Shown here piece after piece: positions 1 to 64,000 of a stretch of DNA of 64,000 nucleotides. The translations under genes and the position numbers were made by a program. The stretch comes from Anaerolineaceae bacterium (GTDB taxonomy: Bacteria; Chloroflexota; Anaerolineae; Anaerolineales; Anaerolineaceae): positions 1,012,862 to 1,076,861 of the forward strand of contig JAXGXE010000001.1 of assembly GCA_040772945.1 (NCBI GenBank), written 5' to 3'. The first letter of the stretch is position 1; each line of letters begins with the position of its first letter. The notes below the pieces were generated by a model. It made no database searches. It was not told the origin of the DNA and saw only the letters and a list, made by a program, of their open reading frames with translations.

Positions 1-2
1 TG

Positions 3-110
3 GTGCTTGGACCATCGGAAATTGAAAAAGGCTTGGTCGTTGTGAAAGATTTAGTGAGCGGCGATCAACAAGAAGTGCAACGGAAAGACTTGATAACCTT
101 TTTGAGCTAA
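3..110 (+). CDS. C-terminal end of an aminoacyl-tRNA synthetase, most like histidine--tRNA ligase (partial; begins upstream of the window)
   Basis: The frame is open from the window edge and translates VLGPSEIEKGLVVVKDLVSGDQQEVQRKDLITFLS*, with stop TAA at 108-110. The pattern resembles the anticodon-binding C-terminus of HisRS. Only 35 aa are visible. Confidence 0.45.
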   Translation: MLGPSEIEKGLVVVKDLVSGDQQEVQRKDLITFLS

Positions 111-167
111 AAAATTAAGAAAGCTGTTTTGAAGCCAAACAGTGTTTATTGAAAAAGCCTTTCTCAA

Positions 168-1316
168 CTATGGCCTAAAAGATGTTGTTTTTTCTATAAC
201 ATAAGATAGATCATTCTCTGATAAATCGTAAAAGAGGGGTAAGCGTACCAATCGGTCGCTGATATCTTCAGTTACTGGACAATCACCAGCTTGCCCACCA
301 AATTGTTGTCCCATATCAGAAAGATGTAACGGCAGGTAATGGAATACCGTTACAATGTTTTGTGATTGCATCCACTCAATAAAGCGCGTGCGACTATCAA
401 GATTGGGCATCAGTAGGTAGTAAATATGGCCTGGATGTTCGCAATGATTGGGTATGTATGGCTGAAGAATAGCATTGTCATTCGCCCATTTTTTTAGCTC
501 GCTGTGATAAGTGTTCCAGATAGCTAAGCGTTTTGCTTGTATTTTGTCTTTGGATTCAAGCTGCGCCAGTAAAACAGCGGCAATAAGCTCAGACGGAAGG
601 TAGCTTGAGCCAATATCTACCCATGAGTATTTATCAATTTGACCTCTAAAGAAGCGGCTACGGTTTGTGCCTTTCTCGCGAATTATTTCAGCACGTTCAA
701 TAAACTTGAGGTCATTGATGAGCAAGGCACCGCCTTCGCCGGTGCTAATGTTCTTGGTTTCATGAAAACTTTGCGTCGCGAGGGGGCTAAGGGTTCCAAG
801 GTTTCTGCCTTTGTATTTGCCAAAAAGTCCATGGGCATTATCTTCAATGACAACGAGCTTGTGCTTAGCGGCAAGATCGTTTATCACGTCCATTTCACAG
901 GCTACTCCAGCGTAATGAACGACGACAATGGCTTTCGTTTTAGGGGTTATTAAAGCTTCAACTTTAGATTCGTCAATGTTAAGTGTGTCTGGACGTATAT
1001 CAGCGAAAACAGGTTTTGCGCCTCTTAAGACATATGCATTTACGGTAGATACGAAGGTGAAAGATGGCACAATAACCTCATCACCCGGCTTTAGGTCCAA
1101 AAGAATTGCGGTCATCTCTAAGGCGTGTGTACAACTGGTCGTTAACAGGGCTTTCTTTGCATGCGTAAGAGATTCGAGTAAAGCACTGGCCTTGCGGGTG
1201 AAAGGTCCGTCACCTGATAAATGACCTGATTGCAAAGCCTGAGAGATATATGTCTCAGATTCGGGAATATAAGCTGGGCTGTTGTATGGAATTCTATTCT
1301 TCATTTTCACACTCAA
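168..1316 (-). CDS. wecE: WecE/DegT-type PLP-dependent dTDP-4-keto-6-deoxyhexose aminotransferase
   Basis: 382-aa ORF that is colinear, from memory, with E. coli WecE (SGDGPFTRK, SFTFVSTVNAYVLRGAKPVF, HYAGVACEMD, SFHETKN, IIREKGTNRSRFFRGQIDKYSWVDIGSSYL). The track start is TTG; the first ATG is at 1304. Confidence 0.85.
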   Translation of the reverse strand: MSVKMKNRIPYNSPAYIPESETYISQALQSGHLSGDGPFTRKASALLESLTHAKKALLTTSCTHALEMTAILLDLKPGDEVIVPSFTFVSTVNAYVLRGAKPVFADIRPDTLNIDESKVEALITPKTKAIVVVHYAGVACEMDVINDLAAKHKLVVIEDNAHGLFGKYKGRNLGTLSPLATQSFHETKNISTGEGGALLINDLKFIERAEIIREKGTNRSRFFRGQIDKYSWVDIGSSYLPSELIAAVLLAQLESKDKIQAKRLAIWNTYHSELKKWANDNAILQPYIPNHCEHPGHIYYLLMPNLDSRTRFIEWMQSQNIVTVFHYLPLHLSDMGQQFGGQAGDCPVTEDISDRLVRLPLFYDLSENDLSYVIEKTTSFRP

Positions 1317-1334
1317 TAAGGCTAAAAAAGACTT

Positions 1335-1730
1335 TTATCTGGAGGCAATCCATAATCCAATACAGACTATTATAACGCCTAACCAACGTGTCCAGGGCAC
1401 AGCTTCTCTAAAGACAAGGGGAGATAAAGCGAGAACGAGCACAATTGCCAGACCCATAAATGGGTAGGCTGAACTAATATCGATCATTGATAGGGCAGTC
1501 ATCCACATAATCGAAGCAATTACTGCACTTAACAAACCAGCAAGAAGTTTGATATTTGTAAACGCTGTTATCAGATAGGGAATAATTTCCCGCGCTGTTT
1601 TGGGAAATGTAGCAAATTGAGATGTGGCACTTTTTACCAAAAGTTGGCCGATAACAGTAAAAAGAATCGTTAATGCGATAAAGATGTACGGTGTCATTTT
1701 ATTTTTTACCTGCTTGCTTTTATTGATCAT
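1335..1730 (-). CDS. Small four-helix membrane protein, EamA/SMR-like (ArnE/ArnF-type flippase subunit candidate)
   Basis: 131 aa, almost entirely hydrophobic helices. It lies between the sugar-modifying enzymes and the GT2/GT-C genes. Function is inferred from context only. An alternative start is MTPYIF at 1697. Confidence 0.5.
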   Translation of the reverse strand: MINKSKQVKNKMTPYIFIALTILFTVIGQLLVKSATSQFATFPKTAREIIPYLITAFTNIKLLAGLLSAVIASIMWMTALSMIDISSAYPFMGLAIVLVLALSPLVFREAVPWTRWLGVIIVCIGLWIASR

Positions 1731-1757
1731 TACTAAGAGTATTATTCTTGATTTAGA

Positions 1758-2495
1758 TTAATCAAACCACTTATGAAAGGTATGATTGGATTTGTAAACA
1801 GTAAAATTAAGTCTAGTGCAAGTATTGATTACTGGCTTGTTTATGAGGATTGTTGAGTTAAGCACTTTTGCCGCTCCGGCTGCTTTGGACCATCGTAATC
1901 CTTCAATGACAAAACCTTGATAAATGCCACGATTTCTCATTTCGGGCAATACAGCAGCTAAAATAAACTCGGCTTCAATGGGTGAATTGAGCCGAATGGC
2001 TCTGAAACCGACTATTCTTTTATCAACTTTGGCAACCATCACATGACTTGCTACTTTTGGATTTCGACAACAGTTCTCTGCCCATGAGCTATAAACCTCT
2101 GTAGCTTTAACGATATCTAAACGAGGATCTACATGGTAGTGACCTTTATGGGTCGAAAATGATTTTCTTGCGACTGAAACAAGTTCATCAATATCTGTGT
2201 GCATTAATGGCTCGATTGTGTACGTGAACGGCTTATAGTCAGGAATAAAGTTGTTTTGTAGCTCATGACAGAGATAAACGACGGTATCCATTAGATGGAA
2301 GCCTTCTGACTGCATTGCGTGAACTGCGGATATATCCTTTGTAGAGCATCTGGCGATTAAAAATTTCACGGTGTTTTCATGGCAAAAATCGATGATTTCT
2401 GGCAATGAATCAGCGTTTACATCATTAGCACGGGCGGATACGATGCCAAAACGTTCGGTGTCAAGTGGCGAAAGGCTAATCAAGTCAATTGTCAT
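1758..2495 (-). CDS. WecD-like GNAT N-acetyltransferase (dTDP-4-amino-4,6-dideoxyhexose acetyltransferase candidate)
   Basis: 245 aa with a two-domain layout like E. coli WecD as I recall it: an N-terminal ..L..ERFG.. segment and a C-terminal GNAT core (VGFRAIRL, EMRNRGIYQGF). Its stop is adjacent to wecE and it overlaps the GT2 gene by 11 nt. Confidence 0.6.
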   Translation of the reverse strand: MTIDLISLSPLDTERFGIVSARANDVNADSLPEIIDFCHENTVKFLIARCSTKDISAVHAMQSEGFHLMDTVVYLCHELQNNFIPDYKPFTYTIEPLMHTDIDELVSVARKSFSTHKGHYHVDPRLDIVKATEVYSSWAENCCRNPKVASHVMVAKVDKRIVGFRAIRLNSPIEAEFILAAVLPEMRNRGIYQGFVIEGLRWSKAAGAAKVLNSTILINKPVINTCTRLNFTVYKSNHTFHKWFD

Positions 2496-3432
2496 TTAAA
2501 ACCTCGGTACTGTTTTCTTGCTGGCGAATAATGTAAGTGGGTTGACCAAATGTTTTTGAGAATAGTCTGCCTAAATATTCACCAATCATGCCAATTGCGA
2601 ACAACTGTACCCCTGAAAAAATAGCGACAATTGAGGCAAGGAAAGTAAATCCAGGAACAACTCCACCACTCCGAAAAAACTTAACAAATACATAAATCAA
2701 TACCGCGATTCCAAAAAGTATCGATCCAAAGCCTAAAAAACTCGAAAACTGGAGAGGTAAAATGCTAAAACCCGTAATTAGAGTTAATGCATGGTTCAAA
2801 AGCTTCTTTAAGGTATATTGCGACTTCCCTGATAATCTAAGGTTATGTTTGGTTTTTACTGAGGCGAAATGTGTTGTTCCCCAGGATAAAAGTACATCAA
2901 TTGACACGAAAGTACCTTTGTATTCAGCGAAAGAATCCCGTAATTGTGTATGGAATGCCCTGTAAGCTGATATTTCCTGGGCTTTAGAAACCTGCATAGC
3001 TTTTTTGAGGATTAATTTAATAAGTTTTGAAGTGATATTACGCCATAAGCTGTGTTTTTCTTCTTGGGGAACGCTGTAAACAACATCATATCCTTGTTGA
3101 AGCTTTTCCAAGAGCTGAGGAATTGTCTCTGGAGGATGTTGCAAATCATCATCCAGAGTGATAATAATCTCACCCGATGCCTTTCTGATACCACAGAGGA
3201 GGGCGTTGTGTTGTCCAAAGTTACGAACAAGATCAAAAGCGCGAATGTTTGGGTATTTGCTTGATAAATCTTTGATTGTTTGCCAACTTTTGTCATGGCT
3301 GCCATCATTCACTAAAATAATTTCATAAGGATTTGACAGGGTTGAAAGGACAGTTGTTAAGCTTTGGATGAGAGGAGGCAGGTTATCCTGGCTATTATAA
3401 ATAGGGATTACAATTGAAAGTTTCTTGTTCAT
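2485..3432 (-). CDS. Family-2 glycosyltransferase, polyprenyl-phosphate sugar synthase type (ArnC/GtrB/DPM1-like)
   Basis: GT-A motifs SIVIPIYNS, VNDGSHD and LDDDLQHPPE, plus two C-terminal transmembrane helices. A GAGG Shine-Dalgarno precedes the ATG. Confidence 0.85.
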   Translation of the reverse strand: MNKKLSIVIPIYNSQDNLPPLIQSLTTVLSTLSNPYEIILVNDGSHDKSWQTIKDLSSKYPNIRAFDLVRNFGQHNALLCGIRKASGEIIITLDDDLQHPPETIPQLLEKLQQGYDVVYSVPQEEKHSLWRNITSKLIKLILKKAMQVSKAQEISAYRAFHTQLRDSFAEYKGTFVSIDVLLSWGTTHFASVKTKHNLRLSGKSQYTLKKLLNHALTLITGFSILPLQFSSFLGFGSILFGIAVLIYVFVKFFRSGGVVPGFTFLASIVAIFSGVQLFAIGMIGEYLGRLFSKTFGQPTYIIRQQENSTEVLNDN

Positions 3433-3446
3433 AGATTTACCTCTAT

Positions 3447-5519
3447 TTAATCACATTTCCACAATTGTATCAAACTGTCTTTCTCAGACTTCAGTTCTTT
3501 GTTAAGGTTTTGCACACTTTGCCATATATTACAAAGTCCTTGTTTGGTGAAATGATTGGCGATATTAATATTACGGCTTAATTCTAACGCAGTATTATAA
3601 TCTTTAAGGTGAATGTGTGCGTTTATTAGTGGTAGCCACTCACTTTCATCTTTTGGCAAAAAACCTTTTTCGATTGCAAGTTCAAAATAATGAATTACAT
3701 TTCTCCAGTCCTTAATTTGCTCATTGAGGGAAGCTTTCTGGTAATAGTAGCACCATTGATCAAGCGAAACTTCACCAAAGTATTCAAATGGTAAAGACGG
3801 ACTGGTTGAATTGGTCTTGATAAGCCCCAAATTGGAAAGTGGAATCATCCTTTCCCATAACCATGCATACCTTATTCCTTCAAAAATTTTGCTATCGGTT
3901 TCTGGTGATAACACATGTAGGCAGCCATCTGGAGGCATATAGATGACGATTGAATCTGAAGTGTTACCTATAAAGCGAAACACCCTGAATTTTTTATTGA
4001 TGTTTTGATTTGGGATTAGGTCTGGCATTGTTTCCATTTGGGGTGTTGCCGTTAAAAAGACTTGGTATGGAATCGGATTGTCTTTGAGTTCAGGGGAATA
4101 AATCATATTAAGCGGTGCAGTTAAGGAAGGTCCGGAAAAATAAAGATCAAATGGCAAAGTTGTAGACATGAGGAGTGTGCCGGGCTCTATTCCAGGCGCC
4201 CGCCACGTGAGCTGAGCAAAAAAGTCTTTTTGTTCGTCCCAGGCTTTCTTAAAAGTAAAGCCATTAACAATATTGGCACCTATAGAAAATGTAATGATAA
4301 GAGCCACGAAAACGTATCGTGCTTTTTTATTAAAAAACAAAAACTCTGCAAAGGAAACCAAAACTATTGAAGATCCAATGCTTAATGGTAGAAGAAAACG
4401 ATTTGATTGAAACGAAAGATTTACGTTCAAATCTCCAACCATGAAAGGAATTAGTCCAACCAAGACTGCATAAGAACCCCATCCCATCATTCCCAATGCT
4501 TTCGATTGTGTTTGTGGAGTATATTCAGATTTCTTAATTTTAAAGAAGAGAAAAAGTGTCAATAAAAAGCTTAACAAAATTAAACAAAATAGTACAACGG
4601 TATCATGAGAATTGGTGAATTTATTGAAAATTAAGCCTAATTCAAGCCAAACGTTTATCAAACTCTCTGATAATCCTTCGAGTATCCTGATGGCAAGGTC
4701 AAAGATTGCGCTAAATGGTGAAGAAAATAAATTATCAAAAAAAGAAGCTTGATGTGTATAGTTATGGGCATTTAGCATTCTAAACAATGTGAACCCAACA
4801 ACAACAAAAAAATAAGGCAACCAGATTTTGAAAGTTATTAATAATCTGGGTTTAACCTTATGTGTATCAGATGTTAATGCAAGGTAAATCAAGACGGGGC
4901 GAACAAATTCCAGTCCATAATAAAGTTCCATCGGAGCAATTCCAATGAATTGACAAATTAAAGATAGGATGATGAAGAGTATTTTTTGCTTTGGCTTTCG
5001 GTAAGCCAGAATCATAAAAATATAGGATAGAAAATAGATAGCAAAGATAACATAATTTTGTCCATACATAACCGGGAAATAATGGAATTTGAATCCAGGA
5101 TATACCAAAAATAATGCTGCCACAGCGAATGTAAACCACTTTTTGTCAGGAAACAGAATGCGAAGCAATGCCCAAAAGGATAAGGCAGATAGCCATTTGG
5201 TAAAGATTGCGAAGAGTTGCCAGCCTATCAAAGAATCTTTGAATATGGGTATGAAGACTCTGTAAATATACGAAAAAAGTGGTCGATCGCCGGCGAAAAA
5301 ATCAACGAATTTTTCAGCGCCAAAAGTTCGATAAGTCCAGGCTATATACCAGTCATCGAGAAAGAATCCCATCCTTCCTGTTGTGACCCCATAGCTTGAT
5401 AAGGCGAGGATTAGTAAAGCTGAACCGTATAATAATAAATGCTTGAAGTTCTTTTTTGCCAATTGTGTTTTCCTTTTAGTCCCATAATAATTGGGCAATC
5501 TGTTCGTGAGGATGTCCAA
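3447..5519 (-). CDS. Large polytopic GT-C-type glycosyltransferase (ArnT/PMT-like) with a soluble helical C-terminal domain
   Basis: 690 aa. There are many hydrophobic segments over roughly the first 450 aa and an acidic DD motif in the first loop (GFFLDDWY). The soluble tail looks TPR-like. The start is TTG. I cannot assign a family by eye. Confidence 0.6.
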   Translation of the reverse strand: MDILTNRLPNYYGTKRKTQLAKKNFKHLLLYGSALLILALSSYGVTTGRMGFFLDDWYIAWTYRTFGAEKFVDFFAGDRPLFSYIYRVFIPIFKDSLIGWQLFAIFTKWLSALSFWALLRILFPDKKWFTFAVAALFLVYPGFKFHYFPVMYGQNYVIFAIYFLSYIFMILAYRKPKQKILFIILSLICQFIGIAPMELYYGLEFVRPVLIYLALTSDTHKVKPRLLITFKIWLPYFFVVVGFTLFRMLNAHNYTHQASFFDNLFSSPFSAIFDLAIRILEGLSESLINVWLELGLIFNKFTNSHDTVVLFCLILLSFLLTLFLFFKIKKSEYTPQTQSKALGMMGWGSYAVLVGLIPFMVGDLNVNLSFQSNRFLLPLSIGSSIVLVSFAEFLFFNKKARYVFVALIITFSIGANIVNGFTFKKAWDEQKDFFAQLTWRAPGIEPGTLLMSTTLPFDLYFSGPSLTAPLNMIYSPELKDNPIPYQVFLTATPQMETMPDLIPNQNINKKFRVFRFIGNTSDSIVIYMPPDGCLHVLSPETDSKIFEGIRYAWLWERMIPLSNLGLIKTNSTSPSLPFEYFGEVSLDQWCYYYQKASLNEQIKDWRNVIHYFELAIEKGFLPKDESEWLPLINAHIHLKDYNTALELSRNINIANHFTKQGLCNIWQSVQNLNKELKSEKDSLIQLWKCD

Positions 5520-5611
5520 TATTTAAAAATGAGTGTGAATCAGCCACAAACTAAAAGAAAGTGTAATTGCAAAATTTCGGTTGTCAAGTCTTTAGAGAAT
5601 GAATAAGCGAG

Positions 5612-5627
5612 CAAAGAAAATGAGCTT
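5612..5627. repeat. 16-bp direct repeat CAAAGAAAATGAGCTT (copy 1 of 3), left flank of ISNCY-like copy 1
   Basis: The identical 16-mer occurs at 5612-5627, 9212-9227 and 10626-10641, each directly abutting an end of the ISNCY-like element. Confidence 0.9.
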
Positions 5628-7025
5628 TGTCAAGGCTAAATAGAAATGTCCTATTGCTGGCAAGTTAGAAATGTCCTAATTGATTATCATTGTTGTCAAA
5701 ATGGGTTTTCCATTTAGCTTCTTTCCATAGGTTCTCCATGGGTGATTGTAAGCTGGTGGTTCTGGTTTTGCCTTGGGAGCAGCACTTGCTGTTATCTGAC
5801 TCTGTTTGGGTCTTTTTTCAATTTCTTCCAGTTCTAAGGCATTCCCATCTAACCAAGCAGTAATCTCACCATTACTGTCTTGAGTAACCAGTACTTCCCG
5901 TTTTTGAAAGTTATATACTGGGCGTTGGGTTTTGATTTGATAAATTTTGCCATCATAGTGAACCTGTAGTGTTTTCGTGATAATCCGAAAGTCATGTACA
6001 GAAAACAAAAAGTCCAGATCCTCGGTTTCATCCAGTGGGCGATGACGGTCAAAACTTTCAATCGGTTTTATAGCAAATCTTCGGTTATAGTCTGCAATGA
6101 ACTCTGGTAAGTATGCGTTTGCCGCGTCATAATTATCAATGCCAAGCAAACGCATTTCTTTGATTAAGCGGTCTTGCAGTGTTCCGTTACATCTCTCTAC
6201 CCTGCCTTTTGCTTCCGGAGAATAGGCATACGTTATTTCAATATCCAAGACCGACAATGCCCTTTGAAACTGGGTAACACTCTCTTCTCCTGTCTTTTTA
6301 GGTCTGGGACTGCGAAATACACTAAACCGGTCACAATAAAAGCCTACCGGTAATCCCCAGGTTCTAAAATAGCTTTTGCATAACTTGCCATAGCTAAAGA
6401 AACTTTCTTCCGTCGCAAATTCTGCTGCCAGTATTTCACTGGTGGCATCATCGACAAATACCAACAGCGTTGCCTTTGGCCCACGTTCCTCCAGCCAGGC
6501 GTGTTCTGAACCGTCAATTTGCACCAGTTCTCCACGACAAACACGTCGTGGGCGGGCAGAATGGATCTTTTCTCTTTTCTTGCTTTTTGCTTTCCATACA
6601 CCGCATACTATCATCTCTTTTCGCACGGTTTCTTTGCTTAGTTTGATGCCTTCTATTTCTTCCAGCTTTTCTGCCATAAAGGTTGGCCCAAAGCCTTTTA
6701 CTATTGGGTCACAGATGAATTCCCTGACCTTCTTCAGCGTCTCTTCATCCGTTTTTCGGTTACTGCTTCGGCCTCGTTTTCTGGACACCAAACCTGCATC
6801 GCCTTCCTGGCGATAACGTTTCAAAATCCGCCTGAAGTGACGTTCTGTTATATGTAGCTTTTCAGCCGCTTCTTTTTGTGTCATGCGTTTGTCCATTACA
6901 CGGTCTATAACCGTTTTTCGGATTAGTTCTTTTGTGCTCATTTCTAATGTTCTGTTCATAGCTCCTAATCTTAATTAGGACATTTCTACTTTGCTACTTT
7001 AGGACATTATCACTTTGCTCTGACA
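5628..7025 (-). mobile_element. ISNCY/IS1202-like insertion sequence, copy 1 (1398 bp)
   Basis: Imperfect terminal inverted repeats of about 53 bp: TGTCAAGGCTAAATAGAAATGTCCTA.. versus the reverse complement of the other end, TGTCAGAGCAAAGTGATAATGTCCTA... One 427-aa transposase ORF. Identical to copy 2, exactly 3600 bp downstream. Confidence 0.85.
5676..6959 (-). CDS. ISNCY (IS1202 group)-type DDE transposase
   Basis: 427 aa. The N-terminal HTH (KELIRKTVIDRVMDKRMTQKEAAEKLHITERHFRRILKRYRQEGDAGLVSRKRGRSSNRK) is typical of ISNCY transposases as I recall them. An rve-like DDE core follows. Confidence 0.75.
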   Translation of the reverse strand: MNRTLEMSTKELIRKTVIDRVMDKRMTQKEAAEKLHITERHFRRILKRYRQEGDAGLVSRKRGRSSNRKTDEETLKKVREFICDPIVKGFGPTFMAEKLEEIEGIKLSKETVRKEMIVCGVWKAKSKKREKIHSARPRRVCRGELVQIDGSEHAWLEERGPKATLLVFVDDATSEILAAEFATEESFFSYGKLCKSYFRTWGLPVGFYCDRFSVFRSPRPKKTGEESVTQFQRALSVLDIEITYAYSPEAKGRVERCNGTLQDRLIKEMRLLGIDNYDAANAYLPEFIADYNRRFAIKPIESFDRHRPLDETEDLDFLFSVHDFRIITKTLQVHYDGKIYQIKTQRPVYNFQKREVLVTQDSNGEITAWLDGNALELEEIEKRPKQSQITASAAPKAKPEPPAYNHPWRTYGKKLNGKPILTTMIIN

Positions 7026-7038
7026 CAATTCTTCCAAA

Positions 7039-8104
7039 TGTAGGATTGTCAAACATGTTGGACAGTCTGAGATAAAAATTGAATAGGTGATAAGAACTTC
7101 AATGGTCGCATCGGTATATGGTTACTGCGCTGGTTGTGTCTTCTCAGTTGTCTTTTGAAATCCTCAAATGAATAGAATGTTGATTTGTTATAGAAACGTT
7201 TTTGATCCTCCTTATGGCTTCTCTCTACTTTCCCATTGTGTCTGGGCGTGTAGGGTCTGATTAGTTTATGCTTTATTCCTTTATCGCGTAAGACAGCCTC
7301 AAACAAACTTAGATTATCCTCGTCTTTCGTTCTAAGAAAGCGTTTGGTGAATTCAAAGCCATTATCGGTCTGCACACATTCAACCTCAATCTCTCTGCTC
7401 TTGAACCAGGCAATGGCGTGTTCGATAAAAACAGCCGAGGAAAAAGTATCTGCTGTCTGAAAACCTTCCAGGTATCTCAAACGACTAAACTCATCAATAG
7501 CGGTGTATTGATAGTAGCGTTCCCAGTTTTCATCAACAATACACGCTTTAGGAACGACTTTTACGTCTACTTGTATTCTTTGCCCAGGATATTGCATCTG
7601 TTCATAGGCTTGTGCTTTGTATGGTTTCTTTTTGTTCTTCTTTTGTCTAAGCAGCCCTTCCCGTCGTAAAACCCTAAATAGGCTGACATAATGGCGACGA
7701 TAACCTTGTTTTCTGAGTTTGAACCAAAGTTCATATAAACCCAGGTCTTTATTTCGTTTGTGATAGCGACGGATCAAGGCTATCTCTTCCGGACTGTGTT
7801 GATTTGGGTGATGTTTGGGTCTTCTTGACCGACAGGCTAAGGATCTAATATCCCCATCATAGCGTTTGAGCCAAAAGTAAATATAGCTGCGACATCTGTT
7901 ATATTTCCTGGACGCTTTAGTTACTCCATGATTGAGGGCATATTTGACCAAAGAATGTCGATATTTCATGTCTTGTGTTATCTTATCCATAGCAGGTTGT
8001 GGTTTCTCCTTTTTGTTTTGTTTGTGCGCAATAACAATAACGGATACTTCCATTTCCTGCTATTCTTTTTTCATACACTGTCCAATATGTAGTGTAATCC
8101 TACA
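7039..8104 (-). mobile_element. IS481-family-like insertion sequence, copy A (1066 bp)
   Basis: The terminal inverted repeats TGTAGGATTGTCAAACATGTTGGACAGT and TGTAGGATTACACTACATATTGGACAGT (reverse complement of the far end) match at about 23 of 30 positions. One transposase ORF. Confidence 0.85.
7049..8053 (-). CDS. IS481-family DDE (integrase-core) transposase
   Basis: 334-aa ORF with an HTH followed by an rve-type core (QVDVK.., YTAIDEFSR, VQTDNGFEF, RPYTPRHNGKVERSH). The real start may be MDKITQDM at 7990. Confidence 0.8.
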   Translation of the reverse strand: MEVSVIVIAHKQNKKEKPQPAMDKITQDMKYRHSLVKYALNHGVTKASRKYNRCRSYIYFWLKRYDGDIRSLACRSRRPKHHPNQHSPEEIALIRRYHKRNKDLGLYELWFKLRKQGYRRHYVSLFRVLRREGLLRQKKNKKKPYKAQAYEQMQYPGQRIQVDVKVVPKACIVDENWERYYQYTAIDEFSRLRYLEGFQTADTFSSAVFIEHAIAWFKSREIEVECVQTDNGFEFTKRFLRTKDEDNLSLFEAVLRDKGIKHKLIRPYTPRHNGKVERSHKEDQKRFYNKSTFYSFEDFKRQLRRHNQRSNHIPMRPLKFLSPIQFLSQTVQHV

Positions 8105-8130
8105 TTTTTACAATCCTGTCAGAGCAAAGT
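8105..8130. repeat. 26-bp junction scar between IS481-like copies A and B
   Basis: The sequence is TTTTTACAATCCTGTCAGAGCAAAGT. Positions 8117-8130 are the reverse complement of the last 14 nt of the ISNCY-like element (ACTTTGCTCTGACA). Positions 8109-8117 are the reverse complement of AGGATTGTA, which matches the inner part of the IS481-like left inverted repeat. Confidence 0.8.
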
Positions 8131-9196
8131 TGTAGGATTGTCAAACATGTTGGACAGTCTGAGATAAAAATTGAATAGGTGATAAGAACTTCAATGGTCG
8201 CATCGGTATATGGTTACTGCGCTGGTTGTGTCTTCTCAGTTGTCTTTTGAAATCCTCAAATGAATAGAATGTTGATTTGTTATAGAAACGTTTTTGATCC
8301 TCCTTATGGCTTCTCTCTACTTTCCCATTGTGTCTGGGCGTGTAGGGTCTGATTAGTTTATGCTTTATTCCTTTATCGCGTAAGACAGCCTCAAACAAAC
8401 TTAGATTATCCTCGTCTTTCGTTCTAAGAAAGCGTTTGGTGAATTCAAAGCCATTATCGGTCTGCACACATTCAACCTCAATCTCTCTGCTCTTGAACCA
8501 GGCAATGGCGTGTTCGATAAAAACAGCCGAGGAAAAAGTATCTGCTGTCTGAAAACCTTCCAGGTATCTCAAACGACTAAACTCATCAATAGCGGTGTAT
8601 TGATAGTAGCGTTCCCAGTTTTCATCAACAATACACGCTTTAGGAACGACTTTTACGTCTACTTGTATTCTTTGCCCAGGATATTGCATCTGTTCATAGG
8701 CTTGTGCTTTGTATGGTTTCTTTTTGTTCTTCTTTTGTCTAAGCAGCCCTTCCCGTCGTAAAACCCTAAATAGGCTGACATAATGGCGACGATAACCTTG
8801 TTTTCTGAGTTTGAACCAAAGTTCATATAAACCCAGGTCTTTATTTCGTTTGTGATAGCGACGGATCAAGGCTATCTCTTCCGGACTGTGTTGATTTGGG
8901 TGATGTTTGGGTCTTCTTGACCGACAGGCTAAGGATCTAATATCCCCATCATAGCGTTTGAGCCAAAAGTAAATATAGCTGCGACATCTGTTATATTTCC
9001 TGGACGCTTTAGTTACTCCATGATTGAGGGCATATTTGACCAAAGAATGTCGATATTTCATGTCTTGTGTTATCTTATCCATAGCAGGTTGTGGTTTCTC
9101 CTTTTTGTTTTGTTTGTGCGCAATAACAATAACGGATACTTCCATTTCCTGCTATTCTTTTTTCATACACTGTCCAATATGTAGTGTAATCCTACA
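8131..9196 (-). mobile_element. IS481-family-like insertion sequence, copy B (1066 bp, identical to A)
   Basis: Same ends and the same ORF as copy A, displaced by 1092 bp. Confidence 0.85.
8141..9145 (-). CDS. IS481-family DDE transposase (identical to 7049-8053)
   Basis: The 334-aa translation is identical in the ORF track. Confidence 0.8.
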   Translation of the reverse strand: MEVSVIVIAHKQNKKEKPQPAMDKITQDMKYRHSLVKYALNHGVTKASRKYNRCRSYIYFWLKRYDGDIRSLACRSRRPKHHPNQHSPEEIALIRRYHKRNKDLGLYELWFKLRKQGYRRHYVSLFRVLRREGLLRQKKNKKKPYKAQAYEQMQYPGQRIQVDVKVVPKACIVDENWERYYQYTAIDEFSRLRYLEGFQTADTFSSAVFIEHAIAWFKSREIEVECVQTDNGFEFTKRFLRTKDEDNLSLFEAVLRDKGIKHKLIRPYTPRHNGKVERSHKEDQKRFYNKSTFYSFEDFKRQLRRHNQRSNHIPMRPLKFLSPIQFLSQTVQHV

Positions 9197-9227
9197 CACT
9201 TTGCTCTGACACAAAGAAAATGAGCTT
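9197..9227. repeat. 15-bp remnant of the ISNCY-like right end (CACTTTGCTCTGACA) followed by 16-bp direct repeat copy 2
   Basis: Positions 9197-9211 equal 7011-7025. Positions 9212-9227 equal 5612-5627. Confidence 0.85.
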
Positions 9228-10625
9228 TGTCAAGGCTAAATAGAAATGTCCTATTGCTGGCAAGTTAGAAATGTCCTAATTGATTATCATTGTTGTCAAA
9301 ATGGGTTTTCCATTTAGCTTCTTTCCATAGGTTCTCCATGGGTGATTGTAAGCTGGTGGTTCTGGTTTTGCCTTGGGAGCAGCACTTGCTGTTATCTGAC
9401 TCTGTTTGGGTCTTTTTTCAATTTCTTCCAGTTCTAAGGCATTCCCATCTAACCAAGCAGTAATCTCACCATTACTGTCTTGAGTAACCAGTACTTCCCG
9501 TTTTTGAAAGTTATATACTGGGCGTTGGGTTTTGATTTGATAAATTTTGCCATCATAGTGAACCTGTAGTGTTTTCGTGATAATCCGAAAGTCATGTACA
9601 GAAAACAAAAAGTCCAGATCCTCGGTTTCATCCAGTGGGCGATGACGGTCAAAACTTTCAATCGGTTTTATAGCAAATCTTCGGTTATAGTCTGCAATGA
9701 ACTCTGGTAAGTATGCGTTTGCCGCGTCATAATTATCAATGCCAAGCAAACGCATTTCTTTGATTAAGCGGTCTTGCAGTGTTCCGTTACATCTCTCTAC
9801 CCTGCCTTTTGCTTCCGGAGAATAGGCATACGTTATTTCAATATCCAAGACCGACAATGCCCTTTGAAACTGGGTAACACTCTCTTCTCCTGTCTTTTTA
9901 GGTCTGGGACTGCGAAATACACTAAACCGGTCACAATAAAAGCCTACCGGTAATCCCCAGGTTCTAAAATAGCTTTTGCATAACTTGCCATAGCTAAAGA
10001 AACTTTCTTCCGTCGCAAATTCTGCTGCCAGTATTTCACTGGTGGCATCATCGACAAATACCAACAGCGTTGCCTTTGGCCCACGTTCCTCCAGCCAGGC
10101 GTGTTCTGAACCGTCAATTTGCACCAGTTCTCCACGACAAACACGTCGTGGGCGGGCAGAATGGATCTTTTCTCTTTTCTTGCTTTTTGCTTTCCATACA
10201 CCGCATACTATCATCTCTTTTCGCACGGTTTCTTTGCTTAGTTTGATGCCTTCTATTTCTTCCAGCTTTTCTGCCATAAAGGTTGGCCCAAAGCCTTTTA
10301 CTATTGGGTCACAGATGAATTCCCTGACCTTCTTCAGCGTCTCTTCATCCGTTTTTCGGTTACTGCTTCGGCCTCGTTTTCTGGACACCAAACCTGCATC
10401 GCCTTCCTGGCGATAACGTTTCAAAATCCGCCTGAAGTGACGTTCTGTTATATGTAGCTTTTCAGCCGCTTCTTTTTGTGTCATGCGTTTGTCCATTACA
10501 CGGTCTATAACCGTTTTTCGGATTAGTTCTTTTGTGCTCATTTCTAATGTTCTGTTCATAGCTCCTAATCTTAATTAGGACATTTCTACTTTGCTACTTT
10601 AGGACATTATCACTTTGCTCTGACA
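9228..10625 (-). mobile_element. ISNCY/IS1202-like insertion sequence, copy 2 (identical to copy 1)
   Basis: Same termini as copy 1. It is flanked on both sides by CAAAGAAAATGAGCTT (9212-9227 and 10626-10641), a 16-bp target-site-duplication-like repeat. Confidence 0.85.
9276..10559 (-). CDS. ISNCY (IS1202 group)-type DDE transposase (identical to 5676-6959)
   Basis: The 427-aa translation is identical. Confidence 0.75.
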   Translation of the reverse strand: MNRTLEMSTKELIRKTVIDRVMDKRMTQKEAAEKLHITERHFRRILKRYRQEGDAGLVSRKRGRSSNRKTDEETLKKVREFICDPIVKGFGPTFMAEKLEEIEGIKLSKETVRKEMIVCGVWKAKSKKREKIHSARPRRVCRGELVQIDGSEHAWLEERGPKATLLVFVDDATSEILAAEFATEESFFSYGKLCKSYFRTWGLPVGFYCDRFSVFRSPRPKKTGEESVTQFQRALSVLDIEITYAYSPEAKGRVERCNGTLQDRLIKEMRLLGIDNYDAANAYLPEFIADYNRRFAIKPIESFDRHRPLDETEDLDFLFSVHDFRIITKTLQVHYDGKIYQIKTQRPVYNFQKREVLVTQDSNGEITAWLDGNALELEEIEKRPKQSQITASAAPKAKPEPPAYNHPWRTYGKKLNGKPILTTMIIN

Positions 10626-10641
10626 CAAAGAAAATGAGCTT
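10626..10641. repeat. 16-bp direct repeat CAAAGAAAATGAGCTT (copy 3)
   Basis: It directly follows the right end of ISNCY-like copy 2. Confidence 0.9.
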
Positions 10642-10684
10642 GCTAATCAGAAGAAAGCTGTGTTAGAATAGCTTCCTGTTCAAT

Positions 10685-10757
10685 GGTGCCTGTAGCTCAA
10701 TGGCAGAGCGCTTCACTGTGGCTGAAGATGTTGTGGGTTCGAGTCCCATCAGGCACC
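10685..10757 (+). tRNA. tRNA-His (anticodon GTG) with encoded G-1
   Basis: Hand-folded cloverleaf. Acceptor GTGCCTG/CAGGCAC with an extra 5' G opposite C73. D arm GCTC-AATGGCA-GAGC. Anticodon arm CTTCA-CTGTGGC-TGAAG. T arm GTGGG-TTCGAGT-CCCAT. CCA is not fully encoded. Confidence 0.9.
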
Positions 10758-10765
10758 CAGCTAAC

Positions 10766-10789
10766 CCCCGATTTTTTTCGGGGTTTTTT
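10766..10789 (+). terminator. Rho-independent terminator after tRNA-His
   Basis: Hairpin CCCCGA-TTTTT-TCGGGG followed by a T6 run. Confidence 0.75.
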
Positions 10790-10862
10790 GTTTATATTTC
10801 CAAGGCTAACGCCTTGGGTCTTAGGCGCACGGTCAGGAGACCGGCGCGGAGCGGATAAGGTT

Positions 10863-10933
10863 GGCTGAAGATCTTGTGGGTTCGAGTCCCATCAGGTACC
10901 CAGCTAAGCCCCGATTTGTTTTCAGGGTTTTTG
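10863..10933 (+). pseudogene. Degenerate duplicate of the tRNA-His 3' half plus its terminator
   Basis: GGCTGAAGATCTTGTGGGTTCGAGTCCCATCAGGTACCCAGCTAAGCCCCGATTTGTTTTCAGGGTTTTTG aligns with 10721-10790 with a few substitutions. There is no matching 5' half upstream. Confidence 0.8.
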
Positions 10934-11045
10934 TTTGTTTTGCAAGGTTTTTCGCATGGGAGCTCTGCACTTGTTCAGGATATATGCACGGTGCAGGCAA
11001 GGTTGACAGAAGATATTATTGAATCCTCAATTTTGTGTAAAATAT

Positions 11046-11074
11046 TTGACCCAAAGCCATCCTTGTGGCATAAT
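11046..11074 (+). promoter_or_regulatory. Sigma-70-type promoter for the ileS leader
   Basis: TTGACC (11046-11051), a 17-nt spacer, then TGG-CATAAT (extended -10; CATAAT at 11069-11074). Confidence 0.55.
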
Positions 11075-11080
11075 TCTCGC

Positions 11081-11433
11081 CCGAAAGGCAAAGACGGAAA
11101 CGAGTAAGCTATTGCCGGTTGAAAGCGACCCTGAGATGGTGTGAGCCAGGGCAACACAAGTAGCCGAAAATCCTTCCCGAGCCGCGAACTGAACAAATCC
11201 AAATGGATAGTAAGTGAGCCGGAGTTGTTACCGTTATCCTGACAAAGTTCATGATGGTGAACTGTGAGTGCCCAGCAGTGCTGGGAATGCGGGTGGTACC
11301 GCGGGCTGAAGTCGGCTCGTCCCAGTGTGGATGGGCTTTTTTGTTTTCCCATCCTTGGAAAGTGAAATAACAGTTCATTTATTAGCCAAAAATGAGCTGA
11401 AACGAAATGTAATGGCGTAAAAATGGAGGCTGT
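11081..11433 (+). promoter_or_regulatory. T-box riboswitch leader of ileS
   Basis: The hallmark T-box sequence GGGTGGTACCGCGG lies at 11291-11304. Its UGGU would pair with an A73-CCA acceptor end. It is preceded by hairpin CCCAG-CAGTG-CTGGG (Stem III-like) and a long Stem-I-like region with a GGTGTGA distal loop. Candidate AUC specifier triplets are at 11170-11172 and 11207-11209. Confidence 0.7.
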
Positions 11434-14400
11434 ATGTTTAAAGCTGTATCTTCTAAATTGGATAGTGTCGCGCTTGAAGAAGCCCAGTTGAAGTTCTGGA
11501 AAGAAAAAGAAATCTTCAAGAAATCTTCCGATTGTCGTCGTGACCGCAAGCCGTTCGTCATGTACGAAGGCCCGCCAACCGCGAACGGAAAACCAGGCAT
11601 TCACCACGTGATTGGGCGGGTATACAAAGACATGTTCCCGCGCTATAAAACAATGCGTGGCTATTGGGTTGACCGCCGGGGTGGTTGGGATACCCATGGT
11701 TTGCCCGTCGAAATTGAAGTTGAAAAGAAACTCGGTTTCACGAACAAAAGCCAAATTGAAGCCTATGGCATTGACAAGTTCAACGAGCTTTGCAAGGAAT
11801 CCGCTTTTACCTATATTCAGGAATGGGAGAGAATCACCGAGCGAATCGCTTATTGGGTTGATTTTGACCGTGCCTATATCACCTATAAAAACGAATATAT
11901 CGAGTCGGTTTGGTGGCTGCTGAAAACCATTTGGGAGAAGGATTTACTTTATCAGGGCTACAAGGTGGTACCTTACTGTCCGCGATGTGGCACGCCACTG
12001 TCGGACCATGAAGTGTCGCAGGGTTACGCGGACACGGAAGATCCGAGTATCACTGTGCGCATGAAGGTCTTGGATGAGGATAACACCTGGCTGCTGGTCT
12101 GGACCACTACCCCCTGGACTCTGCCCTCAAACGTGGCGGTTGCCGCGCATCCTGAGGTTGACTATGCCTTGGTGAGCACAGTCGCCAGGCCGGAAGAACG
12201 CTATTATTTGGCTAAAGAGCTTATTCCTCAGGTCTTTGACGAGGAAGAACTTACGGTTCACAAAACCGTTCCCGGATCCGCCCTTGAAGGTATGCGTTAT
12301 GAACCGCTCTTCAAGTTTATGCCCTTGAAGAAGAAAGCGCACTACATCGTTAATGCGGAATATGTCACTACGTCCGATGGTACCGGTTTGGTGCATATCG
12401 CGCCGGCTTTTGGTATGGACGATATGGAAGTCAGCAAAGTCTATGATTTGCCGGTGCTCATCACCGTGAATGATGATGGAAATTTTGTAGATGAAGTCGA
12501 GCCTTGGGCGGGTCAATTTGTGAAAAATGCTGATCCTGATATCATCAAAAACCTATTTGACAGGGGGTTGATGGTAAAAAGCGATCGCATGACGCATAAT
12601 TATCCTTTCTGCTGGCGATGTCGCACACCATTGCTGTATATGGCGCGACCTAGTTGGTTTATAAAAACAACGGCAGTGCGGGATCGACTGGTTGAAATTA
12701 ATCAAGGGATTAACTGGATACCTGAGCACATTAAAGACGGACGCTTTGGTAAATGGCTTGAAAATAATGTTGACTGGGCGATTGGTCGTAATCGTTATTG
12801 GGCGACACCTTTACCAATGTGGGTATGCGAAGATTGCGATCATGAGCATTGTGTTGGTTCTCTGGATGAGCTCAGCCGGCTAACCGGTAAAGATCAAAGC
12901 GATCTGGATATGCATCGCCCATATGTTGACGATATTCATTTTGCCTGCCCAGAATGTAAAGAGGGACGCATGTGTCGTGTGCCGGAAGTCATCGATGTTT
13001 GGTTTGACTCTGGCGCGATGCCGGTGGCGCAGTGGCATTATCCATTCAAGAACACCGAAGAATTTAAGGGGCAATATCCAGCAGATTTTATCTGCGAGGC
13101 GATTGACCAAACACGCGGTTGGTTCTATTCGCTATTAGCGATTAGCACGCTCGTTTTCGATTCAACTTGCTATGAAAATGTCATTTGCTATGGGCATATC
13201 CTGGATGGCGAGGGTAAGAAGATGTCAAAGCATATTGGCAATGTGGTTGACCCCTGGGATGTTATCAACAAACATGGCGCGGATGCCACACGTTGGTACA
13301 TGTATACTGCTTCACCGCCAGCTAACTCGCGAAACTTTAGTATTGATCTTGTGGGCGAGGTCTTACGCACATTTACGCTTACCTTGTGGAACACTTATAG
13401 CTTCTTTGTAACTTATGCCAATTTAGATAACTGGAAACCTGGAAGTGGCGAACCCGCTGTTTATTCTGACCTGGATAAATGGCTGTTATCTTCACTGGAA
13501 AGCCTCGTACGAGAGGTGACAGAGGGTTTTGAAAACTACGATGTCATTGCCGCAACAAGACCCATTGAAGCTTTTGTTGACCAACTCTCAAACTGGTATT
13601 TGCGGCGCTCACGACGTCGTTTCTGGAAGAGTGGTGCTGATGCTGATAAGACAGCTGCTTATGAGACACTGTATAAGGCTTTGGTAACACTATCTAAATT
13701 GCTGGCACCAACGATGCCTTTCCTGGCAGAGGAACTTTACCAAAATTTGATTGTTTCGGTCGATGAAAACGCTTTCGAGTCGGTGCATCTGGCTGAATGG
13801 CCCGAATATGATGAAGCCTTAATTAACACAAAACTCAACCATGATATGAGTGTGGTGATGAAATTAGCGTCATTGGGTCATGCAGCGCGTGCAAAGTCGA
13901 ATGTCAAGGTGCGCCAGCCCCTTTCTGAAGCAGCTTTTGCGGTTGGCAGTGCTGATGAAACAGACATCGTATCTAAATTTGCTGACATCCTTGAAGATGA
14001 GCTCAATGTGAAATCTGTCAGCTTGCTAACAACAAGTGACGAAGCAGTTGCTTATCGTTTGAACCCCTTGCCAAAACAGTTAGGACAAAAATATAAGGGC
14101 TTGTCGCCTAAAATACGTCAGGCAATTCTTGAATTACCTGCCCGGGAAAGTGCTGAGCGTTTTCTGAATGGCGAGTCGGTTTCTGTCAATTTTGATGGAC
14201 AGGTTTATGACATTGAGCCTGATGAGGTTGAAGTCATCACAGAATCGCGCGCGGGTTATGAGGTCGCTTCTGATGGGGCTTATTTAGCGGCGCTCATCAC
14301 GACCTTAACACCAGAATTGATTAATGAAGGATTAGCACGTGAGGTTGTGCGTCGTGTGCAGGCTTTGCGCAAGGATGCTGGATTGGAAATCGCGGATAGA

Positions 14401-14586
14401 ATTCGATTAAGTTATGCTGCGAGCCCGCGATTGGCAGAAGCGATTGAAGCTAATCAGGATTATATTTCAAGCGAGACTTTAGCGCTTGCGTTAGAATCAA
14501 GCCAAGCGCCTGCAGGGTTTGCTTCGGCGTCTGATAGCTTTGATGGTGAAGAATTAACCATCGCGCTTGATAAAATGGAGCGATAA
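11434..14586 (+). CDS. ileS: Isoleucine--tRNA ligase (type 2)
   Basis: 1050 aa with HIGH motif PTANGKPGIHH, KMSKS motif KMSKH and a large editing insert. A GGAGG Shine-Dalgarno precedes the ATG. Confidence 0.95.
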   Translation: MFKAVSSKLDSVALEEAQLKFWKEKEIFKKSSDCRRDRKPFVMYEGPPTANGKPGIHHVIGRVYKDMFPRYKTMRGYWVDRRGGWDTHGLPVEIEVEKKLGFTNKSQIEAYGIDKFNELCKESAFTYIQEWERITERIAYWVDFDRAYITYKNEYIESVWWLLKTIWEKDLLYQGYKVVPYCPRCGTPLSDHEVSQGYADTEDPSITVRMKVLDEDNTWLLVWTTTPWTLPSNVAVAAHPEVDYALVSTVARPEERYYLAKELIPQVFDEEELTVHKTVPGSALEGMRYEPLFKFMPLKKKAHYIVNAEYVTTSDGTGLVHIAPAFGMDDMEVSKVYDLPVLITVNDDGNFVDEVEPWAGQFVKNADPDIIKNLFDRGLMVKSDRMTHNYPFCWRCRTPLLYMARPSWFIKTTAVRDRLVEINQGINWIPEHIKDGRFGKWLENNVDWAIGRNRYWATPLPMWVCEDCDHEHCVGSLDELSRLTGKDQSDLDMHRPYVDDIHFACPECKEGRMCRVPEVIDVWFDSGAMPVAQWHYPFKNTEEFKGQYPADFICEAIDQTRGWFYSLLAISTLVFDSTCYENVICYGHILDGEGKKMSKHIGNVVDPWDVINKHGADATRWYMYTASPPANSRNFSIDLVGEVLRTFTLTLWNTYSFFVTYANLDNWKPGSGEPAVYSDLDKWLLSSLESLVREVTEGFENYDVIAATRPIEAFVDQLSNWYLRRSRRRFWKSGADADKTAAYETLYKALVTLSKLLAPTMPFLAEELYQNLIVSVDENAFESVHLAEWPEYDEALINTKLNHDMSVVMKLASLGHAARAKSNVKVRQPLSEAAFAVGSADETDIVSKFADILEDELNVKSVSLLTTSDEAVAYRLNPLPKQLGQKYKGLSPKIRQAILELPARESAERFLNGESVSVNFDGQVYDIEPDEVEVITESRAGYEVASDGAYLAALITTLTPELINEGLAREVVRRVQALRKDAGLEIADRIRLSYAASPRLAEAIEANQDYISSETLALALESSQAPAGFASASDSFDGEELTIALDKMER

Positions 14587-15158
14587 TGAAAAATAAAATA
14601 AAGCATAATGCTTTTTTGATTGGACTTGCTACGGTTATCGTCGCTTTGGATCAATGGACTAAGATTCTTGTAACCCATAAGATGGCTGTTGGTGAGGGTT
14701 TCTCGCCAATAGCTTTCCTTGGCGATTTTTTTACAATTGTTCATTGGCGAAATACGGGTGCAGCTTTTGGATTGTTTCAAAATGCGAATACTATCCTCTT
14801 GGTTGTCAGCATAATCATCGCAATCGCAGTGCTTTTTTACTATCAAGTTGTAAATCCAAAAGATTGGCTGGCTAAAGTCTCTTTTACGCTTATTTTTGCT
14901 GGTGCGGCAGGCAATATTATTGACAGAATAAAATTTGGCTATGTGATTGATTTCCTGTCATTTGGTCACTTTCCGGTGTTTAATGTGGCTGATTCTGCTG
15001 TGACGGTTGGCGTTTTCCTGATGGTCTTCCATTATCTCATCGAAGAAAAAAAGTCATTGAAAGCAATAGACAAGAAAACAAACGGTGAGGATTGTAATAC
15101 CTGTGCTTCAGATAAAGAGCTTGAAAAAGTGGTGTACAAAGTTGAGGATAGTGAATGA
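14586..15158 (+). CDS. lspA: Lipoprotein signal peptidase II
   Basis: 190 aa, four transmembrane helices, motifs NTGAAFGLF, GNIIDR, VIDF and FNVADS. Its ATG overlaps the ileS stop (TAATG). Confidence 0.9.
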   Translation: MKNKIKHNAFLIGLATVIVALDQWTKILVTHKMAVGEGFSPIAFLGDFFTIVHWRNTGAAFGLFQNANTILLVVSIIIAIAVLFYYQVVNPKDWLAKVSFTLIFAGAAGNIIDRIKFGYVIDFLSFGHFPVFNVADSAVTVGVFLMVFHYLIEEKKSLKAIDKKTNGEDCNTCASDKELEKVVYKVEDSE

Positions 15159-16081
15159 GTCCTGATTATGAAAAACATGTCTTTGAAGCGAGCAATAGTG
15201 GTCGCTTAGACAAGGTTATCAGTGATTCTCTGAGCGATGTATCCAGAGGCAAGGTGCAAGCCGCGATCCTTGATGGCAAGGTGAAATTGAATGGTGAGGT
15301 TTGCCTAAAGGCATCTACAAAGTTGGAACCTGGTGATAAGGTTGAGCTTTTATTAGAACTTGAACGCGAAGACACACTTTTGGCTGAAGACATTCCTTTG
15401 AATACTATCTATGTGGATGAAAATGTCATTGTTATAAACAAAGCTGCTGGCATGGTTGTTCATCCTGGAGCAGGTAATCAAAGTGGAACATTAGTCAATG
15501 CGCTTTTGTATCACTGGCCAGATATTCGCGAGGTAGGTGAAACAGGCAGACCAGGTGTCGTGCATCGCCTGGATAAAGACACTTCCGGTGTTTTGATTGT
15601 TGCAAGAAATAATGAAACATATAAATGGCTGGTTAAACAATTCAAAACCCGTAAAGTCATTAAGAAGTATCTTGCCTTGGTTGATGGCCATCCGCCTACA
15701 CCCAGTGGCAGGATTGAAGCTAATATTGGACGCGATGATATACACCGCCAGCGCATGACCGTTAAATATGGTAAGAGCCGAGCCGCGGTATCTGAATATC
15801 AGACTGTACAGAGCTACGCGAGACACTCGTTATTAGAGGTTCAGCCTTTTACTGGAAGAACGCATCAAATCCGGGTGCATTTGGCCTTTATCAAGACCCC
15901 GATTACCGGCGATAAAGTATATGGCAGACGGAAATTAAGTATTCCTGTTGAGCGCTTCTTTTTGCATGCAAATAAATTAGGCATTGTTTTACCAGGAGAT
16001 GAAGAGCCAACTGAATTTGTGGCGCCATTACCAGAAGACCTTAAAGAAATTTTGAAAACTGTGGAGAAATTGGGCAAATGA
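15155..16081 (+). CDS. rluD: 23S rRNA pseudouridine synthase, RluD family
   Basis: 308 aa with an S4-like N-terminus and catalytic motif HRLDKDTSGV. ATGA overlap with lspA. Confidence 0.9.
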   Translation: MSPDYEKHVFEASNSGRLDKVISDSLSDVSRGKVQAAILDGKVKLNGEVCLKASTKLEPGDKVELLLELEREDTLLAEDIPLNTIYVDENVIVINKAAGMVVHPGAGNQSGTLVNALLYHWPDIREVGETGRPGVVHRLDKDTSGVLIVARNNETYKWLVKQFKTRKVIKKYLALVDGHPPTPSGRIEANIGRDDIHRQRMTVKYGKSRAAVSEYQTVQSYARHSLLEVQPFTGRTHQIRVHLAFIKTPITGDKVYGRRKLSIPVERFFLHANKLGIVLPGDEEPTEFVAPLPEDLKEILKTVEKLGK

Positions 16082-17118
16082 AAACATATGATTTTAGATC
16101 AGATACCGTTACCAGACCTTCAGATGCGATGCGTGAAGCTATGGCTAAGGCTGTAGTTGGCGATGATGTTTACCACGAAGACCCGACGGTTAATCAGCTT
16201 GAAGCTATGACTGCCGAACTTCTGGGCAAAGAAGCCGCGCTGTTCGTAAGCTCTGGCACGATGGGGAATTTAGTTGGCGTATTGTCACAATGCCAACGCG
16301 GTGATGAAGCGATTATGGGCACTCAGGGGCATACCTTTTTGCATGAAGCCAGTGGTGTATCTGTTTTGGGTGGGGTATCAATGTTTACTGTGCCTAATGA
16401 AGCCGATGGCAGTATCAGTATTGAAAATTTGAAGGGGGCTGTTCGAAACCATTTTGATGTTCATGAACCAATTAGCAGATTGGTGATCATTGAAAACACG
16501 CAAAATTTTTGTGGTGGTACTGTGTTGAGCCAGGCATATGTTGAAGAAGTATCAGAGTTCTGTAAGCAACATGGTTTGGCCTTACATATTGATGGCGCGC
16601 GTTTATTTAATGCTGCTGTCGCATTGAATTTACCAGTAAAAGAATTAGTCCAACATGCTGATTCAGTTACTTTTTGTTTGAGCAAGGGATTGGGCGCGCC
16701 TGTAGGATCCATGCTGTCAGGATCAAAAGAGCTGATTAACAAAGCGCGTCGTTTACGTAAAATATTGGGTGGTGGCATGCGCCAGGCGGGTATCCTTGCT
16801 GCGGCGGGAATTTACGCATTAGAGCATAATGTTGAACGCCTGCGCGTTGATCATGTGCGCGCGCAACAATTGGCTGATGGTCTTGCCGCAATTCCAGGTG
16901 TTAAACTAACCCGAGGCACTCCTCATACGAATCTCATCTTTTGCGCGTTAGAAGATGATGTTGAAATTACCACAGCTGCTTTTCTGGAAAAGTTAAAGGA
17001 AATGGGAGTCTTGATTATGGATGTAGGTCCGAGGGAATTTCGCTTGGTTACCCATCTCGAAACCAAAGATGAAGCTGTAGAGCAGTGTATAAAGGCTTTT
17101 GAGATAATTCTAAATTAA
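16078..17118 (+). CDS. ltaE: Low-specificity L-threonine aldolase
   Basis: 346 aa. The N-terminus DFRSDTVTRPSDAMREAMA..GDDVYHEDPTVN is typical of the family. ATGA overlap with rluD. Confidence 0.85.
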   Translation: MKTYDFRSDTVTRPSDAMREAMAKAVVGDDVYHEDPTVNQLEAMTAELLGKEAALFVSSGTMGNLVGVLSQCQRGDEAIMGTQGHTFLHEASGVSVLGGVSMFTVPNEADGSISIENLKGAVRNHFDVHEPISRLVIIENTQNFCGGTVLSQAYVEEVSEFCKQHGLALHIDGARLFNAAVALNLPVKELVQHADSVTFCLSKGLGAPVGSMLSGSKELINKARRLRKILGGGMRQAGILAAAGIYALEHNVERLRVDHVRAQQLADGLAAIPGVKLTRGTPHTNLIFCALEDDVEITTAAFLEKLKEMGVLIMDVGPREFRLVTHLETKDEAVEQCIKAFEIILN

Positions 17119-17125
17119 GTATTCT

Positions 17126-17141
17126 TGGCACACTACATGCA
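17126..17141 (+). promoter_or_regulatory. Putative sigma-54 (-24/-12) promoter upstream of the BNR-repeat gene
   Basis: TGGCACACTACATGCA has GG-N10-GC spacing and lies in the 46-nt gap after ltaE. A GAGGTG Shine-Dalgarno and the ATG at 17165 lie just downstream. Confidence 0.55.
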
Positions 17142-17164
17142 CTTCTATGATAGAGGTGCATGAA

Positions 17165-19273
17165 ATGAACAAGAAACTGTTGTTCGTAATCTTTTTGTTT
17201 GCATTAATAGTTTTTGTGTTCTCTTCATTTAATGTTGATGCGCAAAATTCAGACACAAACGATGATTTTAGGACTATTACTAACGAGACTAATTCATCGT
17301 ATGTAATTGCCTTCCCTTTTTTTAGTCTTGGAAAACAAATCGCTGAACCAATAGGTCCAATTGGGGGAACTTATACATCTGTTCTTACTGACCCCAACAG
17401 CAGCAATATTGTGATTGGTGGTCATTTTCAATCTGGTGTTTATGTCAGTTTTGATGAAGGCACGACATGGTACGCCAGAAATAACGGACTAACAAATTTA
17501 CATATTCAATCATTAGCTATTCATCCAAGGCATGGAGAAATAATCTATGCGGGTACATATGGTGGTGGAGTTTTCCTTTCTACTGATCGAGGTCTAAACT
17601 GGCAGCCATCAAGTGGGGGTACGCTTACTAATCATATTATCTACGATATTGAAATAGATCCAAAGAATCCATCCATTGTTTACGCCGCCTCGCGGATTAG
17701 CGGGAGCTTAGTTGGCTATATTTCCCGTTCTACGGACGCTGGAAGAACGTGGACAATTGTTTATAGGGGCGATTATTTTTCAACGCCAGATTATTTCTAT
17801 GACATTGAGGTTAATCCAGCGAATATAAATATGGTTTACTTTACTGCGCATGAACATGGTTTTTATCGCAGTGTAGATAACGGTTTAACATTCTCTGCGA
17901 TAAATGCTGGGGTTGATGATTTATCTGCCAGAGGTCTGGCGATGAACGAGGCTAACCAAAATGTAATTATCGGAGGCGTTTGGCATGGTGGGGGCGTATA
18001 TAAGAGTGCGAACATAGGTGATTCATGGCAATCATCGCGAACTGGGTTACCTGCTGATGTGAAAATTACTAAAATTAAAGGCGATCCTAATAATGCCTAT
18101 GGTAATCGTTTTTTTGCAACGACCTATGCCAATGGGCTGTATGTAAGCGTAAATAGTGGCGCATCGTGGAAAAACCACGGATGGAATGGTAGCCATATTA
18201 ATGATATTGCGATTTCATCATATTATCCACAAACCTGGTATCTGGCAACACAAAATTCAGGCATGGTGCGAACTCGTGATGGCGGTGAAAATTGGGCAAC
18301 CATCATGGGTGACCTGCGGCTTTACACCATCACTGGGATGCAAGCACTGGAAGACGAGCCTGAAAATATATACGTCGCAATTCATGGCTTAGGGGTACAT
18401 CGTGTGGAATCACCTTTAGATACCTGGACAACACTCTACGATGGTCTAAACGATCTGAACATAACTGGTTTATTTAGTGATGGTAAGTCATTGTGGCTTA
18501 ATAATGGAGATGGTTTGTGGGTGTATGAAAATGATTTATGGCAGTCAATAGACTTGCCAAAACCAAATGACCTGACAATGACTCAGAAACTCCGCTGGGA
18601 AAACAAAGTGCTTGGAGAATCCGATGCCACTTCGCTTGAAATAATGGGGGGTGAAAACGACATCCAAAAAGGTCTTGAAACAAGTAATTGTTTAACGGTG
18701 ACCAGAATGTTGACTTTCCAGGAAAATCTTATCATAGGTACTACTGATGGGGTTTGGTTGCGAAGTGATTCGGGATGGAAAAACCTGGGAATGGAAGGAC
18801 TTTTGATCTATGATATGGTTGCTGATGATAAAAATTCTACTATGTGGGTCTCAGCATGCGATTGTGAGATGAATTGTGAAGTTTATCGATTTCTGGAAGC
18901 TAATCTCATCAAACAATCCAATGGTTTAGATAATACGCGGGTTAACCAATTTCTAATTTCAGGCGACAATTTATTTAGTGCGACCGAGACAGGTGTTTTT
19001 AGCTGGCAGGAAAAGAATACCTCTTGGGAGCTAACTGTAGCTGTGTCTGAAGGTGTATATTCTATTGCACATAACAGGGAAAACCCAAAGATATTGGCTG
19101 CTGGTTCTAAAGGTTTTGTATTGATAAGCCATGATTCTGGTCAAAGCTGGAAGAAAATTAAGACAGAGTACGATTGGCATTATCCATTCCTGTTATTTAA
19201 TTATGCTGAGGATGTAAAGTTAATGTTAGGAAGCATTGAATCCGGAGCATTTATTATGAAAATCGACGAATAA
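17165..19273 (+). CDS. Secreted BNR/Asp-box repeat beta-propeller protein
   Basis: Signal peptide MNKKLLFVIFLFALIVFVFSSFNVDAQ. Repeated S-x-D-x-G-x-T-W boxes: SFDEGTTW, STDRGLNW, STDAGRTW, SVDNGLTF, SANIGDSW, SVNSGASW, TRDGGENW, SHDSGQSW. The track ORF begins at 17147, but the Shine-Dalgarno favours 17165. Confidence 0.8.
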   Translation: MNKKLLFVIFLFALIVFVFSSFNVDAQNSDTNDDFRTITNETNSSYVIAFPFFSLGKQIAEPIGPIGGTYTSVLTDPNSSNIVIGGHFQSGVYVSFDEGTTWYARNNGLTNLHIQSLAIHPRHGEIIYAGTYGGGVFLSTDRGLNWQPSSGGTLTNHIIYDIEIDPKNPSIVYAASRISGSLVGYISRSTDAGRTWTIVYRGDYFSTPDYFYDIEVNPANINMVYFTAHEHGFYRSVDNGLTFSAINAGVDDLSARGLAMNEANQNVIIGGVWHGGGVYKSANIGDSWQSSRTGLPADVKITKIKGDPNNAYGNRFFATTYANGLYVSVNSGASWKNHGWNGSHINDIAISSYYPQTWYLATQNSGMVRTRDGGENWATIMGDLRLYTITGMQALEDEPENIYVAIHGLGVHRVESPLDTWTTLYDGLNDLNITGLFSDGKSLWLNNGDGLWVYENDLWQSIDLPKPNDLTMTQKLRWENKVLGESDATSLEIMGGENDIQKGLETSNCLTVTRMLTFQENLIIGTTDGVWLRSDSGWKNLGMEGLLIYDMVADDKNSTMWVSACDCEMNCEVYRFLEANLIKQSNGLDNTRVNQFLISGDNLFSATETGVFSWQEKNTSWELTVAVSEGVYSIAHNRENPKILAAGSKGFVLISHDSGQSWKKIKTEYDWHYPFLLFNYAEDVKLMLGSIESGAFIMKIDE

Positions 19274-19314
19274 TCAGCTACAATTTCTAATATAGTTATT
19301 GTGGAGAAAATTGT

Positions 19315-20697
19315 ATGCTGATTGTGCTTTCAGACTTGCATTTCGCTGACACCAGCCCCTATACAATGGGTATCAACCGGAGCAACTTGAATCTTCCAGG
19401 ACGGGTGTATAGAACTTTCTTTCGTGAGATTGCTGAATTAATTAAGGAAGGTCAAGTAGAACATATCGATCTGATTCTCGCGGGGGATATCTTTGAGATT
19501 ACCCGGTCAGTCATGTGGCACAATGATCATTTACGTCCTTACGTACATAATGATGAAGTTACTGAGGGCACACCACATGAGCAGCGTATTTTGGACATCC
19601 TTGATGCAATTGCTACTGATCCTAAAGTTGCTGATACAGCGAAAGTTTTTCGCGGTTTAGAAGACTTGTTCGGCATGCCTGTCAAGATTCATTATATTCC
19701 TGGAAATCATGACCGCCTTGCCAATACGACACCAAAAATAAGAAATAAAATCAGGGAATTCTTCGGAATTGAAGAAAATGATGACTACTTTTCCAACCAA
19801 TATTTACATTATCGTGATGGCGAAGCAAGAATATTAATCCGCCATGGTCATGAGTATGACCAATCAAATTTCGGAACAAACCTATCTCTCTGGCCTGAAA
19901 TTCCGACAGTTATTGATAAGAGCTATTATGATATGCCTGTTCTTGGCGATATTGTGACAGTTGAAATTGCCAGCAAGCTCCCGCTGCTTTTTAGAGAGCA
20001 GTACGGTGATGAAGCGATTCTGTCAGATTCAAACCTAAGGCGTATGTATCAACGTCTCATTGACTTTGATAATGTGCGACCAAACAACGCGATGATTAAT
20101 TTTTTGTTTTCAACACCCGGTATTAACAGGAAAGAAATTTGGAAAATTATTGAACCTGTTTTAAGAAATTTACTGGATGAAATTGCGAAGAATAATACCT
20201 TAGCGGATGACATTATGGCATTGGGCAATTTTAAAAAACTAAGTGCAAAAGCCATTATGAGTATTTTTAAAATGCGTATATGGCGACGCGGTTTGCCACT
20301 TTGGATGTTTAATGGATTGACGAACCCGGTGATGAGGAAAACAGGACACGACGCAGATATCACTCTTCTTAATAAAGAAAGCTTTTTGACTGAAGGGAAT
20401 GTTCATTTGCGATGTCTGGTGAGTGGTCATACACACAACGCTACAGTACGCCTCTTAAGTGTTGAAGATGGCGTTGAAAAATACTATATCAATAGTGGCA
20501 CTTTCAGAAACGTGATTACCACAACGCCAGGCCAAAACAAGTTTGGACGCTTACGTTCCAAAGCGCGTATTTTGATTTATGAAGAAGGTGAACAGAACCC
20601 TGAATACAGACGCGAGACCGGATGGTCGTTTGATTTCAACGCGCGTTTGGGATTTGGCGATGACGCAGAGAACTTAATTGACAGTTTAGGAGATTAA
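19315..20697 (+). CDS. Calcineurin-like metallophosphoesterase with an extended C-terminal region
   Basis: 460 aa with motifs LSDLHFAD, LAGDIFE, IPGNHDR, RHGHEYD and SGHTHN. Confidence 0.8.
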   Translation: MLIVLSDLHFADTSPYTMGINRSNLNLPGRVYRTFFREIAELIKEGQVEHIDLILAGDIFEITRSVMWHNDHLRPYVHNDEVTEGTPHEQRILDILDAIATDPKVADTAKVFRGLEDLFGMPVKIHYIPGNHDRLANTTPKIRNKIREFFGIEENDDYFSNQYLHYRDGEARILIRHGHEYDQSNFGTNLSLWPEIPTVIDKSYYDMPVLGDIVTVEIASKLPLLFREQYGDEAILSDSNLRRMYQRLIDFDNVRPNNAMINFLFSTPGINRKEIWKIIEPVLRNLLDEIAKNNTLADDIMALGNFKKLSAKAIMSIFKMRIWRRGLPLWMFNGLTNPVMRKTGHDADITLLNKESFLTEGNVHLRCLVSGHTHNATVRLLSVEDGVEKYYINSGTFRNVITTTPGQNKFGRLRSKARILIYEEGEQNPEYRRETGWSFDFNARLGFGDDAENLIDSLGD

Positions 20698-20979
20698 GTT
20701 CTTAACCCGTTCATAATCCTTTCTACGGACATAAATTCCATAGCTTACTGATGGGGTACCTGAACCTTTATACATGGCTAAGTTGGAAGCAGCATAAGAC
20801 CGAGAATCCATTGCCATGCCTATGCTTCCCCGGGTTTGATAGGTTTTGATGCGGTAAGGGATTTTGTTTTCGATGAGAATGTTTTCCACCCGACGAACTT
20901 CAGCTGCATCTGAGTCCGTTAAAACCTTTTTTAGAAGAGGAATTAACATAAAAAATTCAATAATTCTATTTTGTAGCAT
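20686..20979 (-). CDS. Small alpha/beta protein of unknown function (DUF2007-like?), last gene of the TPR operon
   Basis: 97-aa ORF lying 21 nt after the 935-aa gene, with a GGAGA Shine-Dalgarno. The family assignment is a weak guess. Confidence 0.45.
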   Translation of the reverse strand: MLQNRIIEFFMLIPLLKKVLTDSDAAEVRRVENILIENKIPYRIKTYQTRGSIGMAMDSRSYAASNLAMYKGSGTPSVSYGIYVRRKDYERVKNLIS

Positions 20980-21000
20980 GGCTTTCTATCTCCACAATTG

Positions 21001-23808
21001 TTATTTAGAGGTACTAAGCTTGACCATCTTGCCTTTTTGGTCAAAGGTCATGCGGGCAAACTGATCAAAATTCTTTGAACGATATTCATAGCTCTTTTTT
21101 ACAGTAACGACGTATCGTTGACTCTGTTGAATGGCTTCAAGTGTGTTCTTTCGGTCAAGTTCTGGATCAGCATTGGACTGCATCACGCCCAACAGGGGAC
21201 TAATCGCCATTTTTCCTTCTTCCATGCCTGGCACATAGGATTTGATGACTTTACGAACTTTATCCAAAATTTCATTCGGCATCTCATCCTGCTTGATAAT
21301 CATATCCGGTCTGGAATCGCTGATGGTCTTAATAACGGGGGAGGTCGCTACTCGCACGATGGGTTTGGTCATTTCTCTGATGTCTTTGCTGCTGGCAAGC
21401 GGATCACCGTAAATGACGAAAGATAGAATGGTTTTTTGGTCTTCGCCGTCAAGGAATCCCTGGTCAGCAGTCATTTTGCTGGCGAGAGCCAATTTCGCGC
21501 GCATTAGCGCATAACCAACGGCAACTTCGTTTTTTACATGGGTCCAGAAATGATGTGCCAGGAGATCTGCCGCGACGAGCGTTTTACCTGGTGCGCCGTA
21601 AGCGATGACTGTTGATCCAACAAAAGCACGCGTACCACGCGACAAAAAATTGAGAGCAACAGATTCATTTACTTTTTTGTCGAGAACCCAGGCTCCAAAA
21701 CAAGCCTCACTCAGAACGATTGAGGGCGCGCCGGTTGTTTCGGTAAATGTCTTGGTATTTAATGCTACTGGATATTCAATATCGGTTCCCTCGCGACTTA
21801 GATCACGTTGACCGTACCATTCGTTGCTTTCTTTTAAGCCATGCAAGTTGAAGTAGCCAAATTTGCCATTAGCTTTGCGGTTTTCAAGGATATTTTTGTT
21901 TGTCGTGGGTGGTGAAGTAAGCAGACGTTTCGCATCGTCTATGACGCCAAAAACGCCAGAAGAAGCGGTTTTCCATACCTCAGCACTCACTCCAAGATGG
22001 TTGGCGTTCTGCGGTTTAGTGCTGAACATGCGTAACCAGTTGAACAGCGCACCAAAGAGCGTTGCGAGGAAGTTACTGACAAAACTCTTTTTAGTCTTCT
22101 TTTTGATGCTATATTCATTGTTTAAGAAACGTAATTGTTCGAGAAGATAACCCGCGTCTTTTCCTTTTTCATCGGGTAGACGACCCACGGGCCATTGTTG
22201 GACGAAATAGTTATCGTCAAGCGTCGCGTAGGGGTTATCAGACGGCACATTTGGATCGCTGTCGTCTGTTGGATTGGGTAACAAGTGAAACGGAACAATA
22301 TCATTTCCGCCAACGATGAGTAAAGCGCCAATCATTTCTCCCTTAACGGAGAGTTTGCTGTCAAGGTCGATGAGCGCTCTTTTTAAGGTCTCAGCATTTG
22401 ATGTTTCTAATAAAGTCGTGCCTAATTCATTGGCATTTTCGGGATCGTCAGGAATAAAAACGGTGCTATTCCAACCTGGTAGTTCAAGTATCTTTGCGGA
22501 AAGATTACGGATAGAGTCAATGATGACCTGGCTGGTATTCTCACCGTACTTTTTGTTGAGATTATTACGACTGGTCATGAACACATAGCTGGGGAAGCGC
22601 GTATCAGCGTTGGATAGCTCGGGACGGTTAATTTTACGGGTAACCTGATCGAAATCGGACTGAATTTCATCTAAAGCCGCAACAGTTTGGCGGGTTTCCT
22701 GATTGAAAATACTTTCATCAAAATTTTGAGTTTTAAAATTTCCATCTACTGGAAGTGTTGCAATATCTTCCTTAAAAAATGATGCGGTGGGAATTTCAGA
22801 ATAATCTGCTGCGATATTCGGATCTTCCTGAAGAATATCAAAGAGTTTGCCTGGCCGCAGCGGTACAGTCGCTTGCTCTGATAACAGAGCTTTAATTGCC
22901 TCTTCGGCGCTCATGTCTTTTGTTGAGACAGCTTGGGTTGGCGCGTCAAATAATACTTGAGCAGATGTTGTTGAGTGAGCTGTAGCTGATTGAGCGCCTG
23001 AACTTCCGGAAGCGAGGATGTTCCAGCCTAATTCCGCGGCGACATTCGCTGGCACTGGTAAGTCGAGATAGACCTTAAGGTCTTCGGGCCACAAGGGTTG
23101 ATAAACATGGTTTGGGCCAAGCAAGCGATGAACAACCTGCCCACTGACATCATGCGCGGCAGCCCAGTGTAACTTTTCTACACCAGCGGAATCGTTATCA
23201 TTGCTCATATCTGCCAGGGCAGAAAATATTTTGATCTGTAGACAATCTTTCCAGCGACTGCTGTAGAGCTCAGAAAGAGTTTTTAATAAAGTCGCGTTGC
23301 TCATCTGCAAGACAACATGCAAATGCATAATCGCGGGAAGAGGCAAATTAGGATTGTGAGCGAGACTTTCCAATACAGATTTTTCAGCTGCAGAATATTC
23401 CCCTGCTTCAAACTCAGCGCGAGCCTGATTAAGCGCGTGCAGCCAGGGTGACAGAGATTTATCCGGCACGATGTTGCGGGTTAAATAGCTTAGAGCGGTT
23501 TCAATGTCGATATTGTTATGATTTTTTAGACGGGCACAGAGGGCCAGCGCTTCGGTGAATTCCGGGTCAAAACGAATGAGTCGTTCAAGGGTCGCGATGG
23601 CCATGTCATTATCACCCAGTTCAACCAATGCGGTTGCGTAAATTAAGTTGACCAAAAGGTCGCCTGGGTAGCTTGCCATCCATATAAGACAAGCTTGACG
23701 GACGAACTGGAATTCTCGGTTGCTCATCGCGGTTTGAACAATCGTCAGAAATTTACTGCGTCTGACAATCATAATTTCTTCAGCGTTGTTGATTGGGTAT
23801 GGTCTCAT
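21001..23808 (-). CDS. TPR-repeat protein with a C-terminal clan-CD (gingipain C25/caspase-fold-like) cysteine peptidase domain
   Basis: 935 aa. The N-terminus has TPR-like helices. The C-terminus has LLIVGGNDIVPF, SDNPYATLDD and VGRLP, then FGYFNLHG and, about 45 aa later, SIVLSEACFG (a His-Gly / Ala-Cys dyad layout). No signal peptide. ATGA overlap with the upstream gene. Confidence 0.65.
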   Translation of the reverse strand: MRPYPINNAEEIMIVRRSKFLTIVQTAMSNREFQFVRQACLIWMASYPGDLLVNLIYATALVELGDNDMAIATLERLIRFDPEFTEALALCARLKNHNNIDIETALSYLTRNIVPDKSLSPWLHALNQARAEFEAGEYSAAEKSVLESLAHNPNLPLPAIMHLHVVLQMSNATLLKTLSELYSSRWKDCLQIKIFSALADMSNDNDSAGVEKLHWAAAHDVSGQVVHRLLGPNHVYQPLWPEDLKVYLDLPVPANVAAELGWNILASGSSGAQSATAHSTTSAQVLFDAPTQAVSTKDMSAEEAIKALLSEQATVPLRPGKLFDILQEDPNIAADYSEIPTASFFKEDIATLPVDGNFKTQNFDESIFNQETRQTVAALDEIQSDFDQVTRKINRPELSNADTRFPSYVFMTSRNNLNKKYGENTSQVIIDSIRNLSAKILELPGWNSTVFIPDDPENANELGTTLLETSNAETLKRALIDLDSKLSVKGEMIGALLIVGGNDIVPFHLLPNPTDDSDPNVPSDNPYATLDDNYFVQQWPVGRLPDEKGKDAGYLLEQLRFLNNEYSIKKKTKKSFVSNFLATLFGALFNWLRMFSTKPQNANHLGVSAEVWKTASSGVFGVIDDAKRLLTSPPTTNKNILENRKANGKFGYFNLHGLKESNEWYGQRDLSREGTDIEYPVALNTKTFTETTGAPSIVLSEACFGAWVLDKKVNESVALNFLSRGTRAFVGSTVIAYGAPGKTLVAADLLAHHFWTHVKNEVAVGYALMRAKLALASKMTADQGFLDGEDQKTILSFVIYGDPLASSKDIREMTKPIVRVATSPVIKTISDSRPDMIIKQDEMPNEILDKVRKVIKSYVPGMEEGKMAISPLLGVMQSNADPELDRKNTLEAIQQSQRYVVTVKKSYEYRSKNFDQFARMTFDQKGKMVKLSTSK

Positions 23809-26800
23809 TTTCGTTTTGTTGCCTCTTGGAGATTATTGAGAAGGTTTTGTGCGACAATAGCTGCCAGTTGACGGCGGATGCTCTGGTCAGTGGGGGCAAG
23901 TTGGGCGGCTTTTTGGAGCATCAGCTCAGCACTGCGGAAATCGCGACTGGCTTTATAAGCGTTGGCGGCGTGCACATAAGCGCGGGGGTCTTTGCTGACT
24001 TGTTCAATCGCCTTATTGTAAGTTTTGAGGGCTTGTTCGTTCAAGCGTTGGTCTTCATAACTCTGACCAAGTTCAAGATAAGCCTCGATAAGGCTTGGGT
24101 TTTCTTCAATGGCTTGCTTGAGATAAACCTGAGCCGTGTCATGTTGATTGTATAAGCGGTACAGCGCGCCCAATGCGAGCAAAGTTTCCGCATTTTTGTT
24201 TTCTAATTTCAGGCTTTGGAGCAATGTCTTTTCCGCGTTTTTACTTTGATCAAGTAATAGTTGGTATTGTGCCAGTAAATTAAGCACATTGGGGTAGTCA
24301 GGATGTTCATGTGCGAGGCTGGTTGCCATACGCAAACCAGTTGCGGGGTTATCGCGGGCTTCAATGCGGATACGATAGATCTCAAAAGCGATAGGATCTT
24401 TCGCGATGAGCATTGCGTCCTGAGCCAATTTTTTGGCTTCATCAAAAGACTGGCGGACAATCAGCGATTCTATTTTGACTTTTAAGGCGCGTTCACACTT
24501 GAGTGAGCTATCAATGACTTGGTCGGCGTAAACTATCGCTTGGTCGTATTCCTGGATAATGAAATGTAATTCAGCCAACGATTCAAGCGCGTTCAGATTG
24601 CCGGGCTCGAGGATTAAGAGCTCTTTTTGGTATTCGATCGATTTTTTGTATTCACCTAATTGGCGATTAAGATCCGCGAGGGCTTCCAAAACAGGGATGG
24701 CGTTTGGCTTGAGGGTGTTGGCTTTCTCGTAATCCTTTATTGCGGCATGGTAATCTTTTTCAAGCCATTTGATTTCACCCAATGAATGCCAGTATTGGCT
24801 GTTGTTGGGTTCCAGCTCAATCGCCATGCTAATGCTGTCTTTGGCATCACTAAGTTTGTTTTGTTGCTTCTGGAACATTGCCAAAAGCGCCAGCCATTCG
24901 GGTTCGTCTGGCCAAATGCTTAAGGCGCGTTGAATGGCTTCTTCAGCTTCTTGGGGTTGGTCAGCTTGCGCGATTGCCAGGGCAACATGATACAAAGCTT
25001 GTCGGCTTTGAATAATAGGAATCTTGTTTAAGATTTCCACAGCATTCGCAGGCTGTCTATCGAGGAGTTTAATAGCGTATTGGAACTGCAAATCATCATC
25101 GTGCGGATGGGCAGCCATTATTTGTGAAATGATGCCTGGGTTCTTGGTCACGGCCACTGCCTGTATAGCAAGTTTTCTTGAATAAAGCAATGTGTCCAGA
25201 TTAGTTTCTTCTGGTAAATGGCCGGTGAACTGAGCTTTGCCTATGATTTCTACAGCTACAACACTATCAGCTGGAATAATACCTTTTGCCATTGAAAGTC
25301 GCTCGTCAAAAAGAGCTTCATCGGATTTGGTATCATTCAGGTTTTTAGCTAAACGCTTGCTCACTTTTAATGTCTTTGAAAGAGCTTTCATCCTCGCTTT
25401 ATCTGCGAGGTATTCAGCGAGTGTGAGGTTTAGGCGTGGGTTTGAATCACAAATACGCAAGCACTGCCTAAATATTTGATCGGCGAAGTCCCAGTCCAGC
25501 ATTCTCCAGGCGACGATAGCGACTGCACATTTCTCCCAAAGACTGCTAAATTCTTGAAGTTTAGCCAGATTAGGATGCTCTTCTTCAGGTTGAGAAGCTT
25601 GACGATCTTTCATAATCTGCAGAAATGCCATAGCTTGGTGAGACTGTTGCTGATTTTCTGTTGTAAGCACGCCCACAGCCATGCTGATGAGGTTTTGCTC
25701 ATCTTTGCTTAAGAAGTTTTCAAAAAGAAGACCAGCTTTTGTCATATCAACATTGAGCAAGGCATCCAGTGTCAGTATTCTAATAATATCGATGTCTGTT
25801 GAACTGAGTTGTGCTTTGTTGTTCAAAGACTCTAAAGTGTTATTGAGCTCGTATTGCTCTGCAGTAGATAAGGCTAATTCAGTTTTAATGAGTTGCGCAT
25901 TAGAATTGCCGGGGTCTGATTTTAGTGAAAGATGGGCATGTTTGATTGCCTCAGTATAGTTGCCCATAGCGCGATGTAAAAGTGCGGCTCTGAGCTGAAG
26001 GTTGCTAAGGTCAAATGGCAGATAACCATGGCTTAAATTAGGTGAGAAACTACTTTGCAAGAAGTCAGTATTTCCCTCTTCCGCACGTTTGAGAAGAGGC
26101 TCTAAGGACTGCAGGGCGGGCTGGTATTGTTTATCCTCAGCATATGCGTCCGCCCGCAAGATACTAAAACCTGGTTGGTGAGCGTGTTTTTGTTTTACTT
26201 TATTCAAAAAATCGAGGGCAATTGACGACTGCTGATTGTCTAACAGAGCATAAGCTATTTCGCAGCACTGGAAGTAATTCAGATTTTCATTCTCAGAAAT
26301 GGCGCGTTCCAGAATTTCAGTCGCGAGTTTGGACTCATTCATCTGCATATAGAGACTGGCTACCTTCAGATAATCTGACGTGGAGATATCCGAAGTTTCC
26401 AACATTTTGCTCAAAGTTATTTTTGACTCATCGATGGCATTGTTTTCCAAATAAATTTGTGCCAAAGAGAGATGTAATATCTGTTCTTCTGAACGCAAAT
26501 AGACAGCATCTTTTAAAGCCTGGATGGCGTCATGCGGTCTTTGATTCATTTGCATAAATTTTGCGTACCAGAGAACGTTTTCAGGGTCAGTTGATGCCAG
26601 TTGAAGAGCGGTTTGCGCGCTTGAGATGGCTTCATCAATCAGCCCGGATTTGAGATACGCATGGGAGAGCGCGTGGCGTGATGTGAGATCGTTGGCGTTG
26701 AAAGAGACCGCTTCTTGTAAAGATGCCATGGCGATATCTTCAAAGCCCAAATCAAAGGCGACTAAACCAATTTGTCGCTGTAAATGTTGATAGAAGCGTG

Positions 26801-29132
26801 GCGCTTTGGCTTCAGGTTGATCGAGGAGGTAGATGTAATCCTCATAAGCTTCTTCAAGCTGTCCAAGCCTGGCTTTTACATCGCTTTCTAAAAGCCTCAT
26901 TTCAAAATTAGCGTCGAAGGTTGCTGTGCGGTCTTGTAAACTTGGGAGCAATTCCTGCAGATCTGACATAGTTTGTGTCGATTTTTCGTCATCTTGTTCT
27001 GATAATGTCAGCAGGTTGCGGATGTAAGCCACCAGGGACTCATTGCTTTTTAGACTTTGCCAGGCGAATTTATAAATAACGTTAGCGCGTTGGTTTTCTT
27101 TTCCAGCAGCGAGTGTTTCTGCCAGTACCAAAGCCAATTGAGGATTGCTGTTAAATTCGCTTTCAAAGGGCACAATGGTATCCCAGGCTTCTTCGGTTTT
27201 GCCTTGATTAAGCAAAGCCTTGGTCAAAGCAATACTCGCATCCATACTGTCAGGTTGAATGCCCAAGGCTTGTTTGAGAGTATGCGCCGCTTCGGAGGAT
27301 TGACCATGGTCGAGGTAAAGCTTACCCAGAGCGTAAAGGATTTGAGCGTCATCGGGTAAAACGACCTGTGCTTTTTGCAATGTGCTTAAGGCTTGATCGG
27401 TTTCGCCAAGATTATTCCAAATGCGTGCCAGGGCAAGCCAGCTATCCGTTTTTTCTGGAGCCAAGGCTGACGCTTGTTTGAGGAGGCCGCGAGCTTCATC
27501 AGTGCGCTCACTTTGGATGAGTGCTTCACTGAGAATGACCATTGCTTCACCATCCAGCGCGTCCTGAGATAAATAGTCTTGCGCGATTGGGATAGCGATA
27601 TCGGGTTGACCGGCATCAATAGCAAGTTTGGCATAATAGAGCGAATCTTCACGGGAAACTGATGTATCGCTCTCAATTACCTGGCTGAAGGTTTCAAGCG
27701 CTTTTTGTGGTTCATGCGCTTTGATATAAAGTTGTGTAAGCTCTTGTTTATACTCACGGTTTTTGGGTTCCAGTATTGAAAGCATACTGAAGTTCTGAAT
27801 CGCTTCAGGTAAATAAGCCAATCGTTGCTGGATTTGCCCCGCGAGTTCAATAGCCGCGATATCGTTTGGGTTTTCGAATAAAGCTTTGTTGATTAATTCG
27901 TTGGCAACTGCAAAGTTTTTGACTTTGGCAGAAAATTCAGCAGCAAGTTGTTTGTCAGTTTTACTCAAAAACCGGGATTTCTGGTTCGTCGTGAAAATAT
28001 TGAGTTGCTCAGGGTCAAATTCATGCTCAAAATTGGGTTGAATTGCAGCAAACTGAGGATGGCGAACGGAGAAAAGCCATCTCGTCGTGTTATCAGAGAG
28101 CGTGTTGAGCAAATAGAGTGCTTGATGCACATCGCCTTTGGCAATGAGAAATTCAGCATATTCGCTGATGTAAGTTTCGTTGTCAGGATCCAGGCTGAGA
28201 ATTTCCTCCCAAGTCTTGAGGGCTTCATCAGGCTGGATTTTTTCGAGGTCTTTCGCGGTTTTTTGAAGAAAAGCAACGCGTTCTTTTTTGTGTTCTTCAC
28301 GGGATTTATCAAAAGAACTGATCGCATCCTGGTTCAGACCGGCAAATTGCTCCAATTGTCCACGGGTTCTCAAATCTTCTATAGAAAGCTTTTGCTCTGC
28401 ATCAAAAACTTTTTCATGCTCTTCAGATAAAAATGTCTGGGCGAGCCCTTGCACAAGCTCAATATTTTCCGGATCATCCAAGGCGCGGAGTAAGGCGAGT
28501 TGAAAGTCTTTTGAAGAGTCTAATGAGAGCGTGCTAAAGAATTGGAAACGTTCTTCATCGTCCATTGAAGTTGTGAAAACTACGTGCTTTATTAGTTTGG
28601 CAACCTTGTCCAGCTTTTGAAGAGGAACTTCGTCGATGAGGGTAATTAATGCTTGGTCGTAGTCATTAGCCAAAGCCGGGAGGACCACAAAGGCTGTCTT
28701 CCAAAGCTCAAGTCCTTTGTTCTCTCCGTCAATAAAGTCTAATAATCCATTCCAGCTTTGATGCTCAACGCGGTAATCGCGCAGCGTCAATGCCAACAGC
28801 GCGACATCGCTAAGAGAACTGGGCTCAAGCCCAGTTACTCGGATAGCCTTAAGCAGTTCTTCACTCTTATGCTTGAGTTCATCAGGAACAGTTGTAAATA
28901 ATTCCTGGTAGTCTTCGAAAAACAGACCAGGTCTTAAACTGAATAGAGAAAAGGTGCTGACCTGCCATTTGTCTTGGTCATTACCAGCAAATGCAATCCA
29001 ATCCTCTGGATGCTCAAGGGTGGCGAGCGCCTTCCAAACCAAATGATCCTGTCGAAAACTGCTAATCAACTGGCGCTGGGTTTTTTGATTGAAATGCGTT
29101 TTGAGATGTGATAAAAACCAGTCAATTCCCAT
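23805..29132 (-). CDS. Giant tetratricopeptide-repeat protein (~1775 aa)
   Basis: After a non-repetitive head of about 270 aa, the protein consists of TPR-like A/L/Y/E-rich helical pairs along its whole length. No signal peptide. The track start is TTG at 29144; the ATG at 29132 follows a GGAGGA Shine-Dalgarno. Confidence 0.85.
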   Translation of the reverse strand: MGIDWFLSHLKTHFNQKTQRQLISSFRQDHLVWKALATLEHPEDWIAFAGNDQDKWQVSTFSLFSLRPGLFFEDYQELFTTVPDELKHKSEELLKAIRVTGLEPSSLSDVALLALTLRDYRVEHQSWNGLLDFIDGENKGLELWKTAFVVLPALANDYDQALITLIDEVPLQKLDKVAKLIKHVVFTTSMDDEERFQFFSTLSLDSSKDFQLALLRALDDPENIELVQGLAQTFLSEEHEKVFDAEQKLSIEDLRTRGQLEQFAGLNQDAISSFDKSREEHKKERVAFLQKTAKDLEKIQPDEALKTWEEILSLDPDNETYISEYAEFLIAKGDVHQALYLLNTLSDNTTRWLFSVRHPQFAAIQPNFEHEFDPEQLNIFTTNQKSRFLSKTDKQLAAEFSAKVKNFAVANELINKALFENPNDIAAIELAGQIQQRLAYLPEAIQNFSMLSILEPKNREYKQELTQLYIKAHEPQKALETFSQVIESDTSVSREDSLYYAKLAIDAGQPDIAIPIAQDYLSQDALDGEAMVILSEALIQSERTDEARGLLKQASALAPEKTDSWLALARIWNNLGETDQALSTLQKAQVVLPDDAQILYALGKLYLDHGQSSEAAHTLKQALGIQPDSMDASIALTKALLNQGKTEEAWDTIVPFESEFNSNPQLALVLAETLAAGKENQRANVIYKFAWQSLKSNESLVAYIRNLLTLSEQDDEKSTQTMSDLQELLPSLQDRTATFDANFEMRLLESDVKARLGQLEEAYEDYIYLLDQPEAKAPRFYQHLQRQIGLVAFDLGFEDIAMASLQEAVSFNANDLTSRHALSHAYLKSGLIDEAISSAQTALQLASTDPENVLWYAKFMQMNQRPHDAIQALKDAVYLRSEEQILHLSLAQIYLENNAIDESKITLSKMLETSDISTSDYLKVASLYMQMNESKLATEILERAISENENLNYFQCCEIAYALLDNQQSSIALDFLNKVKQKHAHQPGFSILRADAYAEDKQYQPALQSLEPLLKRAEEGNTDFLQSSFSPNLSHGYLPFDLSNLQLRAALLHRAMGNYTEAIKHAHLSLKSDPGNSNAQLIKTELALSTAEQYELNNTLESLNNKAQLSSTDIDIIRILTLDALLNVDMTKAGLLFENFLSKDEQNLISMAVGVLTTENQQQSHQAMAFLQIMKDRQASQPEEEHPNLAKLQEFSSLWEKCAVAIVAWRMLDWDFADQIFRQCLRICDSNPRLNLTLAEYLADKARMKALSKTLKVSKRLAKNLNDTKSDEALFDERLSMAKGIIPADSVVAVEIIGKAQFTGHLPEETNLDTLLYSRKLAIQAVAVTKNPGIISQIMAAHPHDDDLQFQYAIKLLDRQPANAVEILNKIPIIQSRQALYHVALAIAQADQPQEAEEAIQRALSIWPDEPEWLALLAMFQKQQNKLSDAKDSISMAIELEPNNSQYWHSLGEIKWLEKDYHAAIKDYEKANTLKPNAIPVLEALADLNRQLGEYKKSIEYQKELLILEPGNLNALESLAELHFIIQEYDQAIVYADQVIDSSLKCERALKVKIESLIVRQSFDEAKKLAQDAMLIAKDPIAFEIYRIRIEARDNPATGLRMATSLAHEHPDYPNVLNLLAQYQLLLDQSKNAEKTLLQSLKLENKNAETLLALGALYRLYNQHDTAQVYLKQAIEENPSLIEAYLELGQSYEDQRLNEQALKTYNKAIEQVSKDPRAYVHAANAYKASRDFRSAELMLQKAAQLAPTDQSIRRQLAAIVAQNLLNNLQEATKRK

Positions 29133-29147
29133 TATGTCCTCCAACGC

Positions 29148-29480
29148 TTACGCGGCACTGAACAAAACAGGTTTCAACAGAAAGTAAGCGACTGCAAGTA
29201 AAACCAAACCAAGAAAAACAAAGAAAATGCCGATACCTGTATTGGATTGGGTCAGATCATTCAATGAACTTAAAAGCATTGACGCGTTACCAACCAGACC
29301 CGATACGCCATCGACGAGACCCTTTTGGGCTAACTTCGCTGTTGATTCCGCGATAGTACGAATGTTTTTATTCATTGCCTGGCGCGCGAGAATGATAATG
29401 CTGATTACAACGCAAATAATGCCCAGCAAAAAAATGATACCAGCAATGGTAATAACGATTTGGACATTGTTTTCTAACAT
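29148..29480 (-). CDS. Small two-helix membrane protein, first gene behind the sigma-54 promoter
   Basis: 110 aa with hydrophobic helices at both ends. A GAGGAG Shine-Dalgarno precedes the ATG. Confidence 0.6.
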   Translation of the reverse strand: MLENNVQIVITIAGIIFLLGIICVVISIIILARQAMNKNIRTIAESTAKLAQKGLVDGVSGLVGNASMLLSSLNDLTQSNTGIGIFFVFLGLVLLAVAYFLLKPVLFSAA

Positions 29481-29514
29481 AGTAACTCCTCTATAGTTCC
29501 TTCAAGTCCTATGT

Positions 29515-29530
29515 TGCAACTACTATGCCA
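29515..29530 (-). promoter_or_regulatory. Sigma-54 (-24/-12) promoter
   Basis: The minus strand reads TGGCATAGTAGTTGCA, which is TGGCA-N6-TTGCA with exact GG-N10-GC spacing. It lies in the 58-nt gap between the stop of the enhancer-binding-protein gene (29539) and the next ATG (29480). Confidence 0.75.
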
Positions 29531-29538
29531 AACAGGGT

Positions 29539-30726
29539 CTATGATGAGCTTTTCCGCTTATAGTTTACAATCTCCAAAGGCAGGTGATTGAGCTCGATAA
29601 TGGGGTCATCACAGAATAAAACTGCCCGCTCGATGGTGTTGCTAAGCTCACGGATATTTCCGGGCCAGTCGTAATTAACAAGTGCTTCCATCGCTCTGGG
29701 ACTGATATCAATGATGTTTGAACCCTGGCGCATATTGAAGCGGCGAACAAAGTAGCCAACCAGTTCAGGAATGTCATCTTTGCGTTTCACGAGTGTCGGA
29801 AGATCCAGGTCAACGACTTTGAGACGGTAGTAGAGGTCTTCACGGAATTCATGTTTTTCAATCATTCTGCGAAGATCACGGTTTGACGCGGCAATGATTT
29901 GCACGTCCACCTTAATCAGGTTTGTGCCTCCTACACGGCGGAACGAGCGTTCTTCAAGCGCGCGCAGGAATTTGGCTTGCAGATCAATTGGCATAGACGA
30001 AATTTCATCCAGGAACAAAATGCCACCATCAGCGACTTCCATTAAGCCTATTCTGCGTTGGGTCGCGCCGGTGAATGCTCCCGATTCATGACCAAACAGC
30101 TCTGATTCAAACATGGTGGGCTGTATTGCCGGGCAGTTAATATCAATGAAAGGTTTGTTTGCTCTTGGTCCGCTTTGGTGGATGAACCGTGCCAAAACTT
30201 CTTTGCCTGTCCCAGTCGGCCCAGTAATAAGCGCTGACACGCCCATTTCAGAAGCGCGACGGGCTAATTCGACAACATGAGCCATTTCTGGTGATGTGCC
30301 AATAATGAATTGTACATTCTTGCCTTGTGACGCGCGCCAATGATTGAGTTCGCGGCGCATACTGATCATGTCGTTGGCGCGTTTAACGGCGGCTTCTAAC
30401 TTGATGAGATCAAGAGGTTTCTCGATAAAGTCTTGCGCGCCGGCTTTCATCGCGTCAACAGCCATGCTTACTTCACCATGCGCGGTGATGATAATCACCT
30501 GTGGGCGCATCGGTAAGGTGGCGACATCTTCCAAAAGATGGGGCCCATAGCCGTCTGGCAGCTGGACATCCAAAATGATGACATCCGCCTTGCCTTCAGC
30601 AATCACTTTACGGGCATCGGCTAAGGTACCTGCTTCAATAACTTCGTAGCCTTTCGTGCGCAAATAATTACTTATTACCATTCGCGCGGTTTCTTCATCG
30701 TCAACGACTAAAATGCTATTTGTCAT
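29539..30726 (-). CDS. Sigma-54-dependent response regulator (REC plus AAA+ activator) lacking a C-terminal HTH DNA-binding domain
   Basis: 395 aa. REC domain (VVDDEE, IILDVQLPDGYG), Walker A GPTGTGKE, GAFTGA loop (ESGAFTGA), Walker B ILFLDEI. The protein ends about 35 aa after PGNIRELSN. Confidence 0.85.
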   Translation of the reverse strand: MTNSILVVDDEETARMVISNYLRTKGYEVIEAGTLADARKVIAEGKADVIILDVQLPDGYGPHLLEDVATLPMRPQVIIITAHGEVSMAVDAMKAGAQDFIEKPLDLIKLEAAVKRANDMISMRRELNHWRASQGKNVQFIIGTSPEMAHVVELARRASEMGVSALITGPTGTGKEVLARFIHQSGPRANKPFIDINCPAIQPTMFESELFGHESGAFTGATQRRIGLMEVADGGILFLDEISSMPIDLQAKFLRALEERSFRRVGGTNLIKVDVQIIAASNRDLRRMIEKHEFREDLYYRLKVVDLDLPTLVKRKDDIPELVGYFVRRFNMRQGSNIIDISPRAMEALVNYDWPGNIRELSNTIERAVLFCDDPIIELNHLPLEIVNYKRKSSS

Positions 30727-32689
30727 TTTTCTCCTCTAATGTCGCCATGGGTAGCAAAACACGGAACATTGTGCCACCCGGGTAGCTTTCAACAAAAATA
30801 TTGCCTTTATGCGCGGTCACAATCCGCTTGGTAATCGCTAAGCCTAATCCTGTACCTGTCGATTTGGTCGTTTGAAAAGGCTCAAAAATATGTTTTATAA
30901 GGTCATCGGGAATGCCAGTCCCAGAATCGGCAACGCATACTTCGTACTGTGGGGGCTGGCTGTCTTCAGCCGGTTTAATACTGATGCTTAACGTACCGCC
31001 ATCAGAATCCATTGCCTGGATGCCGTTACTAATGAGGTTCACAAAGACCTGTTCAATAGCGCGACCATCAGCAAGGACAATCGCGTTTGGCGGTTCTGAT
31101 TCAAAAAGATAGGAAATATTCAGGCGGGTCATTCGAGGACCCCAGCGCTCAAGGATGTTTTCAAGCAGGGATGTGAGATTCAAGGGCAATGGCTGATATT
31201 CAATGGGTTTGGCAAAGGTGAGCGTCGAGTCGGTAAGGTGGGTTAATCGTTGGCAATCCTGCTGCAAACGCATCACCAGGTTGTAATTTGGGTCTTCAGG
31301 TGCCATGGTCATGCCCATAAATTGCAGCCCGGTTGAGATGCTGTTGATGGGGTTTTTAACTTCATGAGCAAAAACAGCCGATACTTCGCCCAAAAACGCT
31401 CGCTGTTCAAGTTGTCTGCTGTGTTGCAAAAGTTGTTCAGTCTGGCTTAAATCACGTAGCAAAATGATGATGCTTTTAACCTGATCATCAATGCTAACAG
31501 GGACACAGGTCAACTGGGCAGGGAAGGCGTTTCCGTGCCGGTCATTGAGCAAGAGATTCGTGCCGGCAATCGTGCTGATGCCTTGTTGTGCCGATTTATA
31601 AAGCTTGGCGAGGCTTTCATTGCCAATGAGCACCATGGTGATGTCCTGCAGGTAGACTTCATTAGCGGCATAACCCAGGATATTTTCCGCAGCGAAATTC
31701 ATCTCCGCAATTCGCAAGTCCGGCGTCAGCACAATCAACCCTTCACTCATGTTTTCAGTTATGCCTCGTTCAATTTGCACGATGTGACGCATGGTTTGAA
31801 GACGTTTGCTGGCGTTTTCGAGTGCCATGAGCCTGGCATAGGCTGTTTTGGTATGGTTCGCCAGAACCGATAAAAAGCGCATAGTTTCAGTACTGGGTAT
31901 AGGCGTGAGTCCTGTGGCAAAGAGGATAGAAAAACACACTTTATCATCCCTGACTGGTAACAAGACAGCGTAGTTGAAGTCCTTTGAAAGCGTGAATTCG
32001 TGCAAGGGATGTTCTGGTGCCTGGTCTGACTGCCACAAAAAATGATAAGCAGGAATTTTGGCGGTGTCTAAGCCTGCTTTTTTAGGCAGTTGTGAGCAGT
32101 TGAAATGTGAGGGCAAATCCTGCTTTATGAAGGCATTCTTATTATCTGATTGCGGTAAGTAAAGCCCAAGAATGGGCGCGTTGAGCACTTTTTTTGCAAT
32201 CTCGGAGCATGTAAGCCATAAACCTTTGGAAGAGTTTTGCTCATTCAAGTTGTTCAGCAACGAGAAAGGATCCATCATATCTATCTGGCTTGACATGATG
32301 GTGTTTTCAGAACTCTGAGGGTCAAAATCGGGTGGATAGAACGCCAGGACAACCAGGCTGTTTGTCACATTGAGCGAAAACACCCGCATTGCTGATTGCA
32401 CAAGGTCTCCATCTGCGAGTCTCAGCCGGACTGGTCGCGTGTCATCCCCAGTGACGTTTGTGTCAGTTTCTTCTGGGAGGAGATCTATGAGATGCATCGT
32501 TGGCAATTCTTCATCTGAAAAATGGCATAAGTCAAAAAACTTGTTGTTTGCCATAAGGATATAGTCGAGATCGCGTCTATAAACAATCGCCGCGGTCGGG
32601 ATAAGATTTAAGATTCGAGAATGCCGCAAAAAATCCAGCTCAGTTGAATCGACACGGTTCGCGTCGGGAAGTGGCAAACGGGCTTGCAC
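30716..32689 (-). CDS. Cytoplasmic PAS/GAF-type sensor histidine kinase
   Basis: 657 aa. H-box FAHEVKNPINSI, ATPase boxes NLISNGIQAM, DSGTGIP and GTGLGLAI. No transmembrane segment. The GTG start lies 4 nt after the rpoN stop. Confidence 0.85.
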   Translation of the reverse strand: MQARLPLPDANRVDSTELDFLRHSRILNLIPTAAIVYRRDLDYILMANNKFFDLCHFSDEELPTMHLIDLLPEETDTNVTGDDTRPVRLRLADGDLVQSAMRVFSLNVTNSLVVLAFYPPDFDPQSSENTIMSSQIDMMDPFSLLNNLNEQNSSKGLWLTCSEIAKKVLNAPILGLYLPQSDNKNAFIKQDLPSHFNCSQLPKKAGLDTAKIPAYHFLWQSDQAPEHPLHEFTLSKDFNYAVLLPVRDDKVCFSILFATGLTPIPSTETMRFLSVLANHTKTAYARLMALENASKRLQTMRHIVQIERGITENMSEGLIVLTPDLRIAEMNFAAENILGYAANEVYLQDITMVLIGNESLAKLYKSAQQGISTIAGTNLLLNDRHGNAFPAQLTCVPVSIDDQVKSIIILLRDLSQTEQLLQHSRQLEQRAFLGEVSAVFAHEVKNPINSISTGLQFMGMTMAPEDPNYNLVMRLQQDCQRLTHLTDSTLTFAKPIEYQPLPLNLTSLLENILERWGPRMTRLNISYLFESEPPNAIVLADGRAIEQVFVNLISNGIQAMDSDGGTLSISIKPAEDSQPPQYEVCVADSGTGIPDDLIKHIFEPFQTTKSTGTGLGLAITKRIVTAHKGNIFVESYPGGTMFRVLLPMATLEEKNDK

Positions 32690-32692
32690 GAT

Positions 32693-34105
32693 TTATGACC
32701 TCGGTTGACTGTGTTTTTGACGTAAATGGGCTGGCAAAATGCCTTCCATTGAGCGGTATTTCGCGACAGTACGACGGGCAATGCTTATTCCGCGTTCCGC
32801 TAAAATGTCCTGGATTTCTGAATCGCTGTAGGGGGTGTCTTCACCGTCAATAATGGATTTAATTTCAGCGCGAGTGGCTAAGCTGCGGTCAAAAAAGACG
32901 GACATCGGTACAATGCGCTTGTTGGGTAACTGCACTGTTTTAGCGGATACCGCACGAGAGATGGTTGATTCATGCACATCCAGTTCTTGTGCCAGTTGCG
33001 CCCGGGTGAGTGCTTTCATGGCCTTATCCCCAGAGATGATGTAATCCTTTTGGTGAATGAGCAATCTTTCCAACAGTAATCGCAATGCGTTTGAGCGTTG
33101 TTGGATACATTTAATTAACAAAGAGGCTTTTTCAATGTCGCTACGCCATTCATCGGCTTTGTTTTCGTCCATTTCTTTCGTGGAGGATTTGAAAAGCGGA
33201 TTGACGCGCAATGTGCCACGGATTGGCAGGATAATTTCAACGACCAAAGGGTTTTTAGGGTTATCGTTGAGGTAATAAATAAGTACATCTGGCTGATGAA
33301 AAACATCTGGTGCGACAGGGCTGGGGTTACGCACGTCTCCCCAATGAGCTCGTGCTGGGAAAGGATTAAGGTTCTCAGTAATGAAACTTGAGATCGTCCG
33401 AATTTGCTGGCTTGTGGTGCCAAGTTGTTTGGCTATCTCAGAGAAGTTTTGGTGACTAAGCTTAGGTAAAAAGTCCCGGATGACATCGCGAGTATGTTCC
33501 GGCACTTTGATTGTTTCAGCCAGGGCGTCAATTTGCGCCAACATCGCCTCTTGTGGGTTGGCAGAACAAACGCCAATGGGGTCACATCGCTTAAGCCGTT
33601 CTATAATTTCACTCACTTCAGAAGGTAAACGATGATGGTAGCGGGCAACTTCCATGGCAGTGGTGGTGAGGAAACCATCTTCATCGAGGTGGTTGAGGAT
33701 ATAAGCGGTTATCAAGCGATCTTCAACGGGTAAATCAGCAGCGACCTGGCGCAAGACATAGGTAGCAAGGTCAACAGATTCGGAAGCATAATGCTCTTCG
33801 GGCACTTGTTCAGTGCTCGCGCCAGAACCTGTATAGAAATCCTCGCGGGGTGAAATGAAGATGATGGGGTCGTCTGAATCATAGCTGGCAGGCTGACTAC
33901 AGATAGGGCAAGGACCCGTGGGGGGTAACAAACGCTTACACATCGGACAACGACGCTCTTCAATCAGTTCCAAAGCGGGATTGGAGCCCAGCTCAGATTC
34001 GATTCTTTCACGCAACTCAGTAGCTGTGAGGCCGAGCAGGGTCATTGTTTGTGCCAGATGGGCTGAAGTTGTGGTTGTGATCTGTTGATAAGGCAGCTGT
34101 AACAT
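32693..34105 (-). CDS. rpoN: RNA polymerase sigma-54 factor with a CxxC..CxxC insertion
   Basis: 470 aa. RpoN box ARRTVAKYR, HTH ..HESTISRAVS.., region I LAQTMTLLGLTATELRERIESELGSNPALE. The insertion is CPMCKRLLPPTGPCPIC. Confidence 0.9.
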   Translation of the reverse strand: MLQLPYQQITTTTSAHLAQTMTLLGLTATELRERIESELGSNPALELIEERRCPMCKRLLPPTGPCPICSQPASYDSDDPIIFISPREDFYTGSGASTEQVPEEHYASESVDLATYVLRQVAADLPVEDRLITAYILNHLDEDGFLTTTAMEVARYHHRLPSEVSEIIERLKRCDPIGVCSANPQEAMLAQIDALAETIKVPEHTRDVIRDFLPKLSHQNFSEIAKQLGTTSQQIRTISSFITENLNPFPARAHWGDVRNPSPVAPDVFHQPDVLIYYLNDNPKNPLVVEIILPIRGTLRVNPLFKSSTKEMDENKADEWRSDIEKASLLIKCIQQRSNALRLLLERLLIHQKDYIISGDKAMKALTRAQLAQELDVHESTISRAVSAKTVQLPNKRIVPMSVFFDRSLATRAEIKSIIDGEDTPYSDSEIQDILAERGISIARRTVAKYRSMEGILPAHLRQKHSQPRS

Positions 34106-34137
34106 GAGCTTTCCTTCCTGAAAAAAGTGTCGCGTTA

Positions 34138-35517
34138 GTGCAAGAATTATACCAGAGAAAATCAGGGATGCGCTATAATAGTCAAAACAAAAAAGGACTT
34201 ATATTGGATAGTTTATTTGAAACTGAAGAACAACTCGAAAAAGCCGTGATGGTGGGCGTATGGTTGGGCAAGAACAACGAATCGACCCTAAACCTTGAAG
34301 GCTCCCTTGAAGAATTGGCATTTCTGGCAGAAACAGCTGGTATTGAAGTGGTAGGGGAAATCACCCAAAATTTAATCCATCCTAACCCTAAAACTTACAT
34401 TGGTTCTGGAAAGGTTGAAGAACTTAAATTGCTTGTTGAGGAACTGGGCGCGGATATGATTTTGTTTGATGATGAACTTTCGCCAAGACATCAACGCGAG
34501 CTTGAAGAAGTTTTTGGGAATAAAACGAAGGTCATTGATCGAACCGCTTTGATTTTGGATATTTTCGCGTTGCATGCGGATACAGCTGAAGGAAAATTGC
34601 AAGTAGAGCTGGCTCAGCTGCATTACCGCTTGCCCCGTTTGACCCGCGCCTGGACCCATCTCGCCAGACAAGCTGGCGGTGGCGCTGGGCGTACCGGTAG
34701 TGTGGGTGGCGTGGGTTTGCGTGGGCCTGGTGAAACCCAGCTTGAAACCGACCGACGAGAAATCCAAAAGCGAATCACCAAGCTTGAAGATGAGCTTGAA
34801 AAGGTTCGCGAACGCCGTGCCCGCCACCGCAGCCAACGTAAGAAAAGCAATGTACCCATTGTGGCATTGGTTGGTTACACTAACGCGGGCAAATCGACTT
34901 TGCTGAATGCGATAACGAACTCGGAAATTTATGTCGCAGATCAACTCTTCGCCACATTGGATCCTACAATCCGACAACTTCAGCTGCCGGGTGGAACTGA
35001 GATCTTAGTATCTGATACAGTGGGGTTTATTCAAAAGCTGCCTACACAATTGGTAGCAGCCTTCCGCGCGACGCTGGAAGAAATAAAAGAGGCGGATTTG
35101 CTTTTGCACATCGTGGATGTTTCGCATGAGCATCACCAGGAGCAGAGCTATTCCGTTTTGGAAACGTTGAGGGAAATCGAGGCTGGGGATATCCCCATTT
35201 TGACCGTTTACAACAAAATTGATCTTTTGGACGAAGAAACGCTTAGCAATCTGGAAACGTCTTCTGAAGAAATGTCCTACTTCATCTCTGCCCGAACCGG
35301 AGAAGGGGTGGAAGCCCTGCAGGAAGCTATAGCAGATGAGCTTTTTTCCGAGCAGAGTTTGCTGAAGGTATTGTTGCCTTATTCAGAGGGCAGATTGGTA
35401 TCCATCTTTCACGAACGGGGCAACGTGATCAATGTGGAGCATTTGGAAGAGGGCATCTTGATTTATGGTCGCCTTCCCAGGGAAACCAGACCCTATTTTA
35501 CGGATTACATGCAATAG
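34138..35517 (+). CDS. hflX: GTPase HflX
   Basis: 459 aa with the HflX N-domain and G-domain motif GYTNAGKSTLLN. The track start is GTG; an ATG alternative is at 34168. Confidence 0.9.
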   Translation: MQELYQRKSGMRYNSQNKKGLILDSLFETEEQLEKAVMVGVWLGKNNESTLNLEGSLEELAFLAETAGIEVVGEITQNLIHPNPKTYIGSGKVEELKLLVEELGADMILFDDELSPRHQRELEEVFGNKTKVIDRTALILDIFALHADTAEGKLQVELAQLHYRLPRLTRAWTHLARQAGGGAGRTGSVGGVGLRGPGETQLETDRREIQKRITKLEDELEKVRERRARHRSQRKKSNVPIVALVGYTNAGKSTLLNAITNSEIYVADQLFATLDPTIRQLQLPGGTEILVSDTVGFIQKLPTQLVAAFRATLEEIKEADLLLHIVDVSHEHHQEQSYSVLETLREIEAGDIPILTVYNKIDLLDEETLSNLETSSEEMSYFISARTGEGVEALQEAIADELFSEQSLLKVLLPYSEGRLVSIFHERGNVINVEHLEEGILIYGRLPRETRPYFTDYMQ

Positions 35518-35561
35518 TCACCCGGCTATTCTTCAACAGCTCCAAATCATTAAACAAAAAA

Positions 35562-35592
35562 AGACCAGTAACAAACCACTGGTCTGATTTTT
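35562..35592. terminator. Bidirectional terminator between hflX and rpmF
   Basis: Hairpin AGACCAGT-N8-ACTGGTCT with an A-run upstream and a T6 run downstream. Confidence 0.7.
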
Positions 35593-35607
35593 TGATGGGA
35601 TAAAGAA

Positions 35608-35793
35608 TTATTCTTTTTCTACTGCAAAAACTTCGCGACCTTGATAGTGGCCACATTTTTTGCAAACGCGATGGGGCAAGCGGATCTCGCCACAGTTGGG
35701 GCAGTTCACGGCATTGCTCGCCTTAAGTCCGTCATGGGAACGACGGCGGTCGCGTCGGCCGGAAGTTGATCGTTGCTTCGGTAATGGGGTCAT
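35608..35793 (-). CDS. rpmF: 50S ribosomal protein L32
   Basis: 61 aa with the zinc-ribbon form CPNCGE..CKKCG and a basic N-terminus. Confidence 0.9.
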   Translation of the reverse strand: MTPLPKQRSTSGRRDRRRSHDGLKASNAVNCPNCGEIRLPHRVCKKCGHYQGREVFAVEKE

Positions 35794-35859
35794 CTTACAC
35801 TCCTACTCTCAAATATTAACCAATACATAATACACGATTTACTCATTCCGGTCAAGGAT

Positions 35860-35875
35860 TTTGGAAAGCTTGTGT
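35860..35875. repeat. 16-bp direct repeat TTTGGAAAGCTTGTGT (left flank of the second IS481-family element)
   Basis: The identical 16-mer occurs at 37081-37096. Confidence 0.85.
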
Positions 35876-37080
35876 GTAAACAGGTCAGCACATCGTATAC
35901 ACTTTATGAACCGAGGCTATGAAGCCTACCGCACTCAGTGTCTGGAAATAATAGGGTTACCATACAATGATATTGAGGTGCACATTGATGAAGGATATCA
36001 CCCACTTAGATTACCACGCGCTCAGACGCGACAGCCCCAAAACAGCCCGCAGAGCTGTACTGCAGGTTCTCAAGGCTCACAACGGAAACGTTAGCAAGAC
36101 AGCACGAATATTCAAGATAAGTCGGGCTACAGTGTACAAAGCCATCGAAAAGGACGCGGAGAAAAATCTGGATGACAGTTCCCGCGCGCCTCATACGGTT
36201 CACAATAAAACAGACACTGAACTGGAAGCGCGGGTCTTACAGATTAGAAAGCAGACCGGTTATGGCCCACTTCGTATCAAGGAAGAACTGGAAGAACTGG
36301 ATCAAATCAGTCTTTCAGAGCACACTATACGCAATATTCTTAGACGTAACAGAGATGAAGCCAAACCAAGACATCAAAAAACTGCCAATAAAACCAAACG
36401 CCATTTTGTGGACTGGTATTCAGCCAAAGCATTTGAAGTGGTTCAGATTGACCTTAAATATATCGTTGACCAAAAAGCTCTCTCTATGGAGCAAATCCAT
36501 CATATCTATACTAAAAACCTGCCTTTGTATCAGTGGACTGCCATTGATGTCCATTCCCGGTTCAGGCTTATCGGCTATAGTTACGAGAAAAGCTGGACCA
36601 ATGGATTAGCATGGATTTTCTGGGTGCTTTCATGGCTTAGATCTCATGGCGTTCAATCCCACATCTTCTTTACTGTGGACAGAGGTGAGGAGTTTGGTGG
36701 CAAGTCCTGGTTCAAAATCTATGAGCTGAGAAAATTGCTCTCTGATTTTGGCTGTACTTTCATACAGAACCGCCCCGGACATCCTGAAGACAACCCCCAT
36801 GTCGAACGTTCACATCGAACTGATGATGAGGAGTTTTACATTCCCCGGCTCTTATCCGTCGCTTCTAAAAAGGACTTTTTCTTTGAAGCTATGAATTATC
36901 TTTATTACTACAACGTCGTCAGACGCCATTCGGCATTAGAGCGCAAATCGCCCTATGCGCATCTAAGCAAAACCACCAGGGGGATTGATGATAAAATCAG
37001 GTTCATTCCACCCATCTTTCTGGATCACCTTGCGGTTCAACTCGGGGATTGGAGTGGTTACCATGTGCTGGCTTCTCACC
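35876..37080 (+). mobile_element. Second, unrelated IS481-family-like insertion sequence (~1205 bp)
   Basis: With boundaries set by the 16-bp flanking repeat, the ends are inverted repeats in register: GTAAACAGGTCAGCACATCGTA versus GGTGAGAAGCCAGCACATGGTA (reverse complement), about 18 of 27 positions matching. Confidence 0.7.
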
Positions 37081-37115
37081 TTTGGAAAGCTTGTGTTGTT
37101 AGTCAGCGATTATGA
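35967..37115 (+). CDS. IS481-family DDE transposase
   Basis: 382-aa ORF with an HTH (VSKTARIFKISRATVYKAI) and an rve core (VQIDLKY, WTAIDVHSR, FTVDRGEEF, NRPGHPEDNPHVERSHRT). The probable start is MKDITH at 35988. The ORF reads 35 nt past the IS end. Confidence 0.8.
   Translation: MILRCTLMKDITHLDYHALRRDSPKTARRAVLQVLKAHNGNVSKTARIFKISRATVYKAIEKDAEKNLDDSSRAPHTVHNKTDTELEARVLQIRKQTGYGPLRIKEELEELDQISLSEHTIRNILRRNRDEAKPRHQKTANKTKRHFVDWYSAKAFEVVQIDLKYIVDQKALSMEQIHHIYTKNLPLYQWTAIDVHSRFRLIGYSYEKSWTNGLAWIFWVLSWLRSHGVQSHIFFTVDRGEEFGGKSWFKIYELRKLLSDFGCTFIQNRPGHPEDNPHVERSHRTDDEEFYIPRLLSVASKKDFFFEAMNYLYYYNVVRRHSALERKSPYAHLSKTTRGIDDKIRFIPPIFLDHLAVQLGDWSGYHVLASHLWKACVVSQRL
37081..37096. repeat. 16-bp direct repeat TTTGGAAAGCTTGTGT (right flank)
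   Basis: Identical to 35860-35875. Confidence 0.85.
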
Positions 37116-37294
37116 CACCTCCATAAGTAACCAGAGATTATGACAGCCCTTCAGAAAGTTTGATTTTAACAAAAAATGACTAAGAACTTAATTGGAAGAA
37201 GAAAGCTTATAGCTCGTCTTTGTTGTGAGCACATTTTTGAAAAAATCTTTATAAGATTGCAGGACTTTTGAATTGACAGGGTATAATTTTGAAC

Positions 37295-38095
37295 ATGAAA
37301 ATAAAACGTGTTTTGATTCGTGGTGGCGGGGATTTGGCAAGTGGGGTCGCGGCATGCTTACATCGTGATGGGTGGCAAGTCGTCGTAGCTGAATTAGCCC
37401 AGCCTTTGGTCGTGCGCCGCAAGGTAGCATTTGCTGAGGCAGTTTATGAAGGCACTGTTCAGGTGGAAGAAATTTACGCGCGCCTGGCATCCGAACCATT
37501 AGAAGTAGAAAAAATTTTAGAGAGTGGTAAAGTCGCTGTTTGCGTTGATCCAGATTTGGAAATCATCGATTCTCTACCAGTCTTTGCGATTGTTGACGGA
37601 CGCATGTTAAAGAGACACTCTGATCTTGGTAACCCGAGTTCAATCCCAGTGATCGGTTTAGGTCCCGGATTTGTTGGCGGAGAGAATTGTCATGCGGTGA
37701 TTGAAACAAACCGGGGAGAGAATCTTGGCAAAGCCATTTATGATGGAGAACCAGAACGCGATACCGGTAAGCCAGCACCTGTGCATGGCTATAGCCTTGA
37801 AAGGGTTGTATACACACCCGACGATGGTATGTTTGAAGCCTGGCTTGAAATTGGTGATGCTGTGCAGGAAGGTCAGGCGCTTGGGAAGATTGGCGATGAG
37901 ATTATCGTCTCGAAGATATCCGGGGTAGTACGTGGGCTAATCCGCGAGGGCATTACTTTGCCAAAATGGACTAAGGTGGCGGATATTGATCCAAGAGGCA
38001 AGAAAGAAGCCTGTTATAAAATCTCGGATAAGGCTATAATCATAGGTTGCTCAGTACGCGATGTGCTGAATGATTTATTTAATAAAACGGAGTAG
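37295..38095 (+). CDS. yqeB: YqeB-family selenium-dependent molybdenum hydroxylase system protein
   Basis: The N-terminus VLIRGGGDLASGVAACLHRDGWQVVVAELAQPLVVRRKVAFAEAVYEG matches my recollection of the YqeB family. The track start is TTG at 37289; the ATG is at 37295. Confidence 0.75.
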   Translation: MKIKRVLIRGGGDLASGVAACLHRDGWQVVVAELAQPLVVRRKVAFAEAVYEGTVQVEEIYARLASEPLEVEKILESGKVAVCVDPDLEIIDSLPVFAIVDGRMLKRHSDLGNPSSIPVIGLGPGFVGGENCHAVIETNRGENLGKAIYDGEPERDTGKPAPVHGYSLERVVYTPDDGMFEAWLEIGDAVQEGQALGKIGDEIIVSKISGVVRGLIREGITLPKWTKVADIDPRGKKEACYKISDKAIIIGCSVRDVLNDLFNKTE

Positions 38096-38097
38096 TT

Positions 38098-38838
38098 ATG
38101 AAGATTAATGAAGCCTTGCGCATAGAAAATAAGTCAGCGGTGGCATTTGTTGGCGCTGGAGGAAAAACCACAGCGATGTTTAACCTCGCCAGAGAGTTCG
38201 ATTTTCCATCCATCGTGACCACGACCACAAAATTGGGTTTGGAACAGATAAAACTTGGGGATAAGCATATCAACCTGAATGGTGATTTGCCTGATGGCAG
38301 TGATTTTGGTGATGAAAAAGTGACTGTGGTAACCGACCGAATGAATGCTAATCGCACACGCTGGCAGGGATTGGATGATATGCAAATTTCCCGTTTGCGC
38401 AATGTGGCAGGCGTGCTTAGCCGCGCGCTACTCATTGAAGCGGATGGCGCGAAAACGTTGCCCCTCAAAGCACCTGGAGAAGACGAGCCCATCATTCCGG
38501 ATTTTGTGGACCAGGTGATTGTTGTCGCTGGTTTGGGCGCGGTGGGGAACTTTCTGGATGAGGGCAATGTCTTTCGTCCTGCTTTGTATTCTGAGCTGAG
38601 TGGTCAAGATAAAAGTCAGCCAGTTTCGTTGGAAAGTATCGCGCGCATGTTGATTAATCCAATGGGCGGATTGAAGGGCATCCCGGAAAATGCCAAGAGA
38701 ACCGTCATTCTCAATCATGCCGATTTAGTGCCATTGAACGATGTCGAATTGGCGATGTTCCGCAACCATCTGATTAAGCATTATCACGAAGCTTATATCG
38801 GCTCTTTACACGAGGGCTGGTTGTTAGGACTTTACTAA
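38098..38838 (+). CDS. yqeC: YqeC-family selenium-dependent hydroxylase accessory protein
   Basis: 246 aa with a P-loop-like FVGAGGKTTAMFNLA. It immediately follows yqeB. Confidence 0.7.
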   Translation: MKINEALRIENKSAVAFVGAGGKTTAMFNLAREFDFPSIVTTTTKLGLEQIKLGDKHINLNGDLPDGSDFGDEKVTVVTDRMNANRTRWQGLDDMQISRLRNVAGVLSRALLIEADGAKTLPLKAPGEDEPIIPDFVDQVIVVAGLGAVGNFLDEGNVFRPALYSELSGQDKSQPVSLESIARMLINPMGGLKGIPENAKRTVILNHADLVPLNDVELAMFRNHLIKHYHEAYIGSLHEGWLLGLY

Positions 38839-38908
38839 TTTCTACTAATGTTTCGTAAGGAAGATTTGATTCTGTAACAGACTATGATAAACTGAAACTA
38901 TCCAAAAC

Positions 38909-38931
38909 GACGCCTAAGAGGCGTCATTTTT
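38909..38931 (+). terminator. Rho-independent terminator after yqeC
   Basis: Hairpin GACGCC-TAAGA-GGCGTC followed by ATTTTT. Confidence 0.7.
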
Positions 38932-38942
38932 ATGGAGGAACT

Positions 38943-39991
38943 ATGAGAACAATCGTTTGGAATGAAGAAAAACACTCGGCAGATATTATCGATCAAAACG
39001 CGCTTCCAGCTGATTACAGAATTATCTCTCTTTTAAGTTATGAGGATGTTATTGGAGCAATCAGTCATATGACGGTGCGTGGCGCGCCAGCTATTGGTGT
39101 TACTGCCGCGTATGGGATGGCATTAGCCGCCATGCACTCAGATGAAAGCGATTTGGAGGCCTTAAAATTACAATTAGGAGAGATTTCCAAAGAGATTGGC
39201 GCGGCGCGTCCTACCGCGGTGAATCTCTGGAATATGCTTAATCGCTGTCTGGATTTGATTAATACCTTTGAAGGACATGTTGACGAGCTTAAAGCACAAC
39301 TTTTGACCTTCGCGCACGAATTAGCCGATGAAGATGTTGAAATGAATAAGCGCTTATCAACATTCGGCGCGGATTTGATTAACGACGGGGATCGGATTGT
39401 GCACCATTGCAACACTGGCGCGCTGGCGACGGTTGATTATGGCACAGCCTTGGGTGTTATCCGCATGGCGCATGAACAAGGCAAAAAGATTCACGTTTAT
39501 GTGGATGAAACACGCCCACGGCTGCAGGGTGCACGGTTGACTGCCTGGGAACTTAAACAATATGGCATTCCTTATGACATTATCACGGATTCTTCCTCTG
39601 GCCAACTCATGCAGATGGGGATGGTAAATAAGGTCTTTTTTGGCGCGGATCGCGTTGCCATGAATGGTGATGTGGCAAATAAAATCGGCAGTTATATGTT
39701 GGCTCTCGCCGCGGTGGATAATAAGGTGCCGGTCTATTCGGTCTTTCCGACGAGTACAGTGGATGTTTCAATTGCGAGCGGTAAAGAAATTGAAATTGAA
39801 CAGCGCGATGAGCGCGAGGTTTTAGGTATTTCTCTGAACGGAGAGATTGTGGTTCCGGATGGCGCTACCGCGCTAAACTATGCCTTTGATGTCACCCCAA
39901 ACAGGCTGTTAACCGGCCTGGTTACGGAACATGGCGTTTTGTATCCCCCGTTTTTTGAAAAATTGGATAAAATTGCACGAAAGGGACAGCT

Positions 39992-39995
<4 letters not shown>
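38943..39995 (+). CDS. mtnA: S-methyl-5-thioribose-1-phosphate isomerase
   Basis: 350 aa, eIF-2B alpha/beta/delta family, with MTVRGAPAIGVTAAYG and ETRP.LQGARLTAWEL. Confidence 0.85.
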
Positions 39996-42222
<2,227 letters not shown>

Positions 42223-42248
42223 AATCAAATTTTAGTTTAGTGAAATTC

Positions 42249-42285
42249 AATGCCCATGGTTTTGTTATCATGGGCATTTTATTTT
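42249..42285 (+). terminator. Rho-independent terminator after ahcY
   Basis: Hairpin AATGCCCATG-N10-CATGGGCATT followed by a T-rich run. Confidence 0.75.
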
Positions 42286-42312
42286 AAAAGATATTGCTTG
42301 AAATTTAAAAGA

Positions 42313-42346
42313 AAAACGCGGGTGGTAGGATAGAGCCCGCGTTTTT
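42313..42346 (-). terminator. Terminator after recA (bidirectional shape)
   Basis: AAAAACGCGGG-N12-CCCGCGTTTTT. Confidence 0.7.
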
Positions 42347-42387
42347 CATAGAAAGGAGGTCAAAATGAACCTTCAAAACTAAATATT

Positions 42388-43470
42388 TTATTCATCGCTT
42401 TCAATATCACTCTCATCAGGGTCAAAGGCACCAGTTGTCATATCTTCTTCAGCCAGGCTACGCACGGTCATTTCGATTTCTTTCATGATATCGGGGTTTT
42501 GCATCAGGAAAGTTTTAGAGGCTTCGCGTCCCTGACCGAGGCGTTGTTCTTTGTAAGAATAGAACGAACCCCGTTTGTCGATGACTTCCATGCTGGTTGC
42601 CAAATCAAGGATATCTCCGGCTTTGGAAATGCCTTCGTTGTACATAATATCGAATTCAGCAGCGCGGAAAGGCGCGGAGACTTTGTTTTTCACCACGCGC
42701 ACGCGCACACGGTTACCCACGATTTCAGCGCCGACCTTAATCGACTGCACACGGCGCACATCCAGGCGGATGGAAGCGTAGAACTTGAGCGCCATACCAC
42801 CAGTGGTTGTTTCGGGGTTGCCGAACATCACGCCGATTTTCTGGCGTAACTGGTTGGTAAAGATGAGCGCGGTTTTGGTCTGGCTAATCGCGCCACCCAA
42901 CTTGCGCAAAGCCTGGGACATCAGGCGGGCTTGTACTCCCATGGTGGGGTCGCCCATGTCGCCCTCGATTTCGGAGCGCGGGACCAATGCGGCGACAGAG
43001 TCGATGACGACCAAATCCACCGCGCCAGAACGTACCAGGGTTTCGGCGATTTCAAGCGCCTGCTCGCCGGTATCGGGTTGGGAGATGAGCAATTCATCAA
43101 TATTGACACCACATTTGGCTGCATAAACCGGGTCAAGGGCATGTTCCATGTCGATATAAGCTGCTACACCGCCCTGGGCTTGACACTCTGCAACGATATG
43201 CTGGCATAGGGTGGTCTTACCGGAGGATTCAGGGCCGAAAATTTCGGTAATGCGTGCCTTGGGGATGCCCCCAACACCAAGGGCAAGGTCAAGTGACAGC
43301 GAGCCGGTAGGGATGGCTTCAACCTTCATTTGATGGGCTTCGCCAAGGCGCATAATACTACCTTCGCCGTAACGTTTGACGATGTCATGCAGGGCGCGAT
43401 CGAGGACGGCTTTTTTGGCTTCCTCCATACCGTCAGTGCTTTTAGATTTGGGTGTCGCTTTTTTTGCCAT
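42388..43470 (-). CDS. recA: Recombinase A
   Basis: Walker [10 protein letters not shown] plus the canonical RecA core. The ATG at 43470 follows a GGAGAG Shine-Dalgarno; the track start GTG at 43476 is 2 codons upstream. Confidence 0.95.
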
Positions 43471-43502
43471 GGGCACTCTCCGTGTCTAAGACTGTTTTGT
43501 TA

Positions 43503-43530
43503 ATATTAGCACAAATGTTCGCATTGTCAA
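43503..43530 (-). promoter_or_regulatory. recA promoter with a Cheo-box-like LexA site in the spacer
   Basis: The minus strand reads TTGACA-ATGCGAACATTTGTGC-TAATAT. CGAACATTTGTGC resembles CGAAC-N4-GTTCG with one half-site mismatch. Confidence 0.4.
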
Positions 43531-43537
43531 GAAGCTG

Positions 43538-44851
43538 CTATCGAATCTTGCGACATTCGAGATAGAAGCGTTTATCATGCGCGTGGTTCATCGAGAAGGT
43601 CTTGCGGGGCAAGGCACCATCCAGGATGATAGATTTAAAGAGCGTGAATTTGGTAATTGAGGGGAGGTAAATGCCCAGATTACCGGGTTGCTGGCTCAGT
43701 TCGCAGGTGATTTCATCACCATGGACATAGTCGATTTGTGTTTCCGGATGGGCTTTCAACCAAGGATCGAGATATTCTTGTACATTGCCAACGGGAAGGT
43801 TGTGAACAGGTTGGGTGAGCTCGGCAATGGTAAAGCCATCAGCGTCGATCAGTCCAAAGCGTTGATGGGGTGCGACGTCTTTGGTTACTTCAGCCACGAG
43901 GGCATCCATTGTTTCAACTTGGGTGAGTTGAATATGTTCTCCAAAGTGCGCGATGAGGTCATTTTTGAGTTCACCAGCGTTAAAGAGAACGCGGTGAATG
44001 GCTTCAAACTGGAGCGAAACATCGTGGATGTTGACCAGTTCTACCAAAGCGTAGCGCGCGGGGTGGTCCATACCAACATCAGCTTTGACTTCTTCCCAAA
44101 TCGCTTTGGCGGTTGCCAGACTGTGGTTGCCATCGCCCATCGCGAAGAGCATGGGTGGAGTGTTGGGAGGCAGATCATACTTTTTCGCGTAGCTTTCAGG
44201 TTCAATCAGTGCTGCCAGGGCTTCAATGACCGATTCGATTAACTCTGGTTTGTCAACAAAGTGGCCAGTGAGGTGTCCACTGCCTTCCATAAGTTCGAAG
44301 TCATAAGCGACGGGCAGTTCCTTCTTTTCGGCGAGAACGTTTTTGAAAACGGTCATCTCAGGGTCATCGAAAAGGACAAGGATATGGGGCGATTCGATTA
44401 CGGCTTCGCGACGTACTGCCATACGTGGGGGCAAGCGGTCGAGTACAGTGCCTTCAGACGCGCGAATGAGCGTTTTTGAGCCGGGAGTGTAATCGTAAGT
44501 TTCAAGATCCAGGGCGGCAATCAAACCAGTTTGGATTTTGTCGCCAACGGTGCGCTCCACAAGCATAAAGCCCTTATAGGGTGTAAAGACGCCTTCGGCA
44601 ACATAGTCGCGCATGGCTTGTTGCGATGCTTTGATGAGTTCAGGAGCTTCGGGGCTTTCGAGCCAGGCTTCGGGCAGGATGAGCTTGAAGGTGGAGGGGG
44701 CATCACCAACAGTTTCGCGAACGCGTTCCCAGTATTCTGGCTGGGAGGTGAACTGGTCACACGCGATGACCGACCATTTGTGCATGTCGATACTTGGATT
44801 GGGGAGGAGAAGATCGGGGACTTGAACGCCAATTTTTTCTGCAGTTTTCAT
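43538..44851 (-). CDS. DUF1015-like protein
   Basis: 437 aa. The motifs ..ACDQFTSQPEYW.. and ..GDGNHSLATAKA.. resemble the PPYD / DGHHR positions of DUF1015 as I recall them. The assignment is tentative. Confidence 0.45.
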   Translation of the reverse strand: MKTAEKIGVQVPDLLLPNPSIDMHKWSVIACDQFTSQPEYWERVRETVGDAPSTFKLILPEAWLESPEAPELIKASQQAMRDYVAEGVFTPYKGFMLVERTVGDKIQTGLIAALDLETYDYTPGSKTLIRASEGTVLDRLPPRMAVRREAVIESPHILVLFDDPEMTVFKNVLAEKKELPVAYDFELMEGSGHLTGHFVDKPELIESVIEALAALIEPESYAKKYDLPPNTPPMLFAMGDGNHSLATAKAIWEEVKADVGMDHPARYALVELVNIHDVSLQFEAIHRVLFNAGELKNDLIAHFGEHIQLTQVETMDALVAEVTKDVAPHQRFGLIDADGFTIAELTQPVHNLPVGNVQEYLDPWLKAHPETQIDYVHGDEITCELSQQPGNLGIYLPSITKFTLFKSIILDGALPRKTFSMNHAHDKRFYLECRKIR

Positions 44852-45026
44852 AAACGATTCCCTTCTGGTATTTTTTCTTTATTGTATCAAATGAATGGAG
44901 TTTATGGGTGCTTATGACATTGATCCTGTGTTTTTATAATGTGAAAGAATATTTTTAGTAAATTTTTAGCATGTGCCGAAAAATATATACAACATGTCTC
45001 ATGCAAATCTTTTGCTGTAGCACAGA

Positions 45027-46016
45027 CTAAAAACCACTTTTCTTCAAGATTTCCTCCCACGGAGTTTCTCCCTGTAACAGGGGAAGAGGTATCACAGTAA
45101 ATGTACTACCTCCAGAAAGCCTTAAATTTACTTCTTCTCCTGGAGGAATAACAGCCCCGACGAAATATATAAACAAGAGATCATTCCACTTGCTAAATAT
45201 AAAACCTTCTAAATTGCTAAAATCTTTAAAAGTAAGAGCATAGTTTGATGACATAACAACTTCTGTAGAAGGGTCATCTGCTTTAACTTCAATGATATAG
45301 TAACCGTCATGACATGATGCGCTCCATGAACCATTCTGGATTCTTAAGGCATTTTCATCCAGTACGATTTCCTCTCCTGTTTCGTAATAAACAGATAAAA
45401 GGGGAATTAATTTATCAACGACCACTCCTGGTTCTACAGTCATCTTTATTTCTGTCTGAGATGGGACTAATACAGCTGTTGTAAAATCTTCACCATCAAT
45501 GGTAATAGCTCTATCTGCAAGTACTATCAAATCTTTTCCTTCAAGAGTAACAGCTTTTGAGTCAAAAACCAATAATCCTCTAGATTTCATCAAAAAAGAA
45601 ACTGTCCCTCCCTCTGATTTTAGGTCAAACTCTCCTTGATTGGTAACTACACTATATGGTGTTCCTACAGTGATTATGTCTACTGGATACTCATCTATTA
45701 AGTGAAATGTACCGTATTCACCCAAATCAATGGATAAGTCATCAGGCAAAGTAAATGCTCTTGGACAAATTACAGGTTCCTCCGTAGGAGTTGGCACTTC
45801 TGTCGGTACTTCTGTCGGTTCCTCCGTCGGAGTTGGCATCACTGTTGGCACTTCTGTTGGTTCCTCTAAAGGAATATCAGTTGGCTGTTCAACCTGAACA
45901 GGTTGTTCTACTGACGTGGGTATAGGTTTTACTGTCTGGGTACAACCAGCCATCGTAAAAAGAATAATCAGGAAGCAAATTGTTTTTTTTATATTATTTT
46001 CTCCAATATGGTTCAA
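45027..46016 (-). CDS. Lipoprotein with a Pro/Thr/Glu-rich repeat linker
   Basis: Signal peptide ending in lipobox-like FTMAGC, then EEPTEVPT repeats and a beta-rich C-terminal domain. TTG start. Confidence 0.6.
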   Translation of the reverse strand: MNHIGENNIKKTICFLIILFTMAGCTQTVKPIPTSVEQPVQVEQPTDIPLEEPTEVPTVMPTPTEEPTEVPTEVPTPTEEPVICPRAFTLPDDLSIDLGEYGTFHLIDEYPVDIITVGTPYSVVTNQGEFDLKSEGGTVSFLMKSRGLLVFDSKAVTLEGKDLIVLADRAITIDGEDFTTAVLVPSQTEIKMTVEPGVVVDKLIPLLSVYYETGEEIVLDENALRIQNGSWSASCHDGYYIIEVKADDPSTEVVMSSNYALTFKDFSNLEGFIFSKWNDLLFIYFVGAVIPPGEEVNLRLSGGSTFTVIPLPLLQGETPWEEILKKSGF

Positions 46017-46173
46017 ATCTTATTATAAAAATTTGGAGATAAACTAATTGGTTAGCAACTTTAAATCTTGTTAAATTATAACAACAATGTTGACTTTGGA
46101 GATATTCTGCTCTTGGTCTACGAAGCTGAAAACCAGGAAATATTTTAATTCCCTGCAAATAATCTTAAAAGGC

Positions 46174-46201
46174 AAATGCTCCGGCGATAACTGGAGCATT
46201 T
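46174..46201 (-). terminator. Terminator after degV
   Basis: Hairpin AAATGCTCC-N10-GGAGCATTT with a T-run on the minus strand. Confidence 0.6.
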
Positions 46202-46229
46202 GTCAGGAGGGATGAAAAGTCAGGATAAT

Positions 46230-47078
46230 TTATTTTTCTGGCAGGTAAACAAATCCAAACGCGCCAGGACCAACATGCACGCCGATAACCGGGCTAATGA
46301 AACCAGTAATGAGTTCATTTATTTCAAAAAGCTTCTTGGCATCGTCTTCCAGTTGAATAAGGTCAGACTCAAAAGTCGTCACTAAACCCAGGTAGTTAAT
46401 CTTTCCGTTTTTGCCGAGCTCTTTTCTGACGATCTCATAGATGGTTTTGGTCGCTCGTTTAAATGTACGTACTTTGCCAATAGGTTTGATAATACCTTCG
46501 TCAAGGGTTAAGATGGGTTTTAGGTCAAGCGCGGTGCCCATAAGACGTGCCGCGCCACCAATCCTGCCGCCACGATGTAAAAATTCAAGGGTATCAAGCG
46601 CGAAATAGGTCTTTACGCGACCGCAAATGTCAGTGGCGAGGTTTTCTATTTCCAATAAAGTAGCACCTTTTTGGGCGGCTTTTGCCACGCGTATTGCCGC
46701 CATGGTGAGTGGCATGGAAGCCTGGCGAGAGTCCATGACTATAATTTTCTTGCCAGGAAAATGTGCCAAAGCCTGTTGAGCAGAATCGCATGTTCCGGAA
46801 ATACCCGCTGAGATTAAAAGGGCGAAAACATCGTATCCTTTACTCAAAAGGTCTTCATAGGCATGCGCGAAATCGCCAGTGCTGGGTTGGGAGGTTGTGG
46901 GTAGAGTTTTTGACTTGGTCAGGCGAGAATAAAAGTCCTCATAAGAAATGTCAACGCCATCGCGCAAGGTTTGCCCATCCCAGTTGACGGTAAGGGGAAC
47001 AACAGTAATATTAAGTGCCGCTGCAAGGTCAGGGGGAATGGCGGCGGTAGAATCAGTGATGATTGCAACTTTTGTCAT
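46230..47078 (-). CDS. DegV-family fatty-acid-binding protein
   Basis: 282 aa with the N-terminus VAIITDSTAAIPPDL typical of DegV. Confidence 0.85.
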   Translation of the reverse strand: MTKVAIITDSTAAIPPDLAAALNITVVPLTVNWDGQTLRDGVDISYEDFYSRLTKSKTLPTTSQPSTGDFAHAYEDLLSKGYDVFALLISAGISGTCDSAQQALAHFPGKKIIVMDSRQASMPLTMAAIRVAKAAQKGATLLEIENLATDICGRVKTYFALDTLEFLHRGGRIGGAARLMGTALDLKPILTLDEGIIKPIGKVRTFKRATKTIYEIVRKELGKNGKINYLGLVTTFESDLIQLEDDAKKLFEINELITGFISPVIGVHVGPGAFGFVYLPEK

Positions 47079-47369
47079 TTTATGCCTCGTATCTATAATA
47101 AAAGAACACTAAATCAGTCTAATGGTTTCACTTTTGTTGATGACTGATTATCAATTAATGAAACCGGCTCTTATCCAATTAAATGGGAATTGATCGAAAG
47201 TTAGTATCAAAAACATTACCGAGCAGATGCCGAACTTTGAATTTAAGCCTGCATTAGGTTGTGGATAGCTGATATTGAGCCATTTTTTAGAGATAGAAGA
47301 ATTGAAGATGATTCGCAGGAAAAATGGAAATAAGGTATTATTTGGATTTATAAGCTACTTGGAGATGCC

Positions 47370-48695
47370 ATGTTTGAGAATTTATCCGATAGATTAACCG
47401 CGGTATTTAACAATTTGCGCCGACGAGGCAAATTGAGCGAAAAGGATGTCGAAATCGCCTTGCGCGAGGTGCGCCTGGCTTTGCTGGAAGCTGATGTCAA
47501 CTATGGTGTGGTGCGGTCATTTACGAACCGTGTCAAAGAGCGAGCCGTTGGCGCGGAAGTATCGAAAGCGCTTAATCCTGCTCAGCAGGTTGTGAAGATT
47601 GTTAACGAAGAGCTGATTGCGACACTTGGGCAGGCTGAACCGCTCAATTTACGTGGAGAAAAGCCTCACATTATCATGATGATTGGTTTGCAAGGTTCAG
47701 GTAAAACGACAGCTACAGCAAAATTAGCTCGCAGGCTGAGAGCTGATGGAGAACGGGTGATGATGGTTGCGGCGGACATCTACCGACCTGCCGCTATCAA
47801 GCAGCTCCAAACTCTTGGCGAAAGGGTAAGTGTTCCGGTATTTACACTGCCAGGCGAAAAACCAGTCAAGATTGTGAAAGAAGCTTATGATCAAGCCAAG
47901 CGTGGTGGTTACACCGTGATGCTTATCGATACCGCTGGCCGCTCACAACTGGATGATTTTTTGATGCAGGAAATTGATGGCATTCAAAAGGCTGTGCCAT
48001 GCAATGAAATATTGCTGGTCATTGACTCAATGATAGGTCAGGAAGCCTTGAATATCGCGGAGGGTTTTCGCGATGTGATGCGCATTACTGGTTTGATTTT
48101 CACAAAAATCGATGGTGACGCGCGTGGTGGCGCGGCCATTTCTATTCGTGAAGTTACCGGTGTGCCGATTAAATTCCTCGGTACGGGTGAGGGCTTGGAT
48201 GCGTTGGAAGTATTTGACCCCGCGCGGATAAGTGGACGTATCCTGGGCATGGGGGATATGTTAGGTTTGATTGAGAAAGCCGAAGCGGCATATGCTGAAG
48301 GTATCGCGGTTGAAGACGCTGAACGAATGCTAAAAGGACAGTTCACGCTGGAAGACTTCGCCAAGCAACTCAAACAGATTAAGAAGATGGGACCGCTATC
48401 GCAGGTTATGGGCATGTTACCTGGGCAATTCGGGCAGGTCGCCAAACAAGTTGACCCACATGAGGTGGATAGCCAGCTAAAAGGGGTTGAAGCGATTATT
48501 GCCTCGATGACCCCAGCTGAGCGAAGAGATCCGCGCATATTAAATGCCAGTCGACGGCGGAGAATTGCAGCAGGATGCGGTAAAAATGTTCAGGATGTTA
48601 ATCGCTTGATGAAACAATTCCGGGAAATACAAACCCTGATGAAAAAATTCCAGAAACCAGGAAGTAATCGGGATATTGAAAGAATGTTTGGATAG
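47370..48695 (+). CDS. ffh: Signal recognition particle protein Ffh
   Basis: 441 aa with an NG domain (GLQGSGKTTATAKLA, DTAGR) and a Met-rich M domain. Confidence 0.95.
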   Translation: MFENLSDRLTAVFNNLRRRGKLSEKDVEIALREVRLALLEADVNYGVVRSFTNRVKERAVGAEVSKALNPAQQVVKIVNEELIATLGQAEPLNLRGEKPHIIMMIGLQGSGKTTATAKLARRLRADGERVMMVAADIYRPAAIKQLQTLGERVSVPVFTLPGEKPVKIVKEAYDQAKRGGYTVMLIDTAGRSQLDDFLMQEIDGIQKAVPCNEILLVIDSMIGQEALNIAEGFRDVMRITGLIFTKIDGDARGGAAISIREVTGVPIKFLGTGEGLDALEVFDPARISGRILGMGDMLGLIEKAEAAYAEGIAVEDAERMLKGQFTLEDFAKQLKQIKKMGPLSQVMGMLPGQFGQVAKQVDPHEVDSQLKGVEAIIASMTPAERRDPRILNASRRRRIAAGCGKNVQDVNRLMKQFREIQTLMKKFQKPGSNRDIERMFG

Positions 48696-48756
48696 GACTG
48701 ATGAGCTGATCAGGAGATACTCCGGTTCTTTGTTTTAAGCTAATTTATTTGTAAAA

Positions 48757-48781
48757 CCTGTTTACATGTGCCACAAAAAAC
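48757..48781. repeat. 25-bp direct repeat flanking IS481-like copy C (left)
   Basis: CCTGTTTACATGTGCCACAAAAAAC matches 51812-51836 (CCTGTTTACATGTGCCACACAAAAC) at 24 of 25 positions. Confidence 0.85.
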
Positions 48782-48791
48782 TGTAGGATTG

Positions 48792-49733
48792 TCAAACATG
48801 TTGGACAGTCTGAGATAAAAATTGAATAGGTGATAAGAACTTCAATGGTCGCATCGGTATATGGTTACTGCGCTGGTTGTGTCTTCTCAGTTGTCTTTTG
48901 AAATCCTCAAATGAATAGAATGTTGATTTGTTATAGAAACGTTTTTGATCCTCCTTATGGCTTCTCTCTACTTTCCCATTGTGTCTGGGCGTGTAGGGTC
49001 TGATTAGTTTATGCTTTATTCCTTTATCGCGTAAGACAGCCTCAAACAAACTTAGATTATCCTCGTCTTTCGTTCTAAGAAAGCGTTTGGTGAATTCAAA
49101 GCCATTATCGGTCTGCACACATTCAACCTCAATCTCTCTGCTCTTGAACCAGGCAATGGCGTGTTCGATAAAAACAGCCGAGGAAAAAGTATCTGCTGTC
49201 TGAAAACCTTCCAGGTATCTCAAACGACTAAACTCATCAATAGCGGTGTATTGATAGTAGCGTTCCCAGTTTTCATCAACAATACACGCTTTAGGAACGA
49301 CTTTTACGTCTACTTGTATTCTTTGCCCAGGATATTGCATCTGTTCATAGGCTTGTGCTTTGTATGGTTTCTTTTTGTTCTTCTTTTGTCTAAGCAGCCC
49401 TTCCCGTCGTAAAACCCTAAATAGGCTGACATAATGGCGACGATAACCTTGTTTTCTGAGTTTGAACCAAAGTTCATATAAACCCAGGTCTTTATTTCGT
49501 TTGTGATAGCGACGGATCAAGGCTATCTCTTCCGGACTGTGTTGATTTGGGTGATGTTTGGGTCTTCTTGACCGACAGGCTAAGGATCTAATATCCCCAT
49601 CATAGCGTTTGAGCCAAAAGTAAATATAGCTGCGACATCTGTTATATTTCCTGGACGCTTTAGTTACTCCATGATTGAGGGCATATTTGACCAAAGAATG
49701 TCGATATTTCATGTCTTGTGTTATCTTATCCAT
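48792..49733 (-). CDS. IS481-family DDE transposase (copy C; upstream region severed by the insertion)
   Basis: 313 aa, identical to copies A and B from MDKITQDM onward. The 21-codon N-terminal extension seen in A and B is cut off by the insertion at 49769/49770. Confidence 0.75.
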   Translation of the reverse strand: MDKITQDMKYRHSLVKYALNHGVTKASRKYNRCRSYIYFWLKRYDGDIRSLACRSRRPKHHPNQHSPEEIALIRRYHKRNKDLGLYELWFKLRKQGYRRHYVSLFRVLRREGLLRQKKNKKKPYKAQAYEQMQYPGQRIQVDVKVVPKACIVDENWERYYQYTAIDEFSRLRYLEGFQTADTFSSAVFIEHAIAWFKSREIEVECVQTDNGFEFTKRFLRTKDEDNLSLFEAVLRDKGIKHKLIRPYTPRHNGKVERSHKEDQKRFYNKSTFYSFEDFKRQLRRHNQRSNHIPMRPLKFLSPIQFLSQTVQHV

Positions 49734-49745
49734 AGCAGGTTGTGG

Positions 49746-49769
49746 TTTCTCCTTTTTGTTTTGTTTGTG
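49746..49769. repeat. 24-bp direct repeat TTTCTCCTTTTTGTTTTGTTTGTG (left) bounding the insertion
   Basis: Present once in copies A and B (for example 8003-8026) and twice here (49746-49769 and 51710-51733). Confidence 0.9.
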
Positions 49770-49920
49770 TAGGGTATTTTGAGGATATAAACATCGGTGT
49801 AAATGATAATGAAGTAAGCAAGTCGGGGAAGGGTCACGGCTAAGCGTTCGCGTCGCTTCGCTTTGCTACGCGCCACAAACGCAAAGCCTAACCCTTGCCC
49901 CGAACCCCATCCCGATAAGT

Positions 49921-49948
49921 AAATAGCGCGCCATTCGGCGCGCTATTT
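49921..49948 (-). terminator. Hairpin downstream of the 70-aa ORF
   Basis: AAATAGCGCGCC-ATTC-GGCGCGCTATTT. The 18-nt core GCGCGCCATTCGGCGCGC recurs at 51264-51281. Confidence 0.5.
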
Positions 49949-49972
49949 ACATGGAACTTTCTAACTCTAACA

Positions 49973-50185
49973 CTAATCAAAAGAAGGATTAGCAACAAAT
50001 GCTATGAGATCTAAAACCTCCTTTCTATGGTAAAGCCACCTGTTTATATAATAGTAAACTTGGCGCTCACTTACTCCCAGCCTCCCGGCAATATCCTCTA
50101 CACATTTGCCCTTTTGCCAATACGTGCCGGCTAAAGCCACCTTTTGCGCCACAATAAACTTATTACTCCCTTTGGTTTTTGACAT
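49973..50185 (-). CDS. Small helix-turn-helix protein (unknown family)
   Basis: About 70 aa from MSKTKG. The HTH-like segment is CVEDIAGRLGVSERQVYYYINRW. The track ORF extends to 50212. Confidence 0.5.
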   Translation of the reverse strand: MSKTKGSNKFIVAQKVALAGTYWQKGKCVEDIAGRLGVSERQVYYYINRWLYHRKEVLDLIAFVANPSFD

Positions 50186-50438
50186 CCTGCCAAATCTTAC
50201 CCGCGTTTGCAATCCCGATAACTTTACTAAGGTTATTAAAGCTCAATAAATCCAAACATTCCAATATATCAGCGAACAAATAATGTAAATCAAACTTCGT
50301 TCTAACCCCGTCCAAACAATTCACATTATTAGCAGTCTTAATATCCCTATAAAGCTCGCCAAATCTCGCCAAAACCCGCTCATGATCCAAGCGGTGCACT
50401 TCCTCTCTACCGAACTCTACAACCCAATTCCTATCCAT
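50163..50438 (-). CDS. Hypothetical 91-aa protein
   Basis: MDRNWVVEFGREEV.. is preceded by a strong AAGGAGG Shine-Dalgarno. It overlaps the downstream HTH ORF by about 23 nt. I recognise no family. Confidence 0.5.
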   Translation of the reverse strand: MDRNWVVEFGREEVHRLDHERVLARFGELYRDIKTANNVNCLDGVRTKFDLHYLFADILECLDLLSFNNLSKVIGIANAGKIWQDVKNQRE

Positions 50439-50539
50439 ACATCCTCCTTGGCTTCCATGCAATAAACTGCAATATCAACACCAATTATAGAACACCTTTT
50501 CTAATTTGTCATTATGAAACGCTCAAACTCAATAGCCCA

Positions 50540-51700
50540 ATCCAACATTCTGCGCACGCTTTCGCCTTGGCTGTTCGCTTTACGGTGTAAAAGCAACACC
50601 GATGACGCTCACATGCCAAGGCTAACCGTTCTTGCTGTTAGCCAGCTCTCATTAGTCCCATCCAACATTCGGCGCATTCTCACCGTTCTGCCGGCTCGCC
50701 AGTCTCACTACACCACCCGCCAACGTTTGGCGCATGCTCCGTTTTGGCGCGTCGCTCCGCGGGTAAAAGCGTTCCCGATGTCGCTCCCGCGCCAAAACTC
50801 GCGCTTCCACTTGTCAACACCAAACGCACCTGAACCCCGCGCACTTCTCGCTATCACAATCGCCTGTGCTCAGGCTTGGTGTCGCTTCGCTCGCCAGCCT
50901 TCGCAACGCACTCCGCACTAAACTTAGTCCTTACCCGCGCGTTTTTTTAACGCTCCGCTAATCGTTCCGGCTTCGCTAAAAACGCGCTCCGTTTGTTCGC
51001 TTCGTGCGTGGTTGCCCCCTTCCCCCCAGCTCCCCCCGAACCCCCCTTCCAACCCCCCACACCCCACAAATGTCTCATTCAATCGGGGGGAAACTTGGGG
51101 GGATATATGGGTCAACTTCAGCCTCTCTCGCTTCGCTCGTTCGCACTGAGCCTATTTTTAAGTAGGCTTTTCGGGCTTCCGTCGGCTTCGCCATCTTCAG
51201 CCCTCCAAGCCACTATCCCCGCGAGGCTCGGCAAGCCTCCGCGGGATGGTTTTCTCATAAGGTGCGCGCCATTCGGCGCGCAATCATATACACGCCTTCG
51301 CTATTCGCTCAGGCGCGCCTTCATAAGGTGTTGCCTCGCGTACGCTCGGCAACGTTATAGAATGCCTGCCTTCGCTGTTCGCTCAGGCAGGCTCTTAGCT
51401 AAGGTGTTGCCCTCGCTGTTCGCTCGGGCAACGTTCCGCATTGCCAGCAAAGCCGGCAATGCTCAATAGTTTCGCCTCTTTTCACCTCCCCCTGCAGTGC
51501 CCTCAGTTCGTTCGCTTTGTTGCGAACTCAAAAGCCTTCGGGCACTGCGCCTCACCCCGCAAGAAAAAGCAGAGGTACGCGCGGTTGCCCGCTTCGCGGG
51601 CTTGCGCGGGACTTCGCCCGCGCGGTGGCTAATGCGCCAGCCCCAGCGCGCTACGCGCGCGGGCAGGCGCTAAACGCCACCAACCGCGCTAAGACCTCTG
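50540..51700. repeat. Array of at least 12 GC-rich imperfect palindromes (REP/BIME-like) with conserved loops and variable stems
   Basis: Examples: 51364-51392 GCCTGCC-TTCGCTGTTCGCTCA-GGCAGGC; 51406-51432 GTTGCCC-TCGCTGTTCGCTC-GGGCAAC; 51330-51353 GTTGCC-TCGCGTACGCTC-GGCAAC; 51438-51462 GCATTGCC-N9-GGCAATGC; 51494-51548 GCAGTGCCC..GGGCACTGC; 50564-50622 and 50741-50798 are paralogous 60-nt hairpins. Confidence 0.8.
51015..51102. repeat. Homopolymer C-run cluster followed by two G6 runs (G-quadruplex/i-motif-capable)
   Basis: Runs C5, C6, C6, C6, C6 and C4 lie between 51015 and 51065. G6 runs are at 51085-51090 and 51097-51102. Confidence 0.8.
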
Positions 51701-51709
51701 TTTTTCTTT

Positions 51710-51733
51710 TTTCTCCTTTTTGTTTTGTTTGTG
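51710..51733. repeat. 24-bp direct repeat (right) bounding the insertion
   Basis: Identical to 49746-49769. Confidence 0.9.
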
Positions 51734-51811
51734 CGCAATAACAATAACGGATACTTCCATTTCCTGCTATTCTTTTTTCATACACTGTCCAATATGTAGT
51801 GTAATCCTACA

Positions 51812-51836
51812 CCTGTTTACATGTGCCACACAAAAC
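51812..51836. repeat. 25-bp direct repeat flanking IS481-like copy C (right)
   Basis: Matches 48757-48781 at 24 of 25 positions. Confidence 0.85.
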
Positions 51837-51839
51837 ATC

Positions 51840-51869
51840 TTTACAATAATTTGCAAAGCATGGTATTAT
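51840..51869 (+). promoter_or_regulatory. Sigma-70-type promoter for rpsP
   Basis: TTTACA (51840-51845), an 18-nt spacer, then TATTAT (51864-51869), just beyond the IS flank. Confidence 0.45.
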
Positions 51870-51990
51870 TCATAGGTTATTTGGTTAAACCTGAGCTTGA
51901 GGAGAAGGACAATGCCCCTTCAGCATTCTCTCAGCCTTTAACAAGAGCACGGGCCAAAGAGAATTGAAAAGATTTAAGGAGTAAATATCG

Positions 51991-52338
51991 ATGGTACGTA
52001 TTCGACTAAGACGGGTCGGTTCCGCACACCAAGCCCATTATCGTGTGGTTGTAGCTGATAAAGAAAGCCCACGTGATGGACGCTTTATTGAAATCGTTGG
52101 GCATTACAACCCACGCACCAAACCCAACACAATTGTGTTCAAAGAAGATCGCATTTACTATTGGCTTGGTGTTGGCGCGCAACCTTCTGAAACAGTTGAA
52201 AAATTGTTTAAACAGGTTGGGTTGGACGAACGATTTAAACGTCATAAAGCTGGTGAAGACGTGGAAACTTTGCTTGCCGAAGCAGCTAAGACCTACGATA
52301 GCCGGGTTACAAATCCCCGGACGACACATAGCGATTAA
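51991..52338 (+). CDS. rpsP: 30S ribosomal protein S16
   Basis: [39 protein letters not shown], with a C-terminal extension. Confidence 0.95.
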
Positions 52339-52355
52339 TTTTTTAGAAGGTTTAT

Positions 52356-52607
52356 ATGAACGACAAAAAATTACATGACTTATTAGAGTTCATCGCCAAG
52401 GGTCTGGTTAATGATCCTGATGCAGTTAAGGTTGAGAGCTCTGTTGAAGACAACACAGTCCATTTGAAACTTTCAGTTGGCACGGAAGATATCGGCCGTG
52501 TCATCGGAAAGCAAGGACGTGTTGCTAACTCAATCCGCCATCTGTTGCGTGCTGCTGCTTCTCGCGAAGGTATGCAAGTAATTATGGATGTGGTTGAGCC
52601 TGAATAA
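52356..52607 (+). CDS. khpA: KH-domain RNA-binding protein (YlqC/KhpA family)
   Basis: 83 aa with the GxxG motif IGKQGR. It occupies the conserved position between rpsP and rimM. Confidence 0.8.
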   Translation: MNDKKLHDLLEFIAKGLVNDPDAVKVESSVEDNTVHLKLSVGTEDIGRVIGKQGRVANSIRHLLRAAASREGMQVIMDVVEPE

Positions 52608-53158
52608 TGCTCAATAAAGCAAAAAACACCCAAAAAGGAAACGCAGGCTCGAATAAACGCGAGCCTGCCTTTGTATTGGTCGGAAAACTTCAACGCCCGC
52701 ATGGCGTAAATGGGGAGATCACTATGCGGGTGGACACTGATTTTCCGGAACGCATTCGCCGAGGTAAAACGCTCTATCTTGGCGAAGATCATGTGGCTCA
52801 TAAGGTTACGGGAACGCGCTGGAAAGGGGACTTAATGCTTGTTAAGTTTGACGGTTATGACAGCCCTGAAGCGGTAAGTGAGCTGATCAATCAGATGGCT
52901 TTTGTGAGTGTTGATGATATCCCAGCTTTGCCTGATGGTGAGTATTACCATCATCAGTTGATTGGTCTCGAAGTATACGAAGCGGATGAATATTTGGGTA
53001 CTTTGGAAGCAGTTTTGCAAACCGGTGCAAATGACGTGTATATTGTCGAAGACCTTGAAGGGAAAGAACTCCTTATTCCCGCTATTCCTGAAGTTGTGTT
53101 AAAAGTCGATCTTGCTGATAAGCGGTTGGAAGTGCGTTTGCTGGAAGGGTTGCGATAA
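52607..53158 (+). CDS. rimM: 16S rRNA processing protein RimM
   Basis: 183 aa, RimM N-domain plus PRC barrel (GKLQRPHGVNGE..). Its ATG overlaps the khpA stop. Confidence 0.85.
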   Translation: MLNKAKNTQKGNAGSNKREPAFVLVGKLQRPHGVNGEITMRVDTDFPERIRRGKTLYLGEDHVAHKVTGTRWKGDLMLVKFDGYDSPEAVSELINQMAFVSVDDIPALPDGEYYHHQLIGLEVYEADEYLGTLEAVLQTGANDVYIVEDLEGKELLIPAIPEVVLKVDLADKRLEVRLLEGLR

Positions 53159-53159
53159 G

Positions 53160-54254
53160 ATGTTAGAGCGAGAGGCTTGGCTGGCTTTTAGCCACGTGCG
53201 TGGCATGGGCGCTGTGCGTTTTAGAAAATTATTGAATTTTTTTGGAACGCTGAGTGTGGCATGGCAAGCTTCAGAAGAAGCCCTTAAAGAAGCGGGGATG
53301 ACCGAAAAACTCATTCAAACACTTCGTGAAACAAAACGAAGCTTTGACCCAGTTGAGGTAAAAGAAAAACTTGATTCAAAAGGAATCAAAGTGCTCATTT
53401 GGTCTGATGAGCCATATCCGCCTTATTTGCTTGAAATAGCGCAACCTCCACCTGTGCTTTACTGTCTGGGTGAGATTACTGAGGCAGACAATCTGGCTAT
53501 GGCCATCGTTGGCACACGGAATGTGACCAGTTATGGCAAGCAACTGTGTAAGGATACAGCTGCTTATCTTGCCGGGCATGGAATTACCATCGTGAGTGGC
53601 TTGGCGCGAGGTGTGGATGCGATAGCGCATCATGCCGCGCTGGAAATTGGTGGACGAACTATCGCGGTATTGGGCTCCGGTGTGGATGTTATTTACCCAC
53701 CTGAGCACCGAAAACTGGCTGAAAAGATTATCAATAACGGCGCGGTAATTAGCGACTATCCGCCTGGAACAAAACCTGAAGGAATCAATTTTCCACCAAG
53801 AAACCGCATCATTTCCGGTCTTTCCAGAGGCACGATAGTGATTGAAGCAGGTGAGCGTAGTGGGGCGTTAATCACCGCAAAATTCGCTGTTGAGCAAGGT
53901 AGGGATGTCTTCGCGGTTCCGGGTTCTGTCCTTTCGCCAATGAGCAAAGGCACTAACGCCTTAATCGGCGAGGGTGCCATTCCGATGACCAATCCAGCTA
54001 CAGTGGTCTCTCACTTGGGACTTGAAAAACAAAAGATTAGTCATCCACAAGAAAAAATAGATCTTAGTCCACTTGAAGAGCGTGTTTATCAGGCATTGGG
54101 AACTAACGGTATGCACGTTGACGACCTTTGCGCGAAACTGGACATGCCGATAGAGAAGCTAAATGCCACTTTGACTATGATGCAGCTAAAAGGTTTTGTT
54201 ACTCAAGAGAACAATCAAGACTATCGGGCTGTAAAACCCTGGCAAATTGGTTAA
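53160..54254 (+). CDS. dprA: DNA processing protein DprA (Smf)
   Basis: Motifs GLARGVDAIAHHAAL and GSGVDVIYP plus a C-terminal winged helix. The ATG lies 1 nt after the rimM stop; the track ORF begins at 53112 inside rimM. Confidence 0.9.
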   Translation: MLEREAWLAFSHVRGMGAVRFRKLLNFFGTLSVAWQASEEALKEAGMTEKLIQTLRETKRSFDPVEVKEKLDSKGIKVLIWSDEPYPPYLLEIAQPPPVLYCLGEITEADNLAMAIVGTRNVTSYGKQLCKDTAAYLAGHGITIVSGLARGVDAIAHHAALEIGGRTIAVLGSGVDVIYPPEHRKLAEKIINNGAVISDYPPGTKPEGINFPPRNRIISGLSRGTIVIEAGERSGALITAKFAVEQGRDVFAVPGSVLSPMSKGTNALIGEGAIPMTNPATVVSHLGLEKQKISHPQEKIDLSPLEERVYQALGTNGMHVDDLCAKLDMPIEKLNATLTMMQLKGFVTQENNQDYRAVKPWQIG

Positions 54255-54348
54255 TTTGAGCGCAATTTATACATCATTTTCTTGACTTTTTTATGGATAT
54301 GGTATTATAGGGCGCGTATTTAGCAATTGCGATACGTGCGGAGTTATT

Positions 54349-56763
54349 ATGGAAATATATTGTTTGAAATGCAAAGAGAAACGGGAAATCCCCGAAACGA
54401 CAGCTGTTTTCACCGCGAATGGTGTGCCTGGTACTCGGGGTGTGTGCCCTGAATGTGGCACGAATGTGTTTAAAATGGGCGCTACACCTGCGCATGATGG
54501 CATGGAAAAGCCTGTAATCGAAAAGAAAGCCTCTAAAGCAGCTGCTAAAACGTCCAAAAAAGCTAAAAAGGGAAGTAAGCCTTCTGCAAAAATAAGCAGA
54601 CGTGGAAAAAGTTCTGTTGGTCCAAATTTTGCGGATCGTATTAGCATGGATGGATTAGGCAAACCCCTGGTGATTGTAGAATCACCAGCAAAAGCGCAAA
54701 CCATTGGCAGGTTCCTGGGAAATAAGTACAAGGTTGTCGCATCATACGGCCATGTGCGTGACCTTTTAGCATCACGTTTGAGTGTCGATCCTGAAAATGA
54801 TTTCGCGCCCGAATATCGTGTGCCTAATGACAAATCAAAATTGGTCAAGAAAATTGCTGAAATTGCTGAAAAAAGCCCCGAAGTCTATCTGGCGACTGAC
54901 CCTGACCGCGAAGGTGAATCCATCGCATGGCATCTGATGGAATCTGCGGATATACCGGAAAACAAGACCAAACGCGTTGTCTTTCATGAAATTACCAAAC
55001 CAGCCATTGATGCGGCTTTCAAAAATGCCCGAACACTGGACATGGATTTGGTCGACGCGCAACAGGCACGTCGCATTTTAGATCGTTTGGTTGGCTACAA
55101 AGTAAGCCCCCTGTTGTGGAATAAAGTGCGGAGTCGCCTTTCTGCTGGACGTGTGCAATCCGTTGCCGTGCGACTGGTTGTCGAGCGGGAGCGCGAAATA
55201 CAAAACTTCGTGCCGGTAGAATATTGGGTTGTTTCTGCTATCTTTCATCAAGTTGGTCATAATGCTCAATATGAAGCGAAGCTGCTTAAAATTGATGCTG
55301 AAGACCTAAATCTCGGTAATGAGAATGACACGCTCGCAACGGTTGCTGATATGAAACAGGCGAATTACAAACTCGCCGAGAAAAAACAGAGCACACGCCG
55401 CAACAGACCCAGCGCGCCATATATTACCAGCACCCTGCAACAGGACGCGTCCAGTCGCTTGGGCTTTTTGGCAAACCGAACGATGATGGTTGCGCAACAG
55501 CTCTATGAAGGTATCAAGCTGAGTGGTTCTGAAGAAACCGGTTTGATTACATATATGCGTACCGACTCTGTGAATGTATCAACACAGGCTATAAGCGAGG
55601 TGCGTGGTTTTATTGCTAACGAGTACGGTGAAGACTATTTACCTGCCAAGCCTGCCCAATATCGAACGCGTGCCAAGACTGCTCAGGAGGCTCATGAGGC
55701 TATTCGTCCGACATCGGTTTACCGCACACCCGATAAAATGCAGCCTTTCTTAACGCCAGAGCAGCATCGGCTTTACACAATCATCTGGCAGCGATTTGTT
55801 GCCAGCCAGATGGAACCTCAGGTGGTGGAAACCTTAAGCCTGGATATAGCTGGTCAATCTGTAGCCCATCAATACCTATTGCGGGCAACTGCCAGCCAAA
55901 CTGTTTTCCCTGGTTTTCGATCGGTCTATCCTCCTGCTAATAGTGATAATTCTGAAAACCCAGAAATGGTTAGTCTTTTCAAAGAGATTTTGGAAGAAGG
56001 TAAAGAGCAAATTTTGGATGACCTGAACTATGAGCAAAAATTCACTCAACCTCCGTCACGGTATTCAGAAGCATCGCTCATTATGACTTTGGAGGAAAAC
56101 GACATTGGTCGTCCAAGCACATACGCGCCAATTATTTCAACCATCCAAACCCGTGGTTACGTGGAACGCCAGAAACGAATGTTGGTACCAACCGAAATCG
56201 GCTTTATCGTAAATGATTTGTTGGTGGAATTCTTTCCGGAAATTGTGGACATTAAGTTTACATCCCGCATGGAAGAAGAGCTTGACGAAATTGCAGAGGG
56301 CAACGCGGAATGGGTTGAGGTTTTGCAGGAATTCTATACGCCTTTTGAGAAACGTTTGGATTACGCCGCTGAAAATATGCCTAACAGAAAGCCTGCACCA
56401 AAGGAAATTGGACGAGCATGTCCTGAATGTAGTCAGCCCCTGGTAATGCGTTCGGGTCGTTTTGGCGATTTTATAAGTTGTAGTACTTTCCCAGCTTGTC
56501 GCTATACAGAAAACATTCCTGTAAAGCTCGATATGGTTTGTCCAAGCTGCCAGGAGGGTGAGGTTATCCAAAAGCGCACCAAGCAAGGAAAGATATTCTA
56601 TGGCTGCAGTCGCTATCCAGAATGTGAATTTGCGTCCTGGCAAAAACCAATGGAAGAAAGTTGTCCCAGTTGTGGCGGTCTGCTGACCGAAAAGAGTGCA
56701 GATAATGCGGTTTGTACAGATTGTAAATTGACTTTCCCTCAAATTAACGGAAAACTTGTCTAA
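54349..56763 (+). CDS. topA: DNA topoisomerase I with an extra N-terminal zinc ribbon and a Lys-rich linker
   Basis: Toprim start LVIVESPAKAQTIGRFLG at about residue 105. C-terminal CxxC zinc fingers. N-terminal CLKCK..CPECG ribbon followed by KKASKAAAKTSKKAKKGSKPSAK. Confidence 0.9.
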   Translation: MEIYCLKCKEKREIPETTAVFTANGVPGTRGVCPECGTNVFKMGATPAHDGMEKPVIEKKASKAAAKTSKKAKKGSKPSAKISRRGKSSVGPNFADRISMDGLGKPLVIVESPAKAQTIGRFLGNKYKVVASYGHVRDLLASRLSVDPENDFAPEYRVPNDKSKLVKKIAEIAEKSPEVYLATDPDREGESIAWHLMESADIPENKTKRVVFHEITKPAIDAAFKNARTLDMDLVDAQQARRILDRLVGYKVSPLLWNKVRSRLSAGRVQSVAVRLVVEREREIQNFVPVEYWVVSAIFHQVGHNAQYEAKLLKIDAEDLNLGNENDTLATVADMKQANYKLAEKKQSTRRNRPSAPYITSTLQQDASSRLGFLANRTMMVAQQLYEGIKLSGSEETGLITYMRTDSVNVSTQAISEVRGFIANEYGEDYLPAKPAQYRTRAKTAQEAHEAIRPTSVYRTPDKMQPFLTPEQHRLYTIIWQRFVASQMEPQVVETLSLDIAGQSVAHQYLLRATASQTVFPGFRSVYPPANSDNSENPEMVSLFKEILEEGKEQILDDLNYEQKFTQPPSRYSEASLIMTLEENDIGRPSTYAPIISTIQTRGYVERQKRMLVPTEIGFIVNDLLVEFFPEIVDIKFTSRMEEELDEIAEGNAEWVEVLQEFYTPFEKRLDYAAENMPNRKPAPKEIGRACPECSQPLVMRSGRFGDFISCSTFPACRYTENIPVKLDMVCPSCQEGEVIQKRTKQGKIFYGCSRYPECEFASWQKPMEESCPSCGGLLTEKSADNAVCTDCKLTFPQINGKLV

Positions 56764-56797
56764 TTTTTTAATAACCACAGCTTGCATAAACTGTTAA

Positions 56798-56830
56798 AAA
56801 GCCTCTGTATTATAAAGTGGGGGCTTTTTT
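56798..56830 (+). terminator. Terminator after topA
   Basis: AAAGCCTC-N13-GGGGCTTT followed by a T-run. Confidence 0.6.
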
Positions 56831-56897
56831 ATTTTGATTGGCTGGTATAAAACATGCACCTATTTATATATAACGTTATATGCATATGAGGTACCAA

Positions 56898-58112
56898 ATG
56901 GAAAACTTCCTTTCTGAATTTAGAGAAAAATTGAAAGTGCCCCGTAATCTTGCCATCTTTACGGGAGTTATTGGCTTAATCCTGGGATTAATACTGGCAT
57001 GGGGTGTTTTTCCTGTCAAATGGAAAGATGCCAGCGCTGAACATCTTCGAGCCGATGAAAGGGTAGTTTATCTGCGCAACGCTATAAACGCTTACACCAT
57101 GACAGGCCGGGTTCAGGAAGCGCAACTGGCCTGGGCATCCCTTGGTTCAAACGCGGTCAAAACACTTGAAGATCTTAATCAGTCACCTGGTTTTCTGTAT
57201 ACTGAGCAAATCGAACGTTATGCCCAAGCTGTTGATACAAGCGCGCCTGCACCGATTGTTCTGCCCGAAGACAATAACGCTGTCGTGAAAGATGATGGAA
57301 CCATCATTGGTTTGCGTCCTGCTGATGAGACCGAAGAACCTGAGAAAAAGGAAAAGGGACTGCTTTGGTTGGGTATTATCTTATTAGTACTTCTATTGGT
57401 TGGCGCGGGATTGGTGTGGTGGTTCTTCTTCAAAGACAAAAATGTTGAATTACCCTTCAAACTCAAAAAACGCAACGAAGAAAAACCATCCCCGACCTTT
57501 GGTGGGTTAAGACCTGCAGCGACACCAATTAAGCGTGAACCCATTCAAAAACCAGTGAAGGAAGTGGATGAAACCGAAAAGCCTGAAGAAGAAGCCAAAC
57601 CAAGCTTGCCAAATTTAGCCAGTCTTTTCGGTCTAAGCGATAGACAAAAAAACTCTGGAGAAGCCGCAGAACCACTGCCAGCTGCCAAACCAGTTGCTCA
57701 GTTCATGACAACCTATATGCTTGGCGATGACATGTACGATGAATCCTTTACCTTTGACGCGCCCAACGGCGAGTTTCTGGGCGAGTGTGGTGTGAGCAGC
57801 TCGGATACCATCGGCGTAGGTGAGCCCAAAAAGGTTTCCGCATTTGATATTTGGCTTTTTGATAAAAACGACATTCAAACCGTGACGAAAGTGGTCATGA
57901 GCAAACACGCTTTCAATGATGCCGCAACCCGACAGCGTCTTGAAATCCGTGGCGAGCCAATCATGGCGGATGATGGCAAACAGTTTGTGCTTGAAACAGC
58001 TACTCTTCGCTTGGAAGCCAAATTGCTTAGCTTCCAATACGGCGATTTACCATTGCCAGATGACAGTTACTTCCAACGCGCGACGATGGAATTAGCCATA
58101 TACCGCAAGTAA
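56898..58112 (+). CDS. Two-TM membrane protein of unknown function with a Lys/Pro/Glu-rich linker
   Basis: About 404 aa from MENFL, which has a GAGG Shine-Dalgarno 7 nt upstream. Hydrophobic helices lie near residues 20-45 and 165-190. I recognise no family. Confidence 0.55.
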   Translation: MENFLSEFREKLKVPRNLAIFTGVIGLILGLILAWGVFPVKWKDASAEHLRADERVVYLRNAINAYTMTGRVQEAQLAWASLGSNAVKTLEDLNQSPGFLYTEQIERYAQAVDTSAPAPIVLPEDNNAVVKDDGTIIGLRPADETEEPEKKEKGLLWLGIILLVLLLVGAGLVWWFFFKDKNVELPFKLKKRNEEKPSPTFGGLRPAATPIKREPIQKPVKEVDETEKPEEEAKPSLPNLASLFGLSDRQKNSGEAAEPLPAAKPVAQFMTTYMLGDDMYDESFTFDAPNGEFLGECGVSSSDTIGVGEPKKVSAFDIWLFDKNDIQTVTKVVMSKHAFNDAATRQRLEIRGEPIMADDGKQFVLETATLRLEAKLLSFQYGDLPLPDDSYFQRATMELAIYRK

Positions 58113-58137
58113 AAAGCATATAGCTTAAGTTACAAAA

Positions 58138-58170
58138 AAGAGGCTATCCTAAACAGGGATGAGCCTCTTT
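58138..58170. terminator. Bidirectional terminator between the membrane-protein gene and greA
   Basis: AAGAGGCT-N16-AGCCTCTT with flanking A and T runs. Confidence 0.65.
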
Positions 58171-58189
58171 CAATTTCTACAAGAAAAAA

Positions 58190-58660
58190 TTATTCAATCG
58201 CGATGATTTTCAAATTCAGTTTGTTACCATTTGGTAAAGGAACATCCACAGTTTCCCCACACTTTTTACCAAGCAAGCTGGCACCCATCGGGGATTCATA
58301 AGATATTTTGCGCTCGCGGACGTTGGCTTCTTTCGCGCCAACAATGATGTATACTTCCTCGTCTTCGCCTGCTTCCTGAACCGTAACTTTGCTACCGATA
58401 TTAACCACATCGATATCAAACTCACTTTCATCAACTATTTCAGCGTAATAGAGCAGGGATTCCAATTCCTGGATACGGCCTTCCAAAAAGCCCTGCGCTT
58501 CCTTTGCGGCATGATAATCAGCGTTTTCGCTCAAATCGCCCATTTCTATAGCGCTTTTCAGGCGCGCGGCGATTTCGGCGCGTTGGGGACCACGCAGGTT
58601 GGCTAATTCTTCTTCAACCTTTCGTTTTCCGGCTTCAGTTAAATATTGTGTCTTGTTCAT
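58190..58660 (-). CDS. greA: Transcription elongation factor GreA
   Basis: MNKTQYLTEAGKRKVEEELANLRG.., DLSENADYHAAKE. The track ORF extends to 58708. Confidence 0.9.
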   Translation of the reverse strand: MNKTQYLTEAGKRKVEEELANLRGPQRAEIAARLKSAIEMGDLSENADYHAAKEAQGFLEGRIQELESLLYYAEIVDESEFDIDVVNIGSKVTVQEAGEDEEVYIIVGAKEANVRERKISYESPMGASLLGKKCGETVDVPLPNGNKLNLKIIAIE

Positions 58661-58664
58661 AGCT

Positions 58665-59819
58665 CTATGGTAACACATCCACGTCAAAGAGACGCTTATG
58701 CTCGTCAATGGCGAAGCGGTCAGTCATGCCGGCGATATAATCGCAAACGGTCAACTCAAGCCCTCTGGCAGGGATATTCAATTGCACCGTATCTGGCAAA
58801 GCGCCGGGGTTGGCAACGTAGAGATCAAAAAGGTCGGTGATGATACGCTCCGCCTTGGTTTGCATTCGCACAACGCGATAATGCCGATAGAGCTTTTCAA
58901 ACAGAAAATCTTTCAGTTCGCGGTTGCGGCGGTGCATATCCTCGCTAAAACCAACCACGTTATAGGGCAACGCCTGGATCTCATGGGGCGAATTAGCTTT
59001 TGAACGCCGCAGATAGCGGTCGATGCTATGGATTAAATCGGTCATTTCAAAACCGATTAAGCGTCTGATGACCTGATGGCGGCTAAGTTCGTCTAAGGGA
59101 TCATTTTTGCGTCGTCCGAGGCTTTCGTTAACGATTTCCCAGATGGCGATACCATCCAGCTGAGACGGCGTAATCAACCCTGAGCGCAAACCATCATCGA
59201 GGTCATGGGAAGTGTATGCCAATTCATCAGCGACATTGGCCAATTGCGCTTCCAGATGGCCACGCAGATGCGGGTCAAAATCGGATGCGTCAGCTTGGTC
59301 GTAATCGGTTTCGTGCTTAATCATACCCTCAAGCACTTCCCAGCTCAGGTTCAAGCCTGGAAAATCAGGATAACGCTGTTCAAGCTCGGTAACAATGCGC
59401 ACGCTTTGATGATTGTGGTTAAAGCCACCATGATCCATCATCAATCGCGCCAGAACGGTTTCACCGGAGTGTCCAAAGGGAGAGTGACCCAAATCGTGCG
59501 CCAGGCAGATTGTTTCGGTCAGGTCTTCGTTCGCGCCGAGGGAACGCGCCAGGCTGCGCCCAATCGCGGCAACTTCCAGCGAGTGCGTGAGGCGGGTGCG
59601 GTAATAATCGCCTTCATGGATGATAAAGACCTGGGTTTTGTACTCCAGCCGTCTAAAAGCTGTGGTGTGCAGAATGCGGTCGCGGTCGCGCTGGAAGCGC
59701 GTGCGAAAATCGGCTTCTTCTTCCGGGTATTTGCGTCCACGTGAGTCTCTGCTGCGGATGCCATACGGTGCCAGAGTTTGGTCTTCAAACTCTTCAAGTT
59801 GTTGACGGGTATAAATCAT
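58665..59819 (-). CDS. dGTP triphosphohydrolase-like HD-domain protein
   Basis: HD motifs RLTHSLEVAAIGRSLA and LAHDLGHSPFGH. The start is MIYTRQQ at 59819; the track ORF extends to 59918. Confidence 0.85.
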   Translation of the reverse strand: MIYTRQQLEEFEDQTLAPYGIRSRDSRGRKYPEEEADFRTRFQRDRDRILHTTAFRRLEYKTQVFIIHEGDYYRTRLTHSLEVAAIGRSLARSLGANEDLTETICLAHDLGHSPFGHSGETVLARLMMDHGGFNHNHQSVRIVTELEQRYPDFPGLNLSWEVLEGMIKHETDYDQADASDFDPHLRGHLEAQLANVADELAYTSHDLDDGLRSGLITPSQLDGIAIWEIVNESLGRRKNDPLDELSRHQVIRRLIGFEMTDLIHSIDRYLRRSKANSPHEIQALPYNVVGFSEDMHRRNRELKDFLFEKLYRHYRVVRMQTKAERIITDLFDLYVANPGALPDTVQLNIPARGLELTVCDYIAGMTDRFAIDEHKRLFDVDVLP

Positions 59820-59839
59820 GCTTAATCCTTTATAAACGA

Positions 59840-60688
59840 TTATTTGTGGGTAATCAGGGTGCCCGTTTCTTTTCCTATGAGGGCGTCCATCATTTGGCTC
59901 ATGTCGCTGCCACAACAAATGCGCACTTCGGTTTCAGGGCTCAATGCGCATAACTTTTGCATCAGTCTGACTTTCTCCATCATGCCACCAGTGACATCCG
60001 GGCTGTCAGATCCCCCCAGGGTTTTCGGGAGATCGGTTTCGGAGCTGATATGGGGAATGATGTTCTGCGCATTAGGGAAGTCCTCATAAACGCCTTCCGT
60101 TTTACCAAACAAAAGCACGCGTTCAGGTTTGAAAACCGAAGCCAGATCCACAAAAAGCTCTTCGGTGCTCAAAATCGTGCCGCCCAATTGATCGTCATAG
60201 ACCACATCGCCATAAACAACCGGGATTAAACCGTTGTCAATCGCAGTCGTCATCGGTTCGAGGTTCCAGGTGGTGATTTGGCGATTGGAGGCGCTCACCG
60301 AGGCGGACGGTGGAAAAGAAATCAGCGGCAAAGGCAGGTCAAAATCCAGCCCACACGCCATCACGATGTCATGCAGCTCACGGGCTTTGCGCCAAACATC
60401 ATGATAGCCCTGCCAGCCCATCTCGTCACGCACGCCATCGCGTGTGCCATAAAGCTTCGCCATGTAATGCCCAAATGAACCCGAGCCATGCCCAAGAAGC
60501 ACGCGAGTCTCAGGGTACTGGATTAAAAAGACGCCTAATTGATTGAGTAAGTCCAGCAGTAAGTCGGTTTGGGCTTGAAGCGGTTTATCTTTATCGGTAA
60601 TCAGCGAACCGCCTAATTTGATGAAAATAAGCTCGCTGTATGGCTTTGAGGAAATAAAAGGGGAGATATTCGGTAAATGAGTCGTCAT
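59840..60688 (-). CDS. Isopentenyl phosphate kinase (amino-acid-kinase fold)
   Basis: Motifs IKLGGSLITDK and GHGSGSFGH. The ATG at 60688 is preceded by an AAGGAG Shine-Dalgarno; the track TTG start is at 60709. Confidence 0.75.
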   Translation of the reverse strand: MTTHLPNISPFISSKPYSELIFIKLGGSLITDKDKPLQAQTDLLLDLLNQLGVFLIQYPETRVLLGHGSGSFGHYMAKLYGTRDGVRDEMGWQGYHDVWRKARELHDIVMACGLDFDLPLPLISFPPSASVSASNRQITTWNLEPMTTAIDNGLIPVVYGDVVYDDQLGGTILSTEELFVDLASVFKPERVLLFGKTEGVYEDFPNAQNIIPHISSETDLPKTLGGSDSPDVTGGMMEKVRLMQKLCALSPETEVRICCGSDMSQMMDALIGKETGTLITHK

Positions 60689-60711
60689 AGTGTGCTCCTT
60701 TGCGATCAAGG

Positions 60712-61674
60712 TTAAACGGCTTTAATCTGTGTGGCGGGCAGGCTGGTCGTCCAAACTGCTTTAGCGCCTGCCTCAATCAGCGCTTCGCGTACGGTCAACA
60801 GATTTCTTTCTTCCACTAAGGCGATCATCGCGCCACCCTGGCCACCACCGCTCAGCTTCGCGCCCAGGGCGCCTGCCTCGCGCGAGGCATTCACGAGCAT
60901 GCCCAGCTCAGGGCAGGATAGCCCCAAATCAGCAAGCAGGCTCTGATTGGCATTCATCGCCGCGCCCAGCATATGGCGGTCACCGATGCGCATGGCGCGT
61001 TTGGCGATTTTAACCTGTTCTTCAATGGCATCAAGCTTGCTTTTCGTCTGATCTTTTTCCTTTTCATAGTGCCCGGCAAGGTAGGCGATGCTTTGCGCGG
61101 TTGGGGTGCGCGCGCCACTGTCCGCTACTACAAAGTGCAGACTGTTGAGCGGTTTAACCGACTCAACGCTATGTCCGCGCTGGTAGTAAATGGCTTGTTC
61201 GAGGGAAATGACGGTTGTGTCGATGCCCGAAAGTCTGCCATGGATAAACTGGTCGCTCTGGTAAGAAAGGTCTACCAGTTCTTTTTCGTTCAAGGGATGC
61301 CCCAAAAAAGCTGAAAGCGCTCGTAAAATGCCCACCGACAACGCCGCGCTTGAACCAAAGCCCGCGCCCAGGGGGATTTTAGATCGAACCCGCAAGGTGC
61401 AAGTGGGCGGGTTTTTAACGCCCAAAAAGTGCAAAAGCAGGATAATCATCTGCTTAATCGGCTCATCCTGGCTCATGTCTTCAAAGAGCAAATCCATATT
61501 CAGGTCATGCGAGATAATCCGCAAGGTACCTGGCTTGGCTAAAATGGCAGGCTCAATGCTGACATGCAAGCGCAAATCAGAAAAAGGGATGGCAATGGCA
61601 GGGTGCCCATAAACAACAGCATGTTCACCCAAGAGGATCAGTTTCGCGCTGGCACTGGCGGTTGTGGCAGGCAT
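60712..61674 (-). CDS. mvk: Mevalonate kinase (GHMP family)
   Basis: Motifs KLILLGEHAVVYG and PLGAGFGSSAA. The ATG at 61674 is preceded by an AGGAG Shine-Dalgarno. Confidence 0.85.
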   Translation of the reverse strand: MPATTASASAKLILLGEHAVVYGHPAIAIPFSDLRLHVSIEPAILAKPGTLRIISHDLNMDLLFEDMSQDEPIKQMIILLLHFLGVKNPPTCTLRVRSKIPLGAGFGSSAALSVGILRALSAFLGHPLNEKELVDLSYQSDQFIHGRLSGIDTTVISLEQAIYYQRGHSVESVKPLNSLHFVVADSGARTPTAQSIAYLAGHYEKEKDQTKSKLDAIEEQVKIAKRAMRIGDRHMLGAAMNANQSLLADLGLSCPELGMLVNASREAGALGAKLSGGGQGGAMIALVEERNLLTVREALIEAGAKAVWTTSLPATQIKAV

Positions 61675-61682
61675 AGTAACTC

Positions 61683-62555
61683 CTAAATAACGATATATAG
61701 AATGATGAACACAGACACCGCCCAAAGCACAATGGCGGCTTGCAGGGGGCGGTCGCTCAAAAGCACTTCTTCAGGCGCGGCGCCGCTATCCTTGGTTTGC
61801 AAAATTTCCATGTAGCGAAAAATGCCATAAATGACGAAGGGAATGGTGAACATCATGGTGTAATTGTGCTCGCCCGCAGTGGGTGCAAAGGTGTAAAGCA
61901 TGTAGGTAATCAGGATAGCGCTCAGGATGATGACCAGATACTGGTTGAGCAACTCTAAGGTGTAACCGCGCAGGGTCACGCGGTGTTCGGCGGCGTTTTC
62001 TGTGAGCATTTTAAGCTCGGCATGACGCTTGCCAAAGGCTAAAAAGAGCGCCAAAAGGCTGGTCAGGATATAAAGCCAGGGCGAGAAATGTTGCACGGTG
62101 ATGACGGCGATGCCGGCATACATGCGCAGAACGAAACCGATGGCGATAATCATCACGTCGATAATCATGACGTATTTCAGCCAGCGCGAATAAATGAGCA
62201 TAAGCAGGAAATAGGCGCTGCAAATGATGCCAAATTTGAGGTCAAGATAAAAAGCGCTTGGGAAGATGATGAGCGCCAAGACAATCGCCATGCTGATGGC
62301 GGCTTTGCTGCTCAATTCGCCCGAAGCGATGGGGCGGTGTTGCTTTTTGGGGTGCGCGCGGTCGGCTTTGATGTCCATCAGGTCGTTGATGGTGTAAACC
62401 AGCCCGGAAAGCAGGCAAAAAAGAATAAACGCGAACGAAACACGCAATAAAGTCTTCCAGTTGCTCAACTGCCCGTCAAAGACGATACCGGCAAAAATGA
62501 CCAGATTTTTGAGCCATTGTCTGGGCCGCATGGTTTTAATCATGTGCTTAAACAT
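61683..62555 (-). CDS. UbiA-family prenyltransferase, decaprenyl-phosphate phosphoribosyltransferase-like
   Basis: 290 aa, polytopic. RPRQWLKNLVIFAG and NDLMDIKADRAHPKKQHRPIASGE resemble DPPR synthase (Rv3806c-type) as I recall it. Confidence 0.7.
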   Translation of the reverse strand: MFKHMIKTMRPRQWLKNLVIFAGIVFDGQLSNWKTLLRVSFAFILFCLLSGLVYTINDLMDIKADRAHPKKQHRPIASGELSSKAAISMAIVLALIIFPSAFYLDLKFGIICSAYFLLMLIYSRWLKYVMIIDVMIIAIGFVLRMYAGIAVITVQHFSPWLYILTSLLALFLAFGKRHAELKMLTENAAEHRVTLRGYTLELLNQYLVIILSAILITYMLYTFAPTAGEHNYTMMFTIPFVIYGIFRYMEILQTKDSGAAPEEVLLSDRPLQAAIVLWAVSVFIILYIVI

Positions 62556-62646
62556 GCATTTATCTTATCATGTTTTGGGCTTGGACGTGGGAAAAAATCT
62601 GTTCGCTGATACGTCACTCTGAGGTAAATAACAATATTGCATATTA

Positions 62647-62717
62647 GCACGTGGCAGGAGACTTAATATCACTCGCCCCGGCGTCTCGCCGCGGGCACAA
62701 CCACGTTCGCTGAGGTA
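62647..62717 (+). repeat. REP-like GC-rich repeat unit R1 with GTTCGCTGAGG tail
   Basis: GCACGTGGCAGGAGAC..CTCGCCCCGGCGTCTCGCCGCGGGCACAACCACGTTCGCTGAGGT. Related to units R2, R3 and R4. Confidence 0.75.
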
Positions 62718-62750
62718 TCCACGCTGAAGTAAAAGCAACAGGTGAAAATT

Positions 62751-62810
62751 GCACGACGGGACGCCAGCAGGAGACCCACAACTCTCGCCCGCGTCTCGCC
62801 GTGGGCAAAT
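62751..62810 (+). repeat. REP-like repeat unit R2
   Basis: GCACGACGGGACGCCAGCAGGAGACCCACAACTCTCGCCCGCGTCTCGCCGTGGGCAAAT. Confidence 0.75.
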
Positions 62811-62846
62811 AGATAATTTACCAATACCTCAGCTTATAATCATGGC

Positions 62847-63398
62847 ATGGCAAAACTTCCATTTTATGAGGGTGCGAATTTATATTTCGTAACATTCACA
62901 CTCAATAACCATGCGCATCTTTTTAAAAATGCGGTTTACAGGGATATTGTTATTGACAGTCTGAAATTTTGTGTAAATCAGCGACACTTGAGGATATTTG
63001 CTTATGTAATAATGTCATCGCATTTGCATTTGATTGTATTCGATTCAAATTACAACAATAAACGACTAAAAACAACGATTGACCAATTTAGAAGTTTTAC
63101 AGCGCATGAAATTTTGAAAAAATTAAAAGAAAATAATCCAGAATTGTTGCTCAATTTAATCGAGAAATCAAGAACAGACAGGGAATATAGAATTTGGACT
63201 GATGGATTTCATGCCATTGGATTAGATACAGAACAAAAATTAAAACAAAGATTTGATTACATTCACAACAACCCAGTGAAAGCTTTACTTGTAAAAGATC
63301 CAAAAGAATGGCTATATTCTTCAGCATCATATTGGGAAGATGGCAAAATTGGACCATTACCTATTCATCATTATTTGGATGTAGATGAGATTGGATAG
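62847..63398 (+). CDS. REP-associated tyrosine transposase (RAYT; IS200-like Y1 HUH transposase)
   Basis: 183 aa with HUH motif SSHLHLIV, catalytic-Tyr motif FDYIHNNPVKA, and the N-terminus ..ANLYFVTFTL. Confidence 0.8.
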   Translation: MAKLPFYEGANLYFVTFTLNNHAHLFKNAVYRDIVIDSLKFCVNQRHLRIFAYVIMSSHLHLIVFDSNYNNKRLKTTIDQFRSFTAHEILKKLKENNPELLLNLIEKSRTDREYRIWTDGFHAIGLDTEQKLKQRFDYIHNNPVKALLVKDPKEWLYSSASYWEDGKIGPLPIHHYLDVDEIG

Positions 63399-63451
63399 TG
63401 AAATTAATAATTACTATTCAGGATAACAGAACAAAATGAAATTGATTTTCT

Positions 63452-63535
63452 GCACGGCGGGACGCCGGCAGGAGAGGAATGGACGCTAGCAGGAGAACAA
63501 CCAACTATCGCCCCGACGTATCGCCACGGGCAAAT
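63452..63535 (+). repeat. REP-like repeat unit R3 (with an internal partial duplication)
   Basis: GCACGGCGGGACGCCGGCAGGAGAGGAATGGACGCTAGCAGGAGAACAACCAACTATCGCCCCGACGTATCGCCACGGGCAAAT. Confidence 0.75.
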
Positions 63536-63627
63536 GAAAAGTGCTTGGCAGGGATACCACGCACCAGTAGCTAAGCCAAGCAACTGGCGTGTGACGTCCA
63601 ATGGATCAAAGATCTTGGTCTGTCAAT

Positions 63628-63667
63628 CTTCTCGCCACGTGAAAGCCCAACCATGTTCGCTGAGGTG
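63628..63667 (+). repeat. Partial REP-like unit R4 with GTTCGCTGAGG tail
   Basis: TCTTCTCGCCACGTGAAAGCCCAACCATGTTCGCTGAGGTG parallels the 3' part of R1. Confidence 0.6.
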
Positions 63668-64000
63668 TCTTATCGAGGACAAAAAATTTTTTAAAGAGTT
63701 GGCCAGTGATAGAAAAAATTTACCTTTGGAATAGTAAAGTCAGTGATGTTGGAAAGGAGGCTTCCGAGAACGGAAGTAGATGAAAAATGTATCACGGTAA
63801 ATGATAAAATTCACCCCCTCCGGGGAGGGGGAATTAAAGGGGGTGGGTCATTAGGTAAACCACACACAGAAATGGAATAGCTCAATAAATTCGCAGAAAA
63901 ACGATTATAGTTCGGTATAATTAACAAAGGCTGATGTTTAACGAAGGTGATGCGCTATGGAAAAACTTCTCAGGCAATATTTAAACACAATTTACGAAAA

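What the first reader, a model, noticed from the sequence alone, without database searches (positions are those of the whole stretch)
50540..51700. About 1.2 kb of non-coding hairpin array: conserved loops, covarying stems, two alternating unit types
Seen in the sequence:
- Hairpins share loop sequences but differ in their stems. Examples are GCCTGCC-TTCGCTGTTCGCTCA-GGCAGGC (51364-51392), GTTGCCC-TCGCTGTTCGCTC-GGGCAAC (51406-51432), ACGCC-TTCGCTATTCGCTCA-GGCGC (about 51292-51316) and GTTGCC-TCGCGTACGCTC-GGCAAC (51330-51353).
- Three hairpins are each preceded by TAAGGTG, and these alternate with the TTCGCT-loop type.
- Two paralogous units of about 95 nt have different outer stems: GCCTTGGC/GCCAAGGC (50564-50622) and GTTTTGGCGCG/CGCGCCAAAAC (50741-50798). 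Their inner stems also differ: CGGTG/CACCG versus CGGG/CCCG.
- Those two units keep the same unpaired segments TCGCT, GTAAAAGC and CCGATG-N-CGCTC, and the same leader CCAAC-RTT..GCGCA.
- All six-frame ORFs here are low-complexity and rich in Arg, Pro and Ala.

Inference: stem covariation with constant loops indicates selection on secondary structure, of DNA or RNA, rather than on coding. Possible explanations are a BIME-like REP cluster, protein-binding iterons or a single-strand origin of a small replicon, or a processed structured RNA array.
Basis: seen in the sequence. Interest (0 to 1): 0.7.

Follow-up and report, generated by a model that had tools for sequence, protein, structure and literature searches.

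The report
Hairpin-rich half of nested mobile element
The 1.2 kb of hairpins is the non-coding half of an apparently undescribed 1.94-kb mobile element with no recognisable transposase, which has jumped into an ordinary insertion sequence that itself landed between two housekeeping genes.

Summary
The hairpins are at the stated coordinates and share loops over different stems. They fold better than shuffles (z -3.5 to -5.6 for 51100-51700, weaker to the left).

The context changes the reading. Related contigs have only about 240 bp between ffh and rpsP. Here a 3030-bp insertion (48782-51811) is an IS481-family IS with a 25-bp target duplication. Inside it sits a second insertion, 49770-51709 (1940 bp), flanked by a perfect 24-bp duplication. 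Two intact 1066-bp copies of the IS in this window show the empty site.

The 1.94-kb element consists of the hairpin array, a conserved promoter/operator, and two small DNA-binding-type ORFs (91 and 69 aa). It also occurs without the IS, and divergent relatives occur in Anaerolineae MAGs. Those keep about 1 kb of G-rich hairpins, a covarying C-run/G-run hairpin, and C-GNA-G capped hairpins on the ORF-sense strand only.

It has no inverted ends, no transposase and no Rfam match. Stems show compensatory changes.

Best reading: a cis-acting single-stranded fold of an unclassified mobile element, with DNA slightly favoured over RNA. It is not a REP/BIME cluster.

The parts
48757..48781 (.). Left copy of the 25-bp target-site duplication made by the carrier IS (CCTGTTTACATGTGCCACAAAAAAC).
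   Evidence: The empty site is present once in L001-L007. Alignment and reading.
48782..51811 (-). Composite insertion of 3030 bp: a 1066-bp IS481-family IS carrying the 1.94-kb element. Terminal inverted repeats TGTAGGATT...TTGGACAGT lie at 48782-48809 and 51784-51811.
   Evidence: Absent from contigs encoding the identical S16 protein. The same composite sits at another site in L011, 99% identical over 3030 bp. Ends were read.
48792..49733 (-). IS481-family DDE transposase of 313 aa (HTH plus rve).
   Evidence: Pfam rve and rve_3. NCBIfam transpos_IS481 at 192 bits with full profile coverage, below the 224-bit cut-off.
49746..49769 (.). Copy of the 24-bp target-site duplication of the 1.94-kb element on its 3' side (minus strand: CACAAACAAAACAAAAAGGAGAAA).
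   Evidence: The intact IS copies L044-L051, and window 7039-8104 and 8131-9196, hold this sequence once. The alignments overlap by 24 bp.
49770..51709 (-). The 1.94-kb mobile element: hairpin array, promoter/operator, ORF1, ORF2 and a 3' structured tail. The ends are ambiguous by up to 3 nt because of AAA microhomology.
   Evidence: The same unit occurs without the IS in L012-L019 (90% identical) and L020/L025 (99.9%; L025 is a 1944-bp contig equal to the element). No terminal inverted repeats.
49780..49960 (-). 3' structured region after ORF2. It holds a terminator-like hairpin AAATAGCGCGCC-GAAT-GGCGCGCTATTT (49919-49950), a G-run/C-run hairpin, and a pyrimidine-rich tail ending ...ACCCTA(C).
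   Evidence: Sequence. Fold z-scores of -3.5 to -5.4. Analogous 3' regions occur in other subfamilies. A covariance-model hit lies at 49846-49871.
49973..50182 (-). ORF2, 69 aa, a helix-turn-helix protein. It overlaps the end of ORF1 by 20 nt.
   Evidence: Pfam HTH_23 at 8e-7 on the longer 79-aa TTG-start reading of this ORF (window 49973-50212). Called as a 70-aa HTH_23 gene in L016-L020.
50163..50438 (-). ORF1, 91 aa, of unknown family. The predicted fold is a beta-hairpin plus four helices; I read the last three (52-61, 67-74, 76-88) as a helix-turn-helix-like bundle.
   Evidence: Family alignment A2. About 15 clusters among 1.84 billion proteins. AlphaFold pLDDT 83.5. No PDB fold match.
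50484..50512 (-). Sigma-70-type promoter ATGACA-17-TATAAT of the ORF1-ORF2 operon. The palindrome TAGAA..TTCTA (50488-50503) overlaps the -10 box.
   Evidence: Matches 11 of 12 consensus positions. Together with the core, this is the only block conserved across subfamilies.
50520..51709 (-). Hairpin array (the finding). It is non-coding, G-rich on the minus strand, and built of tandemly duplicated hairpin units.
50540..50800 (-). Two paralogous units of about 95 nt (outer stems at 50561-50625 and 50741-50798), plus a stem-less copy of their leader at 50648-50702.
   Evidence: (D4-D7, I9, I11).
51011..51116 (-). Conserved core: a long hairpin with a covarying basal helix (GTTGACCC/GGGGGCAAC), an AUAU/A internal loop and two C6:G6 helices. 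Its apical region contains GGGGTGTGGGGGGTTGG and surplus G-runs.
   Evidence: Conserved architecture in WIN, L021, L022, L024, L029, L036 and L040. Own-partner arm pairing beats all other permutations, 1 of 5040. Compensatory change TA to GC at 51115/51012.
51259..51435 (-). Tandem two-hairpin units. Loops read GAGCG(N2-4)GCGA(A) on the minus strand, and the stems differ.
   Evidence: (D1-D3), and covariance-model hits at 23.8-35.6 bits.
51556..51709 (-). 5'-terminal multi-branched domain, closed by the stem 51694-51705 / 51565-51576 and followed by a T-run on either strand. It contains C-GNA-G capped hairpins (GCGCGC-GTA-GCGCGC, GCCCGC-GAA-GCGGGC).
   Evidence: (I10). Fold z-scores of -4.7 to -6.2.
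51710..51733 (.). Copy of the element's 24-bp target-site duplication on its 5' side.
51812..51836 (.). Right copy of the carrier IS's 25-bp target-site duplication (24 of 25 identical to the left copy).
7039..9196 (-). Two intact tandem 1066-bp copies of the same IS (7039-8104 and 8131-9196). They show the uninterrupted 'empty site' for the 1.94-kb element.
   Evidence: 100% identical to 48782-49769 and 51710-51812, with a 24-bp overlap.

Best explanation
**What it is (shown).** The array is the non-coding half of a discrete 1.94-kb mobile element (window 49770-51709, oriented on the minus strand). That element inserted, with a 24-bp target duplication, into the 5' untranslated region of an IS481-family IS. 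The loaded IS then transposed as a unit into the ffh-rpsP spacer, making a 25-bp duplication.

**What it carries (shown).**
- Two small DNA-binding-type ORFs (ORF2 has a Pfam helix-turn-helix; for ORF1 this rests only on the predicted helices) behind a conserved promoter/operator.
- About 1.2 kb of hairpins: a conserved C-run/G-run long hairpin, embedded in fast-evolving, tandemly duplicating hairpin units.

**How it most likely works (inferred).**
- The array acts in cis as a folded single strand. The G-rich, ORF-sense strand is the active one, which is the window's minus strand.
- I favour single-stranded DNA over RNA. In this reading, a single-stranded form of the element arises during its mobilisation or copying. 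That strand collapses into nuclease- and SSB-resistant C-GNA-G mini-hairpins and G/C-run structures.
- Those structures would mark the strand and nucleate complementary-strand synthesis or recognition by a trans-acting enzyme. This is the way single-strand origins and the intergenic region of filamentous phages work.
- The enzyme that moves the element is not encoded in it and remains unidentified.

**My probabilities.**

| Claim | Probability |
|---|---|
| The array is part of a nested mobile element | about 0.95 |
| Structure is selected on the minus strand | about 0.75 |
| The active form is ssDNA rather than RNA | about 0.4 versus 0.3 |
For: **Nested insertions.**
- Contigs encoding the identical S16 protein have a 240-bp ffh-rpsP spacer.
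- Intact 1066-bp IS copies lack the element, both elsewhere (L044-L051) and in this window. Their alignments overlap by exactly 24 bp.
- The element occurs without the IS in other contexts.
- Other copies are flanked by direct repeats of 22-31 bp of unrelated sequence.

**A family feature.**
- ORF1 homologues at 54-62% identity in Chloroflexota/Anaerolineaceae MAGs and metagenomes each have about 1 kb of GC-rich, G-skewed, non-coding DNA upstream.
- That DNA has the same C-run/G-run core.

**Structure is selected.**
- The core's basal helix pairs best with its own partner arm. Only 1 of 5040 permutations does as well.
- Between the window and L012 copies there are 5 compensatory pairs (null 0.28) and 8 broken pairs (null 22.4).

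**Strand specificity.**
- G exceeds C in every family member.
- CGAAG occurs 54 times against 13 expected, while its reverse complement occurs 7 times against 8 expected.
- Among perfect-stem triloops, 15 are GNA and 0 are TNC.
- All 22 covariance-model hits lie on the ORF-sense strand.

**Leaning towards DNA.**
- C-GNA-G and C-GNNA-G are the 'mini-hairpin DNA' motifs. They are far more stable as DNA than as RNA. They are documented at ssDNA priming sites: the G4 origin, ssiA, and the N4 hairpin promoters (PMC13037366, read).
- Only 2 of the perfect-stem tetraloops are GNRA and none is UUCG.
- No sigma-70-like promoter lies in the array on either strand. The one conserved promoter lies downstream and points away.
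- The element lacks the inverted ends a double-strand cut-and-paste transposase would need.
Against: - No single-stranded intermediate has been shown. The element encodes no HUH Rep, relaxase, reverse transcriptase or primase.
- Known ssDNA transposons (IS200/IS605, IS91) make no target duplication, whereas this element makes 20-31 bp.
- The ssoA hallmark CS-6 (TAGCGT) is absent: 0 occurrences in 10.6 kb of arrays.
- An array of 1.2 kb is several times longer than known single-strand origins.
- The wobble test does not separate RNA from DNA: G.T 14 against A.C 7, with shuffles giving 53:35.
- G-richness, purine-rich loops and a lower RNA folding energy on the minus strand (-541.6 against -460.3 kcal/mol) are equally what a structured RNA would show.
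- In 3 of 4 loci examined, upstream genes or promoters are co-directional, so read-through transcription is possible.
- The core alone does not fold better than shuffles (z -0.79).
- The array diverges faster than the ORFs: 4.9% substitutions plus indels against 0 of 276 nt in ORF1. Only the fold, not the sequence, appears constrained, and templated palindrome repair could mimic that.
Confidence: 0.4

Rival explanations
1. The array is transcribed in the ORF sense and works as a large structured RNA of the mobile element. It could be a guide or scaffold for a trans-acting recombinase or reverse transcriptase, a 5' processing domain, or a CsrB-like multi-hairpin sponge for an RNA-binding protein. 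In each case the loops are the recognition sites.
For: - The strand asymmetry has purine-rich loops and G greater than C in all members.
- RNA folding energy is 81 kcal/mol lower on the minus strand.
- There are compensatory changes and a covarying core helix.
- There is precedent for long functional non-coding regions in IS elements: the IS110/IS1111 seekRNA (PMC11187229, abstract seen).
- Repeated hairpins with a constant loop over variable stems are the architecture of protein-sponge RNAs (my own knowledge).
- Upstream transcription is co-directional in the window, L036 and L040.
Against: - There is no Rfam match on either strand, even at E<=10.
- No sigma-70-like promoter lies in or at the 5' end of the array. 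The conserved promoter is downstream of it.
- The 5' end is a terminator-like stem plus T-run that would stop read-in transcription.
- In L024 the upstream genes are divergent.
- Hairpin caps are mostly C-GNA-G triloops rather than the GNRA or UNCG tetraloops typical of RNA (PMC13037366).
Confidence: 0.3
2. The array has no function of its own. It would be a selfish or neutral minisatellite of palindromic units that expands and contracts by slippage inside a tolerant non-coding part of the element. Stems would be kept perfect by intrastrand templated (quasi-palindrome) repair rather than by selection.
For: - Turnover by whole-unit duplication and deletion is rapid.
- There is no primary-sequence conservation across subfamilies outside the core and the promoter.
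- The array diverges faster than the ORFs.
- Templated repair can produce paired changes without selection (established mutational mechanism, my own knowledge).
Against: - Every subfamily keeps about 1-1.3 kb of it, with the same strand bias and loop classes, despite sequence turnover.
- Compensatory pairs include long-range partners 52 and 103 nt apart.
- The core architecture and its basal-helix covariation persist down to 54-60% ORF1 protein identity.
- A strict one-strand orientation of GNA loops (15 to 0) is not expected from symmetric palindrome dynamics.
Confidence: 0.15
3. The array is a set of double-stranded DNA binding sites (iterons, or a centromere- or operator-like array) for the element's two helix-turn-helix-type proteins.
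For: - Two small DNA-binding-type proteins are encoded next to it (ORF2 has a Pfam HTH_23 match; ORF1's helix-turn-helix is my reading of the predicted helices).
- The promoter carries a palindromic operator.
- AAGGTG/CACCTT occurs in the operator region and three times in the array.
Against: - Double-strand binding sites conserve sequence, not pairing. Here the stems change while complementarity is kept.
- The conserved parts are the loops, read on one strand only.
- The operator palindrome itself is not repeated in the array.
Confidence: 0.07
4. The array is a BIME-like cluster of REP elements maintained by a REP-associated tyrosine transposase.
For: - The units are short, GC-rich imperfect palindromes in a cluster.
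- A sub-threshold Y1_Tnp-like ORF lies at 62847-63398.
- The weakest Rfam hit is to a REP-derived RNA, naRNA4, at E=9.4.
Against: - The units occur only inside the 1.94-kb element: nowhere else in 64 kb, nor in the host flanks of 17 other loci.
- All units have the same orientation rather than alternating.
- The Y1_Tnp match is 19.2 bits against a cut-off of 23, and no GC-rich hairpins flank that ORF.
- REP, BIME and RAYT criteria are taken from the abstract of PMC2817692.
Confidence: 0.03

Closest known systems
Single-strand origins and ssDNA initiation signals (ssoA of rolling-circle plasmids, sso1 of ICEBs1, ssiA of RSF1010, the G4 complementary-strand origin, the filamentous-phage intergenic region)
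   Same: - Non-coding and orientation-specific.
- Made of several hairpins whose loops carry the conserved signal.
- C-GNA-G / GCGNNAGC mini-hairpins are documented at such sites (PMC13037366; PMC4595007; PMC4598088).
   Different: - The array is 1.2 kb, several times longer than the few-hairpin origins described there.
- The CS-6 TAGCGT motif is absent.
- No Rep, relaxase or double-strand origin is linked.
- The array sits in an element that makes long target duplications.
- It also has a C-run/G-run core with no counterpart in known single-strand origins.
IS481 / IS1202-type insertion sequences with long target duplications
   Same: - The carrier IS is one of these: an rve transposase, TGT...ACA inverted ends, and a 25-bp duplication.
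- Duplications of about 24-29 bp are reported for these families (PMC10045372).
- The nested element's duplications (20-31 bp) are in the same range.
   Different: - The nested element has no transposase.
- It has no inverted ends and no sequence like the IS ends.
- Its termini are not TG...CA.
REP/BIME clusters with RAYT
   Same: Clustered, short, GC-rich imperfect palindromes in non-coding DNA.
   Different: - The units are not dispersed and not alternating in orientation.
- They are not linked to a credible RAYT.
- They travel as part of one 1.94-kb unit.
Long non-coding regions of IS110/IS1111 that encode seekRNA/bridge RNA
   Same: A sizeable structured non-coding region inside a mobile element, adjacent to its genes. 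In those families the region carries out end and target recognition (PMC11187229, abstract).
   Different: - Those RNAs are much shorter than this array (about 180 nt, from my own recollection) and sit next to a DEDD recombinase.
- There is no Rfam hit here.
- No recombinase gene is present and no promoter was found.
CsrB/RsmZ-type multi-hairpin sponge RNAs
   Same: Tandem hairpins with one conserved loop motif on variable stems (my own knowledge of the family).
   Different: - The loop motif is RAGCGA / GNA, not GGA.
- No promoter bounds the region.
- The array is part of a mobile element.
Non-LTR retroposons (SINE/LINE-like, target-primed reverse transcription)
   Same: - Variable-length target duplications of 20-31 bp.
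- No inverted ends.
- 1-4 nt of microhomology at the 5' junction.
   Different: - No reverse transcriptase in the element.
- No 3' A-tail.
- No internal promoter found.
- Copies are full length.
- Such elements are not known in bacteria (my own knowledge).

Membership tests
REP/BIME with RAYT | Individual palindromic units dispersed at high copy number in intergenic DNA. | tested here: not met
   Loop and unit motifs occur only at 50.5-51.7 kb in the 64-kb window. Covariance-model hits in the window and 17 loci lie almost entirely within copies of the element; the only exceptions are two E=0.18 hits in L040 just upstream of its inferred start. No hit falls in the host-only loci L001, L009, L044 or L046. 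The whole genome could not be scanned.
REP/BIME with RAYT | Neighbouring REPs in alternating orientation. | tested here: not met
   GNA triloops are 15 to 0 on one strand. All 22 covariance-model hits are on one strand.
REP/BIME with RAYT | A RAYT gene flanked by the same REPs. | tested here: not met
   ORF 62847-63398 scores 19.2 bits for Y1_Tnp, below the cut-off of 23. No GC-rich hairpins flank it, and it has no similarity to the array.
ssoA-type single-strand origin | An orientation-specific, hairpin-forming non-coding region. | tested here: met
   Fold z-scores reach -5.6 with RNA parameters and -6.2 with DNA parameters. Loop asymmetry is strict to one strand. Only the sequence-level property was tested, not activity.
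ssoA-type single-strand origin | The conserved RSB and the CS-6 motif (TAGCGT) in a loop. | tested here: not met
   TAGCGT occurs 0 times in 10.6 kb of arrays from 11 elements. TAGCGA occurs 7 times. The motif definition comes from PMC4598088.
ssoA-type single-strand origin | Linkage to a rolling-circle Rep and double-strand origin, or to a relaxase and oriT. | tested here: not met
   The element encodes only a 91-aa and a 69-aa protein. Neither has an HUH or relaxase match.
IS481-family IS (the carrier, 48782-51811 minus the nested element) | A single DDE (rve) transposase with an N-terminal helix-turn-helix. | tested here: met
   Pfam rve, rve_3 and HTH_28. NCBIfam transpos_IS481 covers profile positions 2-283 of 284 at 192 bits, below the 224-bit equivalog cut-off.
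IS481-family IS (the carrier, 48782-51811 minus the nested element) | TGT...ACA terminal inverted repeats and a target-site duplication. | tested here: met
   The ends were read. The 25-bp duplication is set against an empty site. Long duplications are reported for IS481/IS1202 (PMC10045372).
Non-autonomous derivative (MITE/MIC) of the resident IS481-family IS | Terminal inverted repeats matching the parent IS. | tested here: not met
   There are no inverted repeats between the element's ends. No IS-end-like sequence lies at either end.
Any described RNA family (Rfam 15: group II introns, HEARO/omega RNA, GOLLD, ROOL, OLE, self-cleaving ribozymes and others) | A covariance-model match. | tested here: not met
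   No gathering-score hit in the region. The best E-value hits are chance-level, 15.7-21 bits against cut-offs of 45-117.
Non-LTR retroposon (target-primed reverse transcription) | Variable-length target duplications without inverted ends. | tested here: met
   Duplications are 20-24, 25, 27, 23 and 31 bp in five contexts. There are no inverted repeats.
Non-LTR retroposon (target-primed reverse transcription) | A reverse transcriptase (in cis or in trans), a 3' A-rich or simple-repeat tail, and frequent 5' truncation. | tested here: inconclusive
   The element holds no reverse transcriptase. Its 3' end is ...AAAATACCCTAC with no tail. The 5' parts differ between L021 and L028, but no clear truncation series was seen. 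A trans-acting enzyme in the genome could not be searched for.
Protein-coding gene | A conserved ORF with homologues. | tested here: not met
   Six ORFs in the region have no Pfam match at E<=1. The 135-aa ORF is not called in L012-L019. Indels remove whole hairpins.

The most novel reading that the evidence does not exclude
The 1.94-kb unit would be a new class of bacterial mobile element whose own nucleic acid does the work usually done by transposase-binding ends. In this reading:
- The 1.2-kb fold, as RNA or as a cDNA/ssDNA strand, is the substrate or guide for a trans-acting enzyme.
- Insertion occurs by a target-primed, staggered-nick mechanism.
- That mechanism would explain the 20-31-bp duplications, the absence of inverted ends, and the junction microhomology.

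It would in effect be a bacterial SINE-like or satellite element. The conserved C-run/G-run core, possibly a G-quadruplex, would be its recognition module.
Probability: 0.12. Interest if true: 0.9.

Novelty: new variant of a known kind. Interest (0 to 1): 0.62.

Why it matters
If this reading holds, Anaerolineae from bioreactor and digester metagenomes carry a family of compact mobile elements with three unusual properties:
- They spread without encoding any recognisable transposase, recombinase or reverse transcriptase.
- They lack inverted ends.
- They devote 60% of their length to a strand-specific nucleic-acid fold.

This gives a concrete, testable case of cis-acting single-stranded structure taking the place of transposase-binding ends. 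The element has a known empty site and a 100%-identical filled/empty pair within one genome.

The case also shows IS-in-IS hitch-hiking: the loaded IS481-family copy has moved at least twice.

There are practical consequences too. The G-run tract breaks metagenome assemblies. Gene callers place spurious ORFs in the array, such as the 135-aa gene called in GCA_040769705.1.

Tried and rejected
**Searches for a known identity, all negative.**
- Rfam at gathering thresholds and at E<=10 gave nothing credible.
- tblastn of ORF1 against PLSDB plasmids and INPHARED phages gave no match.
- An exact scan of viral contigs for the core motif GGGGTGTGGGGGGTTGG gave 11 unrelated chance hits.
- ORF1 had no meaningful hit in a PDB sequence-profile search or a Foldseek search; the best Foldseek E-value was 2.2.
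- Pfam, NCBIfam, PHROGs and PADLOC found only weak generic helix-turn-helix hits for ORF2.

**Tests of how the element ends and is expressed.**
- Terminal inverted repeats within the element: none.
- Sequences like the IS481 ends in the element: none at the ends.
- Sigma-70 promoters in arrays of nine elements, both strands: only the conserved ORF promoter was found.

**Tests that were inconclusive or not usable.**
- G.T versus A.C mismatches in stems, to decide RNA versus DNA: inconclusive at 14:7, with shuffles giving 53:35.
- Fold z-score of the core alone: not significant at -0.79, because G/C runs fold anyway.
- The MAFFT alignment of the core (A5) misaligns the G-runs. I therefore did not use it for a covariance model and tested arm complementarity by permutation instead.
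- The first z-score script timed out.
- Some apparent flanking repeats (L021/L030 16 bp, L040 24 bp) are host REP-like repeats, so I did not count them as target duplications.

**Identities considered and rejected.**
- ssoA: the CS-6 motif is absent.
- Integron attC array: the GTT...AAC order is wrong on both strands.
- Type III toxin-antitoxin RNA repeats: there is no regular short unit.
- IMEX/dif insertion: the flanking repeats differ in sequence between sites.


Full report

Yes. The quoted hairpins are at the quoted positions. The repeat finder recovers the loop-sharing families, the TAAGGTG-prefixed units and the two roughly 95-nt paralogous units. The GTAAAAGC..CCGATG.CGCTC segment occurs twice against 0.02 expected.

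The 'alternating unit types' are a tandem duplication of a two-hairpin unit. 51294-51356 is about 82% identical to 51368-51435.

Against dinucleotide shuffles, 200-nt windows give these fold z-scores:
- 51100-51699: -3.5 to -5.6 with RNA parameters and -3.3 to -6.2 with DNA parameters.
- 50500-51099: only -0.7 to -2.9.
- Neighbouring coding DNA: near 0.

The six ORFs in the region have no Pfam match. The region stands out in composition. GC is 0.48-0.53 against about 0.45 nearby, and GC skew is -0.36 and -0.15 on the plus strand. So the loops are purine-rich on the minus strand.

**2. Context: two nested insertions**

The flanking genes are ffh (47370-48695) and rpsP (51991-52338). Ten metagenome contigs encode the identical S16 protein. 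In the eight that reach upstream of rpsP, ffh lies only about 240 bp away.

Alignment shows that the window carries a 3030-bp insertion at 48782-51811. It has TGTAGGATT...TTGGACAGT inverted ends and a 25-bp target duplication, with 24 of 25 positions identical. Its 313-aa gene is an IS481-family DDE transposase. Duplications of about 24-29 bp are documented for IS481/IS1202 elements (PMC10045372).

The IS proper is only 1066 bp. Intact copies occur in other contigs (L044-L051). Two more lie in this window at 7039-8104 and 8131-9196 and are 100% identical. Their alignments to the composite overlap by exactly 24 bp.

So 49770-51709 (1940 bp) is a second insertion, into the IS's 5' untranslated region. 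It is flanked by the perfect duplication CACAAACAAAACAAAAAGGAGAAA. The loaded IS has moved at least twice: it is found in the window and, at 99% identity, at another site in L011 (GCA_040769705.1).

**3. The 1.94-kb unit is a mobile element in its own right**

It occurs without the IS in several places:
- At 90% identity inside a tandem repeat next to a diversity-generating retroelement (L012-L019).
- At 99.9% identity in a third context (L020).
- As a 1944-bp contig equal to the element (L025).

Read on the minus strand, it contains the following parts in order:
- The hairpin array (51709-50520).
- A sigma-70-type promoter, ATGACA-17-TATAAT, overlapped by a TAGAA..TTCTA palindrome.
- ORF1, 91 aa.
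- An overlapping ORF2, 69 aa, with an HTH_23 domain.
- A terminator-like hairpin.
- A G-run/C-run hairpin and a pyrimidine-rich tail.

Other copies are flanked by direct repeats of unrelated sequence. L012 has 22 bp, or 25 bp allowing one mismatch. L024 has 27 bp, L022 has 23 bp and L029 has 31 bp.

There are no terminal inverted repeats. No sequence resembling the IS ends lies at either end. The 5' junction shows 1-4 nt of microhomology.

ORF1 belongs to a tiny family. There are about 20 clusters at 90% identity and about 15 at 50% identity among 1.84 billion representatives. All but one weak partial hit (to a 1190-aa protein) are short proteins of 46-116 aa. Hosts are Chloroflexota/Anaerolineaceae MAGs. 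ORF1 has a confident predicted fold (pLDDT 83.5) with no PDB neighbour. Nothing in the element resembles a transposase, recombinase, Rep or reverse transcriptase.

**4. What is conserved in the array**

Homologues at 54-62% ORF1 identity (L021-L024, L028-L043) each have about 1 kb of GC-rich, G-skewed, ORF-free DNA upstream of the gene. BLAST finds only two blocks shared across subfamilies: the promoter/operator, and a core of about 150 nt.

The core is a long hairpin (window 51116-51011) with these features:
- A basal helix that differs in sequence but stays complementary:

| Copy | Basal helix arms |
|---|---|
| Window | GTTGACCC / GGGGGCAAC |
| L024 | GGTAGCCCC / GGGGGCTATCC |
| L040 | GCGTGGCC / GGCCAACGC |
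| L029 | CCTTCCCC / GGGGGAAGG |

- An AUAW/A internal loop.
- C6:G6 helices, with covarying inserts such as CCCTTCCCC/GGGGAAGGG and TCTCTCCCC/GGGGAGAGA.
- An apical region with the conserved ACMTTAGC-GGGGTGTGGGGGGTTGG and surplus G-runs.

Each 5' arm pairs best with its own 3' arm. Only 1 of 5040 permutations does as well.

The rest of the array turns over quickly by unit duplication and deletion, but it keeps its character. The enriched motifs on the ORF-sense strand are:

| Motif | Observed | Expected |
|---|---|---|
| CGAAG | 54 | 13 |
| GAGCG | 46 | 19 |
| AGCGA | 54 | 13 |

Their reverse complements occur at or below expectation. Hairpins with YTCTTTT loops recur in many members.

**5. 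Selection on structure, and on which strand**

I compared the window copy with the L012 copy. The array differs at 4.9% of aligned sites plus 116 gapped positions, while ORF1 is identical at 276 of 276 nt.

Within stems predicted from the window copy:
- There are 5 compensatory double changes. They include partners 52 and 103 nt apart, and one lies in the core. The null mean is 0.28.
- There are only 8 disruptive changes, against a null mean of 22.4.
- For both measures, none of 2000 randomisations reached the observed value.

The loops identify the strand:
- Among perfect-stem triloop hairpins in 11 arrays, 15 of 25 are GNA, mostly closed by C-G, and none is TNC.
- A covariance model of the GAGCG..GCGA hairpin finds 22 hits at E<=5 in 155 kb, all on the ORF-sense strand. 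In the window all hits lie inside the element, and there are none in the host-only loci.

So the functional strand is the window's minus strand.

**6. RNA or DNA?**

This is not settled.

For RNA:
- Persistent G greater than C, purine-rich loops, and a much lower RNA folding energy on that strand (-541.6 against -460.3 kcal/mol).
- Co-directional upstream transcription in three of four contexts.

For DNA:
- The dominant caps, C-GAA-G, C-GTA-G and C-GCAA-G, are the GCGNAGC/GCGNNAGC 'mini-hairpin DNA' motifs.
- These are far more stable as DNA than as RNA.
- They are found at ssDNA priming sites and at hairpin promoters (PMC13037366).
- GNRA and UNCG tetraloops are rare.
- No promoter is detectable in the array on either strand in nine elements. 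The one conserved promoter lies downstream and points away.
- The element's 5' end is a terminator-like stem with a T-run.

The G.T versus A.C test is uninformative. I therefore put ssDNA at about 0.4 and RNA at about 0.3.

**7. Mechanism I commit to**

Shown:
- The array is part of a discrete, recently active mobile element.
- Its hairpins are maintained by compensatory change.
- The signal lies on one strand.

Inferred:
- The G-rich strand acts in cis in single-stranded form.
- It most likely does so as the folded strand of a mobilisation or copying intermediate.
- There the mini-hairpins and G/C-run structures would resist nucleases and SSB.
- They would also mark where complementary-strand synthesis, or a trans-acting enzyme, engages. 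This is how single-strand origins and filamentous-phage intergenic regions work (PMC4595007).

Unknown:
- The enzyme that moves the element.
- How duplications of 20-31 bp arise without inverted ends.

The duplication length matches that of the resident IS481-family IS (25 bp), which hints at a similar staggered cut. However, the ends do not fit a DDE transposase. The alternative is target-primed synthesis from an RNA or DNA strand.

**8. Comparison with known systems**

- **REP/BIME cluster:** no. All three defining features that could be tested were not met.
- **ssoA:** no. CS-6 is absent and there is no Rep.
- **Derivative of the IS it sits in:** no. It has no matching ends.
- **Any Rfam family:** no match.

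It works most like a single-strand origin or phage intergenic region. Failing that, it works like the functional non-coding regions of IS110/IS1111. It is a member of neither.

I rate it a new variant of a known kind: a non-autonomous mobile element with a cis-acting structured region. I give about a 12% chance that it represents a truly new mobilisation mode.

**9. Verdict**

- Interest is 0.62.

Noticed in passing
window 5612-10628: An IS nest beside tRNA-His (10686-10758). Two identical 1417-bp IS copies (5612-7028 and 9212-10628; 427-aa transposase with HTH and rve_3-like domains) bracket two identical tandem 1066-bp IS481-family copies (7039-8104 and 8131-9196), which are separated by 26 bp.
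   Followed up: partly
window 62847-63398: The '63-kb RAYT' is a 183-aa ORF with only a sub-threshold IS200-like Y1_Tnp match (19.2 bits against a cut-off of 23; E 0.0014). No GC-rich palindromes flank it.
   Followed up: yes
L012 2698-7067 (also L013-L016, L026): The 90%-identical copy of the element sits in a tandem repeat of about 447 bp. This lies just upstream of a diversity-generating retroelement: a Pkinase-FGE-sulfatase target protein, an RVT_1 reverse transcriptase, and bAvd.
   Followed up: partly
L023, L033, L035 (contig starts): Several metagenome contigs begin inside the G-run tract of the conserved core. Most contigs carrying ORF1 are under 2 kb. The element, and especially its G-runs, break short-read assemblies.
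   Followed up: no
window 50163-50438 compared with L012 1792-2067: ORF1 is identical at all 276 nucleotides between two element copies whose arrays differ at 4.9% of sites plus 116 gap positions. Either the ORF is constrained at the nucleotide level, or it was recently homogenised by recombination.
   Followed up: partly
window 49919-49950 and 51263-51282: The hairpin after ORF2 (AAATAGCGCGCC-GAAT-GGCGCGCTATTT) shares its GCGCGCC-GAAT-GGCGCGC core with a hairpin inside the array. The same hairpin module therefore occurs at both ends of the operon.
   Followed up: no
L021 808-900 and 2791-2810; L028 330-412 and 2214-2260; L040 2171-2240 and 4198-4360: Host REP-like palindromic repeats (TGGCGGGTTGAGGACGGTCAAATG, ATGTGCCCGCAGGGTAT, CAAGATCCTTCGCAATACCCAT) flank several copies of the element. 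The element may prefer to insert into repeat or hairpin-rich intergenic DNA.
   Followed up: partly
window 50514-50921 (plus strand); L011 4518-4925: A 135-aa ORF rich in Arg, Pro, Ala and Ser lies across the array. It is annotated as a gene in GCA_040769705.1, but it has no homologues and is not called in the 90%-identical copies. It is probably a spurious gene call.
   Followed up: yes
window 54349-56763: DNA topoisomerase I carries an N-terminal DUF5679 domain. It sits in the conserved rpsP-khpA-rimM-dprA-topA neighbourhood.
   Followed up: no
window 21001-29144, 3447-5519 and 45027-46016: Adjacent 1779-aa and 935-aa TPR-repeat proteins lie on the minus strand. Separately, a 690-aa ORF has no Pfam match even at E<=1, and a 329-aa ORF has only a sub-threshold match to the PT disordered repeat (E 0.0011, 18.9 bits against a cut-off of 26.2).
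   Followed up: no
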